Source: a phage. From it: a DNA stretch of 64,000 nt. Below, piece by piece: positions 1 to 64,000 of this stretch (the stretch's first letter is position 1; each line of letters opens with the position of its first letter). The stretch is from sequence record PX104378.1. One strand, given 5' to 3'. The position numbers were made by a program, and so were the translations under genes. The notes under the pieces are model-generated. The model worked only from the letters and a program-made list of their open reading frames with translations. It searched no databases and was not told where the DNA came from.

Positions 1-401
1 ACAATTTCTGATATCTCGTCGGTCATGTCTTCTTCCCCTAAGAGAGCACCATTTACCCATTCGTATTGTTCAGACACATAATCACAGATTGCATTATATT
101 CTGCTGGGGTTATGTTGTTATGTTTGTAATATTTGAATACATTATCTCCAAAATCTTCGGAGTGTACTTCATACATCACATTAATGATTTTCTTGACAAA
201 TCCATAATCTTGTGTCTCGCGCTCAAGGAAGCGGATAATCTTCACATAATCATCAAAGTTAATCTGATCGCTGATCATCTCAGTGATCATGTAACCATTA
301 ATACCCTCAATGCCATATGTTTCGATGTAATTATCCATACGTTCCATCATTGATTCGCGTGAATCTTCTGAAAGACGAAAATCCTGTAATTGTTTGAACA
401 T
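1..401 (-). CDS. hypothetical acidic protein, 3' end beyond window edge
   Basis: ATG at 401 with GGGAGG SD 8 nt upstream; frame open to position 1 (MFKQLQDFRLSEDSRESMMERMDNY...). Confidence 0.5.
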   Translation of the reverse strand, partial: MFKQLQDFRLSEDSRESMMERMDNYIETYGIEGINGYMITEMISDQINFDDYVKIIRFLERETQDYGFVKKIINVMYEVHSEDFGDNVFKYYKHNNITPAEYNAICDYVSEQYEWVNGALLGEEDMTDEISEI

Positions 402-423
402 TTTAAACCTCCCATATAACAGA

Positions 424-455
424 AAACGGGGCTAGTATAAAACTAGTCCCCGTTT
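424..455 (-). terminator. rho-independent terminator after alt
   Basis: near-perfect hairpin AAACGGGGCTAGT/ACTAGTCCCCGTTT followed on minus strand by UUUCUGUU. Confidence 0.6.
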
Positions 456-479
456 GAGTCAACCATTATTTCTTAAAAA

Positions 480-2531
480 TTACATTTTAAATTTATCTGG
501 CATTGCGTCTACAGATACCAGATCAGCGATAAGCTGACGTAGAGTTGCCTTATCTGCTTTCTTACGTTCGGTTTTAGCTTCGGTAATAAAGCTGGAGAAA
601 GACAGGTCAGAAGCAGGTTTAACAACACCTTCACGGATGAATGCATCACCGTCCGCGATCATCTCGCCAGATTCTTGTAATGCTGCCAGTTCATTTTTGT
701 TCATAATATGTGCCTCAATGTAATAAGTTTCTTGTGAATCCGTCGATGCCGTAGCACGAGTTACCGTATCAAAGGATAACACAACACCGCGAGGAAGTAA
801 AATCTCGCATTCTTTGTAAGCAAATGCTTTGTTACCTACTGGCAATACGGGGATGTTTTCCGCGCCAGCAATGGAGAAAGCAACATTAGCGCCACCTTCA
901 CCGCGAGATCCAGCCATAGAATCTACACCAGCAACGGCACTAGCCACGTTTGCATTCCAGCCGCCAAAAATGTTAGGTGCAAGGGAAGTGCTCACATAGT
1001 TTTTAAAGTAAAACGCTTTTTGCTTACGTGCAGTTTCCCACATTTGCGACCGGAAGTCCATACCACGATACAGAATAGTACCAGGATCAAGTTTAACGCC
1101 ATAGTTGGAGAAGGCATTATCCAGTGCATCGCACATCTTGACCAATTCTTCTGGATCTGCGATGCCTTCAAACTCTTCCAGCTTACGGTCGGTTAGGAAG
1201 TTGTTCATATTGATGTATGCTGCATCGGCATATTCGCTCAACACAAAACCTTCCGCGCCCGGCAGATCAAGATCAATATCTGCCATCATTTCACCCATGT
1301 TGCTAGCAATTGCTTCAAACATACCGGAAGCAACATTACGTAGGGCATCGGTTTTAATCTGTGTGATGTGACTACGCAGCATTTCAGCTTTTACATCTGC
1401 TGGCATAGACTGGTCTACTCGATCCATTGCCAGGGCGGTGATCTTGTTTTCGAATACTTCCTCGCTCATGATTTCTTTTAAGCGTTTGATTGATGCTGCG
1501 ATAACTTCCGCAGACAACGGATCATATTGATCCTGAACTTTTACCAGTTCGCTTACTGCATATTTTGCATCGGCTTCGCTTTCAAAAATAGTACGCATGA
1601 AACCATAGCGAGTGATAATATCACTTGTCCAGTCATTCAGAGAACGAGCGGTTGAACGTTCTAAGGCTTGACGATCAATCAGAGTATTAAACTGTTTCTT
1701 AGGTTCGGCTTCGGTGATATCTTCTTCTGGTTTAAGATTAATTTTTTCTGGATGATTCACGTAGTCGCTGTTATATGTCGCTTGAGTTTTCAGCATTTCT
1801 TCTTTAGTCAAACGAGATTTAGCCGCTACGCGTTGTTCCGCTTCCGCGTTTCGTTCTTCTTCTGACACAAGACTAGCCGCATACGCCTCATCTTTAGTCA
1901 GAGATTCACCAGTAGCCTTAGATACCCAGCGATCACCTAAATCACTTTCTACTTTAGTGAACAAGGATTCATCAAGTTTAATCCCTTTAATCTTATCAAT
2001 CGCCATCCCGCGACGCTTGACAACAACTAAAGCGATCTTTTTGCTGGTCATTACTTCCTGCTGGAATACTTCAAACTTCGGTGTACGACGCACCAAACGC
2101 TCTATAACGCGCTTAACCAGTTCGGTCTTACCTTTCATGCGGGATACGTTAAAACGGAACATAACAGCGTCTAATTGCGCTTTACGGGCTGTTTCCATAA
2201 CCACATCAAAAGCACTTGCCATAACTGCAATCGGGTTATCGCCTAGACCATTTTTAAGCTGTACAATACGACCGCTTTTGTTCATTTCGCACAGTACAAC
2301 ATGTGCGGTCTTGTCACCCATACGAATGATTTTAGGTGTTTTGTTGGTGAAGTTACAAAGACGGACAATCACATCTTTATCGCGTGTCTGTACTGCAAAA
2401 AGCTGTTTAGGATTCTGCTTAGGCTTTAAGCACTGTACCGGAGCAATACTGCCAAAGTTTTCTTCCTCTTCCGTCAACAGCCATTTCTCGAAAGATTCAA
2501 TCATTAGATCGTCGATTTCTAAGTTAAACAT
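480..2531 (-). CDS. alt: Alt-like ADP-ribosyltransferase (virion protein)
   Basis: 683 aa (T4 Alt 682 aa); C-terminal R-S-ExE ART signature (YRGMD, STS, ECEILLPRG); GAGGA SD. Confidence 0.85.
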   Translation of the reverse strand: MFNLEIDDLMIESFEKWLLTEEEENFGSIAPVQCLKPKQNPKQLFAVQTRDKDVIVRLCNFTNKTPKIIRMGDKTAHVVLCEMNKSGRIVQLKNGLGDNPIAVMASAFDVVMETARKAQLDAVMFRFNVSRMKGKTELVKRVIERLVRRTPKFEVFQQEVMTSKKIALVVVKRRGMAIDKIKGIKLDESLFTKVESDLGDRWVSKATGESLTKDEAYAASLVSEEERNAEAEQRVAAKSRLTKEEMLKTQATYNSDYVNHPEKINLKPEEDITEAEPKKQFNTLIDRQALERSTARSLNDWTSDIITRYGFMRTIFESEADAKYAVSELVKVQDQYDPLSAEVIAASIKRLKEIMSEEVFENKITALAMDRVDQSMPADVKAEMLRSHITQIKTDALRNVASGMFEAIASNMGEMMADIDLDLPGAEGFVLSEYADAAYINMNNFLTDRKLEEFEGIADPEELVKMCDALDNAFSNYGVKLDPGTILYRGMDFRSQMWETARKQKAFYFKNYVSTSLAPNIFGGWNANVASAVAGVDSMAGSRGEGGANVAFSIAGAENIPVLPVGNKAFAYKECEILLPRGVVLSFDTVTRATASTDSQETYYIEAHIMNKNELAALQESGEMIADGDAFIREGVVKPASDLSFSSFITEAKTERKKADKATLRQLIADLVSVDAMPDKFKM

Positions 2532-2564
2532 TTTATATCCTCTAGTTGATAACCTATAAACCTA

Positions 2565-2572
2565 TATTTATG
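2565..2572 (-). promoter_or_regulatory. possible late promoter for alt
   Basis: CATAAATA on minus strand (7/8 match to T4 late TATAAATA) about 34 nt upstream of alt ATG. Confidence 0.3.
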
Positions 2573-2573
2573 A

Positions 2574-2596
2574 AAAAGGGGCTTTACGCCCCTTTT
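2574..2596 (-). terminator. GC hairpin terminator
   Basis: GGGGC-TTTAC-GCCCC stem flanked by A/T runs, directly after stop of 2598..2810. Confidence 0.5.
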
Positions 2597-2597
2597 A

Positions 2598-2810
2598 TTA
2601 TAATGCACCATCAAGCAATTGCTCTAAGGTGTATCCTGAATAGTCTTTTTCAATCAGGATATATTTTCCTACTCGTTTAATCCAGCCACGCATTTCAACG
2701 TATTCTGCGTAGTTGATGGTACGAGTTGTTCCATCTTCCAGTAATGCAGTACCGATTTCGTTGATGCGGTCATAAGTTACGTCGGTAATGATGATTTCGA
2801 TGTTAGCCAT
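2598..2810 (-). CDS. hypothetical early protein (70 aa)
   Basis: ORF starting MANIE, preceded by conserved leader and GGAG SD of a promoter cassette. Confidence 0.55.
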   Translation of the reverse strand: MANIEIIITDVTYDRINEIGTALLEDGTTRTINYAEYVEMRGWIKRVGKYILIEKDYSGYTLEQLLDGAL

Positions 2811-2846
2811 TTGATACTCCTTAGTAGTTCGTTTCGGTATGTGTGC

Positions 2847-2875
2847 ATTATAGGGGATCGATGATCCCCTGTCAA
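2847..2875 (-). promoter_or_regulatory. sigma70-type early promoter cassette
   Basis: minus strand TTGACA-GGGGATCATCGATCCCC(17)-TATAAT; palindromic spacer with two GATC. Confidence 0.6.
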
Positions 2876-2882
2876 CAACTTT

Positions 2883-3401
2883 TTAGTTATTTTTTAATTG
2901 CTCATCTTGCAATAAAGCAATCACATGCTGGCGATGTTCTTCCGATTGAGGCACACCGAAAAAGTTTGTTTTGTAGAAATACTCTAATCGGTCTTCTCGT
3001 GTGCTCTCTTCCATCATGATCGCGGGTAGTCCGAGATTTCGGAAACGTCGCTTTTCTGCTGGCGTAAAATCGCTGTAATACAGCATAGAATCATCATTAC
3101 CAGCAATGCTAAACTCATCCTTCATGAAGGAGAATATTGCGTTTAAACGCTGTTTACCGTCCACTATTTCGATTTCATAGCGAGAGCCATCATCAATCTT
3201 AGCCATTGCGATAGCACCAACCGGAAAATCATTAATCAGGTTTTCGATAAACATACGTTTGTTTTCGGTGTCCCATACCAAAGGACGCTGATAATCTGGG
3301 TTCATGTTGATATAGCCATCTTCTAACCACGCCTCATAAACAGAGATGACAAAGTTTTTAGTATTGGTATAGTAACGGCGTTTAGGAGTTAAACGGTTCA
3401 T
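2883..3401 (-). CDS. standalone DUF262 / ParB-like domain protein
   Basis: 172 aa; YQRPLVW and IVDGKQRLNAIF match the DUF262 QR..VW and DGQQR motifs; no DUF1524/HNH partner domain. Confidence 0.6.
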   Translation of the reverse strand: MNRLTPKRRYYTNTKNFVISVYEAWLEDGYINMNPDYQRPLVWDTENKRMFIENLINDFPVGAIAMAKIDDGSRYEIEIVDGKQRLNAIFSFMKDEFSIAGNDDSMLYYSDFTPAEKRRFRNLGLPAIMMEESTREDRLEYFYKTNFFGVPQSEEHRQHVIALLQDEQLKNN

Positions 3402-3577
3402 AGTGTGCTTACCTTTTCAATATATGCGTCCGCATACTGGCGAATGCTCATTTCTTCTCGTACTGCTGCTACAAATTCTTTCATGGATTCAAACCATTTG
3501 TAGGTGTCGCGATACATGACCAACTCTTCCCAAGTAAGATCGCAAATCTCTTTACCGTGTAGTTGTGGTGTTATCAT
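3398..3577 (-). CDS. small hypothetical protein (59 aa)
   Basis: ATGA start/stop overlaps with both neighbours (translational coupling); not in ORF track because under 60 aa. Confidence 0.4.
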   Translation of the reverse strand: MITPQLHGKEICDLTWEELVMYRDTYKWFESMKEFVAAVREEMSIRQYADAYIEKVSTL

Positions 3578-3912
3578 AATATAGTTCTCCTGAATGGATC
3601 ATCACGTAAATCAATATCTTTTAAGAACTCATCCCATGAATAGCGGATATTGTTCTTAATTCTCCAGATAAGCGCAGGGATTGAACGCTCTCCCATCTGG
3701 AAGTATGGATCGTATGATCCGTATGCCCAATATGCTACTACAATTCCACAATCAGCGCAATAGTATTCTATTTCACTTGCTGGCGACAAAAGTCCATCAA
3801 TATGATCAGTGATCTTGCTTTCGATGTTATGGCTATGACAATCAGGGCAACGGATGCAATGACCTTGTTTATCGTAATTTGACGTTAGCGAATACTTAAA
3901 CAATCTCATCAT
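3574..3912 (-). CDS. Cys/His-rich Zn-binding protein (112 aa)
   Basis: CIRCPDCHSH ... CADCG cysteine/histidine cluster; 4-nt overlaps with flanking genes. Confidence 0.5.
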   Translation of the reverse strand: MMRLFKYSLTSNYDKQGHCIRCPDCHSHNIESKITDHIDGLLSPASEIEYYCADCGIVVAYWAYGSYDPYFQMGERSIPALIWRIKNNIRYSWDEFLKDIDLRDDPFRRTIL

Positions 3913-4625
3913 AGATCCTTATTGGCTTCAAATACTGCCTTTGCGAATCCTCGCGGGGTAAGTGACCTGATAGTCTTTGTTCTGGTTCCTTTCCCGCCTA
4001 GCTTAGAATGCTGTTTACTGTACCCTTTCTCAATCGGCAACGGTTTCTTTTCTGGCATTATAAAGCCTTGTCCGGTCCATAAGCAAGTCTTTTTCGGGTA
4101 CATATCACGGGCGGCAATATACTCAGGAAACGTAGGATGTATATCATCTTCCGGCAAATAACCGCCATATTCCCACGGGTGGAACATGTAATCAGGCTTA
4201 CGCCACATGCTAGAGATAACGCTTACAGGATTCTCTATCATGTAGGGAACTCCTAGCCATTCACCCAAATAAGCGGTTATTTTAGCTGCCCGTACATCAT
4301 GAACTTGAATTAATGGTCCTTGCTCTCGTTTCTTTCGTTCAAAGTGTGCAGCGCCACTAACAGCTAAATTGGTACACGGTGGGAATGCAAAGATAATATC
4401 CGGTTTCCCCCATTCAAGGTCCATTGCTCTTTCCAGCCAATTCAAATCAATCCATGTGTTTACATAGGTAATGTTTGGATGTTCAAATCGGGTATTATAT
4501 TTTTTGTATGTACCGTGGTCGCCGTCGTCAGCATTGAAGCAGATCACCTTATGACCTGCTTTAGCCCATTCTAGCCCCATTATCCCCGATCCGTCAAAGT
4601 TGCAGAATATTAATTTTTGTTTCAT
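3909..4625 (-). CDS. truncated C5-cytosine methyltransferase-like protein
   Basis: 238 aa; FCNFDGSGIMG (motif I FxGxG), FPPCTNLAVSG (motif IV PC), YMIENP (motif VI ENV-like); no TRD or motifs IX-X. Confidence 0.5.
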   Translation of the reverse strand: MKQKLIFCNFDGSGIMGLEWAKAGHKVICFNADDGDHGTYKKYNTRFEHPNITYVNTWIDLNWLERAMDLEWGKPDIIFAFPPCTNLAVSGAAHFERKKREQGPLIQVHDVRAAKITAYLGEWLGVPYMIENPVSVISSMWRKPDYMFHPWEYGGYLPEDDIHPTFPEYIAARDMYPKKTCLWTGQGFIMPEKKPLPIEKGYSKQHSKLGGKGTRTKTIRSLTPRGFAKAVFEANKDL

Positions 4626-4867
4626 ATACGCCCCTTTAACCCAACACAGATTTTAGAAGGTTCTTTACCGTGCCACATTAAGTAAAGTCCGTTAGTGCGG
4701 CCTTGTTTTGTATATGATTCTTTTCTAATCTTCTTATAGTGTCGTGCTTCCTCAACCGATTGTTTAGAATACCAATCATAAAGGAAGATGAACAAAGGCC
4801 AACCATTAGCGGCCTTAATGCAGTTATTAAGAAATTCCTTATTGCGTTTAATTAATTTTCTTTTCAC
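4622..4867 (-). CDS. hypothetical basic protein (81 aa)
   Basis: ORF with 4-nt overlaps to both neighbours. Confidence 0.5.
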   Translation of the reverse strand: MKRKLIKRNKEFLNNCIKAANGWPLFIFLYDWYSKQSVEEARHYKKIRKESYTKQGRTNGLYLMWHGKEPSKICVGLKGRI

Positions 4868-5115
4868 GCTGCCCCCGTTGGTTTGATAGTAACAGAATCT
4901 AAAAGACCTTTGTTAGCCAGTTCGCGGCAAGTTTTCAGATCCGCAACTTCCCAGCCAGCCGCAATCAGGTTATCTATGAGGCTGTTAGCAACTTCCTCGC
5001 TCATGAAAGAGCACTGTTTGCCGATGGTGTAGCGTACACGCTGTAATTTCAGTTTACGGAAGCCTTTAACGTTCAGGTCTTTAGCGATTTTCTTTGCGGT
5101 TTCGATGTTAGCCAT
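4864..5115 (-). CDS. hypothetical protein (83 aa), first gene of coupled operon
   Basis: starts MANIE; conserved leader AGGAGAATCAAACAATG downstream of promoter cassette. Confidence 0.55.
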   Translation of the reverse strand: MANIETAKKIAKDLNVKGFRKLKLQRVRYTIGKQCSFMSEEVANSLIDNLIAAGWEVADLKTCRELANKGLLDSVTIKPTGAA

Positions 5116-5155
5116 TGTTTGATTCTCCTAAGTGGTATCTCGTCTTGATGGTTGT

Positions 5156-5184
5156 ATTGTAGGGGAGTTATCCTCCCCTGTCAA
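5156..5184 (-). promoter_or_regulatory. sigma70-type early promoter cassette
   Basis: TTGACA-GGGGAGGATAACTCCCC(17)-TACAAT on minus strand. Confidence 0.55.
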
Positions 5185-5198
5185 CACTTTTTATAAAA

Positions 5199-5366
5199 TT
5201 ATTTGTTAATTTCTGGTGCGTTGCTAGGATAGTAACCTTCTTTAACTCCGAGGTATTTCGCAACCATCCCTACAATCTTCTGTGCTACTACAATGTCAAA
5301 TTTCAGATAATCTTCGCCGTGGGTTTCAATGATATATGCTTCACATGCTGCTTTAGTCTCGAACAT
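5199..5366 (-). CDS. small hypothetical protein (55 aa), paralog of 8461..8628
   Basis: MFETKAACEAYIIETHGEDYLKFDIVVAQKIVGMVAKYLGVKEGYYPSNAPEINK; nearly identical to the 8461..8628 product. Confidence 0.5.
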   Translation of the reverse strand: MFETKAACEAYIIETHGEDYLKFDIVVAQKIVGMVAKYLGVKEGYYPSNAPEINK

Positions 5367-5399
5367 TTTGATTCTCCTATTTCGTTTCGGTATGTGTGT

Positions 5400-5428
5400 A
5401 TTATAGGGGATCTCCCGATCCCCGTCAA
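5400..5428 (-). promoter_or_regulatory. sigma70-type early promoter cassette
   Basis: TTGACG-GGGATCGGGAGATCCCC(17)-TATAAT on minus strand. Confidence 0.55.
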
Positions 5429-5442
5429 CAACTTTTTTAAAA

Positions 5443-5724
5443 TTATTCGTGATTAGTTTCGATGTTGTACATTTTGCACCAGTTCAGCCAATCGCCCAGA
5501 TCTTGATAGTTGATGCTTTTATCTGCGGCCATCGTTTTTGTCTTGATACCCATATGTGCGTTATGAGTAAGCATTTTTACAGTGAACTCAATTTTATCGC
5601 CTTTAGCTTTAACATCAACCAGTTTGGTCCACTGGCTACCAGCACCGCGAATGTTCATACCAACGATGTTTCCGATGTATGCTTCTTTGTTTTTCAGGAT
5701 TTCGGTTGCTTTGATGAATTTCAT
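5443..5724 (-). CDS. hypothetical protein (93 aa)
   Basis: ORF behind cassette leader GGAGAATCAAAAATG. Confidence 0.55.
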   Translation of the reverse strand: MKFIKATEILKNKEAYIGNIVGMNIRGAGSQWTKLVDVKAKGDKIEFTVKMLTHNAHMGIKTKTMAADKSINYQDLGDWLNWCKMYNIETNHE

Positions 5725-5757
5725 TTTTGATTCTCCAGTTCGTTTCGGTATGTGTGT

Positions 5758-5786
5758 ATTATGCTATGTTCTTACTTTGGTGTCAA
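5758..5786 (-). promoter_or_regulatory. sigma70-type early promoter cassette
   Basis: TTGACA-N17-CATAAT on minus strand. Confidence 0.55.
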
Positions 5787-5795
5787 CAACTTTTT

Positions 5796-6065
5796 TTAGA
5801 TATTTTCAGAAATAAATTTTAAAACTTGACGTAAATGTTTCTCATCTTTGATGGTAGCCGGAAGTTCTTCTTTTACTTCCTGTGCAAGATAGATATTTCC
5901 GTTCCAAGTGAAAGATCCGTCTTCGTTTACTCGATAGCTGAACATCCACTCGCAATCATTTTCGATTTCATATACACACAGAAGGGTGTAATCGTTAAAG
6001 CTATTGATTTCAAGGTCGAAGCCGTGACGTTTTGCAAAGTTGGTAGTGGTTTTAGTCAGTGCCAT
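5796..6065 (-). CDS. hypothetical protein (89 aa)
   Basis: ORF behind cassette leader AGGAGAATCAAACAATG. Confidence 0.55.
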   Translation of the reverse strand: MALTKTTTNFAKRHGFDLEINSFNDYTLLCVYEIENDCEWMFSYRVNEDGSFTWNGNIYLAQEVKEELPATIKDEKHLRQVLKFISENI

Positions 6066-6105
6066 TGTTTGATTCTCCTAAGTGGTATCTCGTTTCGATG
6101 TGTGT

Positions 6106-6134
6106 ATTATGCTATAGGCTAGACCAGGTGTCAA
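6106..6134 (-). promoter_or_regulatory. sigma70-type early promoter cassette
   Basis: TTGACA-N17-CATAAT on minus strand. Confidence 0.55.
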
Positions 6135-6160
6135 CAACTTTTTTTAATTTTTTTGGAAAT

Positions 6161-6185
6161 AAAAAAGCCGACGCTAAGGTCGGCT
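6161..6185 (-). terminator. rho-independent terminator
   Basis: AGCCGAC-GCTAAG-GTCGGCT hairpin followed on minus strand by UUUUUU. Confidence 0.6.
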
Positions 6186-6192
6186 AATAAAA

Positions 6193-6501
6193 TCATTTAG
6201 ACAAATAATCATTCTGTGCAATCCGGTCGGCGTATGCTGGTGTTACGTCAATCGCAATCACTTTAACGCGTGCTTTCTTGCGACCTGGGTTTTCTCGTAA
6301 CCAGTGCTCATGACCGTGAACATTTTTATACTGCGATGCTTCTTCGAAGGTACGGATCGGACCTGGGTAATCAGCGTAAAGGATCTCTAGATCTTCGGTG
6401 ATGTAAAAATATACATCGTAATTGCTGTTCTCTAGCTTAAGCAGAGACTTTCGGAACATTGGGAGATTTTCGCGGGTAAATTCAAAGATATTATCTTTCA
6501 T
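6193..6501 (-). CDS. HxHW-family small protein, copy 1 (102 aa)
   Basis: HGHEHW ... VKVIAIDV motif shared with five paralogs; GAGGA SD. Confidence 0.6.
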   Translation of the reverse strand: MKDNIFEFTRENLPMFRKSLLKLENSNYDVYFYITEDLEILYADYPGPIRTFEEASQYKNVHGHEHWLRENPGRKKARVKVIAIDVTPAYADRIAQNDYLSK

Positions 6502-6515
6502 AGTATTATCCTCAA

Positions 6516-6536
6516 TAGTTGGATGAAAAGGGGGCT
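6516..6536 (-). terminator. GC hairpin terminator
   Basis: GGGGGC-TTAAC-GCCCCC followed on minus strand by UUUU. Confidence 0.55.
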
Positions 6537-6551
6537 TAACGCCCCCATATA

Positions 6552-6839
6552 TTAAAACAGTCCTTCTTGTACGCCGTAGTAGAGTTCGTCGCTGATAATT
6601 TCATTAATGCGACGGTGTGCATATTCCTGATTTGCGAAGTTGTCAGCAAGTTCTACTTTAGTTTCGCCGTCATGAGTCCATTTAGTGATAACTTTACCAT
6701 CTGCAAATTTGAAGTTGAACTCTTTAGCTACTGCATCGCGTACCAGACGTGCAAACTTGTTGTTACGGATTGCATTATCGGTTTCGTGTGCAGCGTGAGC
6801 AAATTTGTTAACTTTCAGCGTGATAGTGATGTATGCCAT
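6552..6839 (-). CDS. hypothetical protein (95 aa)
   Basis: ORF behind cassette leader TAGGAGAATCAAATTATG. Confidence 0.55.
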   Translation of the reverse strand: MAYITITLKVNKFAHAAHETDNAIRNNKFARLVRDAVAKEFNFKFADGKVITKWTHDGETKVELADNFANQEYAHRRINEIISDELYYGVQEGLF

Positions 6840-6885
6840 AATTTGATTCTCCTAGTTAGAAAGTGTATCTCGTTTCGATGGGTGT

Positions 6886-6914
6886 ATTATGCTATACACC
6901 CGATCTTATGTCAA
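6886..6914 (-). promoter_or_regulatory. sigma70-type early promoter cassette
   Basis: TTGACA-N17-CATAAT on minus strand. Confidence 0.55.
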
Positions 6915-6920
6915 CACTTT

Positions 6921-7199
6921 TTATAAAATAATTTTTTGATATTTTTCTATGATGTTCGTGTAATCCACATCAACCGCTATCACCGTTGCTTCGAATCCAC
7001 CGTTTAGCCAATGGCTATGGTCATGATCGTGAAAGAAACCAAGACCAGTACGAAGACCTTCTTTATATTCGGCGCGTACATTTAGATCATCATCGATAAA
7101 CAGATAAAACCATGAATTTTTACTAGGATTGATGATACAACCTTTCAGATTAGGGAGAATATCACGACTAAGAATAAACTTATCACCTACTTTGAACAT
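6921..7199 (-). CDS. HxHW-family small protein, copy 2
   Basis: HDHDHSHW ... TVIAVDV; start moved to internal ATG (MFKVGDKF) that has a GAGGA SD. Confidence 0.55.
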   Translation of the reverse strand: MFKVGDKFILSRDILPNLKGCIINPSKNSWFYLFIDDDLNVRAEYKEGLRTGLGFFHDHDHSHWLNGGFEATVIAVDVDYTNIIEKYQKIIL

Positions 7200-7203
7200 A
7201 ATA

Positions 7204-7524
7204 TTAGTCCTCACTTATAAGGTCAAACCAATTGTTTTTCGCATAATGCTTAATGCGTGCTTGATCTGCTTCTGCTGGTGATAGATTCCATGCAACCACT
7301 ACAACTTCTGACGCATCGTCATCCGTTTCTGATACCCAATGATTATGATTCATACAATTGTTTGCTATCGCGTGAGCAAATGATTTCATCACTGGAGACG
7401 TATAATCATAGTAACGGATTTTCAGATTTTCATCAACGTACAAATAGATCGTATAAGGTTTATATTCAGTAACCAGTAACAGACAGTTACGCAATTCTGG
7501 GAAAATATTTTTAGTTAATTTCAT
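7204..7524 (-). CDS. HxHW-family small protein, copy 3 (106 aa)
   Basis: NHNHW ... VVVVAWN; GGAGAA SD. Confidence 0.55.
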   Translation of the reverse strand: MKLTKNIFPELRNCLLLVTEYKPYTIYLYVDENLKIRYYDYTSPVMKSFAHAIANNCMNHNHWVSETDDDASEVVVVAWNLSPAEADQARIKHYAKNNWFDLISED

Positions 7525-7739
7525 ATTCTAGTTCTCCGTAATACACGGTAATCCATTTTTTCTTCATACTTTGTATCTTTCCAACACACAATCCCGTTTA
7601 CTGTGCAATCTTTGGAATTGACGAATGATTCATATTGTTCTGCATCTTCCATCATTGCATGAGCGGTCTTTTCATCGAATATATCGCAGATCGCTTTATA
7701 TGCTCGATAATCTTTAAATTTGCTCATAATTAAGACCAC
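7521..7739 (-). CDS. hypothetical protein (72 aa), tandem paralog A
   Basis: MSKFKDYRAYK... shares N-terminus and C..W..T.Y pattern with 7730..7939. Confidence 0.5.
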   Translation of the reverse strand: MVLIMSKFKDYRAYKAICDIFDEKTAHAMMEDAEQYESFVNSKDCTVNGIVCWKDTKYEEKMDYRVLRRTRI

Positions 7740-7939
7740 TCAAGAGTTTTTGAAAACACATCTATCCATTGTTGAGTATATGCGGTTTCTTTCCATGATA
7801 CAATACCAGTCGAATAATGGTTTTTGTTTCCAGAAAAGGACGGGCATTTTGAGGCATCTTCCATCATCTTTTCGGCGAACTCTGGTTCGTATACTCGCAA
7901 GATCTGTTGATATGCTTTATAATCTTTAAATTTGCTCAT
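7730..7939 (-). CDS. hypothetical protein (69 aa), tandem paralog B
   Basis: MSKFKDYKAYQ... paralog of 7521..7739. Confidence 0.5.
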   Translation of the reverse strand: MSKFKDYKAYQQILRVYEPEFAEKMMEDASKCPSFSGNKNHYSTGIVSWKETAYTQQWIDVFSKTLEWS

Positions 7940-8204
7940 AATTGTTAACTACCTTATCAGCTTCTTTTATTGTTTTTACATCAACTGCGATAATCCGTAA
8001 AGGTTCGTCGAAGGTCCACCAATGATCGTGATTATCAGCTTGTGATTTATCACCAAAGGAATCACGAATATCATTTTTACATTTATAGCTAATGTGACCT
8101 TCATAGTCAACATAAAGGTAATTATCAAAAATCGGCGTTTTTAAGATCATACCGAAAAATCTTTCTTTGTGTGTCTTATCCAGCGTTGCAGTAATTCGCA
8201 TCAT
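7926..8204 (-). CDS. HxHW-family small protein, copy 4 (92 aa)
   Basis: DNHDHWW ... RIIAVDV; AGAGGA SD. Confidence 0.6.
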   Translation of the reverse strand: MMRITATLDKTHKERFFGMILKTPIFDNYLYVDYEGHISYKCKNDIRDSFGDKSQADNHDHWWTFDEPLRIIAVDVKTIKEADKVVNNYEQI

Positions 8205-8216
8205 AATATATTCCTC

Positions 8217-8396
8217 TTAGAAAGGGATGGTCATTTCTTGAGCTTGTACATTCTCGTTAGGATTAAACTTCATCCAACCGATATTGTCTACCAGCATATG
8301 CACATTTTTATCATATCCTACGTGAGTAGTCAATACTGTATGTGCTTTACCTTCAACGATGATTTCCATGTACTTCTGAACTTCGATAGCTTTCAT
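8217..8396 (-). CDS. small hypothetical protein (59 aa)
   Basis: MKAIEVQKYMEIIVEGKAHTVL...; cassette leader GGAGAATCAAAATG. Confidence 0.45.
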   Translation of the reverse strand: MKAIEVQKYMEIIVEGKAHTVLTTHVGYDKNVHMLVDNIGWMKFNPNENVQAQEMTIPF

Positions 8397-8428
8397 TTTG
8401 ATTCTCCGTTTGTTGTCTTGATGGGAGT

Positions 8429-8457
8429 ATCTTACTACTCCCTTTAATCATTGTCAA
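8429..8457 (-). promoter_or_regulatory. sigma70-type early promoter cassette
   Basis: TTGACA-N17-TAAGAT on minus strand. Confidence 0.5.
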
Positions 8458-8460
8458 CGA

Positions 8461-8628
8461 TTATTTGTTAATTTCCGGTGCGTTGCTTGGATAGTAACCT
8501 TCTTTAACACCCAGATATTTTGCAACCATTCCGGTGATCTTCTGTGCTACTACGATATCGAATTTCAGGTAGTCTTCACCGTGGTTTGCTACAATGTATG
8601 CTTCGCATTCTGCTTTAGTCTGGAACAT
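8461..8628 (-). CDS. small hypothetical protein (55 aa), paralog of 5199..5366
   Basis: MFQTKAECEAYIVANHGEDYLKFDIVVAQKITGMVAKYLGVKEGYYPSNAPEINK; start taken at internal ATG behind the cassette leader. Confidence 0.5.
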   Translation of the reverse strand: MFQTKAECEAYIVANHGEDYLKFDIVVAQKITGMVAKYLGVKEGYYPSNAPEINK

Positions 8629-8662
8629 TTTTGATTCTCCTATATCTCGTTGGTATGTGTGC

Positions 8663-8692
8663 ATTATAGGGGATCGGTGACCCCCCTGTCAA
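8663..8692 (-). promoter_or_regulatory. sigma70-type early promoter cassette
   Basis: TTGACA-GGGGGGTCACCGATCCCC(18)-TATAAT on minus strand. Confidence 0.55.
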
Positions 8693-8699
8693 CAACTTT

Positions 8700-9002
8700 T
8701 TATTCTTCGTCTTTATCTTTATATGCGTATTTCATAAATTTGTCTGCCACTTCGTCCGCGTTTTCAGGTTCTACGTCTGACGCTAGGACAACAGCTAGTT
8801 CGGTTTTGTCGTTTCCATCATACCAATGATTATGAGTGTCGTTTTCTTCGATATAAAACGAATCATTTGGATATGGGCGACAATATACGTCTAAATTCCC
8901 ATCGATATAAAAGATCCAATCCGAATACAAAATGATTGTTTTAGCCAGATTTTTATTGTCTCTTACAAAAGGTTCCGCGACAAATAGCTTAGTTTGTTCC
9001 AT
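8700..9002 (-). CDS. HxHW-family small protein, copy 5
   Basis: THNHW ... LAVVLASDV; start at internal ATG (MEQTKLF) with GAGGAG SD. Confidence 0.55.
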   Translation of the reverse strand: MEQTKLFVAEPFVRDNKNLAKTIILYSDWIFYIDGNLDVYCRPYPNDSFYIEENDTHNHWYDGNDKTELAVVLASDVEPENADEVADKFMKYAYKDKDEE

Positions 9003-9018
9003 AGTAATCTCCTCAAAA

Positions 9019-9210
9019 TTATACAACTTCGTAAACTTCCCAATGTCCAACACCGGAACGCTTAACGAAAAGGTTTTCTTTGATGTTATTCATAAACGTC
9101 TGGATGGATTTAATGCGGTTGGAAGGTTTCCAGTCTTCGTTGGCATTGCGGCGATACATAATAACATTACCAGTTCTCTTATATTCAGCAACCATTTTAA
9201 GACCACACAT
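9019..9210 (-). CDS. hypothetical protein (63 aa)
   Basis: ORF with GAGGA SD 9 nt upstream. Confidence 0.4.
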   Translation of the reverse strand: MCGLKMVAEYKRTGNVIMYRRNANEDWKPSNRIKSIQTFMNNIKENLFVKRSGVGHWEVYEVV

Positions 9211-9267
9211 AATATTATCCTCAATTTATGGGAGAGTATTACCCCTCCCAATGATTGTTATATTACA

Positions 9268-9588
9268 TCACACAAAATGGCGTTTCAATGCTTCTTTTGC
9301 GGTTCCGCTAAGACTTTCGATCTCGCCTGGCATAACATCAACTGCCAGAACTTCTACAACATCCTCTGACCCCAACCAGTGAGTATGACCTTTGTAGAAC
9401 TTGATAACCAGACTACCTTCCTCATCCCATTTAACGCTATCGCTAGCCCACCACACATCACCGTCGATAAAGTTGATGTAAAGCACACTACGCCACATTG
9501 AATTAATTACTTTCAATACTGCGCCTTTCATATCTTCCACGGTGTGGTCTTCCATTTTGAAGACCTCGCCTACCTGAACTTTTGCCAT
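9268..9588 (-). CDS. HxHW-family small protein, copy 6 (106 aa)
   Basis: GHTHW ... VLAVDV; GAGGTGA SD. Confidence 0.6.
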   Translation of the reverse strand: MAKVQVGEVFKMEDHTVEDMKGAVLKVINSMWRSVLYINFIDGDVWWASDSVKWDEEGSLVIKFYKGHTHWLGSEDVVEVLAVDVMPGEIESLSGTAKEALKRHFV

Positions 9589-9605
9589 TTAGTCACCTCT
9601 CTTTA

Positions 9606-9785
9606 TTACATAACAATCACGCCAGCCGTTGAAAGTTGATGTTTCAACTGAGCATTTTCTGCTACTGTCAAATCAATGATTTCTTGTGACGCTGCAATCA
9701 TATAACCATTGGTGATATTGTTTTGCATCAGTTCAATGGTTTCTTCGTTGTAGCGGATTTTAGCGATGATTTCGTTGAAGTTCAT
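9606..9785 (-). CDS. small hypothetical protein (59 aa)
   Basis: MNFNEIIAKIRYNEETIELMQ...; cassette leader TAGGAGAATCAAACATG. Confidence 0.45.
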   Translation of the reverse strand: MNFNEIIAKIRYNEETIELMQNNITNGYMIAASQEIIDLTVAENAQLKHQLSTAGVIVM

Positions 9786-9819
9786 GTTTGATTCTCCTAG
9801 TTCGTTTCGGTATGTGTGT

Positions 9820-9848
9820 AGTATAGGGGATCACCGATCCCCTGTCAA
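9820..9848 (-). promoter_or_regulatory. sigma70-type early promoter cassette
   Basis: TTGACA-GGGGATCGGTGATCCCC(17)-TATACT on minus strand. Confidence 0.55.
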
Positions 9849-9861
9849 CAACTTTTTTGAA

Positions 9862-10338
9862 TTATTTTTCTTGATGCTCGCGCTCGTACTTTTCGAAATA
9901 AAATTCTACTGGCTGGTCGTGGATTGACAGTAAGCCAAAGCGTTTAGCCGCTCGCAACCCCATATTGCGCTGAATGTACTTCTGGAAGTTCTCGCGTATA
10001 CACTTACGCCAGTATTCTAAGCCCATACAGCTTTTATAAAGATTGCATTGCACACACGCCGGATTCATGTTATCAAGTATATCATGCTCCGGTTTATGCA
10101 TTCCTACAACCTTATACTTCCACGATCCATCATCATTACGGGCAATTCGTCCATTTTCATCATAGACTACTTTTGAGCGTCGTAATACTGGTTTGATGTG
10201 GTCTGCGTGCCAGCGATCCCCTAGTTCCTCGCCACAATAGGCACAACGTCCACCATATTTCATTTTCAGGATCTGGCGTTGCTCTTTCTTTGACAATTTT
10301 TTAGGTTTAGGGGCTTTCGCCCCTTCATTATCACACAT
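9862..10338 (-). CDS. HNH endonuclease (homing-endonuclease-like)
   Basis: 158 aa; CAYCG ... WHADHIKP ... NMNPACVQCN (HNH with flanking Cys pairs); start overlaps ligase stop by 8 nt. Confidence 0.7.
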   Translation of the reverse strand: MCDNEGAKAPKPKKLSKKEQRQILKMKYGGRCAYCGEELGDRWHADHIKPVLRRSKVVYDENGRIARNDDGSWKYKVVGMHKPEHDILDNMNPACVQCNLYKSCMGLEYWRKCIRENFQKYIQRNMGLRAAKRFGLLSIHDQPVEFYFEKYEREHQEK

Positions 10339-11833
10339 CGAATACCTCTTTTACTGTATTTGCAGTGGTCTTGTCGTAGCGAATACGTTTGATGATCGGG
10401 AGAAATAAAGAGAACTCCGGTTCATCTTCTTTACGTGATTTGCTGCGGATATACCCGTTGCATGTCATCTCAATGACTTTTCCAATCAGGTTATGACGGT
10501 CAGCCCATAACATTTCTCGGTCAAGTTCATTTCGACGATCGAACGGAATTACACGTTCGATACCATCATCACCTTTTTCGGTTGTAGTGTCGGTTAATCC
10601 CGATCCGGTGTTAGTCATCATTCGTCCACACGCACTACGGACAGTAAAACCGCCTACCTTATTGGGGTCTTTACTATGCGGATATACATCAACAATTTCC
10701 GCGTCGAAGTCAATCACTTCTTTAAATTTAACCTGATCTTTACTACGGCGATCTTCAAATACACCATGCAGATTTTTAAGGATAATACCTTCTAAGCCCA
10801 TGTTTACATAGCGATGATATACTTCGCGAGCTTCATCGATATTGTTAACTACAGTATTTTCGATTATCTGAACACGAGGATCGTTAAGTTCTTCAACAAT
10901 CTGTTTTAGTTCTTCGAATCGATCTTTATATTGCTTCGTTGCTCTCTCGTTTCCGTAATACACATCACGGTCGATAACATCCCAGACAGTGTAAACAATA
11001 CATTGGGCTTCTTCTTTTGGAATAGTTCCTTTCAGTGATTTGTTGAGGATACCATTTCCGGTCTGACGATCCGCAACAACGGATTCTTTTACTGCTTCCG
11101 CTACTGGCGTTAATGGTATTTCCTCTTCTTCAAATATCCATGACAGAGTACCATCATAAACGCTCTCAACGAAGTTCTGCGCTGGTGTTTGCGAAAGGGT
11201 AGGCATATATACCAATTCGCCATCTAGAACAATTCCACGGCCTCGTAGACGCTCTAAAACAGAAAACAAATCATCCAGCCCCTGGTAGGTATTACCTGAA
11301 CGGGTATAGATTGCTAATGTTTCCCCGTCAATATCAGCCATACCACGAGCGCCATCACTTTTAAGCTGTGCATATGCCGGATATTTGATATTAGCAATAG
11401 CCTTATCAGAATATGACGATGCAAGGTGGCATGGTTGCTGGGGGATCAGTTTCTTCCATACCTTGTTTGCAGTGGTAGCGGAACAACCGCATTCCAGATC
11501 ACGATTCAGGACCATCATTGCAACTTTAGCATCATCTTCTGACAAGCAAGTCAGAGTATCGGTAACTAGCTGTAATGCTGCATTACCAGTTACTTGACGC
11601 GTGGCAAGTTTATTTTTAAAGACCTGCAATGCACCGGATAAAGACAATACAGACGAATAGCGCGATGGTTTATCGTATTTCTTTACGCCAAACGTAACCT
11701 GTTTGCAATATGCCAGATAAAAGCATTCTTTCAGCGTTTCATTGCTTGCAGATTCTTTCAGGATCTTTTCTTTCAGCGATGTTTTGTCGGTCGCTGCAAG
11801 CTGGTTAATGATATTAAGAATTGACATTTTCAC
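10331..11833 (-). CDS. 30: ATP-dependent DNA ligase
   Basis: 500 aa; KSDGARG adenylation motif (KxDG); N-terminal half aligns with recalled T4 gp30 (...TGNAA..., ...RDLECG..., LASSY). Confidence 0.9.
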   Translation of the reverse strand: MKMSILNIINQLAATDKTSLKEKILKESASNETLKECFYLAYCKQVTFGVKKYDKPSRYSSVLSLSGALQVFKNKLATRQVTGNAALQLVTDTLTCLSEDDAKVAMMVLNRDLECGCSATTANKVWKKLIPQQPCHLASSYSDKAIANIKYPAYAQLKSDGARGMADIDGETLAIYTRSGNTYQGLDDLFSVLERLRGRGIVLDGELVYMPTLSQTPAQNFVESVYDGTLSWIFEEEEIPLTPVAEAVKESVVADRQTGNGILNKSLKGTIPKEEAQCIVYTVWDVIDRDVYYGNERATKQYKDRFEELKQIVEELNDPRVQIIENTVVNNIDEAREVYHRYVNMGLEGIILKNLHGVFEDRRSKDQVKFKEVIDFDAEIVDVYPHSKDPNKVGGFTVRSACGRMMTNTGSGLTDTTTEKGDDGIERVIPFDRRNELDREMLWADRHNLIGKVIEMTCNGYIRSKSRKEDEPEFSLFLPIIKRIRYDKTTANTVKEVFDV

Positions 11834-12293
11834 CTCGTTTTGTTAAACGTTCACGAATATCATTGAGGATACTACAAAATTCCGATTCGGTCAATATGGT
11901 CTTTAACGGATCAGTTCCACCTATGCTATGACGCAATTTCTTATTTCCGGTAGCGAGTAATGCTTTACAAAATTCTGGGTTATTCCGTGCCATCGTAACA
12001 AATGCCAGATGTACCAGTCTGTAATAATGCTCACTCATTCTATGAATCGGGCGACCCTGAAAATATAGCATGTGATTCTCTATCTTTTCAGCCCTTCCGG
12101 TTCTTTTTGCTTTGCCACCGTGCATCAAAAAGATTTCTCTTTGTCTCTGAGGGTTCTTAAATCTTAGCCCCTGTAAAAATCCTTCTGTGCTGTTAATATC
12201 GCAACCAAATAGACGGAATGGTCTTTTATTGAAATTACTCAATTCACCCGATGGATAAGGTCCACCCGCATAGATATCAATTTCAGAAGTCAT
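11814..12293 (-). CDS. NADAR / YbiA-like (DUF1768) protein
   Basis: 159 aa; ELSNF ... STEGFLQGLRF ... ALLATGNKKLRH parallels E. coli YbiA FSNF ... TSEHYFQAQKF ... ALLLATAPAKLVEH. Confidence 0.55.
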   Translation of the reverse strand: MTSEIDIYAGGPYPSGELSNFNKRPFRLFGCDINSTEGFLQGLRFKNPQRQREIFLMHGGKAKRTGRAEKIENHMLYFQGRPIHRMSEHYYRLVHLAFVTMARNNPEFCKALLATGNKKLRHSIGGTDPLKTILTESEFCSILNDIRERLTKRGENVNS

Positions 12294-12447
12294 TGAAACT
12301 AATCTCGCTAATCATAGAGAACGGATCATAATCGTCATGAGGAATATCGATAGTAATCGAATGAGGATTTACCCATACACCAAACTGGTCTTCTTCGGTG
12401 AATACTTCGGTATGGATTTCGTGGATGTTTACATTCATAGTTTTCAT
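12283..12447 (-). CDS. small acidic hypothetical protein (54 aa)
   Basis: AAGGAA SD; stop overlaps start of NADAR-like gene. Confidence 0.4.
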   Translation of the reverse strand: MKTMNVNIHEIHTEVFTEEDQFGVWVNPHSITIDIPHDDYDPFSMISEISFNDF

Positions 12448-12499
12448 AATAAAATTCCTTAATAATCAATAACTTACAAAATCATATAGCCAAAATATA

Positions 12500-12518
12500 G
12501 GCGGGATTATTTCCCGCC
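12500..12518 (-). terminator. rho-independent terminator after gene 31
   Basis: GGCGGGA-TTATT-TCCCGCC hairpin directly after stop. Confidence 0.5.
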
Positions 12519-12529
12519 GTTTAAAATCA

Positions 12530-12853
12530 TTAACCGTAAACTACCACAATATTCTGTTTGTGCGTTACAGTCCATTTCAGGTCGATCTCTTCTTCCTTCT
12601 TAACGCCGTTAATAACGTCTGGATGAGGAACTTTATTCATCTTGCCATGTGGCAGTAGAACAATTTTACCCAGCAATTCTTTATCTACAGTTTCACCAAT
12701 ATCAATAATCTTACCTACCAGCGGAATCTCGCCCATAGTGCGCTTTTGCTCAATAATGATCCCCATAGAGCTTTTTACTTCGGTCCCTGCGCTTTCTGCT
12801 TTAGCTTCGATAATTACATAATCACCAAGTGCTTTAGGAGTTTTAACGGTCAT
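12530..12853 (-). CDS. 31: co-chaperonin GroES-like gp31
   Basis: 107 aa; GDYVII, SMGIII, KVPHPDV parallel T4 gp31 GEYVIL, SGLIIG, NVPHPFV. Confidence 0.8.
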   Translation of the reverse strand: MTVKTPKALGDYVIIEAKAESAGTEVKSSMGIIIEQKRTMGEIPLVGKIIDIGETVDKELLGKIVLLPHGKMNKVPHPDVINGVKKEEEIDLKWTVTHKQNIVVVYG

Positions 12854-12894
12854 AATTTTATTACCTCTTCAAATCAATACAGTTTAATGATGAA

Positions 12895-13215
12895 TTATTT
12901 ATAAATTTCGACGATCTGCGCTGGAGTCAGCCCGTCTACATTAATCAGACTATCAAGCCCAAAACTACGGAAACCTTCAACTGCAATTTCATATACTGGC
13001 AAAGATGTTTCTGATTCTTTACGCGGTTTTTCAACATTCGGAACTAACCACTTTTCGTATGTTTCAAACGGCATCAGTGCCGGATCTCTCGTAGCGATCA
13101 TCTCGCGGACAGTACCATCTTTCTTAGTAAACTGCAAAGAGTGAGTACCGACCGAAAACATTTTCTTTAGTGCTTCACGAAGTGCGATATTATCAATTTG
13201 TTCGGTCATTATCAA
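12895..13215 (-). CDS. hypothetical protein (106 aa)
   Basis: ORF overlapping the 3' end of cd by 23 nt. Confidence 0.5.
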   Translation of the reverse strand: MIMTEQIDNIALREALKKMFSVGTHSLQFTKKDGTVREMIATRDPALMPFETYEKWLVPNVEKPRKESETSLPVYEIAVEGFRSFGLDSLINVDGLTPAQIVEIYK

Positions 13216-13708
13216 TACCCTTCAAATCAGTCAATAATGCTTTTGGAATACGCGTGATCGTAATATCTGCATTATTAAGAATATCAGCCCAATCACGCCC
13301 ACCATTTCGATCATATGTGTCGCAATAGTATAGATGTTTAATTCCACTGTTTGCAATTGCTTTAGCGCAATCTGGACACGGTGAAGCAGTACACCACATA
13401 CTAGCACCTTCAATCGATACACCGCTACGGGCAGCAAACAAAATAGCATTTAATTCAGCATGGATCTCGTTTTTCTGTGACCATGCACTATGTTCTGGTC
13501 GTTTTTCTGGGATCATTTTGCCGTCATCATCCAGCCAACCGCTTTTATGTGCATGACAGCTACAATTTACTTGCCCTGCTGGAGTGCCGTTAAATCCAGT
13601 AGAAATGATTCGCCCGTCTTTTTCAATTAGTGCGCCTACCTTCCACGAAACGCATTTAGAGTTCTTTGCGATTAGATAGGCGATCTGCATGTAAGTTTGT
13701 GACAACAT
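13193..13708 (-). CDS. cd: dCMP deaminase
   Basis: 171 aa; HAELNAI and SPCPDCAKAI zinc-ligand motifs (HAE ... PCxxC). Confidence 0.9.
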   Translation of the reverse strand: MLSQTYMQIAYLIAKNSKCVSWKVGALIEKDGRIISTGFNGTPAGQVNCSCHAHKSGWLDDDGKMIPEKRPEHSAWSQKNEIHAELNAILFAARSGVSIEGASMWCTASPCPDCAKAIANSGIKHLYYCDTYDRNGGRDWADILNNADITITRIPKALLTDLKGIDNDRTN

Positions 13709-13729
13709 AATATAATCCTCACATATTAA

Positions 13730-13933
13730 TTAACCGTATACGCGAAAGTATTCTACTGATCCGTCGCTATACTGTTTTACATTGAATGTATTCACACCAT
13801 GATCATTGCTCATAATGACATATACACTACGACGCTCATCACCAAACGGGTTAACTGGTGCGGGTTCAATTTCAACATTAAAACCACGTTTAGCAAGTGC
13901 TTCGCCTAATTGCTTGAGTTTATCGGTAAACAT
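13730..13933 (-). CDS. hypothetical protein (67 aa)
   Basis: ORF; stop overlaps pseT start region. Confidence 0.5.
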   Translation of the reverse strand: MFTDKLKQLGEALAKRGFNVEIEPAPVNPFGDERRSVYVIMSNDHGVNTFNVKQYSDGSVEYFRVYG

Positions 13934-14832
13934 TAAAAGTCTCCGTAGTTAACCTGAAAACATTCTACACCAATTGATCGGTACATGTCAACCACTTGAT
14001 CACGGTCATCTACTGCCAACACAACATGATAACGCGGTGCAATTTCAGAGAAGAAAATCTCTTTCTTCACTTCATGATCAGGACGACGATCATTAGTTTC
14101 ACGTTGAAAGTGATCACTAGGTTCGATACCTTGTTCACGCAACCATTGCAGCGTATCTTCCTCGCAAACATCCTCACGTCCTGAGCACGTAATGATACGA
14201 TAGCCATTATCACGATACAGTTTAAGCATTTCGATCACTTGCGGACGCGGTTTATCTTCTTTGACCTTTGTCCAGTCAAACGGATGACGACCGCCCTTAT
14301 CCGCTAATGTTCCATCAATATCAAAGATCACTGCCTTCGGCAGCATGGTATTCGGTTTGTATACTTCTTGACCCATATATTCCTGCATCAGATAAAATTG
14401 GTTACGCAAATGAGAAAGTGGAATTGCTTTCTCGCCGCGATAGAAATTACGTTTCTTTAGTGTCTCAAATGATTCATTGAACACTTGTTCAGTATACACC
14501 GCGTTAAATTCTTTTGCAAGTTCTTTGTAGAATACACGATGTTTTTCTTTCAGGTTGGTATCGGAGATAATGATACTCAATCCGCGTGATAGAGTCTCAC
14601 GAGCAATCATTCTCTGAATAGACTCTACCAGCTTTTCTTTTTCCTTAGTATACTTGTATTTCAAAAGTGAGTCAACACCAAACAACATAAGACGAAGATC
14701 ATCGCGATTCACATTACGATAATTACTAAACCGTTTACATGTTTCCATAGCCCATGTAGTTTTACCGGACCCAGAACAACCAACGGTTAAAATCACTTCA
14801 CATTTCGGCATTATTTCTCCTTCGGTTTGCAC
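13933..14832 (-). CDS. pseT: polynucleotide 5'-kinase / 3'-phosphatase
   Basis: 299 aa; P-loop GCSGSGKTT; phosphatase DxDGT (VIFDIDGTLA); collinear with recalled T4 Pnk to the C-terminal QVNYGDF. Confidence 0.9.
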   Translation of the reverse strand: MQTEGEIMPKCEVILTVGCSGSGKTTWAMETCKRFSNYRNVNRDDLRLMLFGVDSLLKYKYTKEKEKLVESIQRMIARETLSRGLSIIISDTNLKEKHRVFYKELAKEFNAVYTEQVFNESFETLKKRNFYRGEKAIPLSHLRNQFYLMQEYMGQEVYKPNTMLPKAVIFDIDGTLADKGGRHPFDWTKVKEDKPRPQVIEMLKLYRDNGYRIITCSGREDVCEEDTLQWLREQGIEPSDHFQRETNDRRPDHEVKKEIFFSEIAPRYHVVLAVDDRDQVVDMYRSIGVECFQVNYGDF

Positions 14833-15263
14833 CGTTCCTCATTAAGTTCTTTGCGATAATAACACATGATCAACTTACTTTCAAGTGTATATCTCTTAAT
14901 ATCCGCAAGCCAGACTCTGAATTTTTGGGAGTCCTCCCACGACATAGAAACTCTAGGTTTACCGTCTATTGTATCCACTTTCAGGTTAATGTCAACTTTT
15001 TCTATTGGTGCTGGTAGTGGAGGATGTAATTTCGGTTCCTGTGAATAATGGTCCATTGTACACGAAGAAAGAGCAAATACAATAGGCACAGCGAAGACAT
15101 GGATTATGGCGGTCTGAAAATTCTTATGTGCTTTCTTAAACATCCAGTGTATCACGAAAATTGAAAACACCATAAGGATAATAATGCTTGCACCTATCCC
15201 CAGATAATCAACCAGATTAAAATTGCTTATCTGCTCTTGCGTAGGCAATATTTCTATGCTCAT
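14811..15263 (-). CDS. membrane protein, possible o-spanin-like component
   Basis: two hydrophobic segments; internal Met followed by a lipobox-like FALSSC and Pro-rich PPLPAPIEK; GGAGG SD at first ATG. Confidence 0.4.
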   Translation of the reverse strand: MSIEILPTQEQISNFNLVDYLGIGASIIILMVFSIFVIHWMFKKAHKNFQTAIIHVFAVPIVFALSSCTMDHYSQEPKLHPPLPAPIEKVDINLKVDTIDGKPRVSMSWEDSQKFRVWLADIKRYTLESKLIMCYYRKELNEERCKPKEK

Positions 15264-15583
15264 TTAGTAGCCTCCTTTAATTCTTCGGTAAACTCCTTAA
15301 ATGAATCATTAAGCTGTTTCTCTACCAACTTGGGTTTTTGTGCTACTACATAGCCTCGTGTAGCGTCTTTCATTGCTTTGTTTTGTTCTTCGGCAAACTT
15401 AGTTCTTATTCCGTACATCTCCTTTTGTAGTGAGTCTACGACCTTCATCTTTTCATCTGTCTTTTTCTTATACTCTGTAAATTCCTGATTCAGTCGATCT
15501 ACCTCCTTTTTATTTTCCCACCACATATTGCCACCTATCCCCAACAACACAGATATGATAACAATGTATATCAGCTTTGACAT
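15260..15583 (-). CDS. i-spanin-like protein (N-terminal TM plus coiled coil)
   Basis: start at internal ATG (MSKLIYIVIISVLLGIGG) downstream of terminator hairpin; the predicted Lys/Glu-rich helix is periplasmic. Confidence 0.45.
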   Translation of the reverse strand: MSKLIYIVIISVLLGIGGNMWWENKKEVDRLNQEFTEYKKKTDEKMKVVDSLQKEMYGIRTKFAEEQNKAMKDATRGYVVAQKPKLVEKQLNDSFKEFTEELKEATK

Positions 15584-15603
15584 ATTACCCCCAACGACAA
15601 AAG

Positions 15604-15621
15604 GCGGGGAACTAGCCCCGC
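15604..15621 (-). terminator. rho-independent terminator after rnlA
   Basis: GCGGGG-AACTAG-CCCCGC hairpin followed by UUUUGUCG. Confidence 0.55.
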
Positions 15622-15627
15622 TTATTA

Positions 15628-16797
15628 TTACCAATCAATCTTATCAGCCGGAATTAGTTTCTTATAATTCCGTAGATAGTAAGTTTTCATTGAAGCCAGA
15701 ATACGGTCATAATCAAGACCATCAAATGCAATCATCAGACACATGAAAATATATGCTTGTGCATCACCATGTTTACGTGATTCGATAGTCGCATTGGATG
15801 CATATGTCTTTCTGTCTTCTCCCGCGTGTGCGTTATAAAATTCTGTTGCTGTCGTAAAGGCATTGCGAAGAATGGACCTGAATGCTTCCTCGAATAGCTC
15901 GATTCGTTCCAGTGCTTCCGGTTCGCCTTCATATGCAGCACGCAAATCATCGGTTTCGCTTTCTACGACATAGTAGATCAGGTTATTAGGAAACATCGAT
16001 GTGTTTTTAATGTTATGCACACCAATATACCATTCACTCTTCACCTTGAACATTTGACCGTCTTTAGTGCGTGCAACAATTCCTTCGATACCTTCTGCGG
16101 TCCTAACTTCATCAAGAATATTGCTAAAACGCGCTGAATCAACCTGTAACGCATTTACCATATGAGGACGTAGGATTGCATCAGCAAATAGCATTTGATG
16201 CGGTACATACTCTCCTGTGACGTTATGGCGTACATTCAGAAGTGTCAGCGACGGTTCAGAATATTCTACAACAATTCGGTTGCTGGGTGCTGTATATTCA
16301 AAGTTGAAAGTATAATCAGACCCAATATCGGCGATCTTAGCGCGTAGATCCGCATACTTCTCTGAATACAGAAGACCGTTTGCTCTCTCTGCCTGGCTTG
16401 AGTACAAGGCCGCTTTAGACTTCAACTGAACATAGCCGTTATCAATGTATGTGCTTACTAGACTACCGTCCATTTTGTCCATGACCATTTCCACATCTTC
16501 CGGCTTAAAGCGAGCGCGATCATTCTCACCCAAATTAAAAAACTTCTCCATAGGACGAGATGCAATGCGGACCGGACGACCTTTATCGTCAATTTCAAAC
16601 ATGATCCCGCGACACTCTAACGCATCTGGTTTATTCCACATTTCCGGTTTGCTCAAGTACAGATAGCTAAAAATGCGCATACGGGTTTGCATCGCCGTAA
16701 TTTCATCTTTGTAATAGAACGTATCAGATCCGTCACATAGTGCCATCAGATTTTTGAACAATGCTAAAATTTTTTTGTTGTTTTCTTTTGTTGACAT
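15628..16797 (-). CDS. rnlA: RNA ligase 1
   Basis: 389 aa; DALECRGIMFE..VRIASRPMEKFFNLGEN and FEYTAPSNRIV match recalled T4 Rnl1 (gp63). Confidence 0.9.
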   Translation of the reverse strand: MSTKENNKKILALFKNLMALCDGSDTFYYKDEITAMQTRMRIFSYLYLSKPEMWNKPDALECRGIMFEIDDKGRPVRIASRPMEKFFNLGENDRARFKPEDVEMVMDKMDGSLVSTYIDNGYVQLKSKAALYSSQAERANGLLYSEKYADLRAKIADIGSDYTFNFEYTAPSNRIVVEYSEPSLTLLNVRHNVTGEYVPHQMLFADAILRPHMVNALQVDSARFSNILDEVRTAEGIEGIVARTKDGQMFKVKSEWYIGVHNIKNTSMFPNNLIYYVVESETDDLRAAYEGEPEALERIELFEEAFRSILRNAFTTATEFYNAHAGEDRKTYASNATIESRKHGDAQAYIFMCLMIAFDGLDYDRILASMKTYYLRNYKKLIPADKIDW

Positions 16798-17194
16798 AAT
16801 TTGTGTTCCATTCCGGTTTAAATTTGGTGATCAAAACAGGTTCTTCGATATCGGCAGTGCTTATAATATCTTTACCCGTTGGATTCTCTATGTACAACTC
16901 AAAGCACTGGCGGTAATAGAATGTTACTGTCTTCCCTTCCTCTAGCGCCTTATGAATATTCTTACTCTTGCGAGTATCCGCCGTTGGTGTCTGTCTGTTA
17001 ATGCTAGTCCGGTAATAGTTGATCCGCTTTCTGAGATTAACAGTCTGACCAATATATACCAGTTCATCATCAACCACAATAGCGTAAAGAACATTTAAAC
17101 GGTTCTTCTGAGGCGGTAGAATCACATCACCATCTTTACACTCTAAACATGAATATTTAACGAATCCATAGTTTTCTATTAGCTCATTAATCAT
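16733..17194 (-). CDS. denA: endonuclease II (GIY-YIG)
   Basis: VLYAIVVDDELVYIGQTVNLRKRINYYRTSINR nearly identical to recalled T4 DenA; 3' end overlaps rnlA start by 65 nt. Confidence 0.8.
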   Translation of the reverse strand: MINELIENYGFVKYSCLECKDGDVILPPQKNRLNVLYAIVVDDELVYIGQTVNLRKRINYYRTSINRQTPTADTRKSKNIHKALEEGKTVTFYYRQCFELYIENPTGKDIISTADIEEPVLITKFKPEWNTNYVNKRKQQKNFSIVQKSDGTM

Positions 17195-17218
17195 TATCCT
17201 TTCCTCACGTCACAACAA

Positions 17219-17238
17219 AGGCGGGATTTCTCCCGCCC
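17219..17238 (-). terminator. rho-independent terminator
   Basis: GGCGGGA-TTTC-TCCCGCC hairpin followed by UUUGUUGUG. Confidence 0.55.
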
Positions 17239-17244
17239 ACCTTA

Positions 17245-17643
17245 TTAACTTTCCAGAATATCGCGAGCTTCGTTACGCTCCTTGATGATTTTCAGGACAA
17301 ATTCCAGTTTTTCTTTGTTCAGTGTTCCGTTTTCCATTGCTTCTTTGACGGTAAACACTCCGCCACCTTGCCCGTATACAGTGACAGTGATTTCACCTAA
17401 CATCGTGGTATGAAAACCGCCAATTTTCGGTGATTCGAAAGAAACAATTACCTCGCGGACAGTATTACCGTCGTTGATTTCTGAGAGGGTAATGTCGTTT
17501 TTGTAGGCGGTTGCTTTAACCATACGGATCAGCATAGTCTGATCTGGGGAGATGGTCATTTTGTCCATTGCATGTTGCAATGCAGCGTAACCGAAAACTT
17601 TAACGAAATCCAGAACGTCTTTGCGAGTTTGAAATTTAATCAT
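17245..17643 (-). CDS. hypothetical protein (132 aa)
   Basis: ORF behind cassette leader TAAGGAGTATCAAGATG. Confidence 0.55.
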   Translation of the reverse strand: MIKFQTRKDVLDFVKVFGYAALQHAMDKMTISPDQTMLIRMVKATAYKNDITLSEINDGNTVREVIVSFESPKIGGFHTTMLGEITVTVYGQGGGVFTVKEAMENGTLNKEKLEFVLKIIKERNEARDILES

Positions 17644-17684
17644 CTTGATACTCCTTAGTAAGTTAGTTTCGTTTCGATGGGGGT

Positions 17685-17713
17685 ATATTACTACCCCCGT
17701 TCCATGCTGTCAA
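17685..17713 (-). promoter_or_regulatory. sigma70-type early promoter cassette
   Basis: TTGACA-N17-TAATAT with GGGGGTAGTAATATACCCCC stem-loop. Confidence 0.5.
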
Positions 17714-17932
17714 CTACTTTTTAATGACAAGTTCGAATTTTGCTACCTTGCGTCCTCTTTTATTGAAAGCAACCCACGGACGGTTTTCAATGTAGAACAA
17801 TTCTTCGCCAATAAAGAATACTGGCTGATTGTAAAGGCGACCCATCAGGTCACGCTGGCGAATGGTAGTAGATTCGTATACTTCTCCTACTACAAAGTGT
17901 TTGCTGATAGAGTCGGTGCAAGTAAATTTCAT
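17714..17932 (-). CDS. hypothetical protein (72 aa)
   Basis: ORF behind cassette leader AGGAGAATCAAAATG. Confidence 0.5.
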   Translation of the reverse strand: MKFTCTDSISKHFVVGEVYESTTIRQRDLMGRLYNQPVFFIGEELFYIENRPWVAFNKRGRKVAKFELVIKK

Positions 17933-17965
17933 TTTGATTCTCCTTTGTTTCTTTTCGATGGGGGT

Positions 17966-17994
17966 ATATTACTACCCCCGTTATTCAGTGTCAA
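17966..17994 (-). promoter_or_regulatory. sigma70-type early promoter cassette
   Basis: TTGACA-N17-TAATAT; near-duplicate of the cassette at 17685. Confidence 0.5.
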
Positions 17995-18001
17995 CTACTT
18001 T

Positions 18002-18220
18002 TTACTTGTTGTATTCATTCCACCATTGGGTGAGCTTATCAATTATTTTTGTGTTTCTATCCAACTTATCCCACCGTTTTCGAGGGTTTATCAACCGGAA
18101 TAGGTAAGGTGTACTTGTTAAGTGGACTCGGTCAATATAGTGATTGATGTACTGTTTTTCGATTCTAAGTTTCATCTTTTTACGATGAAAATATGCAATG
18201 ACTTGTTCTTCTGTTTCCAT
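18002..18220 (-). CDS. hypothetical protein (72 aa)
   Basis: ORF with GGAGGAA SD. Confidence 0.5.
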   Translation of the reverse strand: METEEQVIAYFHRKKMKLRIEKQYINHYIDRVHLTSTPYLFRLINPRKRWDKLDRNTKIIDKLTQWWNEYNK

Positions 18221-18244
18221 ATGTTCCTCCGTTTCGATGTGCGT

Positions 18245-18273
18245 ATTATGCTATGGCAAGATCCTATTGTCAA
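18245..18273 (-). promoter_or_regulatory. sigma70-type early promoter cassette
   Basis: TTGACA-N17-CATAAT on minus strand. Confidence 0.5.
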
Positions 18274-18320
18274 CACCCAATAACAAAAAAGTCGCCACTA
18301 TGGGCGACTTTGAACAAACA

Positions 18321-18797
18321 TTAATCATGACCGTGATTTGCAATATCCGCTCGCGTCGTATCTTTGTGATTTCCTACGTCAAAGACACGATAACCATTTT
18401 CACGCAAAACTTTAATCACTTCTGGGTTATCTTCGAATACTCCCACCACTTCATCTTTATCAAATGATTTAATTACTTCCAGTTTGATGTGATAGTCTTT
18501 ACGGGAATCGGTACGGCCTCTCATAAAGATTTTATCAAAACACACCCCGTTAGAAATTAACCAATCCAGTGTTTCCATGTAAGCATGTGAACTTCGTCCG
18601 GTGAGGATGTAAATCAAATGCCCGTTGTCGGAAAGAGCATTGATAACACGGATTACATCGTAAATGGGGGAATCTCCCCCACATGCCTTGTTATATTCGA
18701 TCCATGACTCGACTTTATCAAGATTTTCGGTTGGCATCTTTGCTAGTCGATGCGTTGGATCTGTGATCGTAAAATCTAAATCGACAAAATATATCAT
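18321..18797 (-). CDS. HAD-superfamily phosphatase-like protein
   Basis: 158 aa; N-terminal FVDLDFTIT (DxDxT), later LTGRS and DNPEV; resembles the Pnk phosphatase domain; 4-nt overlap with nrdB. Confidence 0.55.
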   Translation of the reverse strand: MIYFVDLDFTITDPTHRLAKMPTENLDKVESWIEYNKACGGDSPIYDVIRVINALSDNGHLIYILTGRSSHAYMETLDWLISNGVCFDKIFMRGRTDSRKDYHIKLEVIKSFDKDEVVGVFEDNPEVIKVLRENGYRVFDVGNHKDTTRADIANHGHD

Positions 18798-19954
18798 AGA
18801 TATTTCCCGAATCGGTTGTAGTCGTCGTCTGTTAAATCGGTATTAACCTGAGATACCAGATACATGATCTCTACTTCTTGCGCCGCGTTTTGAACTTCGT
18901 CAGAGTTTAACCACTTACGCATCCACGGTAAAGGATGACGACGAACACTAAACGGGCTTTTCAGTCCGGCAGCACGCATACGGGAATCTGCCAGGTATTC
19001 TACATAGGTTTTCAGAATTTCCGGTGACAGATTAGGAATTGCCCCCATTGCGAATAAGTGATCTACCCATTCTTTTTCTTGCTCGACAACATCCAGAAAG
19101 ATTTTCGTTGCTTCGTCTTCAAGTTCTTCCGCAATCTGTTTCCACTCATCACCATCAGCCCCCGTTTGCCATTGACGAATAATGTATTGTGTGCCTTTTA
19201 AGTGAAGTTGTTCATCACGCGCAATAAATTTCATGATCTTCGCGTTGCCTTCCAGTAAACCACGTTCGGCAAAGCTGAAAGTACACGCAAAGGACACATA
19301 AAAACGGATTGCTTCCAGTGCATTGACGCAGTGTGCACACAGATAAATCGAAGCCATCAGATCTCGTTTTGTATCTTCAAAAAATCTTCTTGCATCATCT
19401 AATGCTGTCGGGTCGTCTCGTTCTTCCCAATAGCGGAGATCTTCTTTTGCGTTCTCATACTTACGAATCCAATAGAGAACATCATCATAATATTGCCCGA
19501 TAGATTCTGCTCGCTTCATGATAGCCGGGTTATCGATGATCTGGTCGAACTCACTAGCCGGATCAATGAAACAGTTACGCATAATGTGAGTATAACTGCG
19601 GCTATGAATCGTTTCGCTGAATGTCCATGTTTGCAACCATGTATCAAGAGTCGGATCGGATACAATTGGACCAAATGCTGCGGACGGTGCGCGACCTTGA
19701 ATAGAATCAAGTAATGTCTGATACTTCAAGTTTTCTGTGAAGAAACGCTTTTCAACGTCACCCATATTAAGATATTGAATACGGTCGGTTGCAAGTGAAA
19801 TTTCTTCGGGACGCCAGAAAAATGACAGAGATTTTTCGATCAGTTCTTCAAATACTTGATGACGCTGAATATCATAGCGAGCGATACCCAACCCACTACC
19901 CAGAAACATCGGTTCGTTCATAATATCAACATGTTCGCGGTTAAATACGCTCAT
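18794..19954 (-). CDS. nrdB: ribonucleotide reductase beta subunit
   Basis: 386 aa; uninterrupted ORF, so no intron as in T4 nrdB; class Ia R2 size and sequence character. Confidence 0.85.
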   Translation of the reverse strand: MSVFNREHVDIMNEPMFLGSGLGIARYDIQRHQVFEELIEKSLSFFWRPEEISLATDRIQYLNMGDVEKRFFTENLKYQTLLDSIQGRAPSAAFGPIVSDPTLDTWLQTWTFSETIHSRSYTHIMRNCFIDPASEFDQIIDNPAIMKRAESIGQYYDDVLYWIRKYENAKEDLRYWEERDDPTALDDARRFFEDTKRDLMASIYLCAHCVNALEAIRFYVSFACTFSFAERGLLEGNAKIMKFIARDEQLHLKGTQYIIRQWQTGADGDEWKQIAEELEDEATKIFLDVVEQEKEWVDHLFAMGAIPNLSPEILKTYVEYLADSRMRAAGLKSPFSVRRHPLPWMRKWLNSDEVQNAAQEVEIMYLVSQVNTDLTDDDYNRFGKYL

Positions 19955-19969
19955 TAATTCACCTCACTA

Positions 19970-20137
19970 TCACTTTTTAACACAAAAGAACTTAGTATTT
20001 CTGTTTATTTCGTTATCCTGTTGCAATTCCTGCACGGCTTCAAAACAACTTTGATGTGATGAAAACTCCACGCTGGTAACAGTTCCTTTATTATATAAGC
20101 CTACGCTAACGGAAAGCAATAACCATATTGTGGCCAT
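19970..20137 (-). CDS. small protein with hydrophobic N-terminus (55 aa), paralog A
   Basis: MATIWLLLSVSVGLYNKG...; 1-nt stop/start overlap with paralog B. Confidence 0.4.
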   Translation of the reverse strand: MATIWLLLSVSVGLYNKGTVTSVEFSSHQSCFEAVQELQQDNEINRNTKFFCVKK

Positions 20138-20310
20138 TAGTTCACCTTCTGCTTTTCAACACAGTACAGATTCATAAAGCGTTTATTGTCTTCGCGGATA
20201 ATCTCGCGAGCTTTAACGCAATCCTGCTTTGTTGCAAATTCAATGCTTGACATATTTCCGTAATTATACATTGAATTGCTGATTGCAATCAATAACCATA
20301 CAGTAGCCAT
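20137..20310 (-). CDS. small protein with hydrophobic N-terminus (57 aa), paralog B
   Basis: MATVWLLIAISNSMYNYG...; shares MAT-WLL, S-EF and C..K pattern with paralog A. Confidence 0.4.
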   Translation of the reverse strand: MATVWLLIAISNSMYNYGNMSSIEFATKQDCVKAREIIREDNKRFMNLYCVEKQKVN

Positions 20311-20477
20311 TATTCGACAACCTCAAAGCATTTATCATCAGGAAGAATAGCCCATTCTACGCCGTATTCATCCTCAACGTAGTAGCAAGCCCCATCATGT
20401 CGAGCATCATATACATCACCGACAACAAAGCTATCGGCTAGTTCAAAATCTACAGCAACACATTTTAATTTGATCAT
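20310..20477 (-). CDS. small hypothetical protein (55 aa)
   Basis: start at internal ATG (MIKLKC) with GAGGA SD. Confidence 0.45.
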   Translation of the reverse strand: MIKLKCVAVDFELADSFVVGDVYDARHDGACYYVEDEYGVEWAILPDDKCFEVVE

Positions 20478-20508
20478 AATAAAATCCTCACTTGTTTTTG
20501 ATGGTTGA

Positions 20509-20537
20509 ATTATAGCGGGGATTTCTCCCCGCGTCAA
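20509..20537 (-). promoter_or_regulatory. sigma70-type early promoter cassette
   Basis: TTGACG-CGGGGAGAAATCCCCGC(17)-TATAAT immediately after nrdA stop. Confidence 0.55.
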
Positions 20538-20545
20538 CACTTATT

Positions 20546-22789
20546 TTACAGCTTGCAAGATGAACATTCGCTAGCGTCTTCCGTACCATCAGCACCATCA
20601 CGCACGTTAGCGTAATACAGTGTCTTGAGGCCGTAATATTGAGCAAACAACATATCATCTAATACATCAGCAATATCGACTTTACCAGTCTTATAAGTGC
20701 TTGGATCGTAGGATGTATTGGAACTAATCGCCTGATCTACAAACTTCTGCATGATCGCTGCCAGTGTCAGATAAGGCTTGTTACCTTTCTTGATCAGTGT
20801 CCAAAGCAGGTCAATAACATCAGCATTATTCTCTACGTTCGGAATAACCTGATTAAATTGCCCTTCTTTCGATCCTTTAACCGATACAATCCCGCGAGGC
20901 GGTTCAATACCGTTTGTACTGTTAGACACCTGAGAAGACGACTCACAAGGCATCAGCGCCGAAAGCGTACTGTTACGAATGCCATATTTTTTCAGGTCTT
21001 CGCGCAGTTCTTCCCAATCCATCTCATACACCGGGTCAACCAGTTCATCTACTGTCTTTTTGTACCAGTCGATAGGCAGTTCACCGCGTCCATAACGTGT
21101 TTCGTGTATCAGTTCGCAAGCACCTTTCTCTTTAGCCAGTTGCACACTAGCCTTAATCAGAGCATATTGCAAGCGTTCAAACGTTTTATGCGTAAACTCG
21201 TTAGCGTCTTCATATGTGAAGAAATTATCCGCCAGATATGATGCAAAGTTAGTCACACCAACACCCAGAGAGCGACGTTTTTTGGCTGTCAGAGCTTGTT
21301 CTACAGGATAATCCTGATAATCTAACAGGTTGTCAAGTGCACGCACCATAACCATAGCGATCCGCTCTACTTCTTCCATATTTTCGATATCGAAATTACC
21401 TAAAACATATGCTGCCAAAGTACATAGGCTGATCTCTGAATCATCACGACCCATCGGTTTTGTCGGCAGAGCAATTTCACAACACAGGTTAGATTGTTTA
21501 ATCGGTGCTACATTACGAATAAACGCCCCGTGATTGTTCATGTTGTCTGTGAACGCTGGATAGATTCGACCAGTGTTAAAACGTTCAATTGCCACCGCTA
21601 AAAACAGGTCTTCGGCTTTAACACGAGTTTTACGAACACTCGGATCTTTTTCCAGTTTTTCGTAAAGCTGGCGGAAACCTTCCTCATCTCGGAAGTACAG
21701 ATCCCACAACAAGCCACCCGCAACATCTGGACTAAACAGAGTAATGTAATCCCGTTTAAGGAATCGCTCTACCATCAGGTTATTAATCTGTACGCCGTAG
21801 TCAAGATGGCGAATGCGGTTATCTTCCACGCCCTTATTGTTCTTTAACACAATCAGACTTTCAAACTCTAAATGCCACATTGGGTAATAGAGTGTCGCTG
21901 CCCCGCCACGAATACCGCCTTGTGAGCATGACTTAACGGCAGTCTGAAAATGTTTCCAGAATGGGATAACGCCAGTATGACGAACTTCACCATGCCCGAT
22001 CTTAGATCCTTCCGCGCGAATCATACCAGCATTGATACCGATGCCAGCACGCTTGCTAATATACTTGATGATTGCATTTGCGGTTTCATTAATACCCTGC
22101 AATGAATCATCAGATTCGATCACCACACACGAACTAAATTGTCGTGTTGGAGTACGCACACCAGCCATAATCGGAGTAGGCAGAGAGATTTGCTTATTCG
22201 CAACAGCATTATAAAAATCAATCACATGTTCAAGTCGATTTTCTGTCTCTTCTTGATGCAAGCACATACCGATCAGCATATACGCAAATTGCGGTGTTTC
22301 GATGATTTTCTTAGTGCTGCGATCCTGAACAAGATACTTCTCTTTTAACTGCATTGCACCCGCATAGGTCATTTTAAAATCAAGTTTATGGTCGATGAAT
22401 TTCTCCAGATATTCCACTTCTTCACGGGAATATTTTTGCAGAATTTCGCGATCATATTTTCCGGTTGCAATATTACGCTCAATATGGCTATAAAAATCAA
22501 TAGGTTGGAATTGACCGTATACTGATTTACGAAGTGCGAACATTGCAAGGTTACTTGCTACATATTGATAATCAGGTGTTTCTACAGTAATGTTATCTGC
22601 GGCGACCTTAATCAATACTTTCTGGATATCATTGGTAGACATACCTTCTGTCAGAAGTGGTTCAACCATATCAAACAATTCATATGGATCAACGTTATGA
22701 CCTTCGGCTGCCGCTTCCAGAATTTTCATTACTTTTTCTTTTTCAAACGGAACAGTCAGACCGGAAGACTTAACAACATTTTTAATCAT
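20546..22789 (-). CDS. nrdA: ribonucleotide reductase alpha subunit
   Basis: 747 aa (T4 NrdA about 754); N-terminal ATP-cone; C-terminal Cys pair in SECSSCKL. Confidence 0.9.
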   Translation of the reverse strand: MIKNVVKSSGLTVPFEKEKVMKILEAAAEGHNVDPYELFDMVEPLLTEGMSTNDIQKVLIKVAADNITVETPDYQYVASNLAMFALRKSVYGQFQPIDFYSHIERNIATGKYDREILQKYSREEVEYLEKFIDHKLDFKMTYAGAMQLKEKYLVQDRSTKKIIETPQFAYMLIGMCLHQEETENRLEHVIDFYNAVANKQISLPTPIMAGVRTPTRQFSSCVVIESDDSLQGINETANAIIKYISKRAGIGINAGMIRAEGSKIGHGEVRHTGVIPFWKHFQTAVKSCSQGGIRGGAATLYYPMWHLEFESLIVLKNNKGVEDNRIRHLDYGVQINNLMVERFLKRDYITLFSPDVAGGLLWDLYFRDEEGFRQLYEKLEKDPSVRKTRVKAEDLFLAVAIERFNTGRIYPAFTDNMNNHGAFIRNVAPIKQSNLCCEIALPTKPMGRDDSEISLCTLAAYVLGNFDIENMEEVERIAMVMVRALDNLLDYQDYPVEQALTAKKRRSLGVGVTNFASYLADNFFTYEDANEFTHKTFERLQYALIKASVQLAKEKGACELIHETRYGRGELPIDWYKKTVDELVDPVYEMDWEELREDLKKYGIRNSTLSALMPCESSSQVSNSTNGIEPPRGIVSVKGSKEGQFNQVIPNVENNADVIDLLWTLIKKGNKPYLTLAAIMQKFVDQAISSNTSYDPSTYKTGKVDIADVLDDMLFAQYYGLKTLYYANVRDGADGTEDASECSSCKL

Positions 22790-22859
22790 ATTACCTCACT
22801 TCATATTTTAGCAGGAACAAGTTTATCCTCCATATTGGGGGGCTTTCGCCCCCTTTTGT

Positions 22860-24092
22860 TTATACTGCCATTTGAGCGGTGATTGCTGGATGGCTTTGAT
22901 AGTTGTGAATTTTAAAGTCTTTCGGAGTCTTTGTCAATACCTCATCTAAAGATTTAAATTCCGGCAACTCAATTGTTGGTTTATCAAACGGAACACGGCT
23001 TAACTGTTCAATAACTTGATCAAAATGGTTTTTGTAAATGTGAGTATCTCCACCAGAGAAAATCAGTTCTCCTACCTCAAGATCACACATTTTCGCTATG
23101 ATGTGAGTTAACAGCGCATAGCTGGCAACATTAAAGGGCAAGCCCAAAAAGCTGTCTACGCTTCGCTGAAACCACATACAAGACAGTTTACCTTCATTGA
23201 CATAGAATTGCACGAACGGATGACATACACCTAATACAGCATTATGTGTTCCTTGTACGTTCCATGAGTCAATAATGATCCGGCGATCCGTTGGATTGTT
23301 TTTAATTTGTTCAATCACGTTTTGTAATTGGTCTTCCCAAATCTTCGGGCGATAGACATATTCTTCATCGTCTTTAGTGCTCGATGTGTCTACGTCCATA
23401 CTAGCAAAAATCGTGGTATCTGGTGCTAAAATATCCCCACCCAGATAATCACTATCAAGTAGATAACCGAAATAACCATCATCTACCCATTCCTGGAATC
23501 CCCACAAGCAATATGCATCATTAACAAAATTAGATTGAGTCTTCCAGTGGTCTGCTACTAAGAATAGATTATATTCAGAATCAAACTCTTCATAACGCAT
23601 ACCACGCCAGATAGCACATAAACGGTCTTCTGTGTCGTTGGTTGGCGTAAAGTCTTCTACCCACGGGTGTTTAAATGTATGTGTATATTTGCTCTTAACG
23701 CGCTTAATTTTGATTTCACCGTGTGGGTGAATCGGTTTGCGTCGCCACGCCATACCATACATATTGCCGACATTATAACCATTGAATCGCAAAGGATTCT
23801 TTTCTTTCATATCAAGACAGTTGCCGCGCCAAATGTCGAAGGCTTCTTCGTCAAACTTACCGCGTGTAATTTCCTGTAAGCGACGGCGGTCAAGTGATCC
23901 CTCCATAAACCATATCAACTCGCCAATTACAGAGGCTGTAGCCATCTTTTTAGTGGTCAGTAAGGGGAAACCCTTTCTTAAATCAATTCGCATCTCTGCG
24001 CCGAATTTAGAGAGCGTACCTACCCCCGTGCGGTCTTCACGAGGCCAGCCATTATCAAGAACATCACGCAACAGTTTCAAATATTCTTTCAT
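22860..24092 (-). CDS. td: thymidylate synthase with large internal insertion
   Basis: 410 aa; TS motifs DRTGVGT, TTKK, DRRIIIDSWN, VCHPFVQFYV, GLPFNVASYALL; about 115 extra residues between the YG.AWRR and QLQNVIEQIK blocks. Confidence 0.8.
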   Translation of the reverse strand: MKEYLKLLRDVLDNGWPREDRTGVGTLSKFGAEMRIDLRKGFPLLTTKKMATASVIGELIWFMEGSLDRRRLQEITRGKFDEEAFDIWRGNCLDMKEKNPLRFNGYNVGNMYGMAWRRKPIHPHGEIKIKRVKSKYTHTFKHPWVEDFTPTNDTEDRLCAIWRGMRYEEFDSEYNLFLVADHWKTQSNFVNDAYCLWGFQEWVDDGYFGYLLDSDYLGGDILAPDTTIFASMDVDTSSTKDDEEYVYRPKIWEDQLQNVIEQIKNNPTDRRIIIDSWNVQGTHNAVLGVCHPFVQFYVNEGKLSCMWFQRSVDSFLGLPFNVASYALLTHIIAKMCDLEVGELIFSGGDTHIYKNHFDQVIEQLSRVPFDKPTIELPEFKSLDEVLTKTPKDFKIHNYQSHPAITAQMAV

Positions 24093-24333
24093 CCCACATC
24101 ACCTTTTTCTTATTGATTGCTTTCTTACGCAGTTTTGCGACTGTCTCGTCAATATCGATAAAGACAACGCCAGGATCGAATACAGTAACAGGTCTTGAAA
24201 TGTCGCTATTTTCCTGTACTGGAAGCCATGACGCTTTAGCTTCATCATAGAGATATTGTAACCCGTAATAATCTACGGCTACTGCGTAGTTTTCACTGGT
24301 AGCTGACCATAATTGAATAATGGTTATTTTCAT
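24064..24333 (-). CDS. hypothetical protein (89 aa)
   Basis: ORF overlapping td start by 29 nt; start taken at MKITIIQ. Confidence 0.4.
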   Translation of the reverse strand: MKITIIQLWSATSENYAVAVDYYGLQYLYDEAKASWLPVQENSDISRPVTVFDPGVVFIDIDETVAKLRKKAINKKKVMWDERIFETVA

Positions 24334-24425
24334 TATTGTTCCCGTCCACAATGTAAACACCGACTACCAGCAAACATCAAAGATTCACCACAATGTTTGC
24401 ACTCATAATCTGTCAGAATTTTCAT
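24333..24425 (-). CDS. tiny zinc-ribbon peptide (30 aa)
   Basis: MKILTDYECKHCGESLMFAGSRCLHCGREQ (two CxxC pairs); 1-nt overlaps with both neighbours; speculative. Confidence 0.3.
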   Translation of the reverse strand: MKILTDYECKHCGESLMFAGSRCLHCGREQ

Positions 24426-24426
24426 G

Positions 24427-24996
24427 TTACGCCTTCTTACGTTCCAAAATTTGCTCACTGATCAGGTAATTATCAAGGAAGTAATTATGTTCTTCTTTGG
24501 TTACAAAGTCAAAATATAATTCCTGAATCATTTCCTTAGAGATACCAACATCATATTCAAATGGATCGTTGATTCCTGAACGTTGAACATACGTTAACAC
24601 AATACGGTCCGAAAAGTCAACCGCTTTTTCAATCAGGGAAGGTCCACCGATAACACTTACCAAACCTTGCGTTTTCTCCAGGACTTTTAACAGATCCTTT
24701 AATTCAATTCCAGTATACACATCTGGTTGGTCGCCGTTTTTGGCTTTCGGTGTCGGCTTGCTGGCATCGGTACTAATAACCACATTCACACGACCTTCCA
24801 GTGCTTTAGGAAGACTTTCAAAGGTATTACGTCCCATTACAACCGCCGCAAGACCAACATCTCCCATAGTGCGCATTTTAAAGTTTTCCATATCTTTTTT
24901 GATTGGACGACCCCACGGTAAACCGCCTTTAAAACCAAACGCCCAATTTTCATCTGACATTTTAGTGTCACCAATCGCAAATACACATTGAATCAT
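24427..24996 (-). CDS. frd: dihydrofolate reductase
   Basis: 189 aa; GGLPWGRPIKKDMENFK, VVMGRNTFESLP, VIGGPSLIEKA (DHFR motifs). Confidence 0.85.
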   Translation of the reverse strand: MIQCVFAIGDTKMSDENWAFGFKGGLPWGRPIKKDMENFKMRTMGDVGLAAVVMGRNTFESLPKALEGRVNVVISTDASKPTPKAKNGDQPDVYTGIELKDLLKVLEKTQGLVSVIGGPSLIEKAVDFSDRIVLTYVQRSGINDPFEYDVGISKEMIQELYFDFVTKEEHNYFLDNYLISEQILERKKA

Positions 24997-25009
24997 AATA
25001 TATCTCCTA

Positions 25010-25339
25010 TCAGATCATTTTAAAGTAGTTTTCGTTAACGTTTTCTTCATTAATTTCTGATTTAAACACTGTGCCATCATCAGGACAGACATAATATCGT
25101 TCTGAATAGTCACGATACTTTTTCAGTAGGCTGACACCAACGTTAACACCATTTTCCCAGAAACGAAAGATAATTTTATCGGCAGTGTAACGATAATCAC
25201 TTTGAATCAGGCTACCATCACCGCGACGAGACTCATAAATTGTAATACAATTGCGGTTGGCTGTATTAAGACATTCCTCAATAGTACCACAAGACAGAAT
25301 TTCGATTGATCCGTTAACTTCTTGTTCTACAGTCCACAT
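25010..25339 (-). CDS. hypothetical protein (109 aa)
   Basis: ORF with GAGGA SD. Confidence 0.5.
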   Translation of the reverse strand: MWTVEQEVNGSIEILSCGTIEECLNTANRNCITIYESRRGDGSLIQSDYRYTADKIIFRFWENGVNVGVSLLKKYRDYSERYYVCPDDGTVFKSEINEENVNENYFKMI

Positions 25340-25361
25340 AATGTAATCCTCACTTTGTATT

Positions 25362-25691
25362 TCACTGTTTTTTGCTCATATTATATGCTTCTAGTGACAG
25401 GTCGTCAACCATCGAAGAAATCTCATTAAGAAAATCTTTTTCCATATATGCCATCAAAGAGTTTGATTCTTTGATATGTTGTATAGCAGTCTCACTTAGA
25501 ACTCCTTCCCCTAAAAATAATGCAACAAGAACACTATCTGGGATATGAATCTCATCATAATCATCGATTCCTTTCTGTACTCGAATAGTGGCTTTTGTTG
25601 TGTTGTGTGTCATGTCTAATTTTGAGAAAAGTTCTACGTTCGGATACTTGTTACTTTTCTTATGCAGTGTCGCGTTCAATAACATAGGCAA
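25362..25691 (-). CDS. hypothetical protein (109 aa)
   Basis: ORF with GGAGGAA SD behind promoter cassette. Confidence 0.5.
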   Translation of the reverse strand: MPMLLNATLHKKSNKYPNVELFSKLDMTHNTTKATIRVQKGIDDYDEIHIPDSVLVALFLGEGVLSETAIQHIKESNSLMAYMEKDFLNEISSMVDDLSLEAYNMSKKQ

Positions 25692-25715
25692 GTTCCTCCA
25701 TTGTTTCGATGTTTG

Positions 25716-25743
25716 TATTATACAATACTATGTTACTTTGTCA
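25716..25743 (-). promoter_or_regulatory. sigma70-type early promoter cassette
   Basis: TTGACA-N16-TATAAT on minus strand. Confidence 0.5.
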
Positions 25744-26362
25744 ACTCTTTTTCAAAAGATTTTACGATATACATGATAGTGCTCAATTCGGACGGTGCTA
25801 CTGTTTCTGTGTAGCCATCCGGCATATCTTTTTTTGAGATATAGGAAGTTTTACCTTTCATCGCTTCCTTGATCTTGTTCTCTAATTCTAAGATCTTTTG
25901 ACCGTCTTGTAAAGTCAATTCATAAAAGATCTCATGGTCGAATTTAGAAACACGAGATTGGTCTTTCATTCGTGCTTTAGTTGTTAAGTTAGTTATTCCA
26001 AATTTAACACCAACAAAATTATTATTGTTGATTAGTCTCTGGATATACAGAGTTCCAATTTTTAATGTATTGTATCCATAGTGGGCACATTTAGGGCAAC
26101 GTCTTCCTTTCTGAAACTCCATTATTGGTTGAGTGTATGTATGCCCTTCGCTACATGTCAAATTTAATTTTGTCTTATTACCTTTCCATTCTCCAATGAA
26201 TCCATTGAAGGTTATATTTTCTTTTTCAAAGACTGGTTTCAATCTTTCATAATATTCAATTGGCGATATAGAACGATTGCTTTTTCTTACCCATTCAATC
26301 TCATGTGCTTGACGTACTAACATAATTTTATCCTCCGTTGTTTCGATGAGTTCATTATACAT
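25733..26362 (-). CDS. Zn-finger protein, possibly nuclease-like (209 aa)
   Basis: CSEGH ... CPKCAH Cys/His cluster, then LYIQRL ... GVKFGIT block loosely resembling GIY-YIG. Confidence 0.45.
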   Translation of the reverse strand: MYNELIETTEDKIMLVRQAHEIEWVRKSNRSISPIEYYERLKPVFEKENITFNGFIGEWKGNKTKLNLTCSEGHTYTQPIMEFQKGRRCPKCAHYGYNTLKIGTLYIQRLINNNNFVGVKFGITNLTTKARMKDQSRVSKFDHEIFYELTLQDGQKILELENKIKEAMKGKTSYISKKDMPDGYTETVAPSELSTIMYIVKSFEKELTK

Positions 26363-26382
26363 TACCTCGCCAACATGTCAAC
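26355..26382 (-). promoter_or_regulatory. sigma70-type early promoter cassette
   Basis: TTGACA-N16-TATAAT on minus strand. Confidence 0.5.
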
Positions 26383-26405
26383 ACCTTTTTCATAAATTTT
26401 TAGGC

Positions 26406-26433
26406 AATAAAAAAGCCTCCCCGAAGGGAGGCT
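26406..26433 (-). terminator. rho-independent terminator after gene 32
   Basis: GCCTCCC-CGAA-GGGAGGC hairpin followed on minus strand by UUUUUUAUUG. Confidence 0.7.
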
Positions 26434-26443
26434 GTAAAATTCA

Positions 26444-27391
26444 TTACATCGCTAACAGAGAGTCCAGGTCATCCAGATCAGAAGCGGAGGAAGTACCGCC
26501 ACCCAGGTCCAGAGATGCCATCAGATCATCAGCGGAAGAATCGGATGTTGTGCTAGTTGCGGTAGTACCAGCGTCGAATGCATTCATCTGTGCATCGAAA
26601 TCGTCAAGCTGGTTGTTAATCGCTGCCGCAGCACCAGAAGCCGCAGCACCAGCTACCAGGCTTACACCTTTAACTTTCTTAAATTTAGCATCCAGTTCCT
26701 CGAAAGATTTAAACTGGTCTTTTGCTACGATAACATCAATATCTACCATGTTTTCGAACAGATATTTCTGGAATGCTTCATCTTCGATGTTCGGAATCGC
26801 TGATTGCTGCATGAAACGTGAATCATCGTAGTTCAGGAATTTATCTACTTTCTTAGCTTTCAGAAGGAAGTTAGCGCCTTCGAACGGACATACGATGTTT
26901 ACAGGTTTTTCGCCCAATTCCGTGTTTACGTTGCTCATTGCCAGAATCTTATCATAAATTTTCTTACCGAAGCGGTATTTAAATACTTTACCTTCGTTTT
27001 CCGGCGCTTTCGGATCTTTCATTACCAGAATGTTTGCGAAGTAAGAAGATTTACGCTTAACATCTTGATATTCTTTATTGTTGGTGTTGTACAGATCATT
27101 TTCGCTAATGTATTTGCACACAGGGCAAGAATCAAAATCACCGTGGGTGCTAGGGCAGTTTTCCCAATAATACTTACCATTTACTTTGAAAGAATGGTTT
27201 ACAAGGTTGATGATCGGTAAACCGTCTTCGGTGCGTGCTGGAAGAAAACGAATCACCGCTTCACCGTTACCCGCCGCGTCAGTTTTAATCTTCCACTCTT
27301 TCGGATCTTCTTTGGAGAAGCCGTTGCTACCTTTCAGTGCTGCCAGTTGAGCTTGCAGTTTGGAAGAATCTTGACGACGAAAAATGTTCAT
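26444..27391 (-). CDS. 32: ssDNA-binding protein gp32
   Basis: [35 protein letters not shown] and acidic C-terminal tail match recalled T4 gp32; start at MNIF with AGAGG SD. Confidence 0.9.
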
Positions 27392-27433
27392 AATTATACC
27401 TCTTTTATACATTAACTATTAATTTGCTAGACT

Positions 27434-27461
27434 ATTATACAGATTTAAATTTACTTGTCAA
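27434..27461 (-). promoter_or_regulatory. sigma70-type promoter upstream of gene 32
   Basis: TTGACA-N16-TATAAT overlapping the 3' end of gene 59. Confidence 0.5.
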
Positions 27462-28138
27462 CTATTTGTTTCGGCTTTTAATTGAGATATTTCTTTACAC
27501 TCTTTAACTACTTTAACAAATAATGCTCTTGCTTTTGCGGCGTCAATAACAAGTAGTTTCTTGTACGCCTTCATTTTAACACTATAAGTTTGCCAAATCA
27601 AGTCTTTGGCTACCTTGTCGTGTTCGTCGATTATATTTAGAAAGCTATCTAACAACATAAACGACTCAAACGATATAATCCGATTTTGCAGTAGTTTAAA
27701 GATACCGCTAGTTTCGGTTGCGGGATTGTATGTAATTAGCTCTTTAAGAGTAACCCCGCGTTTCTCTGAGAAGTATACCAGACTTTTAATGTCATCGTCA
27801 AATCGTGTTGCAGCATCAGTGATCTTACCGATATACTCCATGTAAAATCCGTATGCGTCAACATCGGTGATTTCACCTACCCATGCATCGGTATTAGCTA
27901 CCAGATTGCTTAGGAATAGGAAGTATAATTCTCTTAGATTGTACTTTTCCGCTAATTTTGCGAAATAATACTTATCTCTGCGTTTATTGAATGCGGCATC
28001 AGACAACCGCATCCTCCAATTGTATTTTACGCAATCATAACGCCCGTTCATATGAGCTTTCATCATGCAATATAACATATACACAGATTTAGCATTAATT
28101 CGCATATCTGGATCTGGAGGAAGACGGTTTCTGATCAT
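27458..28138 (-). CDS. 59: helicase loader gp59
   Basis: 226 aa; KSVYMLYCMMKAHMNGRYDCVKYNW, FLSNLVANTDAWVG, SFESFMLLDSFLNIIDEHD match recalled T4 gp59. Confidence 0.85.
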   Translation of the reverse strand: MIRNRLPPDPDMRINAKSVYMLYCMMKAHMNGRYDCVKYNWRMRLSDAAFNKRRDKYYFAKLAEKYNLRELYFLFLSNLVANTDAWVGEITDVDAYGFYMEYIGKITDAATRFDDDIKSLVYFSEKRGVTLKELITYNPATETSGIFKLLQNRIISFESFMLLDSFLNIIDEHDKVAKDLIWQTYSVKMKAYKKLLVIDAAKARALFVKVVKECKEISQLKAETNS

Positions 28139-28147
28139 ACATACCCC

Positions 28148-28417
28148 TTAAATATCGAGAGTGTTGGTCGGTTCGTCGATCACTCCCTTCCTGAGCGTTC
28201 TATTCACTATACATTCTTGTGTGATCTTGTCAATAATGGACACCGGAATATACTTCTGATAGTGACCATATTCTATAGAGTTTTCCTCTACAAACTGAGT
28301 TGTCGCTTCAAGATAAGTCAATCCCTCTTCAACAACCAGTTTTTCGATTGCAAGACCGTTTGCTGTTTTATTCGCGGCTTTTACCGCATGTTCATTAAGC
28401 ATTGAACACCCGATCAT
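28148..28417 (-). CDS. 33: late transcription co-activator gp33
   Basis: YLEATTQFVEENSI and C-terminal PTNTLDI match recalled T4 gp33; N-terminus shorter than T4. Confidence 0.65.
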   Translation of the reverse strand: MIGCSMLNEHAVKAANKTANGLAIEKLVVEEGLTYLEATTQFVEENSIEYGHYQKYIPVSIIDKITQECIVNRTLRKGVIDEPTNTLDI

Positions 28418-28670
28418 AGAGTTCTACCGCTTCATCGCGTTCTGCTTCGAAGGTTTCTCGCTGTTGCTGGTGATACAGTTTAAACAGAATGCCCCACATT
28501 TTACCATCTACGCCTAATTCTTCTTTAGCACGCTGTTTGATCTCTTTGATCTTATCGCCATATGCTTCTTGAATGGTTTTCTGATCGCTGGCTTCTTTAA
28601 TCAGTTGTGCCAGGGTATTTCCGTGCACTGCTTCGTCAAATACTACTTTTTCTTTTTTCTGTTCAGTCAT
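28395..28670 (-). CDS. dsbA: dsDNA-binding protein DsbA-like
   Basis: 91 aa, position between 33 and rnh, helical charged protein; assignment mainly by synteny. Confidence 0.55.
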   Translation of the reverse strand: MTEQKKEKVVFDEAVHGNTLAQLIKEASDQKTIQEAYGDKIKEIKQRAKEELGVDGKMWGILFKLYHQQQRETFEAERDEAVELYDRVFNA

Positions 28671-28674
28671 AATA

Positions 28675-29274
28675 TTAACCCTCTTTAGTCATTAATTGAA
28701 AACCACGTTCAGCTTTTGAGATTTCGCTAGGACTTAAATCGTCACCCACATATTCTAGCATCATTTCTCGGATAATGTCAAGTGCTTTTTCATCACCTGA
28801 TTTTAACTCGAACTCAAGTTCATAATGAGCAGTGTCGCCCAATCCTTCGCCTACTTTGCCATAATAGAAAGTGTCTTTGCACATTTCCACTATACCGCAA
28901 CCCATATCTAGAGTCAATGACTTGCGATATGTCATTACTTGCATTATTGTAGTGATATAGTCGGAGTTTACCCCTAGACTATCAATAAAATGGACGAACT
29001 CATCCCAATTTGAAAATGTCATTTCCTCGCGGTTGAATAGTCCAGATTCATTATCACCCATTTTGACCATGATCTCTGATTTTCGACAGTCAAGTCGTGC
29101 ATAAATTCCTTTTTGACGTAGCGCATGATCTTCGGTATCATAATAAAATTCGTGTTTTAGAATGTTATCACGGTCTACGAGATTGTACCCGTCATACATT
29201 GCTACCCACAAATCACAGATGGTTTCGACGCCAATTTGTGAGTGTGCATAGTATTTTAATTCAAGTTCTTTCAT
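28675..29274 (-). CDS. CYTH-domain (triphosphate tunnel metalloenzyme) protein
   Basis: 199 aa; N-terminal ELELKYY (CYTH EIExK-type motif) and later YELEFELK acidic strand. Confidence 0.5.
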   Translation of the reverse strand: MKELELKYYAHSQIGVETICDLWVAMYDGYNLVDRDNILKHEFYYDTEDHALRQKGIYARLDCRKSEIMVKMGDNESGLFNREEMTFSNWDEFVHFIDSLGVNSDYITTIMQVMTYRKSLTLDMGCGIVEMCKDTFYYGKVGEGLGDTAHYELEFELKSGDEKALDIIREMMLEYVGDDLSPSEISKAERGFQLMTKEG

Positions 29275-29284
29275 GTGTCAACCC

Positions 29285-30232
29285 TTAGAACTCACCAATT
29301 TTCTGCAACATTTTAACTAACGCATTTGTTACAAAATAGTTATAAATTTTACCGCGTGGTGCTGGTTTAGATTTTTCCCATGACTCCAGAATCTGATTCT
29401 GAATATTGTCTGGGATGTAATCGAAATCAATAAGTTCGCGGTTTTCATCAAATCGACGTGCTTCTTCCTCTGTCATCAAAGACTTTGGATCTTCGGCATC
29501 GAAGATTTGCTCTAACCATTTGGTCGCAACTGGTTTAGCTCGTTCACCTTCCAATCGAGAGATAATAAAATCACTACGGCACTTGACAGAAGCTACACCG
29601 TCTTTTGCGTCACCCTTAACACATTTTACCATAAGGTCTTTGTACGGGCTACCGTATTTGCATTTCTTCCATGCTTTTTGTACTGGTGCCCACTGCTTCA
29701 CATTTTTGTATTTGTGCAACTGTGTGTAGTCACCATCGCCGGAGTTGATCAGCACCTGACGACCTTCTACAGAAAACTTTTTAGTTAGCACAGCGATTAT
29801 ATCATCCGCTTCAACTTTGTCAACCTTAATAACGTGATAAGGCATGTTCTCTTTAAACTCTTCGGTGATCTTATTGATCGCAGCAAAGATCATCTCCCAA
29901 TCACGCGGATCTGCGTCTCGTTTTTCCTTACGGTTGCGTTTATAGTAAGGGGCGATATCACGTCGCCAGTAACCTTTGCTTGAATCAAAAGCAAGTACCG
30001 TAATAGGGTATTGCTCTTTGAATTTTGTCATATTATAACGCATGGTGTCAAGAATAAGATGACGGATCATGCCTTCACTAATAGGATCTTCCGGTTTAAA
30101 GGTATGCGAGATAGTAGCAATCATAAGCTGCGACATATCAATCAAATGCACACCTTCCGGTAGTTTATCTTCTGGGTCATCGAAGAAATCATTAAGTGTA
30201 GCGGTAGTTTTTGTAAACGGGTTATACGTCAT
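29285..30232 (-). CDS. rnh: RNase H (5'-3' exonuclease / flap endonuclease)
   Basis: 315 aa; GYWRRD, YYKRNR, VEADDIIAVL, NSGDGDYTQLHKY.NVKQW, IDFDYIPDNI match recalled T4 RNase H. Confidence 0.9.
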   Translation of the reverse strand: MTYNPFTKTTATLNDFFDDPEDKLPEGVHLIDMSQLMIATISHTFKPEDPISEGMIRHLILDTMRYNMTKFKEQYPITVLAFDSSKGYWRRDIAPYYKRNRKEKRDADPRDWEMIFAAINKITEEFKENMPYHVIKVDKVEADDIIAVLTKKFSVEGRQVLINSGDGDYTQLHKYKNVKQWAPVQKAWKKCKYGSPYKDLMVKCVKGDAKDGVASVKCRSDFIISRLEGERAKPVATKWLEQIFDAEDPKSLMTEEEARRFDENRELIDFDYIPDNIQNQILESWEKSKPAPRGKIYNYFVTNALVKMLQKIGEF

Positions 30233-30234
30233 AA

Positions 30235-30420
30235 TTAAGTTCTCTCCACTCTCACAACAACATATTCGCCAAACGAGTTAGATACTTCACGATCATAACC
30301 GTACTTCTCCATAACTCGCAGAATTGCATTGTTTAATTCGGCACGGAAATAATTGTAATCCTTATCTGGGATTCTGTCAACTATCCATTTTGCACCGTCT
30401 GACAAATCAACTTTAACCAT
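30235..30420 (-). CDS. small hypothetical protein (61 aa)
   Basis: ORF directly downstream of rnh. Confidence 0.4.
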   Translation of the reverse strand: MVKVDLSDGAKWIVDRIPDKDYNYFRAELNNAILRVMEKYGYDREVSNSFGEYVVVRVERT

Positions 30421-30458
30421 AATATATCATCCTCTTTTGTTTCTATCAAGCCTTATTT

Positions 30459-30466
30459 TATAAATA
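30459..30466 (+). promoter_or_regulatory. T4-type late promoter
   Basis: exact TATAAATA about 29 nt upstream of gp34 ATG; AAGGAG SD at 30481. Confidence 0.7.
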
Positions 30467-30494
30467 TGAACATACTATAAAAGGAGACCCAATA

Positions 30495-33400
30495 ATGGCA
30501 GATTTTTCTCAACATTTCAAGGCCACATTTGGCTTTGACGCTGGTAATGAAAAGGTCGTCAATGTAGCATTGGCTGATAAGAATGTCAACACCGATGCGG
30601 TCAACGTTGAATTTTTCAATTACCATAATGGTATTACTCAGTATGACACAACTCGCGGTTATGATCAATACGGAACTACAATCTATCAAAACCGTCCGTA
30701 TTATGCAAAAGAAGATATCACAAAGCCAGCAGGTGATTTTGACCCGACTAAATGGCAAGCACTGCGCACCGATCCACGTTGGGATTATATTGCAGCAACT
30801 TCCGGTGATACTCCTTTAAAGTCTGGTGATTATATCGCAGCAGATGGTCAATTTGCAAACTTGACTTTCTCCATGCCAAACAAACCAGCAGAGGGAGACA
30901 CTATAACAGTAAAAGATATCGGTGGCAAGTGTGGTGTTAATGAATTATCGTTCTTGAGTTCAGGTCATGAGTTTTATCATAACGGTAATGTGTATAACCG
31001 CAAATGGTATTGCACTACCCCGTATGCAATGAACTATTTCATCTTTGTTCGTAATCGTTGGCATGTTTATCAGACAGGAACAGAGCCACGCGGTGTGTAC
31101 GCACAGCCAGCGATTGATGCTATTCAAATGCAGAATGGTGATCAGGTATTTCGTCGTAGTTCGTTGGGTAATATTACCTTAGTGCTTCCTAAGTTTGCCA
31201 ACAATGGCGACATGATCCAGACCACAGACCTTGACGGGTTAACCGCAACCAACCACGTTACGGTTAAAGTTCATGAGCACGCAGAAGAACAATCAATTGG
31301 CACGTTCGGATTAAAAGAGATTATCGGTAAGCGTAGCGGTCATGGTGTATTCATCTTTGATAAGCCTGAAAACTTATGGCGTGTGTGGGATGGTGATCAG
31401 TCTGTTCGTCTTAAACCGATCATCGATGACACTCGCTTGCAACCTAATAGTTATGTTGCTGTATTTGGTGATCATGATGTTACTCTGACGCTACCGACCA
31501 ATGTCGAGCCGGGTGATCGTATTCAAGTTTCTATGCAGTATATGCACGGAAACCAGAATTGCCGTATTATCACCGCCGCAGAGGATACAAAAATCCTTAT
31601 GCAGAAAAATATGGTTCAGTTTCCTAAGCGTAGCGAGTACCCATTCAACGGGACCGAGACATGGAAGGAAGTGTCTGAATTGTCGTTCAATGCGGCTAGT
31701 GATTATGTACCTTATCTGGAGTTCTCTTATTCAGAAGGTGATGATGGTAAAAAACACTGGTTGGTAGCACATGCTCACCCGATTGTAGAACGAGTAGATC
31801 CGACTCGTAAAGCGCGTGTTGGTGTAATTGCACTGGCTACCCAGACTGAAACGAATAAAAACCATGAAGAGAATCCTAGCGACGAAGTTGCAGTAACACC
31901 AAAAATGCTGGCTAATAAAACCGCCAACGAAACTCGACGCGGTATTGCTCGCATTGCGACTCAGGAGGAAACGCATCAAGATACTGGTTCCAGCTTCCTG
32001 GATGATGTTATCGTTACGCCTAAAAAGTTAAATGATTGTGTTGCTACCGAAGCCCGTCGTGGTGTGATGGAAATTGCAACTCAACATGAAACCAACGAAG
32101 GTTTAGACGATACTCGCGCAATAACTCCTAAGAAGTTAGAAGAACGTCGCGCGTCCGAGGATCTTGCTGGTATTGCTGAAATTGTTCAGGTAGGCGGTAA
32201 TGCTGCCGCTCGAAGGGGTGAAGCTGGCACGGGGATCTATAACATAAACGACCACGCTAAAATCGTTACTCCGCAAAACATCAACGAAGTCAAGGCGACA
32301 GAAACTTCCCGTGGTGTTGGCTATCTGGCAACTGACGCGGAAGTGCAAGGGGCTACAGAATCAACCCCGCAAGATGCTTTACTAATCACGACTCGCACGC
32401 TAACGAAACGTACTGCTACAGAATCGCGTACTGGTATCGCTGAAATTGCAACTCAGGAAGAAACAAACTTAGGTCAGAGTGATAACCATATCATCACGCC
32501 TAAAAAGCTGCATACTCGCCGCGCAACGGAAACTTTACATGGTTTAGCAGAAATTGCAACTCAGCCGGAATTTGACGCAGGTCGTGACGATGCTCGCATT
32601 TCTACCCCATTGAAGATTAAAACCTTCTTTGAGAATGCACAGCGTTTGAAAGTAGATCCGACTCAGGGGCTTAACCTTACTGGTGATTTGTGGCAAGGTA
32701 TCATGATCAGCGGTCTGGATGCAACCGAAGACACAAAAGGTGTCGCTAAAGTTGCTACTACTCAGCTTACGGATGCTGGTCAAGATGATACTACAATCAT
32801 TACTCCTAAAAAGCTGCAAGGCAAAAAGGCCACCGAAGGTAAAGAAGGTATTATCCGAGTTGGTACTCAAGCCGAAACCGTGGCTGGTGTACTGGCTAAT
32901 GTAGCAATTTCTCCGAAGAACTTCAAATATGTTGTTCAGACAGAGGATACATGGAAAGCAACCGAAGCGCGTCGTGGTTTCTTGAAAGTTGCTACTCAGG
33001 AAAACTGTTTTGTTGGTGATAATCTGCAAGGTTCTACTCAAGAACTAGGAAACTACCAGCATGACGGAATTGCTGTTACCCCGAAAGGATTAAACTACGC
33101 ACTTGCTAATTTCTTACCTAAGATGGCAACCGCTCAGAATAGTTTGAAATTGGGTAACGTAGAGGCCGCTAAATGGGCGCGTAGAGACATTGACCAGACC
33201 ATTGAGAGCAATTACACGTTTAATAAAAACGTTAACGTGAAGGGCGATTTAGAGTGCTTAAAATCTGGTTCCTTTGAAACTCTGTTTGTGACTAAGAACT
33301 CGACTGATGATCCGAGTAATGGTCATCTGGTGTTGGGTGAGCGTGGAGTTGACGGTCACACCGGAATTACTCTGCACGGCACAACCGCATCGGAAGGTAT

Positions 33401-34235
33401 GGAAAACTCATGGTCTATTATCGTTGGTGGTACTGGAACAGCGCAAGTTGTTGATAGTGACGCTATCGCTTTCGGTAAAATCAATGATGGTGGATTCGTC
33501 GAGCATTACGCCTTTGCTATGGAACACAATGGCGACGCGGCAGCATATAGAGACTTTATTGCAGGTCGTAACCTGTATGCGAAACAAGGCGGTTTATACA
33601 TTGTTGACCAGTCTAATCCGGCAATGACTCGTTCCCCAGATGGTATGCTGAATATCGGTCACGGTGGAAGTGTTAATATCAAGGCAGGTTATCAAACGTT
33701 AACTACAGAGATCGCCGGACAGAAATATCAGATCGTACACGCAGGAAACGCAGACGAAGTTCTTAACCGTCAGTTTGTTAAGAATGCTGGCGATACAATG
33801 GTCGGTAAGCTGATTATGGATAATGCGCCTATTGTTTCTGTTAAGCATGAAGCTAGCGCGGCAACCGCTCCGGCAATCGGTAACATCGGTTTCTGGAATA
33901 TGCGCGTTACTACCCAGAACATCAAAGAAACTTATCCAGAGAAGAAAAACGGTACTCTGATGCAATGGGGTACTGACGAGGACGGGCTTACCCAGCTTTG
34001 GTCCCCTGATGGTACTCATAAACATTATATCCGTTCCGGTACTGGTGGTCAATGGACCGCATGGGGTGAAATTTACACCAAACAGAATAAGCCTACCGCT
34101 CAGGAAATCGGGGCAGTAGTTGCAGAAGGTGGTTTAATGAACTCTATGACGGTTCGTGATTGGATCAAAGTTGGTAATGTTAAAATCATCGCCAATAATC
34201 TGACTCGTACCGTAGACTTTATCTGGGAAGACTAA
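30495..34235 (+). CDS. 34: long tail fibre proximal subunit gp34
   Basis: 1246 aa; N-terminus ...DAGNEKVVNVALADKNVNTDAVNVE...YDTTRGY matches recalled T4 gp34; internal GIAEIATQ...TPKKL repeats. Confidence 0.85.
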   Translation: MADFSQHFKATFGFDAGNEKVVNVALADKNVNTDAVNVEFFNYHNGITQYDTTRGYDQYGTTIYQNRPYYAKEDITKPAGDFDPTKWQALRTDPRWDYIAATSGDTPLKSGDYIAADGQFANLTFSMPNKPAEGDTITVKDIGGKCGVNELSFLSSGHEFYHNGNVYNRKWYCTTPYAMNYFIFVRNRWHVYQTGTEPRGVYAQPAIDAIQMQNGDQVFRRSSLGNITLVLPKFANNGDMIQTTDLDGLTATNHVTVKVHEHAEEQSIGTFGLKEIIGKRSGHGVFIFDKPENLWRVWDGDQSVRLKPIIDDTRLQPNSYVAVFGDHDVTLTLPTNVEPGDRIQVSMQYMHGNQNCRIITAAEDTKILMQKNMVQFPKRSEYPFNGTETWKEVSELSFNAASDYVPYLEFSYSEGDDGKKHWLVAHAHPIVERVDPTRKARVGVIALATQTETNKNHEENPSDEVAVTPKMLANKTANETRRGIARIATQEETHQDTGSSFLDDVIVTPKKLNDCVATEARRGVMEIATQHETNEGLDDTRAITPKKLEERRASEDLAGIAEIVQVGGNAAARRGEAGTGIYNINDHAKIVTPQNINEVKATETSRGVGYLATDAEVQGATESTPQDALLITTRTLTKRTATESRTGIAEIATQEETNLGQSDNHIITPKKLHTRRATETLHGLAEIATQPEFDAGRDDARISTPLKIKTFFENAQRLKVDPTQGLNLTGDLWQGIMISGLDATEDTKGVAKVATTQLTDAGQDDTTIITPKKLQGKKATEGKEGIIRVGTQAETVAGVLANVAISPKNFKYVVQTEDTWKATEARRGFLKVATQENCFVGDNLQGSTQELGNYQHDGIAVTPKGLNYALANFLPKMATAQNSLKLGNVEAAKWARRDIDQTIESNYTFNKNVNVKGDLECLKSGSFETLFVTKNSTDDPSNGHLVLGERGVDGHTGITLHGTTASEGMENSWSIIVGGTGTAQVVDSDAIAFGKINDGGFVEHYAFAMEHNGDAAAYRDFIAGRNLYAKQGGLYIVDQSNPAMTRSPDGMLNIGHGGSVNIKAGYQTLTTEIAGQKYQIVHAGNADEVLNRQFVKNAGDTMVGKLIMDNAPIVSVKHEASAATAPAIGNIGFWNMRVTTQNIKETYPEKKNGTLMQWGTDEDGLTQLWSPDGTHKHYIRSGTGGQWTAWGEIYTKQNKPTAQEIGAVVAEGGLMNSMTVRDWIKVGNVKIIANNLTRTVDFIWED

Positions 34236-34269
34236 TTAAAGGGGGGCGAAAGCCCCCTATGGGGTTATT

Positions 34270-35409
34270 ATGACACAAGAGATAGAATTACGCAATACTG
34301 GAATTAAGTTTGCGCATTTCGACGAAGACTCTGCGACATTTACCAGCATTTCAGAAAATAACTCTGTAATGTATAAACTTGAGGTTAGAGGATCTAATGC
34401 GGATTCTACCAAACCAGCAAGGATTAGATTTAATGGAGTGGAGATCGTTGGCACTGGCTATGAAAATGGCCTAAATTTTAAAGTTCTTACTCCAACTGGA
34501 CAATTACACGAAGAAAAGGTATTCTATGGTCGCGGTGCTGTTTTGGCAATGCGTGATTATCTTTCTTTGCTGAAAGGTGATTATATCATTGCGATGGCAA
34601 CGCATGGAGAATTGTTTGCAGATCCGGTAAGTGATGATGTATTCTCTAAGCTGGGATCTGTATCATTCCCGAATCACATTTTGTTACAGCAAATGCCTCG
34701 TGTATCATATGCAGCAATTTATTCTACGAAAATGGGTAAAATTGTTTGTGAGGGTATGCAAGCGACCCACGGGGAAGGGCAAGATTCATCTATACAAATT
34801 GAGAAAGTCTATGATACTATAGATGATCTTGCTATAACAGGAACACCACAACGATTTTTAGATTATCCGGTTGAGTATGTTAGCGAAGATGCCGAACATT
34901 TCGAGCTAATACAATGGCCTCATGATGAGATCAGCGCACCACTTGAAGATTTTAACATAAAGACAGGTGACAAACTATCAATATCTTTTGAATTGTTCCG
35001 TGATAGTGCCGCAGCCGCAGCCAACGTAACAGCGCGTTTCTATCACAACTACTTCACCGATGGACAATATAAAACTGGTGTTCGATACAATGCCAGCAAA
35101 AAAGATCAATGGGAAAAGTTTGAAGCCGTCTATACCGTACCGGAAGGAGTTGATAGTGTTACCACTGGTTGCGTTAGATATCCAACCAACTCAAATGAAG
35201 GTATTGTTAAAGTTAGAAACATACTAATAACGCCGATCAGTGGAGTTGTCAAAACGACTGGTCCTACTTCCTTTGGTGTTAACGGTGTTAGAACAACTCA
35301 CATTCAGGATAACGGTGATTTTACTAACCCTGTAATGAGTCTTCTTAAACTACCCAGAGACAATAAACATATCACATCCAACAACTTTAAAGAGTTCGAT
35401 GTTGATTAA
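34270..35409 (+). CDS. 35: long tail fibre hinge protein gp35
   Basis: 379 aa (T4 gp35 372 aa); position between 34 and 36. Confidence 0.6.
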   Translation: MTQEIELRNTGIKFAHFDEDSATFTSISENNSVMYKLEVRGSNADSTKPARIRFNGVEIVGTGYENGLNFKVLTPTGQLHEEKVFYGRGAVLAMRDYLSLLKGDYIIAMATHGELFADPVSDDVFSKLGSVSFPNHILLQQMPRVSYAAIYSTKMGKIVCEGMQATHGEGQDSSIQIEKVYDTIDDLAITGTPQRFLDYPVEYVSEDAEHFELIQWPHDEISAPLEDFNIKTGDKLSISFELFRDSAAAAANVTARFYHNYFTDGQYKTGVRYNASKKDQWEKFEAVYTVPEGVDSVTTGCVRYPTNSNEGIVKVRNILITPISGVVKTTGPTSFGVNGVRTTHIQDNGDFTNPVMSLLKLPRDNKHITSNNFKEFDVD

Positions 35410-35420
35410 CATTTTTAACA

Positions 35421-35450
35421 AGCCGATCCATGTGGTCGGCTTTATTTTTA
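35421..35450 (+). terminator. rho-independent terminator after gp35
   Basis: AGCCGA...TCGGCT hairpin followed by TTTATTTTTA. Confidence 0.5.
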
Positions 35451-35569
35451 TACAGTTGGTTAAAATGTAACCAAAACGAAGAAAGATCTTTAGAATATAG
35501 AAAATTTGTTTCGGTTAAAAATTAGTCAGTGCCTCCGGCACGTCGCGAAGCGATATTTTGTTAACATTC

Positions 35570-35577
35570 TATAAATA
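35570..35577 (+). promoter_or_regulatory. T4-type late promoter
   Basis: exact TATAAATA 34 nt upstream of gp36 ATG. Confidence 0.7.
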
Positions 35578-35610
35578 CTCGGAACTATAACTAATTTTTG
35601 AGGTTACTTT

Positions 35611-37101
35611 ATGGCAGATTTGAAACATGGATCTACTGTAGGTGGATCTCCCATTTGGACGCAAGGAAACTTGACGATCCAGCCAGCGGGGGACCAGCTT
35701 TTCTACAAAGGTCATAAAATCTATACCGCTTTTGATAGACCTTCGGCTACCGATTTTGATGCTGTTAGTGCATCCGAAGGTGGCACATTTCAAAAGCAAG
35801 TTCATTTCGAGGAAGGTTTAAGCGTAGGTAGCGCATCGGCTGGAGAAACCAAAAAGAACGGTATCTTTAAAGGCCAGAGCGATGCCGCTAATTTTGACGG
35901 CGTAAGCTGGGGTTTGCATTCATGGAAGTCAATCGGCTTTGTTAATGCCCGTGATGGCGTTATAATGGCGTATATTGACACCACAACGGGCGAATTTAAG
36001 TCTAAAGGGACTATCGAAGGGACAACCATTAAAGACACTGGTCAACGCGTCTATAGCCCTGTTAATAAACCAACGAATAATGATTTGGATTTAGTTTCCC
36101 GTCGCGGTGATACTCTCACAGGAACATATAATTTAAACACTGTCACTGTTAAACTATCGGTTGATTCGAAATTAATTGCAAGGGAACGTGATTTAATTAA
36201 TTTTGATGCGACTAAGATCTATTATGGTAACGTTCTTGACACGTTGGTCTTCCGAAGTAAAGATGAGCCTACCATTTTTGTTAATGGCAAAGAAGGTCGT
36301 TTTTATCACACCAACAATAAACCAACTAAAGCCGATGTTGGACTAGGCAATGTCACCAATGATGCACAGGTTAAACGTGCTGGTGATATTATGGAAGGTA
36401 ACTTGCAAGCGCCTAGAATGTTGGCGACAAACGATCCTGCTGGTCCTAATGAATTGGTTCGTTTGAGCTACTTTGAGAAAAAATCAATGGTAGCAAATCC
36501 AACAATCATTGGAAACGTTGATTGGAACACTCTTATTAATCGCGGTATCTATCGTGTGGAAAATGCTGGATCAGGTACTAATAAACCGTCTGATAGCTAT
36601 TATAACGGCGTTTTGATGGTATATCGCCCAGAAGATGCGGTCGGTACTCGTCGAATTGTTCAGGTTTATTATCCTGAATCTATTGACCATCCGATGTGCT
36701 GGCGTTCGTGTTCTAATGAATCATGGACTGCATGGAACTATGTAGATCACCGTAAATTAGCCGATATTCGCTATGTTAACGTAACTGGCGATACCATGAC
36801 AGGACCGTTAACTGTTCCTGCTGCAAATGGCGTTAGAACAGCTAAAACTAACTATAACGGGGATAACTGTTATGCGGCGTTAAGCGGTGCTGATGGCACT
36901 GCTATGATTCACCGCATTAGTGATATTAAAGGGACCGAAAAGCTGGGGATCACCCACGACTCAAAGGTCGTGTTTTTCCGTTCTAGAAACAATACTCAAA
37001 CCGTGGACCGCTATCAGCTTTATCATGAAGGCAATAAACCTACTCCGGCTGATGTTGGAGCAGTTCCACTTAATGCGGTGATTGATTTTGGTACTTTCTA
37101 A
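35611..37101 (+). CDS. 36: long tail fibre distal connector gp36 (enlarged)
   Basis: 496 aa; N-terminus MADLKHGSTVGGSPIWTQGN matches T4 gp36 MADLKVGSTTGGSVIWHQGN; more than twice T4 length. Confidence 0.75.
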   Translation: MADLKHGSTVGGSPIWTQGNLTIQPAGDQLFYKGHKIYTAFDRPSATDFDAVSASEGGTFQKQVHFEEGLSVGSASAGETKKNGIFKGQSDAANFDGVSWGLHSWKSIGFVNARDGVIMAYIDTTTGEFKSKGTIEGTTIKDTGQRVYSPVNKPTNNDLDLVSRRGDTLTGTYNLNTVTVKLSVDSKLIARERDLINFDATKIYYGNVLDTLVFRSKDEPTIFVNGKEGRFYHTNNKPTKADVGLGNVTNDAQVKRAGDIMEGNLQAPRMLATNDPAGPNELVRLSYFEKKSMVANPTIIGNVDWNTLINRGIYRVENAGSGTNKPSDSYYNGVLMVYRPEDAVGTRRIVQVYYPESIDHPMCWRSCSNESWTAWNYVDHRKLADIRYVNVTGDTMTGPLTVPAANGVRTAKTNYNGDNCYAALSGADGTAMIHRISDIKGTEKLGITHDSKVVFFRSRNNTQTVDRYQLYHEGNKPTPADVGAVPLNAVIDFGTF

Positions 37102-37105
37102 TTTT

Positions 37106-37129
37106 AGCGGGGATTATCTCCCCGCTTTT
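37106..37129 (+). terminator. hairpin after gp36 (attenuator or terminator)
   Basis: AGCGGGGA-TTATC-TCCCCGCT followed by TTTTC. Confidence 0.5.
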
Positions 37130-37171
37130 CTAAATAATATTATTCTAATAACCGTTTAAGGATTTTATAAA

Positions 37172-39940
37172 ATGGCAGATTTAAGCAGAATCCAATTTAA
37201 ACGCACTAGCACTAAAGGTCGTCGACCTGATGCTGGTACGATGAATCCGGGTGAGTTGGCGATCAACTTAGCCGACCAATATTTGCTTACTAAAAACGAC
37301 TCAGGTGCTATTATCAATTTAAGTTGTCCTCCGGTGTATGACCGCGATGTTACAATGGCTGGTAAAGTTAAAGGTAATAATTATATCTTAAGTAAAACCG
37401 CTAACTATCTGGAAGATCAGACAGCGCGAGATCTTAACTACTTTGGTGCTTTCCGTACCAATGGTCTTGATGGTTTTCTAGAACTAACGCTAAACGTTCC
37501 TCATTCTTCTGGTGTTCAGCATGGTCGAGGATTTACTTTCCAGTATGGTCACACTGGATCGCGAGTAGAAACCTATGGCTATAATAGAGAAGGTCAAAAA
37601 GCATTCAGCTATAAAATGTATCACGAAGGTGATAAACCAACTCCAGGAGAATTGAACGTTTATAGCAAACAAGAAGTAGATAGAATGTTTGTTAAGAACG
37701 TTAAACTTGCTACAGTTCCTGGTGATACAGTTGAAGGCTATTTTAAATTAGCAACTGCAATGATTCCACAAAATGGTCGTAGTGTATTTTTCCGTATTCA
37801 TGGTGGTAACGGATATAACGTTACTGCATACGATCAAGTTGATATTGTAGAAATTGTTATTCGCAGTGGAAATAATCGCCCTAAAGGTGTTAACGTTATT
37901 GCATATCGCCGAAATACAAACAAATCATTTGATGTTTTGGCTGTTAATACTTCTGGTGATAACTATGATATCTATGTGAAATATCAGCGTTACACTGATA
38001 ACGTTATTGTTGAATTTGGTAAAAGTGTTGATGTTAATCTGGTAGTTCATGACGTTCCAGATTTTGTTGCTGAACGTCCTGCTGGTGATAATGTTATTGG
38101 CGGTCGCGCGGTAACTCTTTTCAACACCGAAAATAAACGTGGTGTGTTGAGTTTTGACGATAACACACAAAATAGCTATGATATTGTTCACTTGAGTAAT
38201 GATAAAGGTACTGGACGAAAATATATTCGTAAATTCCGTAGCAACTATAATGAAATGATCTGGCATGAGACTGTTCAAGGTTCCAGTTATCGTCTGGCTA
38301 CTGGTAGCACTGATGCTCAGGAAATTATGACTATTGAATCTAGTAGCTCAATTGCTGGAACTCATAAAGGTAATATTATTTCTGGTCGTATGCTGTTAAA
38401 TGGCGGATCTAATGCCATTACACTACGCCGACCTGCTGGTCAATCTAATCATATTGCGTTTCAAGATAATCGTACTGGAGATATTACCCGTCAAGGATGG
38501 ATCGGTTATGCAAACGCCGATACTGACGTTTTTGAATGGTATAGTGATGTAGGTGGCAGTTCTATTCGTCAACATATCGACGGACAGATCGAATTTCAGA
38601 CAGGTAACATGAAGCGAGTTTATACCAACGGTCAATTCATTTCTTTATATGCTGATGGCTTCCGTACTGTATATGGTAACTATGGATCATGGTGGCGAAA
38701 TGACGGTAGTAACGTTTATCTGATGAGCACAAAATCAGGCGACGCTATGGGTCCGTGGAATACCTTTAGGCCGTTCATATACAGTCTCGCCAATGGAAAC
38801 GTTACTCTAGGTGGTAGCGATGCTGGCAATCATTTAATGCGTCTCAATAATGAAAATCGTCAAGTAGAAATAAATGCAACAACACATTTAGGGTCTCGAT
38901 TATATTGGGAACGTAGCGAAGGATCGGCATCTAGATTTTTTATTAAGAATTGGGGTAATGGAACTTCTCGCGCTCAAGTGTGGGAACTTGCTGACGAGAC
39001 AGGTTATCATGTATATTCTCAGCGAAACGACGCGGGTGTTCTTCAATTCCGTACTGCTGGTAATTTTGAGACTGGTGGTGATGCTCAAGTAAACGGGACT
39101 TTACGTGTCACCAATGTTCTTCGAACAGATAACCAAATTCAGATTTATCGCGATAACAACAAAGAACTCTGGTTTAAGGATGCTAATGGTACTAACCGTG
39201 GTGTTATCTGGGGTGATAGCACAGGTCAAATGCGCATTCGAAACTATAACAGCGGAGAATTTGACCATGTTTTCCAGACTGGTATGATTCGCTTAGAACG
39301 TGGGTATGCAAACGGTAGCGACCGTGGTTTGATTCGCGGAGAAGTACAAGGTGGTGCTTGGTCAGAATGGAAAACTCGCGCTGCTGGCTTATTGGTTGAC
39401 TGTCCAGCTGCTCAAACTTCCGCATATAACGTATGGAAAGCGACCAAATGGGGTTTAGACCACATCGCGGCAATGGGCGTTCATGTTCCTAGTGGTGTTA
39501 TTACTAATGCTATGGCACGTCTTCATATTCATACCACAAACTTTGACTTTAACGCATCTGGTGATTTCCAAGCTGGTCGCAATGGTAACTTTAACGATGT
39601 TTACATTCGCTCTGATGCTCGCCTGAAAATCAATAAGGAAGAGTATAAGGAGAATGCCACCGATAAAGTTAATCGCTTGACGGTATACACCTATGACAAG
39701 GTTAAATCTTTAACCGACCGTACTGTCATTGCTCATGAAGTCGGTATTATTGCTCAGGATCTTGAAAAAGAATTGCCGGAAGCAGTAACAACTTCTAAGG
39801 TCGGCGATCCTGATAAGCCAGAAGAGATCTTAACAATTTCTAACTCTGCTGTCAACGCTCTTTTAATTAAGGCGTTTCAGGAAATGAGCGAAGAATTGAA
39901 AGTCGTTAAAGCTGAACTAGCGGAACTTAAAAAGAATTAA
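37172..39940 (+). CDS. 37: long tail fibre distal subunit gp37 with C-terminal intramolecular chaperone domain
   Basis: 922 aa; N-terminus QFKRTS..GRRPDAG...GELAINL matches T4 gp37; C-terminal SDARLKINKEE...GIIAQDLEKELPEAV resembles peptidase S74 domain. Confidence 0.8.
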   Translation: MADLSRIQFKRTSTKGRRPDAGTMNPGELAINLADQYLLTKNDSGAIINLSCPPVYDRDVTMAGKVKGNNYILSKTANYLEDQTARDLNYFGAFRTNGLDGFLELTLNVPHSSGVQHGRGFTFQYGHTGSRVETYGYNREGQKAFSYKMYHEGDKPTPGELNVYSKQEVDRMFVKNVKLATVPGDTVEGYFKLATAMIPQNGRSVFFRIHGGNGYNVTAYDQVDIVEIVIRSGNNRPKGVNVIAYRRNTNKSFDVLAVNTSGDNYDIYVKYQRYTDNVIVEFGKSVDVNLVVHDVPDFVAERPAGDNVIGGRAVTLFNTENKRGVLSFDDNTQNSYDIVHLSNDKGTGRKYIRKFRSNYNEMIWHETVQGSSYRLATGSTDAQEIMTIESSSSIAGTHKGNIISGRMLLNGGSNAITLRRPAGQSNHIAFQDNRTGDITRQGWIGYANADTDVFEWYSDVGGSSIRQHIDGQIEFQTGNMKRVYTNGQFISLYADGFRTVYGNYGSWWRNDGSNVYLMSTKSGDAMGPWNTFRPFIYSLANGNVTLGGSDAGNHLMRLNNENRQVEINATTHLGSRLYWERSEGSASRFFIKNWGNGTSRAQVWELADETGYHVYSQRNDAGVLQFRTAGNFETGGDAQVNGTLRVTNVLRTDNQIQIYRDNNKELWFKDANGTNRGVIWGDSTGQMRIRNYNSGEFDHVFQTGMIRLERGYANGSDRGLIRGEVQGGAWSEWKTRAAGLLVDCPAAQTSAYNVWKATKWGLDHIAAMGVHVPSGVITNAMARLHIHTTNFDFNASGDFQAGRNGNFNDVYIRSDARLKINKEEYKENATDKVNRLTVYTYDKVKSLTDRTVIAHEVGIIAQDLEKELPEAVTTSKVGDPDKPEEILTISNSAVNALLIKAFQEMSEELKVVKAELAELKKN

Positions 39941-39982
39941 GGAAAACTCCCAGGGAAGGGAAACTACTAAGGAGAAACGGCT

Positions 39983-40222
39983 ATGGTCTATAATATCGTC
40001 ATTGGTGCTTTGTCTAATTTCGGAATGAAACTATTGTCAAAGTTAATTAGTGAAAAGATGCTCACTAAAATTTTCTTCTACTGCGCTCGTCGTCTTGCGG
40101 CTTATACCAATACGCCAATTGATGATCGTTTCGTGGAAGAACTTTATAAGGAGTTTAATAAAGATCAGTCAGAAGATAGTAACGAGCAAGATAAACCTAG
40201 TGATAGTCAAGTACCTAAATAA
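39983..40222 (+). CDS. hypothetical protein with hydrophobic N-terminus (79 aa)
   Basis: AAGGAG SD; sits where T4 has gene 38. Confidence 0.45.
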   Translation: MVYNIVIGALSNFGMKLLSKLISEKMLTKIFFYCARRLAAYTNTPIDDRFVEELYKEFNKDQSEDSNEQDKPSDSQVPK

Positions 40223-40255
40223 GAGTACACTGTCATAGTTATCTTAGGGCATTAT

Positions 40256-40912
40256 ATGCAAGTTTCTGAAAAAGAGAAAGACTTTGCTATCTCAAATGTC
40301 CTGCGCGCTATTTTCACAACTAAAAGCACGGAGTTGCTCGTACTTCGTGTTTTTGCTGCCGTCGTGTTGTCCATATTAGCATTTGTCGTTTATAGTAAAA
40401 ACGAGTTATTTGCGCTTTATAAAGAGACTCGTTATGAGACTTATGCTCACGTTCTCCAGGTAGAGAAAGACCGCAATTTTGATAATGCAGCACAGGAGCA
40501 GTTACAGATAGTTCATGTGTCGGCTGATGCCGATTTTTCTGCTGTTTTTAGTTTTCGTCCGAAAAACCTAAACTATTTTGTTGATTTGGTGGCATATGAA
40601 GGAAAGCTACCGCATACAATTGACGAAAAGAATTTAGGCGGATTCCCTATCAATAAAACGAGTGAAGAATATCGTAGGCATCTTTTAGGTAAATCCTATT
40701 TTACTGATAAAGATTTCCAGTATATTCCATCGAGGGAGAAAAAATTAGAGAATATCGATATAGGGTTTATGTATTCTTGTCCTATATTCAATCTCGATAA
40801 TGTCTATTCTGGTAGTATCGCCATTGCATGGAGGAATAAACCAGATATTGACATTGAGAATTTAGATACTCTTTGCAATCAATCTGCCAGAATCCTCGGA
40901 AGGATCAGATAA
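40256..40912 (+). CDS. t: holin
   Basis: 218 aa (same as T4 T); one TM segment; EQLQIVH.S..ADFSAV.SFRPKNLNYFVD..AYEGKLP and ARILGR match recalled T4 holin. Confidence 0.85.
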   Translation: MQVSEKEKDFAISNVLRAIFTTKSTELLVLRVFAAVVLSILAFVVYSKNELFALYKETRYETYAHVLQVEKDRNFDNAAQEQLQIVHVSADADFSAVFSFRPKNLNYFVDLVAYEGKLPHTIDEKNLGGFPINKTSEEYRRHLLGKSYFTDKDFQYIPSREKKLENIDIGFMYSCPIFNLDNVYSGSIAIAWRNKPDIDIENLDTLCNQSARILGRIR

Positions 40913-40916
40913 CTTA

Positions 40917-40950
40917 AAGGGGAAGCCTTTCGGCCTCCCCTTCTTTTTTA
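40917..40950 (+). terminator. bidirectional rho-independent terminator
   Basis: AAGGGGAAGCC-TTTC-GGCCTCCCCTT hairpin followed by TCTTTTTTATT, between convergent genes. Confidence 0.7.
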
Positions 40951-41196
40951 TTGGCGCATAGAAGCCCCTGAATCACATTTTGACGCTGTATGATGAAAAC
41001 ATGTAGCGTACCAGTCATCGGCTTGCTTGTCTTCGTCAGAGAACGCGTAATTTCGTTGTATACCGTTTTCTACTTTGACCAGTGCAATAGCTGTTTCTGG
41101 AAGATCAATCAATCGGACAAAATCACCATCTTCCCATTCTACACGAGCAATATCATAACCCATCTCAAAATAAACAATCGCTTGCTCTAATCTCAT
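40948..41196 (-). CDS. hypothetical protein (82 aa)
   Basis: ORF; last gene of minus-strand block converging on t. Confidence 0.45.
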   Translation of the reverse strand: MRLEQAIVYFEMGYDIARVEWEDGDFVRLIDLPETAIALVKVENGIQRNYAFSDEDKQADDWYATCFHHTASKCDSGASMRQ

Positions 41197-41525
41197 TCTG
41201 GAAACTTCCCGTAAATGTTCTCTGCCAACATACGCGCATCGCTAATGATATCTTTCATGCTATGACCGTAGTGTTCAGCCATTGAGTTGACACAATCAAC
41301 AAAGAAATTATAACGGCGACGGTTTAAGATTTCTTCTCTGCTATAGTTTTCATATTTGACGGTCGAGTGTGCTTTCTCGATTGCCTTTATCGCTATATTG
41401 ACTTCATTGATAATGGTTTTAGCATTGTATGCACCACGACGGATCAGGATATTTGTCAATTCTCTTGCAATATCTTGCAATTCTTCATATTCATGTTCAA
41501 ACATAATCAACCTCTCAAAATACAA
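41193..41525 (-). CDS. hypothetical protein (110 aa)
   Basis: ORF with 4-nt overlap to downstream gene. Confidence 0.5.
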   Translation of the reverse strand: MYFERLIMFEHEYEELQDIARELTNILIRRGAYNAKTIINEVNIAIKAIEKAHSTVKYENYSREEILNRRRYNFFVDCVNSMAEHYGHSMKDIISDARMLAENIYGKFPE

Positions 41526-41529
41526 TCCC

Positions 41530-41862
41530 TTACAGATGAAAACCTGTTACGATCACCGCATCGATCGTACCGCTAGGAATAAACGGTTCGCCCTCTTTTA
41601 TTTCAACTTTGAATTGATGCCATTTCGCTAATACTTCTTCCGGTACACCCAGCGATTCGGCGTCTGCTTTAGTTTCATCCATAATCCAACTAGGCTGCAT
41701 GAGAGCATAGTTTACATAGTCCATTTCTGGTGTCATGTCATCAATGTTAATATATTTGCAGTTGACGCGTTTCAGAATTTCAAATTCTTTATTGTCAACC
41801 TGTACCATGTATAATTCAGTAGTTTCTGGAATCAGTTCCCACACAATCAGTACATTTTTCAT
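41530..41862 (-). CDS. hypothetical protein (110 aa)
   Basis: ORF. Confidence 0.5.
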   Translation of the reverse strand: MKNVLIVWELIPETTELYMVQVDNKEFEILKRVNCKYINIDDMTPEMDYVNYALMQPSWIMDETKADAESLGVPEEVLAKWHQFKVEIKEGEPFIPSGTIDAVIVTGFHL

Positions 41863-41870
41863 AGTTCACC

Positions 41871-42239
41871 TCACTTAACAAAGATTTTCTTTAATGCTTT
41901 CAGGATCGTTGCTTCCGGCGCTTCTTCCGGTGGAGGAAGCAATTCTACCACTTCCTCTTCCAACTCGATATAGTCTACCAGATATTCTACATAGAATGCA
42001 AGTGCTTCCATGAAATTAGATGCTACATCCGATTCACCACAAGCTCCTACATGCATTGTATAAACATCACTGCGATCAAGTTTGTGGATGCTTCCCAGAT
42101 AGTTTCGGTTATACCAGACTTCCCACACTTTCAGCTTTCCGGTTTTGGTTGCTGTTTTATAATCGGTTTCGTAATGATGCAATTGACGTTGCAAATCATT
42201 GATAATAACACATTTTTCGTAATTGCTTTGAATTTCCAT
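41871..42239 (-). CDS. hypothetical protein (122 aa)
   Basis: ORF. Confidence 0.5.
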   Translation of the reverse strand: MEIQSNYEKCVIINDLQRQLHHYETDYKTATKTGKLKVWEVWYNRNYLGSIHKLDRSDVYTMHVGACGESDVASNFMEALAFYVEYLVDYIELEEEVVELLPPPEEAPEATILKALKKIFVK

Positions 42240-42249
42240 GATGTAATCC

Positions 42250-42441
42250 TCACTTATCGTTAAGAAGTTCTAAAACTTTCTGTCGTACTTTGTCAATATT
42301 AGTTGATTCAAAAACTGTACGGTATCCCCAGCGTTGACCGTATGAGCGCGAGCAATCCCCATATCCCCATTGTTCAACCTGATAGTATTCAAGGAATGGG
42401 TGTTGCCGAACTATGATACCATCACGGTTAAAAATTACCAT
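42250..42441 (-). CDS. hypothetical protein (63 aa)
   Basis: ORF. Confidence 0.4.
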   Translation of the reverse strand: MVIFNRDGIIVRQHPFLEYYQVEQWGYGDCSRSYGQRWGYRTVFESTNIDKVRQKVLELLNDK

Positions 42442-42464
42442 AATATAATCCTCATGTCAACAAC

Positions 42465-42764
42465 TTATTTTCGGTTGTGGTCACGATATGTTTTAAAATA
42501 TCCCTCGTACCACGGTAAAACATCTGGATTTTTACCACTATACAGACCTTTAACCATCATGTCAATAAGACCGTCCGGTGTTTGATAATTACCAGCTTTT
42601 ATAAGCTCTCTGATTAAAATTTCCTTGTATATGTCTTTCGGATCTTCGTAATCAACTTGTATTGTGGTTGTTGTCCCGCTTAATTTGGTTTCTGGAGTAT
42701 CTTGCATCGCCTTCCACCAATCTTTTGTAATCTTCATGCTGTTGAATTTCATAATTATCTGCAC
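42465..42764 (-). CDS. hypothetical protein (99 aa)
   Basis: ORF overlapping the 3' end of 42755..43522. Confidence 0.45.
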   Translation of the reverse strand: MQIIMKFNSMKITKDWWKAMQDTPETKLSGTTTTIQVDYEDPKDIYKEILIRELIKAGNYQTPDGLIDMMVKGLYSGKNPDVLPWYEGYFKTYRDHNRK

Positions 42765-43522
42765 CCGTACTGGTCAACATAGGTTTTAGAGTGTCCTTGT
42801 TCGCGGACTTCTAAGCGAATGATATCGCTATCCTGTTCACGCCACACATAATACTTTTTATTTTCTTTCCAGCCGCTAAAAACGATCATTCCGTTGTCAT
42901 CAACTACTCGTTTTGTGTTTGCCTTATGAACATCATTATTGTCGATGTATGTAAAATGGATAATCTGACCATCTTTTACTTTCAGAGTCAATTCACCTGG
43001 ATTGTATTCTTTATAAAAAGGCTGTTCTTTCGGCTTAGTGTTTGCTCCGTCGATATTTTTCCATTTAAAGTGAGATTCACATTGCAAGGTAAACTCGCTG
43101 GTTTGTGGTTTCTTTTCTTTCTTCGGTTGCTCTACCACTTTTTCTTCCTGTTTCGGTTGTTCTTCTTCAACCTTCGCAGAAGTCTCTGAATCGCTTTCTG
43201 ACGCTGTTTCTTCTTTAGGTAATACATTCATCAAGTTTTGGATTTGAGCGTTATATACAGCCTCCAGTGGCTGAATCTGCCCGATATTGATCATTGTATC
43301 ACGAACGGTTTTATTCCAGTTGCGTTGCTCTTGTTTCAGAGACGGATCAATCTTAACAGCCTTAACATATACTTCATGGAGTTTAGAATCCAGTGCGGAG
43401 ATTGACTCATTAGCACAAATAAACTTCTCTGATTTGGTAGTGGCTTTAGCGCAATCGAAGGACGCAGCATTAGCACCGAATGCAGTAGCAGAAAGAACGA
43501 TAGCAGCGATAATGTTTTTCAT
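42755..43522 (-). CDS. secreted protein with DUF1311 (LprI-like) N-terminal domain
   Basis: signal peptide MKNIIAAIVLSATAFGANA; then FDCAKATT.SEKFICANESISALDSKLHEVY ... EQRNW typical of DUF1311. Confidence 0.55.
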   Translation of the reverse strand: MKNIIAAIVLSATAFGANAASFDCAKATTKSEKFICANESISALDSKLHEVYVKAVKIDPSLKQEQRNWNKTVRDTMINIGQIQPLEAVYNAQIQNLMNVLPKEETASESDSETSAKVEEEQPKQEEKVVEQPKKEKKPQTSEFTLQCESHFKWKNIDGANTKPKEQPFYKEYNPGELTLKVKDGQIIHFTYIDNNDVHKANTKRVVDDNGMIVFSGWKENKKYYVWREQDSDIIRLEVREQGHSKTYVDQYGCR

Positions 43523-43556
43523 AATATATTCCTCAGTGTTTTGTCTTGATGTGAGT

Positions 43557-43585
43557 ATCTTACTACTCCCTTAATCCGGTGTCAA
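43557..43585 (-). promoter_or_regulatory. sigma70-type early promoter cassette
   Basis: TTGACA-N17-TAAGAT on minus strand. Confidence 0.5.
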
Positions 43586-43592
43586 CTACTTT

Positions 43593-43748
43593 TTAAATTT
43601 CTTCTACAGTAAAGTCTTCAATGTTGTTGTGCTCGGCGAACGTTGCCAGACCAGCATTCCATGCATCATCCTCAGAGAAGAATACACCGTAACGTTCATA
43701 TCCCTTAGCGCCTTCAAATTTAACCAGTAATTTGTGAGTATGTTTCAT
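43593..43748 (-). CDS. small hypothetical protein (51 aa)
   Basis: start at MKHTHKL behind cassette leader GAAGGAGAATCAAAATG. Confidence 0.4.
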   Translation of the reverse strand: MKHTHKLLVKFEGAKGYERYGVFFSEDDAWNAGLATFAEHNNIEDFTVEEI

Positions 43749-43779
43749 TTTGATTCTCCTTCGTTGTCTTGATGAGTTC

Positions 43780-43808
43780 ATTGTAGGGGATCGCCGATCC
43801 CCTGTCAA
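43780..43808 (-). promoter_or_regulatory. sigma70-type early promoter cassette
   Basis: TTGACA-GGGGATCGGCGATCCCC(17)-TACAAT on minus strand. Confidence 0.55.
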
Positions 43809-43818
43809 CAACTATTTT

Positions 43819-44031
43819 TTAATTTTTACCCGCTCGTGCATTAATACGCATTTTCTGAATAGCCATGATCTGGCTTACTGCTTCTTCTTTACGTTCTTGC
43901 GTGATAACGTGACCAGATTCCGCAAACTCTCCCGCAACTTCTTCTACGATCTCGCGAACTTGAGAACATCCAAAGATGCGGTTTCCTTCGTAGCTCATAA
44001 ATTCAGTCACTACTTGCTCAATAGATTTCAT
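43819..44031 (-). CDS. hypothetical protein (70 aa)
   Basis: ORF behind cassette leader GAAGGAGAATCACATG. Confidence 0.5.
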   Translation of the reverse strand: MKSIEQVVTEFMSYEGNRIFGCSQVREIVEEVAGEFAESGHVITQERKEEAVSQIMAIQKMRINARAGKN

Positions 44032-44064
44032 GTGATTCTCCTTCTTTCGTTTCGGTATGGGAGT

Positions 44065-44093
44065 ATATTACTACTCCCGTTTCTTTACGTCAA
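44065..44093 (-). promoter_or_regulatory. sigma70-type early promoter cassette
   Basis: TTGACG-N17-TAATAT on minus strand. Confidence 0.5.
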
Positions 44094-44100
44094 CTGGTTT

Positions 44101-44343
44101 TTAGAAATTTTTCGCTTCTTCTTCGGTCATCATAACCGCGCATTCGTGCATAACTTTGAAAACCGGATCAATCATGTCAAATGCTTCACGGGACAGTTTA
44201 CGAGAAGCGATTTTGATTGCTTCTACGTCTTCTACTACAGGAACAAAAACAGTTTTCAGTTCGTCGAGGACGGCAGCTTCTTTTTCATTCAGGAAGATCC
44301 CAGCGTCGTACAGTGCAACTTCGATAACATTAACTTTAACCAT
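44101..44343 (-). CDS. hypothetical protein (80 aa)
   Basis: start at MVKVNVIEV with GGAGGAA SD. Confidence 0.5.
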   Translation of the reverse strand: MVKVNVIEVALYDAGIFLNEKEAAVLDELKTVFVPVVEDVEAIKIASRKLSREAFDMIDPVFKVMHECAVMMTEEEAKNF

Positions 44344-44377
44344 TTTTATTTCCTCCAGTTCGTTTCGGTATGGGAGT

Positions 44378-44406
44378 ATAATACTACCGATGACCTTTGG
44401 CGTCAA
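44378..44406 (-). promoter_or_regulatory. sigma70-type early promoter cassette
   Basis: TTGACG-N17-TATTAT on minus strand. Confidence 0.45.
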
Positions 44407-44608
44407 CTGCTTTTTTATTATTTTCGTGAAAATTTTTCGTCGCCTCATGTGCTTTTCGCTGGGCTTCTTGTTGTGCTTGCTGGCGTGCTGCCTCTTGCGA
44501 TGCCATAACGGAAGCATTTGCGGCAGTTACAGCCGCTACCATCGCTGCGGTATTGGCATTTACAGTACATGCGCTCGCCAACAAAGCAATTGCAATCATT
44601 TTCTTCAT
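44384..44608 (-). CDS. small secreted protein (74 aa)
   Basis: N-terminal signal-like MKKMIAIALLASACTVNA; AGGGGA SD; 3' end overlaps next promoter cassette. Confidence 0.45.
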   Translation of the reverse strand: MKKMIAIALLASACTVNANTAAMVAAVTAANASVMASQEAARQQAQQEAQRKAHEATKNFHENNKKAVDAKGHR

Positions 44609-44775
44609 AATTTCCCCTTTAGGTTATCTTCGACCTTCATCCATTCCGCATATTCTTGCGCGGCTACTTTCGGAATTAGGCCGTCTTCGTACATTGCCTC
44701 AAGTAATTCTTCGTCGGTGGGCTTATACCCCAGATAAGCCGCAACCTGATTTTTCCAAATCTTATACCAGTTCAT
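44605..44775 (-). CDS. hypothetical protein (56 aa)
   Basis: start taken at MNWYKIW; weak SD. Confidence 0.35.
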   Translation of the reverse strand: MNWYKIWKNQVAAYLGYKPTDEELLEAMYEDGLIPKVAAQEYAEWMKVEDNLKGKL

Positions 44776-44779
44776 ATTA

Positions 44780-45052
44780 TCACCAATCAAGAGCGCGTGT
44801 CTCTGCGTCTTCCCATGCTTGATCCATAACAGCCTTGAAAACATATTCTAAGGTATCATCTTTCGAGAATCCGAAGATCTTAGACGGAATATCTTCAATT
44901 GCTACTCCAGCAACTTCCGCATTACGTGCCTGGCAATAATGCAACTCTAAGTTATCGAGATAACGACCGCCTAATTTCTCCATATCGTCCCAGCATTTCC
45001 AGTAACCTACTTTATCGGCAATTGCTAACACTTTGCTGTTTTTGTTGCTCAT
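44780..45052 (-). CDS. hypothetical protein (90 aa)
   Basis: start at MSNKNSK behind cassette leader AAAGGAGAATCAAAGATG. Confidence 0.5.
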   Translation of the reverse strand: MSNKNSKVLAIADKVGYWKCWDDMEKLGGRYLDNLELHYCQARNAEVAGVAIEDIPSKIFGFSKDDTLEYVFKAVMDQAWEDAETRALDW

Positions 45053-45083
45053 CTTTGATTCTCCTTTTGTTTGGTATGTGTGT

Positions 45084-45112
45084 ATTATGCAATGTTTGAT
45101 TATGGAAGTCAA
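45084..45112 (-). promoter_or_regulatory. sigma70-type early promoter cassette
   Basis: TTGACT-N17-CATAAT on minus strand. Confidence 0.5.
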
Positions 45113-45125
45113 CAACTTTTCAAAT

Positions 45126-45151
45126 AAAAAAGCCGACCACAAGGATCGGCT
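45126..45151 (-). terminator. rho-independent terminator
   Basis: AGCCGA...TCGGCT hairpin followed on minus strand by UUUUUUAUUUG. Confidence 0.5.
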
Positions 45152-45161
45152 TAATAATCAG

Positions 45162-45554
45162 TTACTTACTAAATTTCTTTTTGGCTTCGTCTACTGCATG
45201 AGATGCCAGTACCGCCGCCGCATGTGCGCTTTTATCTGTGTTACAGAGAACACCCAAATAAACATCACGCCAAAGTTTAATCATCTCATAGATCATATCA
45301 ATATCATTTTCTTGTTTGTTGGCGATGCTACTTGTCGTTATCTGGTAAGGCAACGGTTTAATCTGTACTGGATCTGCCATTGGGCTAATCGGTTTCGGTT
45401 CGGTCATAATAGGTGCTGTTGGTGATGTTTTCCATACGCTATCATGCCACGGTTTAATCGTTGTATCGTACAGTTTGTAAGGATTTTTATCTGGATTAAC
45501 CATCCATGCATGATGATTACCCAAACCATTTGAAGTGATGCGTCGTTCAGTCAT
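45162..45554 (-). CDS. hypothetical protein (130 aa)
   Basis: ORF. Confidence 0.5.
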   Translation of the reverse strand: MTERRITSNGLGNHHAWMVNPDKNPYKLYDTTIKPWHDSVWKTSPTAPIMTEPKPISPMADPVQIKPLPYQITTSSIANKQENDIDMIYEMIKLWRDVYLGVLCNTDKSAHAAAVLASHAVDEAKKKFSK

Positions 45555-45557
45555 AAT

Positions 45558-45761
45558 TTATTTCCTCTCTGAAAACTCTTTCATCAAGTTGTCGATCTTT
45601 GCTCTGTGATCTGGCGTGTTTGTCATCTCTGCTAATTTGCTCAGAGATTCACTGGTGATCCGGTTGGATTCTTCCAGTGTTTCAACGACCATTGGCACAA
45701 TCTTTTTATTTTTGTACACAAATGCAATATAACCGCCTTCTGGATATTCTTTCATAATCAA
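45558..45761 (-). CDS. hypothetical protein (67 aa)
   Basis: ORF with 4-nt overlap to gene 52. Confidence 0.5.
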   Translation of the reverse strand: MIMKEYPEGGYIAFVYKNKKIVPMVVETLEESNRITSESLSKLAEMTNTPDHRAKIDNLMKEFSERK

Positions 45762-47119
45762 CCCTTCTTAAGTTCTTTAAGATCTTTCTTATATTCTTTC
45801 ATTGCGGTCGTCTTTGTCCAATACTCATATTCACTATGATGTTTATCGGCATCTTTGACCAGTCGATCATACTCTTCTTGAGTAACGCTATACAATGGCA
45901 TAGAAACGAGCTTATCGGCGTATGGACGCAGTTTTTCATGTCCATTGATGGATTGCATTACCTCGGCCTTTTTCTTGCCCTGTATCGCGATTTCGCCCTT
46001 AATTACGCGGTCGATAAATTCGGCTTTAGCCATTGCATAATTGTATGCTTCCAGTGTTTCCGCTTGCATCAATTCAATGCGTTTATCAACATACCCTAAG
46101 CGGATTTCGACGAATCGGCGAATCAGGTCGCTAGCTTTCTCGAATACTTCTACTAAACCACGTTCGTTAACTACTACGATATTCTGGGCTACTAACTGCG
46201 TTAGTTTAAAATCCTTCATGATTTGCTCATGTCGAGCGGATTCATCTTCGCTTTTGAAATAATCACGTTTCAGTGTTACCTCAAATCTGAATCCGTCCTT
46301 AGAGCAACGGTCATTATACGATACAATCAGATCTTTTTCTTCCAGTGCATCCAGTACCGCTACATATTCTTCACGGTCGAACTTATAAGGAACTTCTGAT
46401 ATTGTCAGTTTAGTCTTGCCGTTTAGTTCATATGTACCCTCAAGAATCACACCATCGCGATCATCTCGCGGGATAACTTTACCCGTGAATTTCGGGAATT
46501 GAACACTAGGTTCTTTATCCAGTTTTCCGGCAAGTGCTAGCTCTGTGCATTCAATAAGGCTTTCCAGTGAATGCGGTAAAATGTCAGTTTTATACCCTGT
46601 AGCAATACCACTAATACCATTAGCCAATACCATTGGCACAACTGGCAAGTAGAACGCTGGCGGGATGTGTTCCAGATCTTCGTGCTTAGGTGCGCAATTC
46701 ATATCTTTATAGATTTTAAAGAAGTTTTCATGCACACGAGCAAAGATATAACGTGCCGCACCTGCTTTCTGGACTAAACGCGATCCGAAGTTACCTTGAC
46801 CGTCAAGCAGTGGAGTATTATTGCTCCATGTATTTGCCATGAGTGATCCGGCTTCTACGGCATTAGTTTCCCCGTGGTGATACCCCAACTCAGCGACACC
46901 AGATCCAATATCTGCCATCTTACGGAATTTCTTACGGTCGCCTTTACTCTTTTGCAAAGCACATTCCATAACAAAGCGTTGCACTGGTTTAAGACCATCC
47001 ACTAATTGAGGAATCCCGCGTTCCTCGGCAGAATAGATCGCATATTCCTTAGCTTCATTATGTACAATGCTTTCAAGGCTACGGTAAGTAACTGATTTAT
47101 TCATCTTCACCTCATACAC
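45758..47119 (-). CDS. 52: DNA topoisomerase II medium subunit (GyrA-like)
   Basis: 453 aa; KPVQRFV, GELGYHHGE, LLDGQGNFGSR, RYIFAR, IPPAFYLP match recalled T4 gp52. Confidence 0.9.
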   Translation of the reverse strand: MYEVKMNKSVTYRSLESIVHNEAKEYAIYSAEERGIPQLVDGLKPVQRFVMECALQKSKGDRKKFRKMADIGSGVAELGYHHGETNAVEAGSLMANTWSNNTPLLDGQGNFGSRLVQKAGAARYIFARVHENFFKIYKDMNCAPKHEDLEHIPPAFYLPVVPMVLANGISGIATGYKTDILPHSLESLIECTELALAGKLDKEPSVQFPKFTGKVIPRDDRDGVILEGTYELNGKTKLTISEVPYKFDREEYVAVLDALEEKDLIVSYNDRCSKDGFRFEVTLKRDYFKSEDESARHEQIMKDFKLTQLVAQNIVVVNERGLVEVFEKASDLIRRFVEIRLGYVDKRIELMQAETLEAYNYAMAKAEFIDRVIKGEIAIQGKKKAEVMQSINGHEKLRPYADKLVSMPLYSVTQEEYDRLVKDADKHHSEYEYWTKTTAMKEYKKDLKELKKG

Positions 47120-47474
47120 GCTTACAAATCACATTCTTTACTTTATCAGATTTATCAGCCCAATCCAATAGCCATTTTAACGGAAGGATTGAAACAATAA
47201 ACGGGGCAGCAATCAAAGCAAACATGATACACCTGATAATCAGGAAAACGCAAGTGACAAAACTAGCGATAGTGATCCCGACAAAACAAAATACCATAGA
47301 AAACAGAGTAATGATATAGAAAGGCCAGAATACCCACTCCCGCATCTTAACGCCTTTGTATTCTCTGAATTGCTTAAAATCTACAAACAACTCTCGGATA
47401 GACGCGTACAGGACTGAAAAATCATCTTTCATTGCTCTGAATGAGCAATCTTCTATTTTAGAATGACCTAGCAT
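47112..47474 (-). CDS. membrane protein (120 aa)
   Basis: two to three hydrophobic segments (FWPFYIITLFSMVFCFVGITIASFVTCVFLII...). Confidence 0.5.
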   Translation of the reverse strand: MLGHSKIEDCSFRAMKDDFSVLYASIRELFVDFKQFREYKGVKMREWVFWPFYIITLFSMVFCFVGITIASFVTCVFLIIRCIMFALIAAPFIVSILPLKWLLDWADKSDKVKNVICKRV

Positions 47475-47476
47475 TA

Positions 47477-47770
47477 TTAACCGCCTTTAACCATTGATAC
47501 CGGAATTGTTTTCTGATTTGTGTATAACTGGCCTACTTCAATTTTTTCTTGAATCACCACGACGTTACAATATCCACTGTCTTTAAGTTTTCTGATAATG
47601 ACTCGCTTTTGTTCGTCGGTGATAGGATTGACTGTTCTCACCAATTCACCACAAATAATAGCACCATCTTTACAATTACCAGTAACTTTCATGCTACGAC
47701 CGTGAACAACAACCACGTCACCGTAAATCACATTTTCGTCGTCGTATTTGGTAATAATCGTGACCGTCAT
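47477..47770 (-). CDS. hypothetical protein (97 aa)
   Basis: ORF. Confidence 0.5.
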   Translation of the reverse strand: MTVTIITKYDDENVIYGDVVVVHGRSMKVTGNCKDGAIICGELVRTVNPITDEQKRVIIRKLKDSGYCNVVVIQEKIEVGQLYTNQKTIPVSMVKGG

Positions 47771-47785
47771 AATGTTATTCCCTCT

Positions 47786-47809
47786 AAGAAAGGCCGCGCA
47801 AAGCGGCCT
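47786..47809 (-). terminator. hairpin terminator
   Basis: AGGCCGC-GCAAA-GCGGCCT hairpin after stop of 47817..48143. Confidence 0.45.
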
Positions 47810-47816
47810 ATGTTTA

Positions 47817-48143
47817 TTATTGTTCTACAGTATAGCCGTTGTTTTCAAGCCATGCAATAACAATCTTTTCGCCAATTTCATCGAGCATTTCATCAGCGCC
47901 ATATTCTTTAATGAAAGTCGATGGATCATTATTGCTTACTACGTGCTGGATCACAACATGTTCAGGAATTGCGTCTAGCAGTTCACTATGATCATACTCA
48001 TTAACGATATCTTCAACACTAACATTATTAACCAAATCAACATCATCCATAGTCACAGTAACGCGACCGGACGGACGCAATGAATATTGGCTACTTTCAA
48101 CTTCAACATGTGCACTTTCGCAAGTAACTTTAATATCAATCAT
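47817..48143 (-). CDS. hypothetical acidic protein (108 aa)
   Basis: ORF. Confidence 0.5.
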   Translation of the reverse strand: MIDIKVTCESAHVEVESSQYSLRPSGRVTVTMDDVDLVNNVSVEDIVNEYDHSELLDAIPEHVVIQHVVSNNDPSTFIKEYGADEMLDEIGEKIVIAWLENNGYTVEQ

Positions 48144-48157
48144 AATTAATTCCTCTA

Positions 48158-49159
48158 TTAGTAATGGCTAAAACCTTCGGTTACATCTTCAACCACATAG
48201 TAACGATGACAGCGCATTTTGGCATTCGCATAATCTTTCGGGATACTTACAACGTGACGCGGATCAACTTTGCATTTAATGATTCGGCCTCGCCCACCGC
48301 CATAGTGCGGAATATAGTGTTTCGCTGCAACGTGGAGGCCATTAGAGCAAGTGCGATCATCATCTGGGTCCACGTCTTTACGTTTCATTTTAACCGTGCG
48401 CCCTGGGCTATTATCAAACGTATGCGTAAAGAAATCTTTATAATCAACATCAACACGTTTCCATGCATAGAAACAACCATCTTCCCCGATCTCAATGTCG
48501 TTGTGCTCTAAGAAGTCAAACAGACGATCTACCGCCTTACGGCTAGGATTCTTCTTGCACTTCTCAAAGAAGTTCAGATAGTGCGTATATGGCTTATTCT
48601 CTTTAATCGACTCCACAACTCGACGAGTCAGATTATTATCAAGAACAATATTATGATAATACACAATGCCATTTTCGATACGGAAAGCGCCGTGATAATA
48701 TACTTCAACCGCTTTCTTAATGTCAATCAGCGTAATAGCTTTGATGAAATCATTCTGTTTAATCGCTTCCAGTGCTTCATTAAAGTTAACATGTGATGGA
48801 TCAGCAGTATAAACAATGTCACCACATGTAATAGTAATGAATTTAGATGAGGCTATTGCTACGATTTTTGAGGAAGTAGTTACGGGCTTTTTTGCGCGTT
48901 CACCGCCTTTTCCTTTACTGGTTTTACGGCGTGCTTTACGTTTTTCTAGTGCCTTGCGACCTTCCGCTACTGCGTCTTTCTGAATCAGTAATACACGGGA
49001 GGCAGTGCGACGAGATACACCAAATGCTGCCGCAAGTGCTTCGCGGGTAGTAAACTTACCTTCACCCCACTGTTTAGCCAGTTTGATTTGTTTTGCAGAG
49101 TCCAGACATTGAACGTTACGGTCAGAGACGGTGATTTTTGCTTTAGTCATATTATTCAT
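48158..49159 (-). CDS. rIIB: rIIB-like membrane-associated protein
   Basis: 333 aa; AVDRLFDFLEHNDIEIGEDGCFYAWK, TFDNSPGRTVKM, SIPKDYANAKMRCHRYYVVEDVTE match recalled T4 rIIB. Confidence 0.7.
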   Translation of the reverse strand: MNNMTKAKITVSDRNVQCLDSAKQIKLAKQWGEGKFTTREALAAAFGVSRRTASRVLLIQKDAVAEGRKALEKRKARRKTSKGKGGERAKKPVTTSSKIVAIASSKFITITCGDIVYTADPSHVNFNEALEAIKQNDFIKAITLIDIKKAVEVYYHGAFRIENGIVYYHNIVLDNNLTRRVVESIKENKPYTHYLNFFEKCKKNPSRKAVDRLFDFLEHNDIEIGEDGCFYAWKRVDVDYKDFFTHTFDNSPGRTVKMKRKDVDPDDDRTCSNGLHVAAKHYIPHYGGGRGRIIKCKVDPRHVVSIPKDYANAKMRCHRYYVVEDVTEGFSHY

Positions 49160-49212
49160 TCCTCTATTAGTTGGGCGACTCTCGCCGCCCGATTCACATC
49201 ATTATACCAGAA

Positions 49213-49344
49213 TTATTTTGCTTCTACAACCTTGCGGATTGTGCGGTCTGATACATTATAGATTCGTGCCAGTTCGCCTTTAGTCAAGCCGCGAGCGTAT
49301 TGTTTACGGATGGTTTCTTTCTGGATAGCGGTCAGTTTAGTCAT
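49213..49344 (-). CDS. small helix-turn-helix protein (43 aa)
   Basis: MTKLTAIQKETIRKQYARGLTKGELARIYNVSDRTIRKVVEAK; HTH-like; between rIIA and rIIB. Confidence 0.4.
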   Translation of the reverse strand: MTKLTAIQKETIRKQYARGLTKGELARIYNVSDRTIRKVVEAK

Positions 49345-49355
49345 AATATCACCTC

Positions 49356-51464
49356 TTAAAATTTAACATTCTTAACCAGTTTCATAAAGTCTTGTGCGCG
49401 TTTGTCGTTATGCAGAATACGATACCAGTTATCTACAATATCATACAGTAACGGGCTATTCTCTTTAAACTTCGCACAAACTGCTTTAATTCGTTCGTTT
49501 GCTGCCGTGAATTTTTCATCACAAATCTTTTTAGTTTCTTCGTCCATAATCCAACGAGTACGAAGGAGTAACTTGGAAACCTCTTTATTATAATGACGAC
49601 CGTACAGTCTGTCAATAAATTCTGGAATACAGCGTTCTAATTCATCGTCATGAAACAACATAGTGATCACACCCAGATATTCGCCATACCCCAGATGATT
49701 GGTCTTAACCTTCTTAGCCAGACCAGCCAGCTTACCGCGAACAAATTCTAGCGCACATTCCAATTGTTCGTCAACGAGATATTTTTGTGTCTCATTACGG
49801 GTAATAATATACTTTGTTACCCCGAAGTAGTCAAGCGCTGTGTGTAATGTATTTTCACTATAGATCGATTGACGGCTACGGCTTTCGAATGCATCACCCA
49901 CGCGGAACATGTGCAAGCCTGATAACTCGCGAATCTCTGCCGCTTTCATGTGATGGCTGGTTTTATGCCAACTGTCACCAATCTTTTCCATGATATACAC
50001 GTTAGGCAGCTTAGGAGTAGCTTCACGCTGTACACGTTCGGCCTTCTCCGGCTTAACTGCTTTAGCACGCAGATCATCGGCCTCGGACACTTTAATCACG
50101 GTCATTTCCGATTCATCATAATACTGTTTGATGTACTCGAAAGTCTCCATATGTTTTTCGTTTCTCTGACGGAACACCAGTACCTTTTTATTGATGCCGT
50201 ATTCTTGGACCATGCCGTTAAGAGTCAGTGCACGTAGTTTCGGTTTATCGGTATCATCAATTACACACAGAATATCTTCTTTATGCATCCATACAAAATG
50301 CGTAATGTTGTATTGACTGCTAACGAAAGCAGGGCGCAATTTACTGATTGTGTGACGAGTACGATACAGAGTATACACCTGTCCTTCTACGTCATTTGGC
50401 GAATCTTTACCCGCATTCACAAACTTATTATAGATTGCTACCGGATCATCCCACTGTCCGATCTTACCCATTTTGCTAATAATATTGCGTTGAGTCGATG
50501 AATACTCGCTCATAAATTGCGCAAGTTTACGCTCTGTTTCAATGCTGGCGATCTTTTCTTTAACCTTTTCCAACATCATTTCATTGATTTCTGCAATGCG
50601 TTTTTCGATGTTCGCTTTAGTCTCAATTGACAAGTGAACTTCTTCACGCGATGGCATCAGGTCCAGATCACCTAACTCGAAATTGATGTAAATGGTCTGG
50701 TGCTGGCGGTTTACAGCTTCTAACCATGTTCCGCGAACATATTCATACGGGATCGGATACTGGATCTTACCCATGATTGCATATACCACATAGGAATCGT
50801 TATCACGTCCATTACACACATAATAATTATCAAAGCTAGGGAAATAATTAATTTCGATGGCATTGATATTAGGTTTGTGTTCCCCAAAATGACGCAGTAC
50901 AAATTGTGCTTCTCGATGCCATGTCTGAATATCTTTTTCCTTCACCGGAATAGTGATTTTCAGACCGTTGTCTTCATAGGTCGGTTCGTCGAAAATCTGC
51001 ACCATTTTCGGCATAGAGTTTTGCACGAATGCAGTAAAGCCATAAGCGCGACCATTGTAGTAGTTTACGATTGTAAAGGTGTCGGTGTAGCTATAAGCAG
51101 ATTTCGCACCTAAACCAAAAGATCCGATATAATCATTAGTCTGGTCTTTGGTTGATTCAAAGTAAACAGTAAACAGTTGTTCTAATTCTTTCTTAGACGG
51201 AATACCCGTACCATAATCACGCACAGAGAAATACGGTTCGATTGCAGTCGGTAAATGAATATCAAACGGACGATCTAAGGTTCCGGCTTCTTTGTGAGTG
51301 TCGGTAGCATTACATGAATACTCACGGACGCAAGCACGCTCACAATATTGATAAGTGTTCTTAGAAAGCACCATAAAAGCCTTGCTACTTGCTTTCAGAG
51401 AAAAATCAACCGCACCGCTCAGGTCACTACCAAATACTTCTTCATTATCAATATGCATTTTCAT
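49356..51464 (-). CDS. rIIA: rIIA-like protein (GHKL ATPase-like N-terminus)
   Basis: 702 aa (T4 rIIA 725); DYGTGI and GSFGLGAKS GHKL-type motifs; adjacent to rIIB. Confidence 0.75.
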   Translation of the reverse strand: MKMHIDNEEVFGSDLSGAVDFSLKASSKAFMVLSKNTYQYCERACVREYSCNATDTHKEAGTLDRPFDIHLPTAIEPYFSVRDYGTGIPSKKELEQLFTVYFESTKDQTNDYIGSFGLGAKSAYSYTDTFTIVNYYNGRAYGFTAFVQNSMPKMVQIFDEPTYEDNGLKITIPVKEKDIQTWHREAQFVLRHFGEHKPNINAIEINYFPSFDNYYVCNGRDNDSYVVYAIMGKIQYPIPYEYVRGTWLEAVNRQHQTIYINFELGDLDLMPSREEVHLSIETKANIEKRIAEINEMMLEKVKEKIASIETERKLAQFMSEYSSTQRNIISKMGKIGQWDDPVAIYNKFVNAGKDSPNDVEGQVYTLYRTRHTISKLRPAFVSSQYNITHFVWMHKEDILCVIDDTDKPKLRALTLNGMVQEYGINKKVLVFRQRNEKHMETFEYIKQYYDESEMTVIKVSEADDLRAKAVKPEKAERVQREATPKLPNVYIMEKIGDSWHKTSHHMKAAEIRELSGLHMFRVGDAFESRSRQSIYSENTLHTALDYFGVTKYIITRNETQKYLVDEQLECALEFVRGKLAGLAKKVKTNHLGYGEYLGVITMLFHDDELERCIPEFIDRLYGRHYNKEVSKLLLRTRWIMDEETKKICDEKFTAANERIKAVCAKFKENSPLLYDIVDNWYRILHNDKRAQDFMKLVKNVKF

Positions 51465-51478
51465 AATATAATCCTCAC

Positions 51479-51736
51479 TTAATTAAAATCTTCTTTGTCC
51501 ATCTCTGCGTAGATTACATCCCACGCCCATAAATCAATAAACGCATTATATGTCACGGTGCAATCGTTGTCAATCACTTCTTTCGCATATTTCTTGATGT
51601 TTTCGTAGGAAACTTGCGGATCAATTTTGTTCTTCCGAAGGTGCGCATATTCATACCTCAAACATTTCATAAACAGGTCCATCGATTTCTTTTCTCGATG
51701 ACACTTGGCGAACATAAAATCAAAACTTCGACTCAT
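51479..51736 (-). CDS. hypothetical protein (85 aa)
   Basis: ORF. Confidence 0.45.
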   Translation of the reverse strand: MSRSFDFMFAKCHREKKSMDLFMKCLRYEYAHLRKNKIDPQVSYENIKKYAKEVIDNDCTVTYNAFIDLWAWDVIYAEMDKEDFN

Positions 51737-51746
51737 TTTCTACTCC

Positions 51747-51941
51747 TTACACATTTTCAATCACCCATTGCAGATGGGCTTCTGCGTCAACCAGTTCAGC
51801 GCGGCTTTTCTCTAAGCACTTGCTGTATTCTTTACGTTCCCAATCAGCAATTTCGTTTTTCAGGACTTCTTCATAGTAAGCAATTACGCCTTTCAGATCG
51901 GAAACTCTACGGCTTGCCAGTTCGATGTAATGGTTACGCAT
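51747..51941 (-). CDS. hypothetical protein (64 aa)
   Basis: ORF. Confidence 0.4.
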   Translation of the reverse strand: MRNHYIELASRRVSDLKGVIAYYEEVLKNEIADWERKEYSKCLEKSRAELVDAEAHLQWVIENV

Positions 51942-52182
51942 TTTGATTCTCCTTTGTTACTAGATAACGAATTTGGTCTTGCATTGCGATCAGTTCCCAG
52001 CGTGCTACTTTCATCATGGAAACTGACTCTTTGAACATAATATTAGCTTTTTCCTTTTCCCCTGTCAAGTAGATTTCTGAAATTTTTTCACAAAATTTTT
52101 GAGTTTCTTCATTCTTAAACGGTTTCATATAAGTCAACCTTTTGTTTTCGATGGGGATATTATGATATATCCCCGATCTCAT
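51934..52182 (-). CDS. hypothetical protein (82 aa)
   Basis: ORF. Confidence 0.45.
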   Translation of the reverse strand: MRSGIYHNIPIENKRLTYMKPFKNEETQKFCEKISEIYLTGEKEKANIMFKESVSMMKVARWELIAMQDQIRYLVTKENQNA

Positions 52183-52194
52183 GTCAACAACTTT

Positions 52195-52494
52195 TTAATC
52201 TTTTTTCAGTGCATCCATTACTCGCGCTGCGATCAGTTCTCGTAAGCACTGATAACCATGATATTTGATGGCAATGTCACGCAGATCATTAACCAGTTCC
52301 CGTACTTCATGGTCTTTCAAATCGTCTCTGTATTTCGATTTAACCGTGTCTTTAGGTGGATTGCGGATAACCTGAAAACCTTGTTCTGCAATCACTGCGG
52401 CTTCGCGCTGGCGTTCATGTTGTACTGTATTTTTGATCAGGTCTGCTTCCATGAACTTTGCCATACTCATCATCATGTTATTCTTTTTGCTCAT
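52195..52494 (-). CDS. hypothetical protein (99 aa)
   Basis: start at MSKKNNMMM with GAGGA SD downstream of promoter cassette. Confidence 0.45.
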   Translation of the reverse strand: MSKKNNMMMSMAKFMEADLIKNTVQHERQREAAVIAEQGFQVIRNPPKDTVKSKYRDDLKDHEVRELVNDLRDIAIKYHGYQCLRELIAARVMDALKKD

Positions 52495-52528
52495 CGTTAA
52501 ATCCTCATAAAAGAAAAGGGAGACTCCC

Positions 52529-52556
52529 ATTATAGAGAATCTCCCTTGTATGTCAA
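52529..52556 (-). promoter_or_regulatory. sigma70-type early promoter cassette
   Basis: TTGACA-N16-TATAAT directly after gp39 stop. Confidence 0.5.
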
Positions 52557-52559
52557 GTG

Positions 52560-54383
52560 TTATGATTGCATCCAAATTTTGCGTTGATCTGCATCTTCAC
52601 TATAGAGCAAATCGAATAGCTCTTTATAGTTTTCCGGCAACGTGATGATCTCCATTACAGGATCGTTGATCACGCGATGATAGTCTGATTCTGTGAGCGA
52701 TGCTAAACCTTTGATATATCGAATGTTGTAACCTTTGATATTATCGCGATCGTTCTCAAAATCTTCTAGGTCATAATACCATCGAACATCATCACCTTTC
52801 TTTGGTTCCGCAATGATAATAGGTGTTTTGATAAACCGGATTCGACCATCTTCGAACAATTCAGGCCAACGTGCAAAGAAAGAGATCAGACTAGGCTTAA
52901 TAGACCCGATCCCGTCAGTATCAGCGTCTGTCATAATCGCAATATTTTTGTATTGCATAACTTCCAATGCATCAACACCAAATTGCAGACCAGTGATCGC
53001 CATGATGTTAAAAATTTCGGCGTTCTTAACGATCTTTGCCTCCGGTTGTTCCCACGTTGTAAGAGTTTTGCCTCGCAACGGGAAACCGCCATGTAAATCT
53101 TGATCACGTACAGAGATCAGATAGTTGATCGCGGAATCACCTTCCGTCAAAAACAGGGTAGTTTCTGCGTCAGTTCCAATAAGGTTAGCTTTAACGTGTT
53201 TTGCTACCTTAGCCCGTTTCGCTGCCTTTGCTGCCTTAGTCGCTGCCGCTTTATCTGCTGCCTCTTTGCGTGCCAGGACTACAGCAATAATAGGCATGAT
53301 AATGTTTTCTTTCTTCGCAATGACTTTAGCCAGTTTTTTAAAATCCAGATCAATGTGTCGCTTGATATCACCAGTTGGATTAGTCAAGCGTTCTTTTGTC
53401 TGTGAATCAAAACGAAGATTAGGCAATTCACGAACAATAAGAATACAGGTCAATCCAGACTTAACCGCAGCTTTAGTAACATCAACCTTATATTCTTTCT
53501 TGATTCGTTTTACAATCTCTTCACAAAGATCATCTGTCACGTAGTCTACGTGCGTTCCCCCGTTTTTGGTAAACAGACCATTAGCAAAGGATACTGATTT
53601 AAAACCTTCTCCCTCGACCGCAGGAACTAGGGCAAGTGAAAAGTTTTTATCTTCAATGACAAACGGATCATCATTGTATAGTTTAGCATAATCCTTGAAC
53701 TTACTAACAATACGTTTACCATTAAACTTAAACGTGATCTTAGGAAAGATTACGCTCAATGATTGCAGACGATCATGAACAATATCTAAAACAGAGTTGT
53801 CCATCATATAACCTTCGAAGTGGTCGAAGTCTGGGCAAAATGTAACCTTCGTTCCCTTCAATTTTGATGGTTTCGACGACCATGTGATATTTTCAGCACC
53901 GTTTGTGCATTGAACGGTCATTTCTGTTTCACCGTCACAGGTCACACCAGTAAACCAATCGCTAAAGAAGTTTGACAACGACGATCCTACGCCGTTCATC
54001 CCTTGCGTTAGTCGATTTGTATCATCAAAGTTAGACCCTGCTTTTGTTCGTGTCCATGCGGCTACAGGTTGCGGAATCTGCGTACCCTCTGGGGTAGTAA
54101 CCATATGTTGAGGAATACCGCGACCATTGTCTGTTACCGTAACAATATTGTTTTGGATATCGACGCTAATCACATTGGCAAATTCAAAGTTAGTGCGGAT
54201 CGCCTCGTCTACAGAGTTGTCGATGATCTCATCAATGATTTTAACCAGTCCAGGAACGTATGAAATTTTTGTCCATTTACCGAACAGGAAACGTTGATGT
54301 TCTTCGTAAGTTGTTGATCCTATATACATTCCTGCACGCTTAAGGACATGTTCACGATCAGATAAAATGCGGAACTCACTCAT
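52560..54383 (-). CDS. 39: DNA topoisomerase II large subunit, fused 39/60 form (GyrB-like)
   Basis: 607 aa; GHKL ATPase motifs (EIIDNSVDEA, DNGRGIP, GLTQGMNGVGSSL) plus TOPRIM region in one ORF. Confidence 0.9.
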   Translation of the reverse strand: MSEFRILSDREHVLKRAGMYIGSTTYEEHQRFLFGKWTKISYVPGLVKIIDEIIDNSVDEAIRTNFEFANVISVDIQNNIVTVTDNGRGIPQHMVTTPEGTQIPQPVAAWTRTKAGSNFDDTNRLTQGMNGVGSSLSNFFSDWFTGVTCDGETEMTVQCTNGAENITWSSKPSKLKGTKVTFCPDFDHFEGYMMDNSVLDIVHDRLQSLSVIFPKITFKFNGKRIVSKFKDYAKLYNDDPFVIEDKNFSLALVPAVEGEGFKSVSFANGLFTKNGGTHVDYVTDDLCEEIVKRIKKEYKVDVTKAAVKSGLTCILIVRELPNLRFDSQTKERLTNPTGDIKRHIDLDFKKLAKVIAKKENIIMPIIAVVLARKEAADKAAATKAAKAAKRAKVAKHVKANLIGTDAETTLFLTEGDSAINYLISVRDQDLHGGFPLRGKTLTTWEQPEAKIVKNAEIFNIMAITGLQFGVDALEVMQYKNIAIMTDADTDGIGSIKPSLISFFARWPELFEDGRIRFIKTPIIIAEPKKGDDVRWYYDLEDFENDRDNIKGYNIRYIKGLASLTESDYHRVINDPVMEIITLPENYKELFDLLYSEDADQRKIWMQS

Positions 54384-54482
54384 TATTAAACCTCTTCATA
54401 ACATAACCATAACTTACTGCAACCGCCACAAAGACGGCTGCAACAATCATATTAAAAATTGAGTGATTGTCAAGTATATGAC

Positions 54483-54656
54483 TCATGACACGCGCACATT
54501 TTTATCGTAATACCCGCCATTAATCCCGCGCGGGGCAGTCAATCCCTGTTTGCATTCTTTACCACATTCAGGGCATTCTGCCTTTTCACGCTCGGAAATT
54601 TTGCGGATTTTCTGAAATTGACCGTGTTCTTCACAAGAATAATCATATAATGGCAT
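54483..54656 (-). CDS. FmdB-type zinc-ribbon protein (57 aa)
   Basis: MPLYDYSCEEHGQF ... CPECGK (CxxH ... CxxC); GGGGA SD. Confidence 0.5.
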   Translation of the reverse strand: MPLYDYSCEEHGQFQKIRKISEREKAECPECGKECKQGLTAPRGINGGYYDKNVRVS

Positions 54657-54657
54657 A

Positions 54658-55326
54658 TTATCCCCTTTGTTTCTTAACTGAATTTGGATCTGGATTTTCT
54701 GGTAGGTCTTCCAGACCCATAGCATAACGTTGTGCATAGATTAGCATAAGAATATCGCGAGCGCAATCATGAATTGCATCATGCGCGATAAATCCGTCTA
54801 GCGTACCCATTGGTAACGGACACTCACACATCCCGCGATGCATCAATGTACGCTCAATGGCGGTGCGAACATCTCGGATGTTCCAGAATCGCACAGGTTC
54901 AAGGCTGAACGTCTCTCGTGTATTGTGTGCACGGCGGATCATATCAACTAGTAACGGAATATCAAACGCATTACCGCGTGACCACATTACTGATTTAACC
55001 GGATCTACTCCTACAGATTCACAGAATGCGTTAAAACGCGCTAAACCTTCTTTAGTTGATACTTCCGTACCATTTGTAATTAATTGCTTTCTCATGCCTT
55101 CTGAGGCGGTATTCTTCCACCATTCAACCACACCATGATCAAAGATCCTTACACCTTTCTGGGAAGGAATATCAAATTTTACCAGAAAGGAATTGTCAAC
55201 CAGTTCTTTAAAAGTCGGTGGATTATGTGGGTCTTCTTTAAATCCGATTGCCGCCATATTGATCACCGCCCCATCAGGCGGATAACCTAAACTTTCAAAG
55301 TCAATCATTAAATCCATTGGAAGCAT
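54658..55326 (-). CDS. dexA: exonuclease A (DnaQ-like 3'-5' exonuclease)
   Basis: MIDFESLG (Exo I DxE), EWWKN, FDIPLLVD, TLDGFIAHDAIHDCARDI, RYAMGLED; position between 39 and dda. Confidence 0.75.
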   Translation of the reverse strand: MLPMDLMIDFESLGYPPDGAVINMAAIGFKEDPHNPPTFKELVDNSFLVKFDIPSQKGVRIFDHGVVEWWKNTASEGMRKQLITNGTEVSTKEGLARFNAFCESVGVDPVKSVMWSRGNAFDIPLLVDMIRRAHNTRETFSLEPVRFWNIRDVRTAIERTLMHRGMCECPLPMGTLDGFIAHDAIHDCARDILMLIYAQRYAMGLEDLPENPDPNSVKKQRG

Positions 55327-55327
55327 T

Positions 55328-55570
55328 TTAAATATCCTCCGCGATGTGTCGGAATAACTCCAGATCGTTTTTATCCAGAATGAAACCGCTACAATCAATA
55401 ATTCCTTTACCGTAATTATCGGTTAATAGTCGGTCCGTTGCCATGTATGCGCGTACCTTGTGGTTAAAATTCATTACATGTTGTGTATAGTCACAATGAA
55501 TCTTTTGACGGTTCCACGCGACAATTGATTCAAGATGAATTACCTTAGAGATATCGTTAATAACAACCAT
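55328..55570 (-). CDS. hypothetical protein (80 aa)
   Basis: ORF between dda and dexA. Confidence 0.45.
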   Translation of the reverse strand: MVVINDISKVIHLESIVAWNRQKIHCDYTQHVMNFNHKVRAYMATDRLLTDNYGKGIIDCSGFILDKNDLELFRHIAEDI

Positions 55571-55571
55571 A

Positions 55572-55739
55572 TCAAAAACCTCGCTTAGTGAAATGTTCGA
55601 TCATTTTATTGATACATGCAGCTTCACTATCGCCGGACACGTTCCAGCCGTACAGACCCCATCTAAAGCACATGGTAACAGTTCCATTGTGACGGCTTAC
55701 CGTCACATCATTAAATTCTGGGATACTTCGCATAATCAT
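55572..55739 (-). CDS. small hypothetical protein (55 aa)
   Basis: MIMRSIPEFNDVTVSRHNG...; GAGGAAA SD. Confidence 0.35.
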   Translation of the reverse strand: MIMRSIPEFNDVTVSRHNGTVTMCFRWGLYGWNVSGDSEAACINKMIEHFTKRGF

Positions 55740-55749
55740 AATAATTTCC

Positions 55750-57141
55750 TCAAATATAGTCTACTCGATACCGCGCACGGGTAACACCCACATATAATAA
55801 CTGCATTGCCAATTCAAAGTCAACATTGTCTGTACACATGCAAGGAGTATACAGGAACACGCGGTCTACGCTGATCCCTTGTGACTTATGAATGGTGCAA
55901 GCTGGTAATGCTTTTACATTCAAGAACATACGTTTCATCGTCCAGAAGGAATCCCAATCTGGTTTAAATTTTGGATTCTCTTTCTTCATTTCGCGATATT
56001 GTCCGGCGACCGTATTCAGATAGATAGAGAAAATGTTCTTCTGACGTTGTTCTGTCAGAATGTTGATTTCTACTAAATCCGGTTTATCTGTAGTGATTCC
56101 GACTGCATCTAAACCGACTTTCTGATTTAGGATTTCTTTGTCTTCGTCATCATCGACGCTTTCCACTTTCAGAGTATAGCCTAAAACTGGTTGCGGATCT
56201 ACCCCCGTGCAACGTAATGTAAATTCACGCGGGATGACCTCTTTAACTCGGATCATCTCACCATTGTTAAAAATAACATTGGGAATCTTCTTCCCGCGTT
56301 CATCTCGCATATATTCGATCAACGGTTCCTGAGTAACCAGAATTTCATCTACAATCACTGGTTCATCGGTGTTATAAACGCGCTTACGTACAATTTCATT
56401 TAGTTTTTCGACGCTCTTGTTAGTGTAAGCCAGAATACGGTTTTCTAGAAGGTCTTCCGGCGTTTTAACGGTTTCGAAATAATGCTTCATAAACTCCGGC
56501 AGAGTTGAGCTATGGAATACACCCTCGTTACCGCACTGCTTTTCGAATACCCATTTACCGTTACGGACAGCGGTCGCCACATCAATTATTGGCGCATTAG
56601 ATCGTTTAATCTCTGTAAGTTCTACATTCTGGAATCTTTCATCTGTGAAGAAAGGAGAGATCGACGTTGCACCGCTCGGATCAACTGGTCGTAACTGGTA
56701 CAGATCACCCACGGCAATAATAACAATTCGACCGTTGATACTCTTCATGAGAATATCAAATAGTTTCTTATCGACCATACTCGCTTCATCAACAATGATG
56801 ATCTGAACATCATCTAGTTTAGGAGTATCCTTTTGCTCAAATACTTGAGTATCTTCATAGTTGGTCGGGTTTAGTCGCAGTAGTGCATGTAAAGTAAATG
56901 CTTGACGACCTACCGCCTTACTCAAAACTTTTTTAGCCTGGTGGGTAGGCGTTGCCAAAACCACACCAGTTACACCACGGCGGACCATTTCCTGGACAAT
57001 GAATTTCATCATTGCGGTTTTACCAGTACCCGCCGCACCACGGACAGTTGTATGCTTCTTTTGTTCAATGCGTTTCATTAGAACATCAAAAGCATGTTTT
57101 TGTCCGTCTGTCAACATATCGAAAGTTAATACTCTGCTCAT
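55750..57141 (-). CDS. dda: Dda DNA helicase (SF1B)
   Basis: 463 aa; Walker A GAAGTGKT, DEASMVD, KRSNAPIIDVATAVRNGKW, LYVGVTRARY match recalled T4 Dda. Confidence 0.9.
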   Translation of the reverse strand: MSRVLTFDMLTDGQKHAFDVLMKRIEQKKHTTVRGAAGTGKTAMMKFIVQEMVRRGVTGVVLATPTHQAKKVLSKAVGRQAFTLHALLRLNPTNYEDTQVFEQKDTPKLDDVQIIIVDEASMVDKKLFDILMKSINGRIVIIAVGDLYQLRPVDPSGATSISPFFTDERFQNVELTEIKRSNAPIIDVATAVRNGKWVFEKQCGNEGVFHSSTLPEFMKHYFETVKTPEDLLENRILAYTNKSVEKLNEIVRKRVYNTDEPVIVDEILVTQEPLIEYMRDERGKKIPNVIFNNGEMIRVKEVIPREFTLRCTGVDPQPVLGYTLKVESVDDDEDKEILNQKVGLDAVGITTDKPDLVEINILTEQRQKNIFSIYLNTVAGQYREMKKENPKFKPDWDSFWTMKRMFLNVKALPACTIHKSQGISVDRVFLYTPCMCTDNVDFELAMQLLYVGVTRARYRVDYI

Positions 57142-57455
57142 TATCCTAAAATCCTCACCTTGCGAACACAGATAGTATTGAGTTCTCGCCGTACCCGTTC
57201 TTTTTCATATTCAGGAATTTTGTATTCTATACCATCCCGAACAATTTCAGAAGACCGGATTATACCAAATTTTCGTTTAGGCACAACCTTGTATTTCGGT
57301 TCACCTGCCAATAGACTCTCACAATAATCTATCTGATCACACATTGACGCTAACGCAGCATCATGAGTTTCGCAAGTTAGGACGCGACCTTTCGCGTCCA
57401 CTGAGTATTGAAAGAATCCGTCTTTATCACGATAACATACAGCAAATACATGCAT
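57141..57455 (-). CDS. hypothetical protein (104 aa)
   Basis: ORF; start/stop abut neighbours. Confidence 0.5.
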   Translation of the reverse strand: MHVFAVCYRDKDGFFQYSVDAKGRVLTCETHDAALASMCDQIDYCESLLAGEPKYKVVPKRKFGIIRSSEIVRDGIEYKIPEYEKERVRRELNTICVRKVRILG

Positions 57456-58210
57456 TATAAACCTACCTTCGCTTTCATCAATTCAATCCACGACGCATCA
57501 ATCGGAAGCCCGTATTTCACGCGTTCTTTTTGTGCTGGCGTTAAGTTCTCATACTTAGAAAGAGATTCAATCAAAACGCTGGTATATTTTAGCACGATTT
57601 CGGTATTGTTTGCAATAGCCTTGAGTTTTTCCTCTTTCTTGTTGATTTCGCTAAGGGCTTGCTTGAGATCTGCAATTTTCTGATAACGTTCTTCCATACG
57701 GAAGAGAGTATTTTTAATCGCTCGCTCGGCTGCCTCTGCTTTCTCCGGTTCGTTGTGCTTTTTGTGGCGCTCGATTGCTAATTTCTTTTCTTCGATTGCC
57801 ATTTCCTGATTTTTGATGCGATTCTCGTTAAGTTCGATCCACTCGATGTACTTTGCACGTAGGGCGATCTCATCATCAGAAAGTTTACCGTTAGTTCCTA
57901 GTTCCTGGATCTCTTTAAGAGATTCGATAGTGTGATTGCCACGGAAAGAATTGTATTTCAGTTTAACCGGAATTACATTGCCATCAACATATCCCAGATT
58001 GCAATCAATGCGCTCTAAGGAGAGTCCGTCATCACCTTCACCGAAAGCCTCACCTGAATATGCGCAATGAGTCTGACGGTAAATGTTACGCACAGTGACT
58101 AAGCTCATAGAGAAGTCTTTGTTGCGACGTGAAGCGCCAGCCATGATAGAGTTCAGACGGAAAACAACCAGCGCCAATTCTTCGTTAGATTTAAAAGCAA
58201 ACAGTTTCAT
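57455..58210 (-). CDS. hypothetical coiled-coil protein (251 aa), srd-position
   Basis: Cys-containing N-terminal domain, Lys/Glu-rich central helix; sits where T4 carries srd; not recognised. Confidence 0.5.
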   Translation of the reverse strand: MKLFAFKSNEELALVVFRLNSIMAGASRRNKDFSMSLVTVRNIYRQTHCAYSGEAFGEGDDGLSLERIDCNLGYVDGNVIPVKLKYNSFRGNHTIESLKEIQELGTNGKLSDDEIALRAKYIEWIELNENRIKNQEMAIEEKKLAIERHKKHNEPEKAEAAERAIKNTLFRMEERYQKIADLKQALSEINKKEEKLKAIANNTEIVLKYTSVLIESLSKYENLTPAQKERVKYGLPIDASWIELMKAKVGL

Positions 58211-58271
58211 AATTGATTCTCCTTAGTTGGTATGTGTGTATTATTGTCTATCTGGTTTGTGCTGTCAACAC

Positions 58272-58775
58272 TTAAATTAAAGAAAATTTGTAAATCTCTA
58301 TCAGGTCGCCGTTACATGCGTAAACTTCCTCGATCTCATCAAGGATCATGGTCGTCCCTGTCTTGTATATGCACTCGCGCTCATCCGCCAACATAGCATA
58401 CAAAGACAGTCGAGTAGTCGGATTGTCATACTCTTTAGACACCACTCGATCAATAGCATGTTCGTAATAATTCATGCAAGGCTTGGTAGGTTTTATTGCA
58501 ATAATCTTTCCTGTTGCATAAACATCGGTTGCAAAGTCCTCTGCTGTTGATTGCAGTGGCGTAAAGCTCATAGGACGCTCTACAACGAAAGAATCGCCTA
58601 CAATTAAGGTATCCAGCTTACGGCCTTCTCTTTTGCTCACACCGCGATACAAGGCTTCATGATGCACTAACCGTTCAGTCTTTTCAATCAATCCATTAAG
58701 GATCGACATATCGATATTTTCTTTAGAGTTCATCACTTCATCAATGATGTTAAGTTCTTCTGGTGTAAATTGCAT
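58272..58775 (-). CDS. modA: ModA/ModB-like ADP-ribosyltransferase
   Basis: R-S-ExE pattern (LYRGV ... PLQSTAED ... ADERECIY); between dda and 56 as in T4; start at MQFTPEE with GGAGG SD. Confidence 0.6.
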   Translation of the reverse strand: MQFTPEELNIIDEVMNSKENIDMSILNGLIEKTERLVHHEALYRGVSKREGRKLDTLIVGDSFVVERPMSFTPLQSTAEDFATDVYATGKIIAIKPTKPCMNYYEHAIDRVVSKEYDNPTTRLSLYAMLADERECIYKTGTTMILDEIEEVYACNGDLIEIYKFSLI

Positions 58776-58808
58776 AATAAAAAGCCTCCAATCTTTCGAC
58801 GGGAGGCA

Positions 58809-58836
58809 TAATAAAACCATTATAGAGTAGTGTCAA
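58809..58836 (-). promoter_or_regulatory. sigma70-type early promoter
   Basis: TTGACA-N16-TATTAT on minus strand. Confidence 0.4.
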
Positions 58837-58843
58837 CTAATTT

Positions 58844-59368
58844 TTAGTAGCCGCGTTCTTGACGGGCGAAGTTTTCAGCATTTTTCAGATAGTACAGCTT
58901 GAAGATATCCTTAGCGGTTAAACCTAAGCCCAGCATTTTAATCAGCACAAAATGCCAGATATCGATCAATTCCATCGCAATTTCGGTTTTATCGTCATCT
59001 GACAGATCAGCAAATTTACGCGCTCGTGCTTCGCCGTGGTTCTTCTTCCACACTTTAGTAATTGCGCTTGCATCTTTGCCATTTGACATGCCACCCAGGG
59101 CAACATAAAGTTCTCGTGTCTCGTCGTCGATTGCGTCATCCCATAGCTTCATCCAATCAAGGATCTCCCCGCAAGTTTCCAGCTTATCAGGATGCGGCAC
59201 CCACTCAAATTTATCAGCTAGTGCGACCTGTAAGCCTTTTTGCATATCTAACATTACTTGCAGCGGATCTTTGCCGCTAGTGATTGCCTCGGAATACGCA
59301 ATACCAGCTTTAGACATAGTTTCGTCGCTAACCAGACCAGCACAAGAATTAAATTCTGACATATTCAC
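58844..59368 (-). CDS. 56: dCTP pyrophosphatase (dCTPase)
   Basis: 174 aa; DPLQVMLDMQ, HPDKLET, IFKLYYLKNAENFARQERGY nearly identical to recalled T4 gp56. Confidence 0.9.
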   Translation of the reverse strand: MNMSEFNSCAGLVSDETMSKAGIAYSEAITSGKDPLQVMLDMQKGLQVALADKFEWVPHPDKLETCGEILDWMKLWDDAIDDETRELYVALGGMSNGKDASAITKVWKKNHGEARARKFADLSDDDKTEIAMELIDIWHFVLIKMLGLGLTAKDIFKLYYLKNAENFARQERGY

Positions 59369-59376
59369 CTCATTAA

Positions 59377-60405
59377 TTAAAATTTACAATATTTCATAAA
59401 CCGCATTTTAGCCATCAGACCTTGTACGGTGTTCTCTTTGATATATTCCATGATCTGGTCGCGTGTAGCGCCCTCGTCCTGAATCATGGCGTTAACGTCT
59501 TTAGAATGCCACGGACAACGATCCCACAAAACAATCTTTTCCCCTGCATTGATAAACTTTTCCAGTCGGTGCATTGTATCGGCTGACCGTGGTTCCGCAT
59601 CAAGTACAAACACTCGCTGGTCTGGGAAAGGGATTTCATCTAATCCCAAAGTACCGCCAGTAATTGCACACCCGTTATCAATAAACAATGAATCGATCGG
59701 ACCTTCTAAGAAATACACTGGCTTGCTCGGATCGGCGCGTTCAAGACCATAGACCTTACTCGCTAACTCGTGAGTTTTAATCGTCATATATTTGGTCTTT
59801 CCGTAATCCTTTCTCAATGCTCGCCCCTGAATGGATTCTATCTTGTTCTCACGGTTAAAGATAGGAATCACTAAACGCGGTTCAGGTTGCGGATTCTTAA
59901 AAGTATCAGCCTTAATGTGATTTGCTACCTTTTGCCATTCTCTCGTGAAATACAGAAGATCCCATTTATCGTGGGGAATGCAACGATCACTGACATACTT
60001 TATTATAGGATGATTAGCCGGAAGAGTATCTAATCTCTCGCAGAAAGGCAATGTTTGCACTTTCTTAATCTCCGGCTTTTCTACCTTTTTCAGTGGCTTG
60101 ACCGTGGTGTTCTTGTGGTCGCCTTGTTCCTTCCGTCTCTCCATAAGCCATTCCCTGAATAGGTCCGGCTTATACTGTTTGAGAAATTCACCTAACGGCT
60201 GATTGTAGTTACAGTTGAAACATCCGGCTCGCAAACTATCTTTATAGGTATAGATACGGAATCGCGCTTGAGTATGATTTTTCTTTGAGTCACCGCAGAT
60301 CGGACAACTACAGACCAGCGTAAATGAGCTAGTATGCAACCGTTTAAAATTTCGTTCGCCGTATATGGCTTTTTCCGCTATTTCATAATCTGCGTAGTAA
60401 ATCAT
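59377..60405 (-). CDS. 61: DNA primase
   Basis: 342 aa (same as T4 gp61); zinc ribbon CPICGDSK ... CFNCNY; EPRLVIPI, LEGPIDSLFI, QGLMAKMR. Confidence 0.9.
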   Translation of the reverse strand: MIYYADYEIAEKAIYGERNFKRLHTSSFTLVCSCPICGDSKKNHTQARFRIYTYKDSLRAGCFNCNYNQPLGEFLKQYKPDLFREWLMERRKEQGDHKNTTVKPLKKVEKPEIKKVQTLPFCERLDTLPANHPIIKYVSDRCIPHDKWDLLYFTREWQKVANHIKADTFKNPQPEPRLVIPIFNRENKIESIQGRALRKDYGKTKYMTIKTHELASKVYGLERADPSKPVYFLEGPIDSLFIDNGCAITGGTLGLDEIPFPDQRVFVLDAEPRSADTMHRLEKFINAGEKIVLWDRCPWHSKDVNAMIQDEGATRDQIMEYIKENTVQGLMAKMRFMKYCKF

Positions 60406-60414
60406 ATTAACCTC

Positions 60415-60618
60415 TTATAGCTCAAATTTCATGAAAGTTCCCACACTTTCATTTTCATTCTCTCCGTTTTCATCTAAGCCAAATTTATAGACACTACCAT
60501 CTGGCGATGTGTAAGAGAATACACGAAAACGGCCTACCGGATCAAGTTCTGTAAATTCATATTCTTTTCCGGCTTCAAAAAGTGCATATGTGCTTTTAAG
60601 ACATTTCATCGTAATCAT
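60415..60618 (-). CDS. hypothetical protein (67 aa)
   Basis: ORF. Confidence 0.45.
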   Translation of the reverse strand: MITMKCLKSTYALFEAGKEYEFTELDPVGRFRVFSYTSPDGSVYKFGLDENGENENESVGTFMKFEL

Positions 60619-60806
60619 TTAAGCGCCACCGACAACAGAATGAGAACTACACCAACATACATTGTGATCTCGGATAACTTTTCTGTTTTTGTTTTGTGTC
60701 CAGATAATCCGAAAACAACAACACCGATAATAGCGGACAGCAAGCCAACGATAAACATGATGATACTAAGCACCGTCTTTCTCCTTCTTGCGTTTTTCTT
60801 TACCAA
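60615..60806 (-). CDS. small membrane protein, two TM segments (63 aa)
   Basis: LSIIMFIVGLLSAIIGVVVFGL and ITMYVGVVLILLSVAL hydrophobic helices. Confidence 0.5.
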   Translation of the reverse strand: MVKKNARRRKTVLSIIMFIVGLLSAIIGVVVFGLSGHKTKTEKLSEITMYVGVVLILLSVALK

Positions 60807-60938
60807 CTATACTAGGTCCACGATTGGTAATAGATCCGCTCGTTTCCCCTGCTGCGATCTTCTCAGGATTGCCGCCAGCATCGCCAGCGGTCATATCTTC
60901 TTTGAGTTTATTTTCTTCAACAAACTGTTTAAAGCCAA

Positions 60939-61313
60939 TCATAGAATAATCTCTTTTAGTAAGTCAACAATCTGGTCTTTCGTCAGTTTATCCTGATTCT
61001 CTACAATCTTGATAACACAAGCGTTAACATCTTTGCGAGTCACGCGGGAGATCGTTTTAATACGATGAAACGGTTCGTAGAAATATACTGCTTCATTATA
61101 GAGCGCAGCAATTTTTCGACGCATTTGATCTTTATCAGCCAGAAAAACAATTGCAGTTTTCGGATCTACACCAGCCACATCATAAAGTTCGGCGACTCCC
61201 CAGCGTCCTTCCGGTTCAACCATACCAGCATGTTTACCGTTAATAAAGATAAGAATGTCTCCGTTATTTGCGGTTTTAAATGCTACATCTTCCGGTGTAA
61301 TCATATTTTTCAT
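60939..61313 (-). CDS. hypothetical protein (124 aa)
   Basis: ORF. Confidence 0.5.
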   Translation of the reverse strand: MKNMITPEDVAFKTANNGDILIFINGKHAGMVEPEGRWGVAELYDVAGVDPKTAIVFLADKDQMRRKIAALYNEAVYFYEPFHRIKTISRVTRKDVNACVIKIVENQDKLTKDQIVDLLKEIIL

Positions 61314-61332
61314 AATATAGTCTCCTTATAGG

Positions 61333-61968
61333 TCAAGCGAACGTAGAAAGCAAATGTTTTGTTTCTTTCAGTTGTCGTTCAAGATCTTTGCGTTTCTCTT
61401 TAAGTTGCATTTTAGCATTGTTTCGCTGTTTTTCAACATCTTTATCGATGTGCTTAGTCCAATTATCAATATCAGAATAAGTTGGCATACCCAATTCTAA
61501 ACCTAATGCGGTTGGATACAGGGTAACAGTCCATAAACCGCTAATCTTCTTAAATAGGTCATGGTGTAGTGTACTACCTACATCTTCCGGTGTCAACTCT
61601 TTTTCTTCTTTCAGTGGTGGGATCTCGTCATATGGTTCCAGTGCATTTACTTTAATATCAGATACCTCATCAAAGAATCCGCGTACATCCGCAGGAAATA
61701 CACAAGCAATTTCCCAACCGTGATCACGCAGAGAAGTAATATTTTTCACTCCCCCACCATGTGTGATGATTGATGTGACATTGCCATCAAGGTCCACCGA
61801 ATTTACGAGAAATGGCTTATCGTCTGTCAGATCATTATAAAACTGTGCTTCGGCTGTAGTCATCTCCAGAAACAGATCTCGGATCGGACGACCATCAGGT
61901 GCGTTACCTTCCTTGAGAGTATAAAAGCGACTTACGATCCATTTTGGCGGTAAAGCATTAGCGATCAT
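61333..61968 (-). CDS. hypothetical protein (211 aa)
   Basis: ORF with basic coiled-coil C-terminus. Confidence 0.5.
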   Translation of the reverse strand: MIANALPPKWIVSRFYTLKEGNAPDGRPIRDLFLEMTTAEAQFYNDLTDDKPFLVNSVDLDGNVTSIITHGGGVKNITSLRDHGWEIACVFPADVRGFFDEVSDIKVNALEPYDEIPPLKEEKELTPEDVGSTLHHDLFKKISGLWTVTLYPTALGLELGMPTYSDIDNWTKHIDKDVEKQRNNAKMQLKEKRKDLERQLKETKHLLSTFA

Positions 61969-62018
61969 GTTATATCTCCTATCAAATCATTCACCAGCGC
62001 CCCGTAGGGCGCATTTTA

Positions 62019-63431
62019 TTAGAAAGTCATGTTATTTGCTAGCTCGTCGAGTTTTTCGCGTTTCTCGGCTTGCTGTGCGCTTTGTGGTTTAACTTGTGCA
62101 TTCTCCTGATCGGCGATCTGGTTTGGAACTTCATACCAACGCTGATTTCCTTTTTTCACACCAACATTAAACCGTGAATAGTAGTTCTTATCACCGTAAC
62201 GAGATTTAATCTGCTTGAGTAGTTGAACACCCATTTTTGCAAGGTCTTCGGTTTCAATTACACCCAACATAAAATCGGCTGTAGCCGGAAGACCTGCTGA
62301 TTCAGCGGTATCACTCATGTTAAGGTCGGAAGCATCCCAACCAGCACGGGTAGTCTGTGCCGCAGTCCAACCAACAACATCCCACTTAACAAAAAATCCT
62401 CGCAGTTCTTCCGCAATCGCCTTAACTAGTGTGTAACTATTTTCAGAGTATACACGCAAGCGAGACGATGCGCAAATCCCCAGATAGTCAACAATCACAA
62501 CATCAGGTTTAAACTGTTTCTTGAGTCGCAATTCATTCATTAACGCCTCAAAGTGATTGGAGTTCGCGCCACCAGTCGGATACTGCTTGATCATCAATTT
62601 TCCAACCGGACGATCTCCGATCTTCTTATTCTTAACACGCTTCATACGTGCGGAATATTCCGCAAAAGAAACATTACCATTATCCAATTCATCTAATGTA
62701 AGGTCAAGCAAGTTTGCGTCAATACGTTTGGCTACGACATGCTCTGCCATCTCCATTGAGATATACAATACATCATAACCACATTCCATATAATCCGCAG
62801 CAAGAGAACACAATCCAAGCGATTTACCAACGTTTACACCAGCAAGCAACACATTTAGCGTTTTTCTTTCCGCCCCTCCTTTCGTGATTTTGTTCAACAT
62901 CGGCAGTTTAAACGGGATCTTATTCGCTTTAGTCTGATATAGCAAGAATCGTTTTTCGAAGTCATTAAACCAGTCATGACCTACATCAGAATCAAACGTA
63001 ATGGATAGTGCTTCCTGCATGATCTCAGGAATAGCTCCCTCGCCAGGCAATTTCTTATTCTGTTTCTCTTTTGGTAGTTGTGCGTTCGCTTGAATCTCTA
63101 GCGCCCGTGACATTGCATTATACATGGCACGGTCACGAATAAATTTTTCGGTTTCCTTCATTAACCAATCAAGGTCTTCCGGTGTATTCTCAAGCGAATC
63201 AAGAAGAGTTTTAGCCCCTTCATATGTTGTCTGATTGCCTCTCTCCTTGTCTAAAGCAATCTGTAATGCAGTTGGCGTAGGAATATTGGAATATTCGTCT
63301 ACGTGCTTTTTAATCAGCTTATAAATCAGTTTTTCTTCGTCTTCGGTGAAGTAGTCCGCTTTAAGGTGAGGCCATACATTCGTAAAGAATGCGCCATTGT
63401 AAATCAACTGTGAAAAGATAGTTTTAATCAT
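62019..63431 (-). CDS. 41: replicative DNA helicase (DnaB-like)
   Basis: 470 aa; Walker A GVNVGKS, YISMEMAE, KQYPTGGA, VVIVDYLGIC, SAGLPATADFMLGVIETE match recalled T4 gp41. Confidence 0.9.
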   Translation of the reverse strand: MIKTIFSQLIYNGAFFTNVWPHLKADYFTEDEEKLIYKLIKKHVDEYSNIPTPTALQIALDKERGNQTTYEGAKTLLDSLENTPEDLDWLMKETEKFIRDRAMYNAMSRALEIQANAQLPKEKQNKKLPGEGAIPEIMQEALSITFDSDVGHDWFNDFEKRFLLYQTKANKIPFKLPMLNKITKGGAERKTLNVLLAGVNVGKSLGLCSLAADYMECGYDVLYISMEMAEHVVAKRIDANLLDLTLDELDNGNVSFAEYSARMKRVKNKKIGDRPVGKLMIKQYPTGGANSNHFEALMNELRLKKQFKPDVVIVDYLGICASSRLRVYSENSYTLVKAIAEELRGFFVKWDVVGWTAAQTTRAGWDASDLNMSDTAESAGLPATADFMLGVIETEDLAKMGVQLLKQIKSRYGDKNYYSRFNVGVKKGNQRWYEVPNQIADQENAQVKPQSAQQAEKREKLDELANNMTF

Positions 63432-63745
63432 ACATAGCCCCCAACTACACGCATAACAAAGGTCTTGAGTTTATACCAGAAAGTTTCTTTTTTCAACTTT
63501 TCTTCTGCTTCTTTGATCTGCGCTGTTAACGCCTTAATGACGTGAGGATATACCACATCACGATCTGACGGCGTGGAGTAGTCGACCACAATACCTTTAG
63601 TGTCTGGATCGTATTCAACATTATGAATATAGACAATATGATGCTCTCCCTCTTCATCAACAATTATCAGTTCCTGAATAACTGTCTTCATTGCTTCTTG
63701 AATCAAGCCGTGTGCTTCTTCTAAACTTGTTGGTTTCTTATCCAT
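63428..63745 (-). CDS. hypothetical protein (105 aa), gene-40 position
   Basis: between 41 and putative uvsX as T4 gene 40; sequence not recognised. Confidence 0.45.
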   Translation of the reverse strand: MDKKPTSLEEAHGLIQEAMKTVIQELIIVDEEGEHHIVYIHNVEYDPDTKGIVVDYSTPSDRDVVYPHVIKALTAQIKEAEEKLKKETFWYKLKTFVMRVVGGYV

Positions 63746-63800
63746 AATATAATCCTCTCTAGATATGAAAAAGGGGCACGTAGCCCCTTTACTACCATTG

Positions 63801-64000
63801 TTATGCTAACATATCTTCGATTTCTTTGTCAACTGCTTCGTCGCTGATCACTTGCCCCAGCTTATAATGATCGTTGATTGCTTCGTTAAACTTATCGTTT
63901 GTCAGAAGTGGTTTCCAGAACTCAATGCTATTGGTTTCTTTAGCACGGAACTTGCGTTCTTCGGTTTCCATCTCTCCGGTCTCAGTATTCAGGATTGAAC
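63801..64000 (-). CDS. uvsX: C-terminal fragment of an ORF, probably uvsX recombinase
   Basis: frame open to window edge; ...KFRAKETNSIEFWKPLLTNDKFNEAINDHYKLGQVISDEAVDKEIEDMLA*; called by synteny only. Confidence 0.45.
   Translation of the reverse strand, partial: SILNTETGEMETEERKFRAKETNSIEFWKPLLTNDKFNEAINDHYKLGQVISDEAVDKEIEDMLA

What the first reader, a model, noticed from the sequence alone, without database searches (positions are those of the whole stretch)
42755..43522. Secreted DUF1311 (LprI-like) protein encoded in the early accessory block
The product has a clear signal peptide followed by the DUF1311 pattern (Cys pair, conserved QRNW) and a C-terminal domain of unknown type. DUF1311 proteins include periplasmic lysozyme inhibitors. 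A phage-encoded one could block superinfecting phage lysozyme or modulate host envelope enzymes.
Basis: partly seen in the sequence, partly recalled or inferred. Interest (0 to 1): 0.5.

Follow-up and report, generated by a model that had tools for sequence, protein, structure and literature searches.

The report
Phage periplasmic LprI-like two-domain protein
An RB49-like (T4-type) E. coli phage encodes an exported protein with an almost invariant DUF1311 domain tethered to a small beta-barrel that is exchanged as a cassette between phages. It most likely neutralises cell-wall-cutting enzymes arriving in the periplasm, though nobody has tested this.

Summary
Window 42755-43522 (- strand) is a real 255-aa gene in a Krischvirus genome. 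It has a Sec-type signal peptide and a DUF1311/LprI match above Pfam's cut-off (26 vs 22 bits).

New findings:
1. The "unknown" C-terminal domain is confidently predicted (pLDDT 92) as an 8-stranded beta-barrel. Its only invariant residues are a Cys in the first strand, a Cys in the last strand, and one Gly. This is the MliC/PliC/ACP/PhiA lysozyme-inhibitor fold type, but no sequence or profile homology is detectable. The protein therefore mimics M. tuberculosis LprI (DUF1311 + MliC) in architecture only.
2. The barrel is a discrete swappable cassette (window 42757-43120). At least 12 types exist in two superclasses, attached to an N-module under strong purifying selection (dN/dS 0-0.08).
3. 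The same N-module, about 95% identical in DNA, heads a polymorphic gene at the end of a hicB-integrated prophage in 26 of 5426 complete E. coli chromosomes.
4. Cassette type does not follow tail-fibre type.

Best reading (about 0.4): an early periplasmic immunity-like inhibitor of incoming peptidoglycan hydrolases. The lysozyme-inhibitor label is only partly justified. I rate it a new variant of a known kind, of moderate interest.

The parts
43557..43585 (-). Sigma-70-type promoter-like site (TTGACA, 17 nt, TAAGAT), about 35 nt upstream of the start codon
   Evidence: 10 of 12 consensus matches. This is only a consensus match: 12 sites were found in the region against 10.3 expected from shuffles.
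43529..43534 (-). Ribosome-binding site GAGGAA, 6 nt before the ATG
   Evidence: Read from the sequence.
42755..43522 (-). Coding sequence, 255 codons plus stop. Orthologue of RB49p262 (NP_891833.1).
43466..43522 (-). Signal peptide, residues 1-19 (MKNIIAAIVLSATAFGANA), with predicted cleavage ANA|AS
   Evidence: Sequence features. The junction is conserved in homologues from three phage genera.
43214..43465 (-). DUF1311/LprI helical domain, residues 20-103, containing C24, C36 and the EQRNW motif. It is almost invariant across homologues.
   Evidence: Pfam PF07007, 26 bits. Helices predicted at 30-98. Invariant columns. dN/dS 0-0.08.
43103..43213 (-). Charged Glu/Lys/Pro/Ser-rich linker, residues 104-140, predicted disordered
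   Evidence: pLDDT below 50 for residues 104-137. Length varies between homologues.
42758..43102 (-). C-terminal 8-stranded beta-barrel domain, residues 141-255. C148 lies in the first strand and C254 in the last.
42757..43120 (-). Replaceable cassette: the only stretch of the locus with no DNA similarity to RB49-type relatives. It runs from codon ~135 in the linker to the stop codon.
   Evidence: blastn against 13 Krischvirus loci. Found in only 1 of 50,697 phage records.
43152..43528 (-). N-module (6 nt upstream of the ATG to codon ~124), shared at 94.7% DNA identity with a gene at the end of hicB-integrated E. coli prophages

Best explanation
The gene encodes an early, Sec-exported soluble periplasmic protein built from two tethered binding modules. 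One is an invariant DUF1311 helical domain. The other is a disulfide-stapled 8-stranded beta-barrel, joined by a flexible charged linker of about 40 residues.

I propose that it acts as an immunity-type inhibitor. It would bind and neutralise peptidoglycan-cleaving enzymes that reach the periplasm of the infected cell or lysogen. Candidate targets are tail-associated lysozymes of superinfecting phages, lysozyme-like T6SS effectors and muramidase bacteriocins. The effect would be to protect the cell wall, much as T4 Spackle does for T4. The constant DUF1311 module would recognise a conserved target. The exchangeable barrel cassette would set a second, variable specificity.

Shown here: the gene, the export signal features, the DUF1311 membership, the barrel fold (predicted), the cassette polymorphism, the purifying selection and the sharing with prophages.

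Inferred: periplasmic location, disulfide formation, binding to any hydrolase, and the protective phenotype.
For: - DUF1311 match above Pfam's cut-off.
- DUF1311 proteins act against cell-wall-targeting toxins. Etsi4 does so experimentally. LprI-domain genes are immunity genes beside lysozyme-like effectors.
- The C-domain is confidently predicted as an 8-stranded barrel.
- The beta1-beta8 disulfide that defines that fold (PMC5507604; PMC8334348) corresponds to the only two invariant Cys of the domain.
- The overall architecture equals that of LprI, namely DUF1311 + MliC barrel.
- Both modules are under purifying selection.
- The gene is kept at the end of prophages, and in one IS-riddled ~7-kb remnant, in 26 of 5426 E. 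coli chromosomes. This is typical of a cargo gene that benefits the host rather than harms it.
- RB49's own endolysin is an M15 peptidase, while its tail gp5 carries a GH24 lysozyme domain. A muramidase inhibitor would therefore not obstruct the phage's own lysis.
- No Spackle homologue was found in the window or in RB49 0-95 kb.
Against: - No biochemical or genetic data exist for any phage member.
- The barrel lacks the SxSGAxY/YxxxTKG inhibitory motifs. It gives no Pfam MliC hit and only 4% hhalign probability against an E. coli-type MliC alignment.
- PhiA, the closest inhibitor-like hit, failed to inhibit its proposed target in vitro.
- The DUF1311-only protein ScwA conferred no lysozyme resistance.
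- Klebsiella Marfavirus carries both Spackle and a DUF1311 protein, so the two are not simple substitutes.
- Variation between cassette types is spread over strands and loops alike and is not focused on binding loops.
Confidence: 0.4

Rival explanations
1. It regulates host peptidoglycan-remodelling enzymes and does not inhibit foreign ones. Like Salmonella ScwA, the DUF1311 module would bind and stabilise or restrain an endogenous lytic transglycosylase or endopeptidase such as MltD. This would tune wall turnover during infection, for example to support cell enlargement or timed lysis.
For: ScwA is the only studied enterobacterial DUF1311-only periplasmic protein. It controls MltD levels and does not affect lysozyme sensitivity. 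The invariant N-domain would fit a conserved host target.
Against: - ScwA has a different architecture, with DUF1311 at the C-terminus and no barrel.
- This reading does not explain why the second domain is polymorphic.
Confidence: 0.15
2. It is a receptor-masking superinfection-exclusion protein, comparable to T5 Llp or the Cor proteins. The variable barrel would bind the outer-membrane receptor used by the phage's own tail fibre and block further adsorption or DNA entry.
For: It is an exported early protein. The C-domain is polymorphic. The gene lies about 3 kb from the tail-fibre genes. It occupies a cargo position in prophages, where exclusion genes often sit.
Against: Cassette type does not follow tail-fibre type.
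- The RB49-type cassette occurs with gp37-only tips (RB49, ELT4, FL38, W115, Brandy) and with gp37+gp38 adhesin tips (Skers, FL04, KMB43, MIZ4).
- The window and UPWr_E1 share a 98.4% identical cassette but show no DNA similarity at the gp37 3' end.
- There is no lipobox or membrane anchor.
Confidence: 0.08
3. The barrel is a small-ligand binder (lipocalin/YceI-like for isoprenoid lipids, or Cap15-like for nucleotides). It would sequester an envelope lipid intermediate or a signalling molecule.
Against: - Across all types only two Cys and one Gly are invariant. Ligand pockets normally keep conserved residues.
- Cyclic-nucleotide signals are cytoplasmic, whereas this protein carries an export signal.
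- Matches are at the level of generic barrel topology (rmsd 3.4-4).
Confidence: 0.07
4. It is a polymorphic secreted effector or toxin, or a lysis-inhibition accessory factor (antiholin-like), with a constant delivery or partner-binding N-domain and a variable active C-domain.
For: The layout of constant N-module plus linker plus variable C-module resembles polymorphic toxins. The gene lies near holin t.
Against: - No co-varying immunity gene is present. The gene immediately downstream is conserved at 96-98% across different cassette types.
- The barrel is 110 residues long with no catalytic motif and no family match.
- The gene is retained in one prophage remnant.
- RB49 already has rI.
- PADLOC finds nothing.
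Confidence: 0.06

Closest known systems
Mycobacterium tuberculosis LprI (Rv1541c)
   Same: Exported protein with an N-terminal DUF1311 (PF07007) domain followed by an 8-stranded barrel domain.
   Different: LprI is a lipoprotein, and its barrel is a bona fide MliC domain (PF09864). The phage protein has a signal-peptidase I site and no lipobox. Its barrel has no detectable sequence relationship to MliC. The barrel is also polymorphic.
MliC/PliC family and the structurally related ACP and PhiA (periplasmic lysozyme / peptidoglycan-hydrolase inhibitors)
   Same: Small (~100 aa) periplasmic 8-stranded antiparallel barrel stapled by a beta1-beta8 disulfide. ACP and PhiA also lack the MliC motifs.
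DUF1311 T6SS immunity proteins (EHEC Etsi4; Pantoea orphan LprI-domain immunity genes)
   Same: Signal peptide plus DUF1311. Periplasmic antagonism of cell-wall-targeting toxins is shown for Etsi4.
   Different: Those proteins sit beside effector genes in T6SS islands. The phage gene has no effector partner, and it carries an additional barrel domain.
Phage T4 Spackle (Sp, gene 61.3)
   Same: Early, signal-peptide-bearing periplasmic protein of a T4-type phage. In T4 it inhibits the gp5 tail lysozyme of superinfecting phage (established knowledge). This is the functional model proposed here.
   Different: There is no sequence similarity, Sp is a single 97-aa helical domain, and no Sp homologue was found in the window or in RB49 0-95 kb. 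Marfavirus has both Sp and a DUF1311 protein.
Salmonella ScwA
   Same: Soluble periplasmic DUF1311 protein with functionally important disulfides.
   Different: In ScwA the DUF1311 domain is C-terminal and there is no barrel. ScwA raises MltD levels and gives no lysozyme resistance.

Membership tests
DUF1311 / LprI family (Pfam PF07007) | Profile match above the curated gathering score | tested here: met
   26.0 bits against a cut-off of 22, E 1.2e-5, residues 24-76. Only profile positions 1-71 of 106 are aligned. Precomputed PF07007 hits exist on many homologues.
DUF1311 / LprI family (Pfam PF07007) | Conserved cysteines and a helical fold | tested here: met
   C24 and C36 are invariant. Helices are predicted at 30-37, 39-58, 62-80 and 84-98, but only at pLDDT 60-70.
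DUF1311 / LprI family (Pfam PF07007) | Lysozyme-inhibiting activity, as the family name implies | not testable with these tools
   According to PMC7933661 there is no experimental evidence for this activity in the DUF1311 domain itself. Etsi4 antagonises a cell-wall toxin.
MliC/PliC lysozyme inhibitors (Pfam PF09864) | Eight-stranded antiparallel beta-barrel | tested here: met
MliC/PliC lysozyme inhibitors (Pfam PF09864) | Disulfide between the first and last strands | tested here: inconclusive
   C148 lies in strand 141-157 and C254 ends strand 246-254. Both are invariant in all 21 homologues.
MliC/PliC lysozyme inhibitors (Pfam PF09864) | SxSGAxY and YxxxTKG inhibitory motifs | tested here: not met
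   The motifs are absent. This allele has only 'FSGWKE', and that is not conserved in other cassette types.
MliC/PliC lysozyme inhibitors (Pfam PF09864) | Sequence or profile homology | tested here: not met
   No PF09864 hit at E <= 10 for any of 13 C-domains. hhalign probability is 4.3% against a shallow E. coli-type MliC alignment. A profile search of PDB sequences finds no inhibitor.
T4 Spackle family | Sequence similarity to T4 Sp | tested here: not met
   This protein shows no similarity, and tblastn finds no significant Sp-like sequence in the window.
Bacterial lipoproteins | Lipobox [LVI][ASTVI][GAS]C at the end of the signal peptide | tested here: not met
   The first Cys follows ...ANAASFD, and Asp at position -1 is incompatible with a lipobox.
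Polymorphic toxin / immunity modules | Variable C-terminal domain followed by a co-varying immunity gene | tested here: not met
   The C-domain is variable, but the adjacent downstream gene is 96-98% identical across different cassette types.

The most novel reading that the evidence does not exclude
The locus is a phage-borne cassette system for periplasmic immunity. A fixed export-plus-DUF1311 chassis carries one of at least 12 interchangeable barrel heads. Each head would neutralise a different incoming peptidoglycan hydrolase, such as a tail lysin of a rival phage, a T6SS muramidase or a bacteriocin. Modules would be traded between virulent T4-type phages and temperate E. coli prophages. 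This would be a new class of superinfection-exclusion or host-protection determinant. It would also be the first function for an orphan barrel family seen almost only in this gene pool.
Probability: 0.2. Interest if true: 0.7.

Novelty: new variant of a known kind. Interest (0 to 1): 0.5.

Why it matters
RB49-like phages lack recognisable Spackle or Imm genes in the regions examined. A periplasmic anti-hydrolase protein would explain how they protect infected cells from lysis from without and from superinfection.

The locus also shows domain-level modular exchange very clearly. One recombination joint lies in a low-complexity linker and the other exactly at the stop codon. The N-module is shared between virulent and temperate phages.

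If the barrels are specific inhibitors, they form a natural library of small disulfide-stabilised binders against cell-wall hydrolases. That matters for phage-cocktail design (cross-exclusion) and for endolysin therapeutics.

The finding also warns that the database name "lysozyme inhibitor LprI family protein" rests on a domain whose inhibitory role is unproven.

Tried and rejected
- Sequence homologues of the C-domain. An exhaustive HMM search of 1.84 billion representatives found only the family itself, one fragment and three repeat-protein artefacts. Pfam, NCBIfam, PADLOC and PDB sequence searches found nothing meaningful.
- MliC homology. hhalign gave 4% probability, so homology is not supported. 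The MliC alignment used was shallow (>=71% identity), so this is a weak negative.
- Covariation of cassette type with the tail-fibre adhesin. Rejected.
- A co-varying downstream immunity gene. Rejected.
- Hypervariability focused on loops. Not seen: the share of the commonest residue is 0.58 in strands and 0.53 in loops. Indels do fall in loops 1, 5 and 7.
- Spackle homologue in Krischvirus. None in the window or in RB49 0-95 kb. RB49 95-114 kb was not examined.
- Antiholin role. Disfavoured because RB49 has rI.
- The afdb50 fold library was unavailable.
- BFVD returned only the RB49 orthologue and uncharacterised phage (lipo)proteins with similar barrels.
- A PDB profile search with a four-sequence DUF1311 alignment found no solved relative.
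- The LprI primary paper (PMC4742756) is not held. Statements about LprI domains are taken from PMC7933661.

Full report
**What is there**

Window 42755-43522 (- strand) is a 255-codon ORF with an ATG start. A GAGGAA ribosome-binding site lies 6 nt upstream. A TTGACA-17-TAAGAT promoter-like site lies at 43557-43585. That site is only a consensus match, because 12 such sites occur in the region against 10.3 expected from shuffles.

The surrounding DNA is 95-97% identical to RB49-like T4-type phages of the genus Krischvirus, such as ELT4, FL38, W115 and RB49. The gene is the orthologue of RB49p262. It lies between topoisomerase gene 52/rIIB and holin t plus the tail-fibre genes, on the strand of the early genes. 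The window itself is not in the phage collection. Its version of the 3' part of the gene occurs in only one of 50,697 records, UPWr_E1.

**Checking the observation**

- The N-terminus MKNIIAAIVLSATAFGANA|ASFDC has the features of a signal-peptidase I signal and no lipobox.
- The same AxA|ASFDC junction is seen in DUF1311 proteins of Klebsiella Marfavirus and Aeromonas Ceceduovirus phages.
- Pfam LprI/DUF1311 (PF07007) matches residues 24-76 at 26 bits, above the 22-bit cut-off, although only profile positions 1-71 of 106 align.
- PHROG 14799 (unknown function) matches end to end.
- NCBIfam and PADLOC give nothing.
- The gene is under strong purifying selection: N-domain dN/dS is 0-0.08 at dS 0.13-0.22.

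**Anatomy**

An alignment of 21 homologues shows three parts.

- Residues 1-106 (signal peptide plus DUF1311) are almost invariant.
- Residues 104-140 form a Glu/Lys/Pro/Ser-rich linker. It varies in length and is predicted disordered (pLDDT < 50).
- Residues 141-255 are so variable that only C148, G159 and C254 are invariant.

AlphaFold2 on the C-domain alone gives pLDDT 91.7 and pTM 0.83. The model is an all-beta meander of eight main strands. The helical N-domain is modelled at only pLDDT 60-70.

**The C-domain fold**

- Foldseek against PDB gives only weak lipocalin, FABP and LolA matches, none with E <= 0.001.
- Lower in the list are Brucella PliC (6.8, rmsd 2.3) and Neisseria ACP (6.4).
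- PhiA, PliC and ACP share the MliC/PliC fold. That fold is defined in the literature as an 8-stranded barrel stabilised by a disulfide between the first and last strands. The disulfide is preserved even where the SxSGAxY/YxxxTKG motifs are lost (PMC5507604; PMC8334348).
- The two invariant cysteines of the phage domain sit in exactly those strands.

M. tuberculosis LprI is DUF1311 + MliC (PMC7933661). The phage protein therefore reproduces the LprI architecture.

Homology of the barrel to MliC is not supported, however.

- No PF09864 hit was found for any of 13 C-domains.
- hhalign probability is 4% against an E. coli-type MliC alignment.
- The inhibitory motifs are absent.
- An exhaustive profile search of 1.84 billion representative proteins found only the family itself plus artefacts.

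At the sequence level the domain is an orphan. BFVD shows that other phages encode uncharacterised (lipo)proteins with a similar barrel.

**The cassette**

blastn of the window against 13 Krischvirus loci shows 94-98% identity on both sides and no similarity across window 42757-43120. That gap runs from codon ~135 in the linker to the stop codon. The gene immediately downstream (42465-42752, 95 aa, no Pfam hit) is conserved across different cassette types, so it is not a co-varying partner.

Clustering the C-domains at 85% identity gives 12 types in two superclasses. Identity is 26-57% between most types within a superclass (up to 81% for the closest pairs) and essentially undetectable between superclasses.

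Within a type the cassette is under purifying selection (dN/dS 0-0.22). It also shows about half the nucleotide diversity of the adjoining N-domain: 1.5-1.8% against 3.2-4.8%. This is compatible with cassettes having spread more recently than the backbone diverged, but the counts are small.

Differences between types are spread over strands and loops alike. Indels fall in loops 1, 5 and 7, which in a meander barrel lie at the end opposite the linker (the topology argument is an inference).

**Not tied to host range**

The RB49-type cassette occurs with gp37-only tail-fibre tips (RB49, ELT4, FL38, W115, Brandy). It also occurs with gp37+gp38 adhesin tips (Skers, FL04, KMB43, MIZ4). The window and UPWr_E1 share a 98.4% identical cassette but have no DNA similarity in the 3' part of gp37. 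This argues against a protein that masks the phage's own receptor.

**Shared with prophages**

A homologue, annotated as a lysozyme inhibitor LprI family protein, is present in 26 of 5426 complete E. coli chromosomes. Its N-domain is 95-96.5% identical in DNA to the phage gene. In all eight genomes inspected it lies at one end of an element inserted in hicB. In strain E275a that element is a prophage with capsid, portal and terminase genes. In strain L73 it is an IS-riddled 7-kb remnant.

The shared DNA is only window 43152-43528, from 6 nt upstream of the ATG to codon ~124. The promoters and the rest of the locus are unrelated. The prophage copies carry three further cassette types, two from superclass A and one from superclass B.

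So the export signal, DUF1311 domain and linker form a mobile N-module, and the barrel forms a second, independently exchanged module. Retention in a decayed prophage suggests that the product benefits the cell.

**The same design elsewhere**

Klebsiella phage PWKp16 (Marfavirus) encodes a 250-aa protein and Aeromonas phage AS-sw a 239-aa protein of the same design. Each has a signal peptide, DUF1311, a charged linker and a different C-terminal domain that again contains two cysteines.

**Function**

No experiment exists for any phage member. The literature search found nothing on phage DUF1311 proteins. The relevant knowledge is as follows.

- In LprI, the MliC domain is the part described as sufficient for lysozyme resistance (PMC7933661).
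- The DUF1311-only protein ScwA gives no lysozyme resistance and raises MltD levels.
- The DUF1311 protein Etsi4 rescues E. coli from the periplasm-acting toxin Etse4.
- LprI-domain and ACP-like genes occur as immunity genes beside lysozyme-like or endolysin-like T6SS effectors.

Both modules of the phage protein therefore belong to structural classes used as periplasmic antagonists of peptidoglycan hydrolases.

In RB49 the endolysin is an M15 peptidase, whereas the tail hub gp5 carries a GH24 lysozyme domain. A muramidase inhibitor would not hinder the phage's own lysis but could act on incoming tails, as T4 Spackle does (established knowledge). No Spackle homologue was found in the window or in RB49 0-95 kb. 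Spackle and a DUF1311 protein do coexist in Marfavirus.

My best explanation, at a confidence of about 0.4, is an early periplasmic immunity-type inhibitor of incoming peptidoglycan hydrolases with a constant and a variable specificity module. The rivals are:

- ScwA-like regulation of host wall enzymes (0.15);
- receptor masking (0.08);
- ligand binding by the barrel (0.07);
- an effector or antiholin role (0.06; RB49 already has rI).

**Verdict**

Public annotation already calls these proteins LprI-family members, so the DUF1311 assignment is not new.

What is new:

- the predicted MliC/PliC-type barrel, which gives an LprI-like architecture without sequence homology;
- the precise cassette polymorphism;
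- the exchange of modules between virulent T4-type phages and hicB-integrated prophages.

I rate this a new variant of a known kind, with interest 0.5.

Noticed in passing
window 44384-44608 (- strand); indel region 44112-44617: A 74-aa ORF (MKKMIAIALLASACTVNA...) has a signal-peptide or lipoprotein-like N-terminus and a Gln/Ala-rich tail. It lies in a stretch present in ELT4, FL38 and W115 (where it is annotated 'putative membrane protein') but missing from RB49, UPWr_E1, Phi1 and JSE. It may be a second small exported accessory protein, about 1 kb upstream of the finding.
   Followed up: partly
window 41319-41519: A second short segment lacks DNA similarity to most relatives (RB49, ELT4, FL38, W115, FL04, KMB43, UPWr_E1, Phi1). 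It is continuous with Skers, MIZ4 and Brandy. It overlaps the 5' part of the 110-aa ORF at 41193-41525, suggesting another allelic replacement inside a small early gene.
   Followed up: no
L017 14089-14640 (E. coli E275a), and the same position in L020-L026: A conserved 183-184-aa hypothetical protein is always encoded divergently, about 360 bp upstream of the prophage LprI-family gene at the hicB end of the element. It could be a functional partner or a regulator.
   Followed up: no
L017 and L020 (E. coli chromosomes), hicB locus: hicB, the antitoxin gene of the HicAB toxin-antitoxin pair, is split by a prophage or its remnant in every carrier inspected. This leaves hicA next to a truncated hicB. 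How HicA is kept in check in these strains was not examined.
   Followed up: no
L018 5001-5753 (Klebsiella phage PWKp16); L019 2474-3193 (Aeromonas phage AS-sw): Other T4-type genera encode proteins with a signal peptide, DUF1311, a charged linker and unrelated two-cysteine C-terminal domains. The Klebsiella C-domain looks helical. DUF1311 therefore seems to serve as a general chassis for variable periplasmic heads in T4-like phages.
   Followed up: partly
L027 9719-10108, 20150-21952 and 367-1143 (RB49): The RB49 endolysin is an M15 peptidase, not a lysozyme, while gp5 keeps a GH24 lysozyme domain. RB49 also has a gp38-like adhesin gene (RB49p079) far from the tail-fibre cluster.
   Followed up: partly
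window 35445-40000 compared with L001, L006, L009-L012: The tail-fibre module is mosaic among close relatives. The window's gp37 is ELT4-like (90.7% identity). UPWr_E1 has an unrelated tip with three extra small ORFs. Skers, FL04, KMB43 and MIZ4 carry a gp38 adhesin.
   Followed up: partly
window 42757-43120 compared with 43208-43522: Within each cassette type, nucleotide diversity of the barrel is about half that of the adjacent N-domain: 16 against 31 segregating sites among nine RB49-type phages. This hints at recent spread of cassettes across older backbones.
   Followed up: partly

Follow-up and report, generated by a model that had tools for sequence, protein, structure and literature searches.

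The 64,000-nucleotide stretch of phage DNA analysed here (sequence record PX104378.1; hereafter, the window) very probably carries the standard T4-type set of ADP-ribosylation genes: a Mod protein that is an arginine-specific, NAD-dependent mono-ADP-ribosyltransferase (ART) of the R-S-E class, an orthologue and a paralogue of Alt, and a gp30.3 protein that functions in counter-defence. The combination of Alt, Mod, and gp30.3 is the canonical T4-type repertoire, found in T4 itself, and is not special to this phage. All three are already annotated or published, and this exact Mod has been annotated in phage RB49 for about two decades. The preliminary description of the window had recorded at least two ARTs, Alt and a Mod-like protein, together with a NADAR-like gene, and had read them as a complete toolkit for writing and erasing ADP-ribosylation. 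The parts list stands: Alt and Mod both carry intact motifs, the NADAR-like gene is present and encodes a gp30.3 orthologue with a NADAR fold in the model, and an Alt paralogue that had been missed lies at the left edge as a third transferase. The functional synthesis does not stand.

Phage and genomic setting

A megablast search with positions 55000..62000 and 1..25000 of the window matched 77 phage records, nearly all of them Krischvirus, at 95-98% DNA identity; the best matches are Shigella phage JK32 and Escherichia phages UPWr_E1, TB34, and MIZ. Judging by this level of identity to Krischvirus genomes, the window comes from the genome of a T4-type phage, namely, an RB49-like Krischvirus of the Straboviridae. 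The following two features mark the region of interest:

58272..58775 (including the stop codon), minus strand: Mod-family R-S-E mono-ADP-ribosyltransferase gene, 167 aa, starting MQFTPEEL
55750..57141: dda

The gene order 61-56-mod-srd-dda.1-dda is common to the window, RB49, and T4, the latter with extra small genes. The mod gene is located in the early region, with gene 56 (dCTPase) and gene 61 (primase) upstream of it and srd, a dda.1/Y01A homologue, and dda on the other side. In T4, modA and modB fill this slot between gene 56 and srd, two genes as against the single Mod gene of the window phage. The RB49 protein annotated as ModB (NP_891585, 'RNA polymerase ADP-ribosylase'), encoded in the same slot, is identical to the window Mod in all 167 amino acids, with no difference at the protein level, and Mod is at least 99% identical in 57 phage records, mostly under the annotations ModA, ModB, or ADP-ribosyltransferase.

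Catalytic motifs and family assignment of Mod

Three motifs were located in the Mod sequence:

58641..58652, minus strand: LYRG, residues 42-45; R44 (58644..58646) is the predicted NAD-binding arginine, on strand beta1
58560..58568, minus strand: SFT, residues 70-72, equivalent to the STS motif, with S70 on strand beta2
58374..58382, minus strand: ERE, residues 132-134, the predicted catalytic ExE, just before a beta strand (the ARTT-loop position)

The R-S-ExE signatures noted previously in Alt and Mod are real, but the bare pattern itself is uninformative: it is matched by 60% of shuffled Mod sequences and 99% of shuffled Alt sequences, and we rejected it as stand-alone evidence. A strict form with spacing limits ([YFW]RG...S.[ST]...E.E) occurs in 0.12% of the Mod shuffles and 0.74% of the Alt shuffles and, among the 422 six-frame ORFs of at least 50 aa in the window, is found in two, Mod and Alt. 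The weight of the motif evidence for Mod comes from homology rather than from the pattern alone. In an alignment of 25 Mod-family sequences including T4 ModA and ModB, with identities down to 19%, R44, G45, S70, E132, and E134 are invariant, the only other invariant positions being the initiator methionine and one lysine; F71 is nearly invariant. In the MAFFT alignment, R44-G45 of Mod correspond to R72-G73 of ModA and R73-G74 of ModB, S70 corresponds to S99 of ModB, and E132-x-E134 correspond to E163/E165 of ModA and E171/E173 of ModB (residue numbers computed from the T4 sequences and cross-checked against PMC10468400). The loss of the catalytic glutamates upon alignment had been named as the observation that would overturn the assignment; the alignment shows both glutamates in place. 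ModA and ModB are arginine-specific R-S-EXE enzymes, and mutation of R73 abolishes the activity of T4 ModB, so that this residue is catalytically required (PMC10468400).

The similarity to the characterised T4 enzymes is significant in BLASTP comparisons (1.6e-10 to ModB and 3.7e-6 to ModA), and among the PHROGs, Mod matches phrog_832, 'RNA polymerase ADP-ribosylase' (1e-20). From 1.84 billion representatives, 25 Mod relatives, among them the T4 ModB-type representative P0016, were retrieved by a full HMMER profile search; a word-indexed homologue search retrieved three proteins only. The Pfam-A scan of Mod yielded only a sub-threshold match to DUF5507 (E 0.13), with a copy of the database that was scanned without the PF26816 model, the one with which Mod homologues are tagged in precomputed database annotation. 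NCBIfam gave no significant match for any of the four proteins, Mod included, and a sequence search of the PDB gave none for Mod. The family assignment rests on PHROGs, the profile search, the alignment, and the predicted fold.

Predicted structure of Mod

The AlphaFold2 (AF2) model of Mod is confident (pLDDT 95.1, pTM 0.88), with R44 in strand 42-45, S70 in strand 69-72, and E132-E134 just before strand 135-137. This predicted arrangement (arginine on beta1, serine on beta2, and ExE before beta5) is that of the R-S-E fold (ARTC, cholera-toxin/C3-like). A Foldseek search with the model against the PDB produced 104 matches at E<=0.001 (best E = 5e-7, probability 1.0), and the best 50 of these are all R-S-E ART toxins (Certhrax, CDTa, VIP2, iota Ia, C3, ExoT, and HopU1). 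Mod resembles bacterial toxins of the C3, iota, VIP2, and Certhrax type in the predicted fold and in the R-S-E catalytic triad, but shares with them only 8-16% identity (TM about 0.5-0.6), and unlike these toxins, it is a much smaller, single-domain phage protein that acts inside the infected cell.

Placement of Mod relative to ModA and ModB

In BLASTP, the best T4 match of Mod is ModB (33% identity over 113 aa, 44.7 bits), ahead of ModA (23% identity, 32.0 bits); T4 ModA and ModB are more similar to each other (59.7 bits) than either is to the window protein. In a bootstrapped neighbour-joining tree, the window Mod and five homologues of 161-176 aa form a clade of their own (96%), which falls outside the ModB clade (100% bootstrap) and apart from ModA. 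By this phylogeny, the Krischvirus Mod is a separate clade distinct from both ModA and ModB, a minor new point. 'Mod-like' is, on these comparisons, the right name for the window protein, whereas 'ModB' is a best-hit label only, as is the name of the RB49 protein, which does not come from functional testing.

T4 ModB (207 aa) belongs to the same family and occupies the same locus, with LYRG and SFT identical and ExE conserved. The window Mod differs from it in having neither the N-terminus of about 30 residues nor the insert before ExE, and in carrying ERE instead of EQE. T4 ModA (200 aa) is of the same family too, and its R, S, and ExE align with those of the window Mod. The two T4 enzymes have different substrates: ModA ADP-ribosylates the alpha subunit of RNA polymerase, whereas ModB ADP-ribosylates and RNAylates S1, L2, EF-Tu, and other proteins. 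The N-terminal extension of about 30 residues that ModA and ModB possess is missing from Mod and its short homologues alike. Because the identity to the T4 enzymes is only 23-33% and this extension is absent, the targets of the window Mod may differ from those of ModA and ModB. A literature search found no biochemical report on any Krischvirus Mod, and a single short Mod lineage could help to map the determinants of target choice and RNAylation.

Translation start and expression signals of mod

The sequence around the mod start contains the following elements:

58808..58836, minus strand: sigma-70-type early-promoter-like site upstream of mod (TTGACA, 17 nt, TATTAT; 11/12 consensus matches)
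58784..58807, minus strand: hairpin GCCUCC...GGAGGC followed by U5, directly after the promoter-like site
58240..58268, minus strand: second promoter-like site, in the mod-srd interval (TTGACA, 17 nt, AATAAT; 11/12 matches)

A version of Mod with 182 aa, starting from the ATG at 58820, was considered and rejected. We prefer the ORF of 167 aa: a GGAGG Shine-Dalgarno sequence lies ahead of its ATG at 58775, which the RB49 annotation likewise uses as the start codon, whereas the ATG at 58820 lies inside the promoter-like element.

The hairpin at 58784..58807 has a predicted folding energy of -15 kcal/mol (z = -3.6), and none of 200 shuffled sequences folded into an equally stable RNA structure. 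Its 3' arm is the Shine-Dalgarno sequence of mod. Such an arrangement would affect transcripts of different origin differently: those reading through from gene 56 would end at the hairpin or have the mod ribosome-binding site sequestered, whereas those initiated at the proximal mod promoter would begin within the 5' arm of the hairpin and remain translatable. These signals suggest that mod would be transcribed early from its own sigma-70-type promoter. Given the second promoter-like site between mod and srd, these two genes appear to have one early promoter each.

Alt and a third transferase

The region at the left end of the window encodes two proteins of the Alt type:

480..2531, minus strand: Alt orthologue, 683 aa, with a C-terminal R-S-E ART domain (Pfam ADPrib_exo_Tox, 2.3e-9)
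1062..1073, minus strand: Alt LYRG motif, residues 487-490
984..992, minus strand: Alt STS motif, residues 514-516
804..812, minus strand: Alt ECE motif, residues 574-576
3..401, minus strand: first 133 codons of a short Alt-type ART, downstream of alt and cut by the left edge of the window

The Alt orthologue is recognised by its collinearity with T4 Alt over residues 31-681 (BLASTP, 27% identity, 5e-61), with the three motifs aligned, by the C-terminal ADPrib_exo_Tox domain that contains the R, STS, and ExE motifs (37.3 bits against a cut-off of 23.4), and by the match to phrog_802 (8.5e-180). T4 Alt (682 aa) is encoded in the same place, adjoining the baseplate and tail-tube genes, and keeps LYRG, STS, and ExE, but the two proteins are strongly diverged. 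The T4 enzyme is a capsid-packaged protein that the prohead protease processes and that is injected together with the DNA (PMC10468400).

The 133 residues encoded by 3..401 are 100% identical to the N-terminus of the 277-aa protein JK32_00186 of phage JK32 (locus L005:3910-4743), which belongs to phrog_15144 (4.5e-195). The catalytic half lies beyond the window edge; the full JK32 protein contains LYRG, STS, and ECE and is 37% identical to the catalytic region of Alt. The same alt paralogue has been described previously for RB49 (ORF183c; PMC1524935). At the corresponding position, T4 retains only the relics alt.-1 and alt.-2, in contrast to the intact 277-aa paralogue of JK32. Judging from these gene contents, the number of R-S-E transferases in this phage is probably three, as in T4, but divided into two of the Alt type and one of the Mod type. 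No further ART or NADAR genes were detected among the 422 six-frame ORFs of at least 50 aa with the family HMMs and the strict motif, and there are no macro, Nudix, or ARH annotations in the corresponding stretch of two annotated relatives.

Adjoining alt is a variable island (2883..4625, minus strand) that phage MIZ4 lacks and JK32 carries in a partly different form. Its contents are a protein consisting of a DUF262/GmrSD N-terminal domain alone (172 aa, Pfam 4e-20), a 112-aa ORF (phrog_2993), and a 238-aa DNA-methyltransferase-like protein (phrog_757, 1e-90). This gene content suggests a possible cassette for anti-restriction or for competition between phages.

The NADAR-like gene encodes a gp30.3 orthologue

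The NADAR-like gene is the following:

11814..12293, minus strand: gp30.3/AdfN orthologue, a phage-type NADAR (Phage_30_3) and predicted DNA ADP-ribosyl-guanine glycohydrolase, 159 aa

The protein is 39% identical to T4 gp30.3 (9e-31) and matches the Pfam family Phage_30_3 (2.2e-38; 131.7 bits against a cut-off of 36), with NADAR at 0.021. The AF2 model has a pLDDT of 94.2, and its only confident Foldseek matches in the PDB are YbiA of E. coli (2b3w; E 4.7e-6, TM 0.67) and PnNADAR (8bau), the Phytophthora NADAR bound to ADP-ribose. The NADAR fold of the orthologue is thus confirmed at the level of the predicted model. A PDB sequence match to a D-alanine carrier-protein ligase (E 3.7e-4) was dismissed as spurious, given that the fold search returned NADAR structures only. 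T4 gp30.3 shares the Phage_30_3 family, the NADAR fold, the catalytic glutamate, and the phage-type histidine, and its gene likewise adjoins the ligase gene 30. In the window, the gene and the 3' end of the DNA ligase gene overlap; the arrangement differs from the T4 locus in that the two genes directly abut, with 30.1 and 30.2 absent.

The catalytic glutamate and the phage-specific histidine are known features of these NADARs (PMC11825919, PMC11125620), and the respective residues, E37 (E36 in T4) and H122 in the last strand, are invariant in 13 homologues. The conserved phosphate-binding lysine (K43 in T4; K95 in the NADAR of E. coli C7) is replaced by arginine in the window protein (R44, 12162..12164), a second minor new point. 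Arginine is present at this position in its closest, 69%-identical relative too, and lysine is found in 11 of the 13 homologues. The K95R mutant of the E. coli C7 NADAR keeps its activity in vitro but no longer rescues cells from DarT1 in vivo (PMC11543638). As the residues go, the lysine-to-arginine change is conservative, and the orthologue has probably retained activity. This natural variant mirrors the mutant that separates activity in vitro from activity in vivo, which makes it a lead for specialists.

The function of the T4 protein, renamed AdfN, has been shown experimentally: its deletion stops plaquing of T4 and T2 on cells carrying DarTG1, and purified AdfN strips ADP-ribose from DarT1-modified DNA (PMC11825919). 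In an independent study, the T4 phage NADAR hydrolysed guanine-ADP-ribose but not thymine-ADP-ribose (PMC11125620).

Functional interpretation

By homology, R44 and S70 of Mod would hold NAD+, and E132-x-E134 would catalyse the transfer of ADP-ribose. The likely acceptors, by analogy with T4, would be arginines of host proteins involved in transcription and translation, such as the RNA polymerase alpha subunit modified by ModA or S1, EF-Tu, and other proteins modified by ModB. Alt would travel in the capsid and be injected along with the DNA, as in T4. The gp30.3 orthologue, again by analogy, would most likely remove ADP-ribose that a host toxin of the DarT1 type places on guanines of the phage DNA. 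Its role is, accordingly to the T4 precedent, most likely counter-defence and not the reversal of the protein marks made by the phage itself.

Under the write-and-erase proposal of the preliminary description, gp30.3 would reverse the Alt and Mod marks of the same phage, for example, limiting self-modification or timing the marks. All the components of such a cycle do co-occur in one genome; arginine-ADP-ribose and N2-guanine-ADP-ribose, as we infer, are both N-glycosides on amidine-type nitrogens; and the full activity of T4 AdfN depends on an as yet unidentified phage factor (PMC11825919). Nevertheless, we consider the proposal very improbable and the claim of a complete toolkit unsupported, because the writers target arginines of proteins, whereas the eraser family targets guanine-ADP-ribose in DNA modified by host toxins. 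Host-protein arginines are the acceptors for T4 Alt, ModA, and ModB (PMC10468400); T4 gp30.3 and other NADARs have been demonstrated to act on ADP-ribosyl-guanine in DNA (PMC11825919, PMC11125620), and the deletion of gp30.3 sensitises T4 and T2 to DarTG1 (PMC11825919). The literature search found no report of a NADAR being tried or active on arginine-ADP-ribosylated proteins. Nor are the genes linked: apart from its overlap with the ligase gene, gp30.3 is separated from alt by about 9.3 kb with more than 20 intervening ORFs and from mod by about 46 kb. Cognate writer and eraser pairs in ADP-ribosylation include DarT-DarG and DraT-DraG; the same-operon linkage expected of such a pair is not seen for gp30.3 with either alt or mod. 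Furthermore, in tblastn searches at E<=1e-5, homologues of gp30.3 were found in more phage records than those of Alt (1510 vs 1222, and 272 vs 163 among Klebsiella phages), a contrast that is indicative only.

Two other readings concern Mod itself. There is, in our estimate, a minimal chance that Mod is a nucleic-acid ART like pierisin and ScARP, guanine-modifying members of the R-S-E clade, that marks host DNA or RNA while gp30.3 shields the phage DNA. ScARP, an ARTC-type enzyme, produces guanine-ADP-ribose that a phage NADAR hydrolyses in vitro (PMC11125620), and the placement of the window Mod in a clade distinct from ModA and ModB would leave room for such a substrate; however, ExE is the form described for arginine-specific ARTs such as ModA and ModB (PMC10468400), the closest characterised relatives of Mod modify proteins, and the best structural matches are protein-modifying toxins. 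That the ORF is a decayed remnant of mod, encoding a pseudoenzyme, is hardly credible. Mod is, indeed, 33-40 residues shorter than T4 ModA and ModB, without some 30 N-terminal residues, and has no above-threshold Pfam match, but all its catalytic positions are invariant, the short form recurs in a clade of homologues with 161-176 aa and identities as low as 38%, the sequence is at least 99% conserved in the 57 phage genomes, and the predicted fold is compact and confident. A further scenario, which we regard as highly unlikely, combines a third-lineage Mod that has both activities or other targets (perhaps, nucleic acids) with a NADAR that, through the lysine-to-arginine change, erases the R-S-E marks of the phage itself, instead of or besides the DarT1 marks of the host. 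If true, this would amount to a genuine phage-internal write/erase cycle.

With arginine-specific Mod, Alt, and its paralogue as writers and gp30.3 as counter-defence being the preferred explanation, the window provides a correction of broader use: when a T4-type phage carries a NADAR next to ARTs, the NADAR should be taken for anti-DarT counter-defence and not for an eraser of Alt and Mod marks.

Other genes in the window

Two further genes encode candidate nucleotide- or RNA-end-processing proteins, judging by their domains, that are unrelated to Mod, Alt, or gp30.3:

28675..29274, minus strand: CYTH-domain protein, 199 aa (Pfam 1.3e-6), between RNase H and dsbA
18321..18797, minus strand: HAD/PNKP-phosphatase-like protein, 158 aa (3e-13), adjoining nrdB
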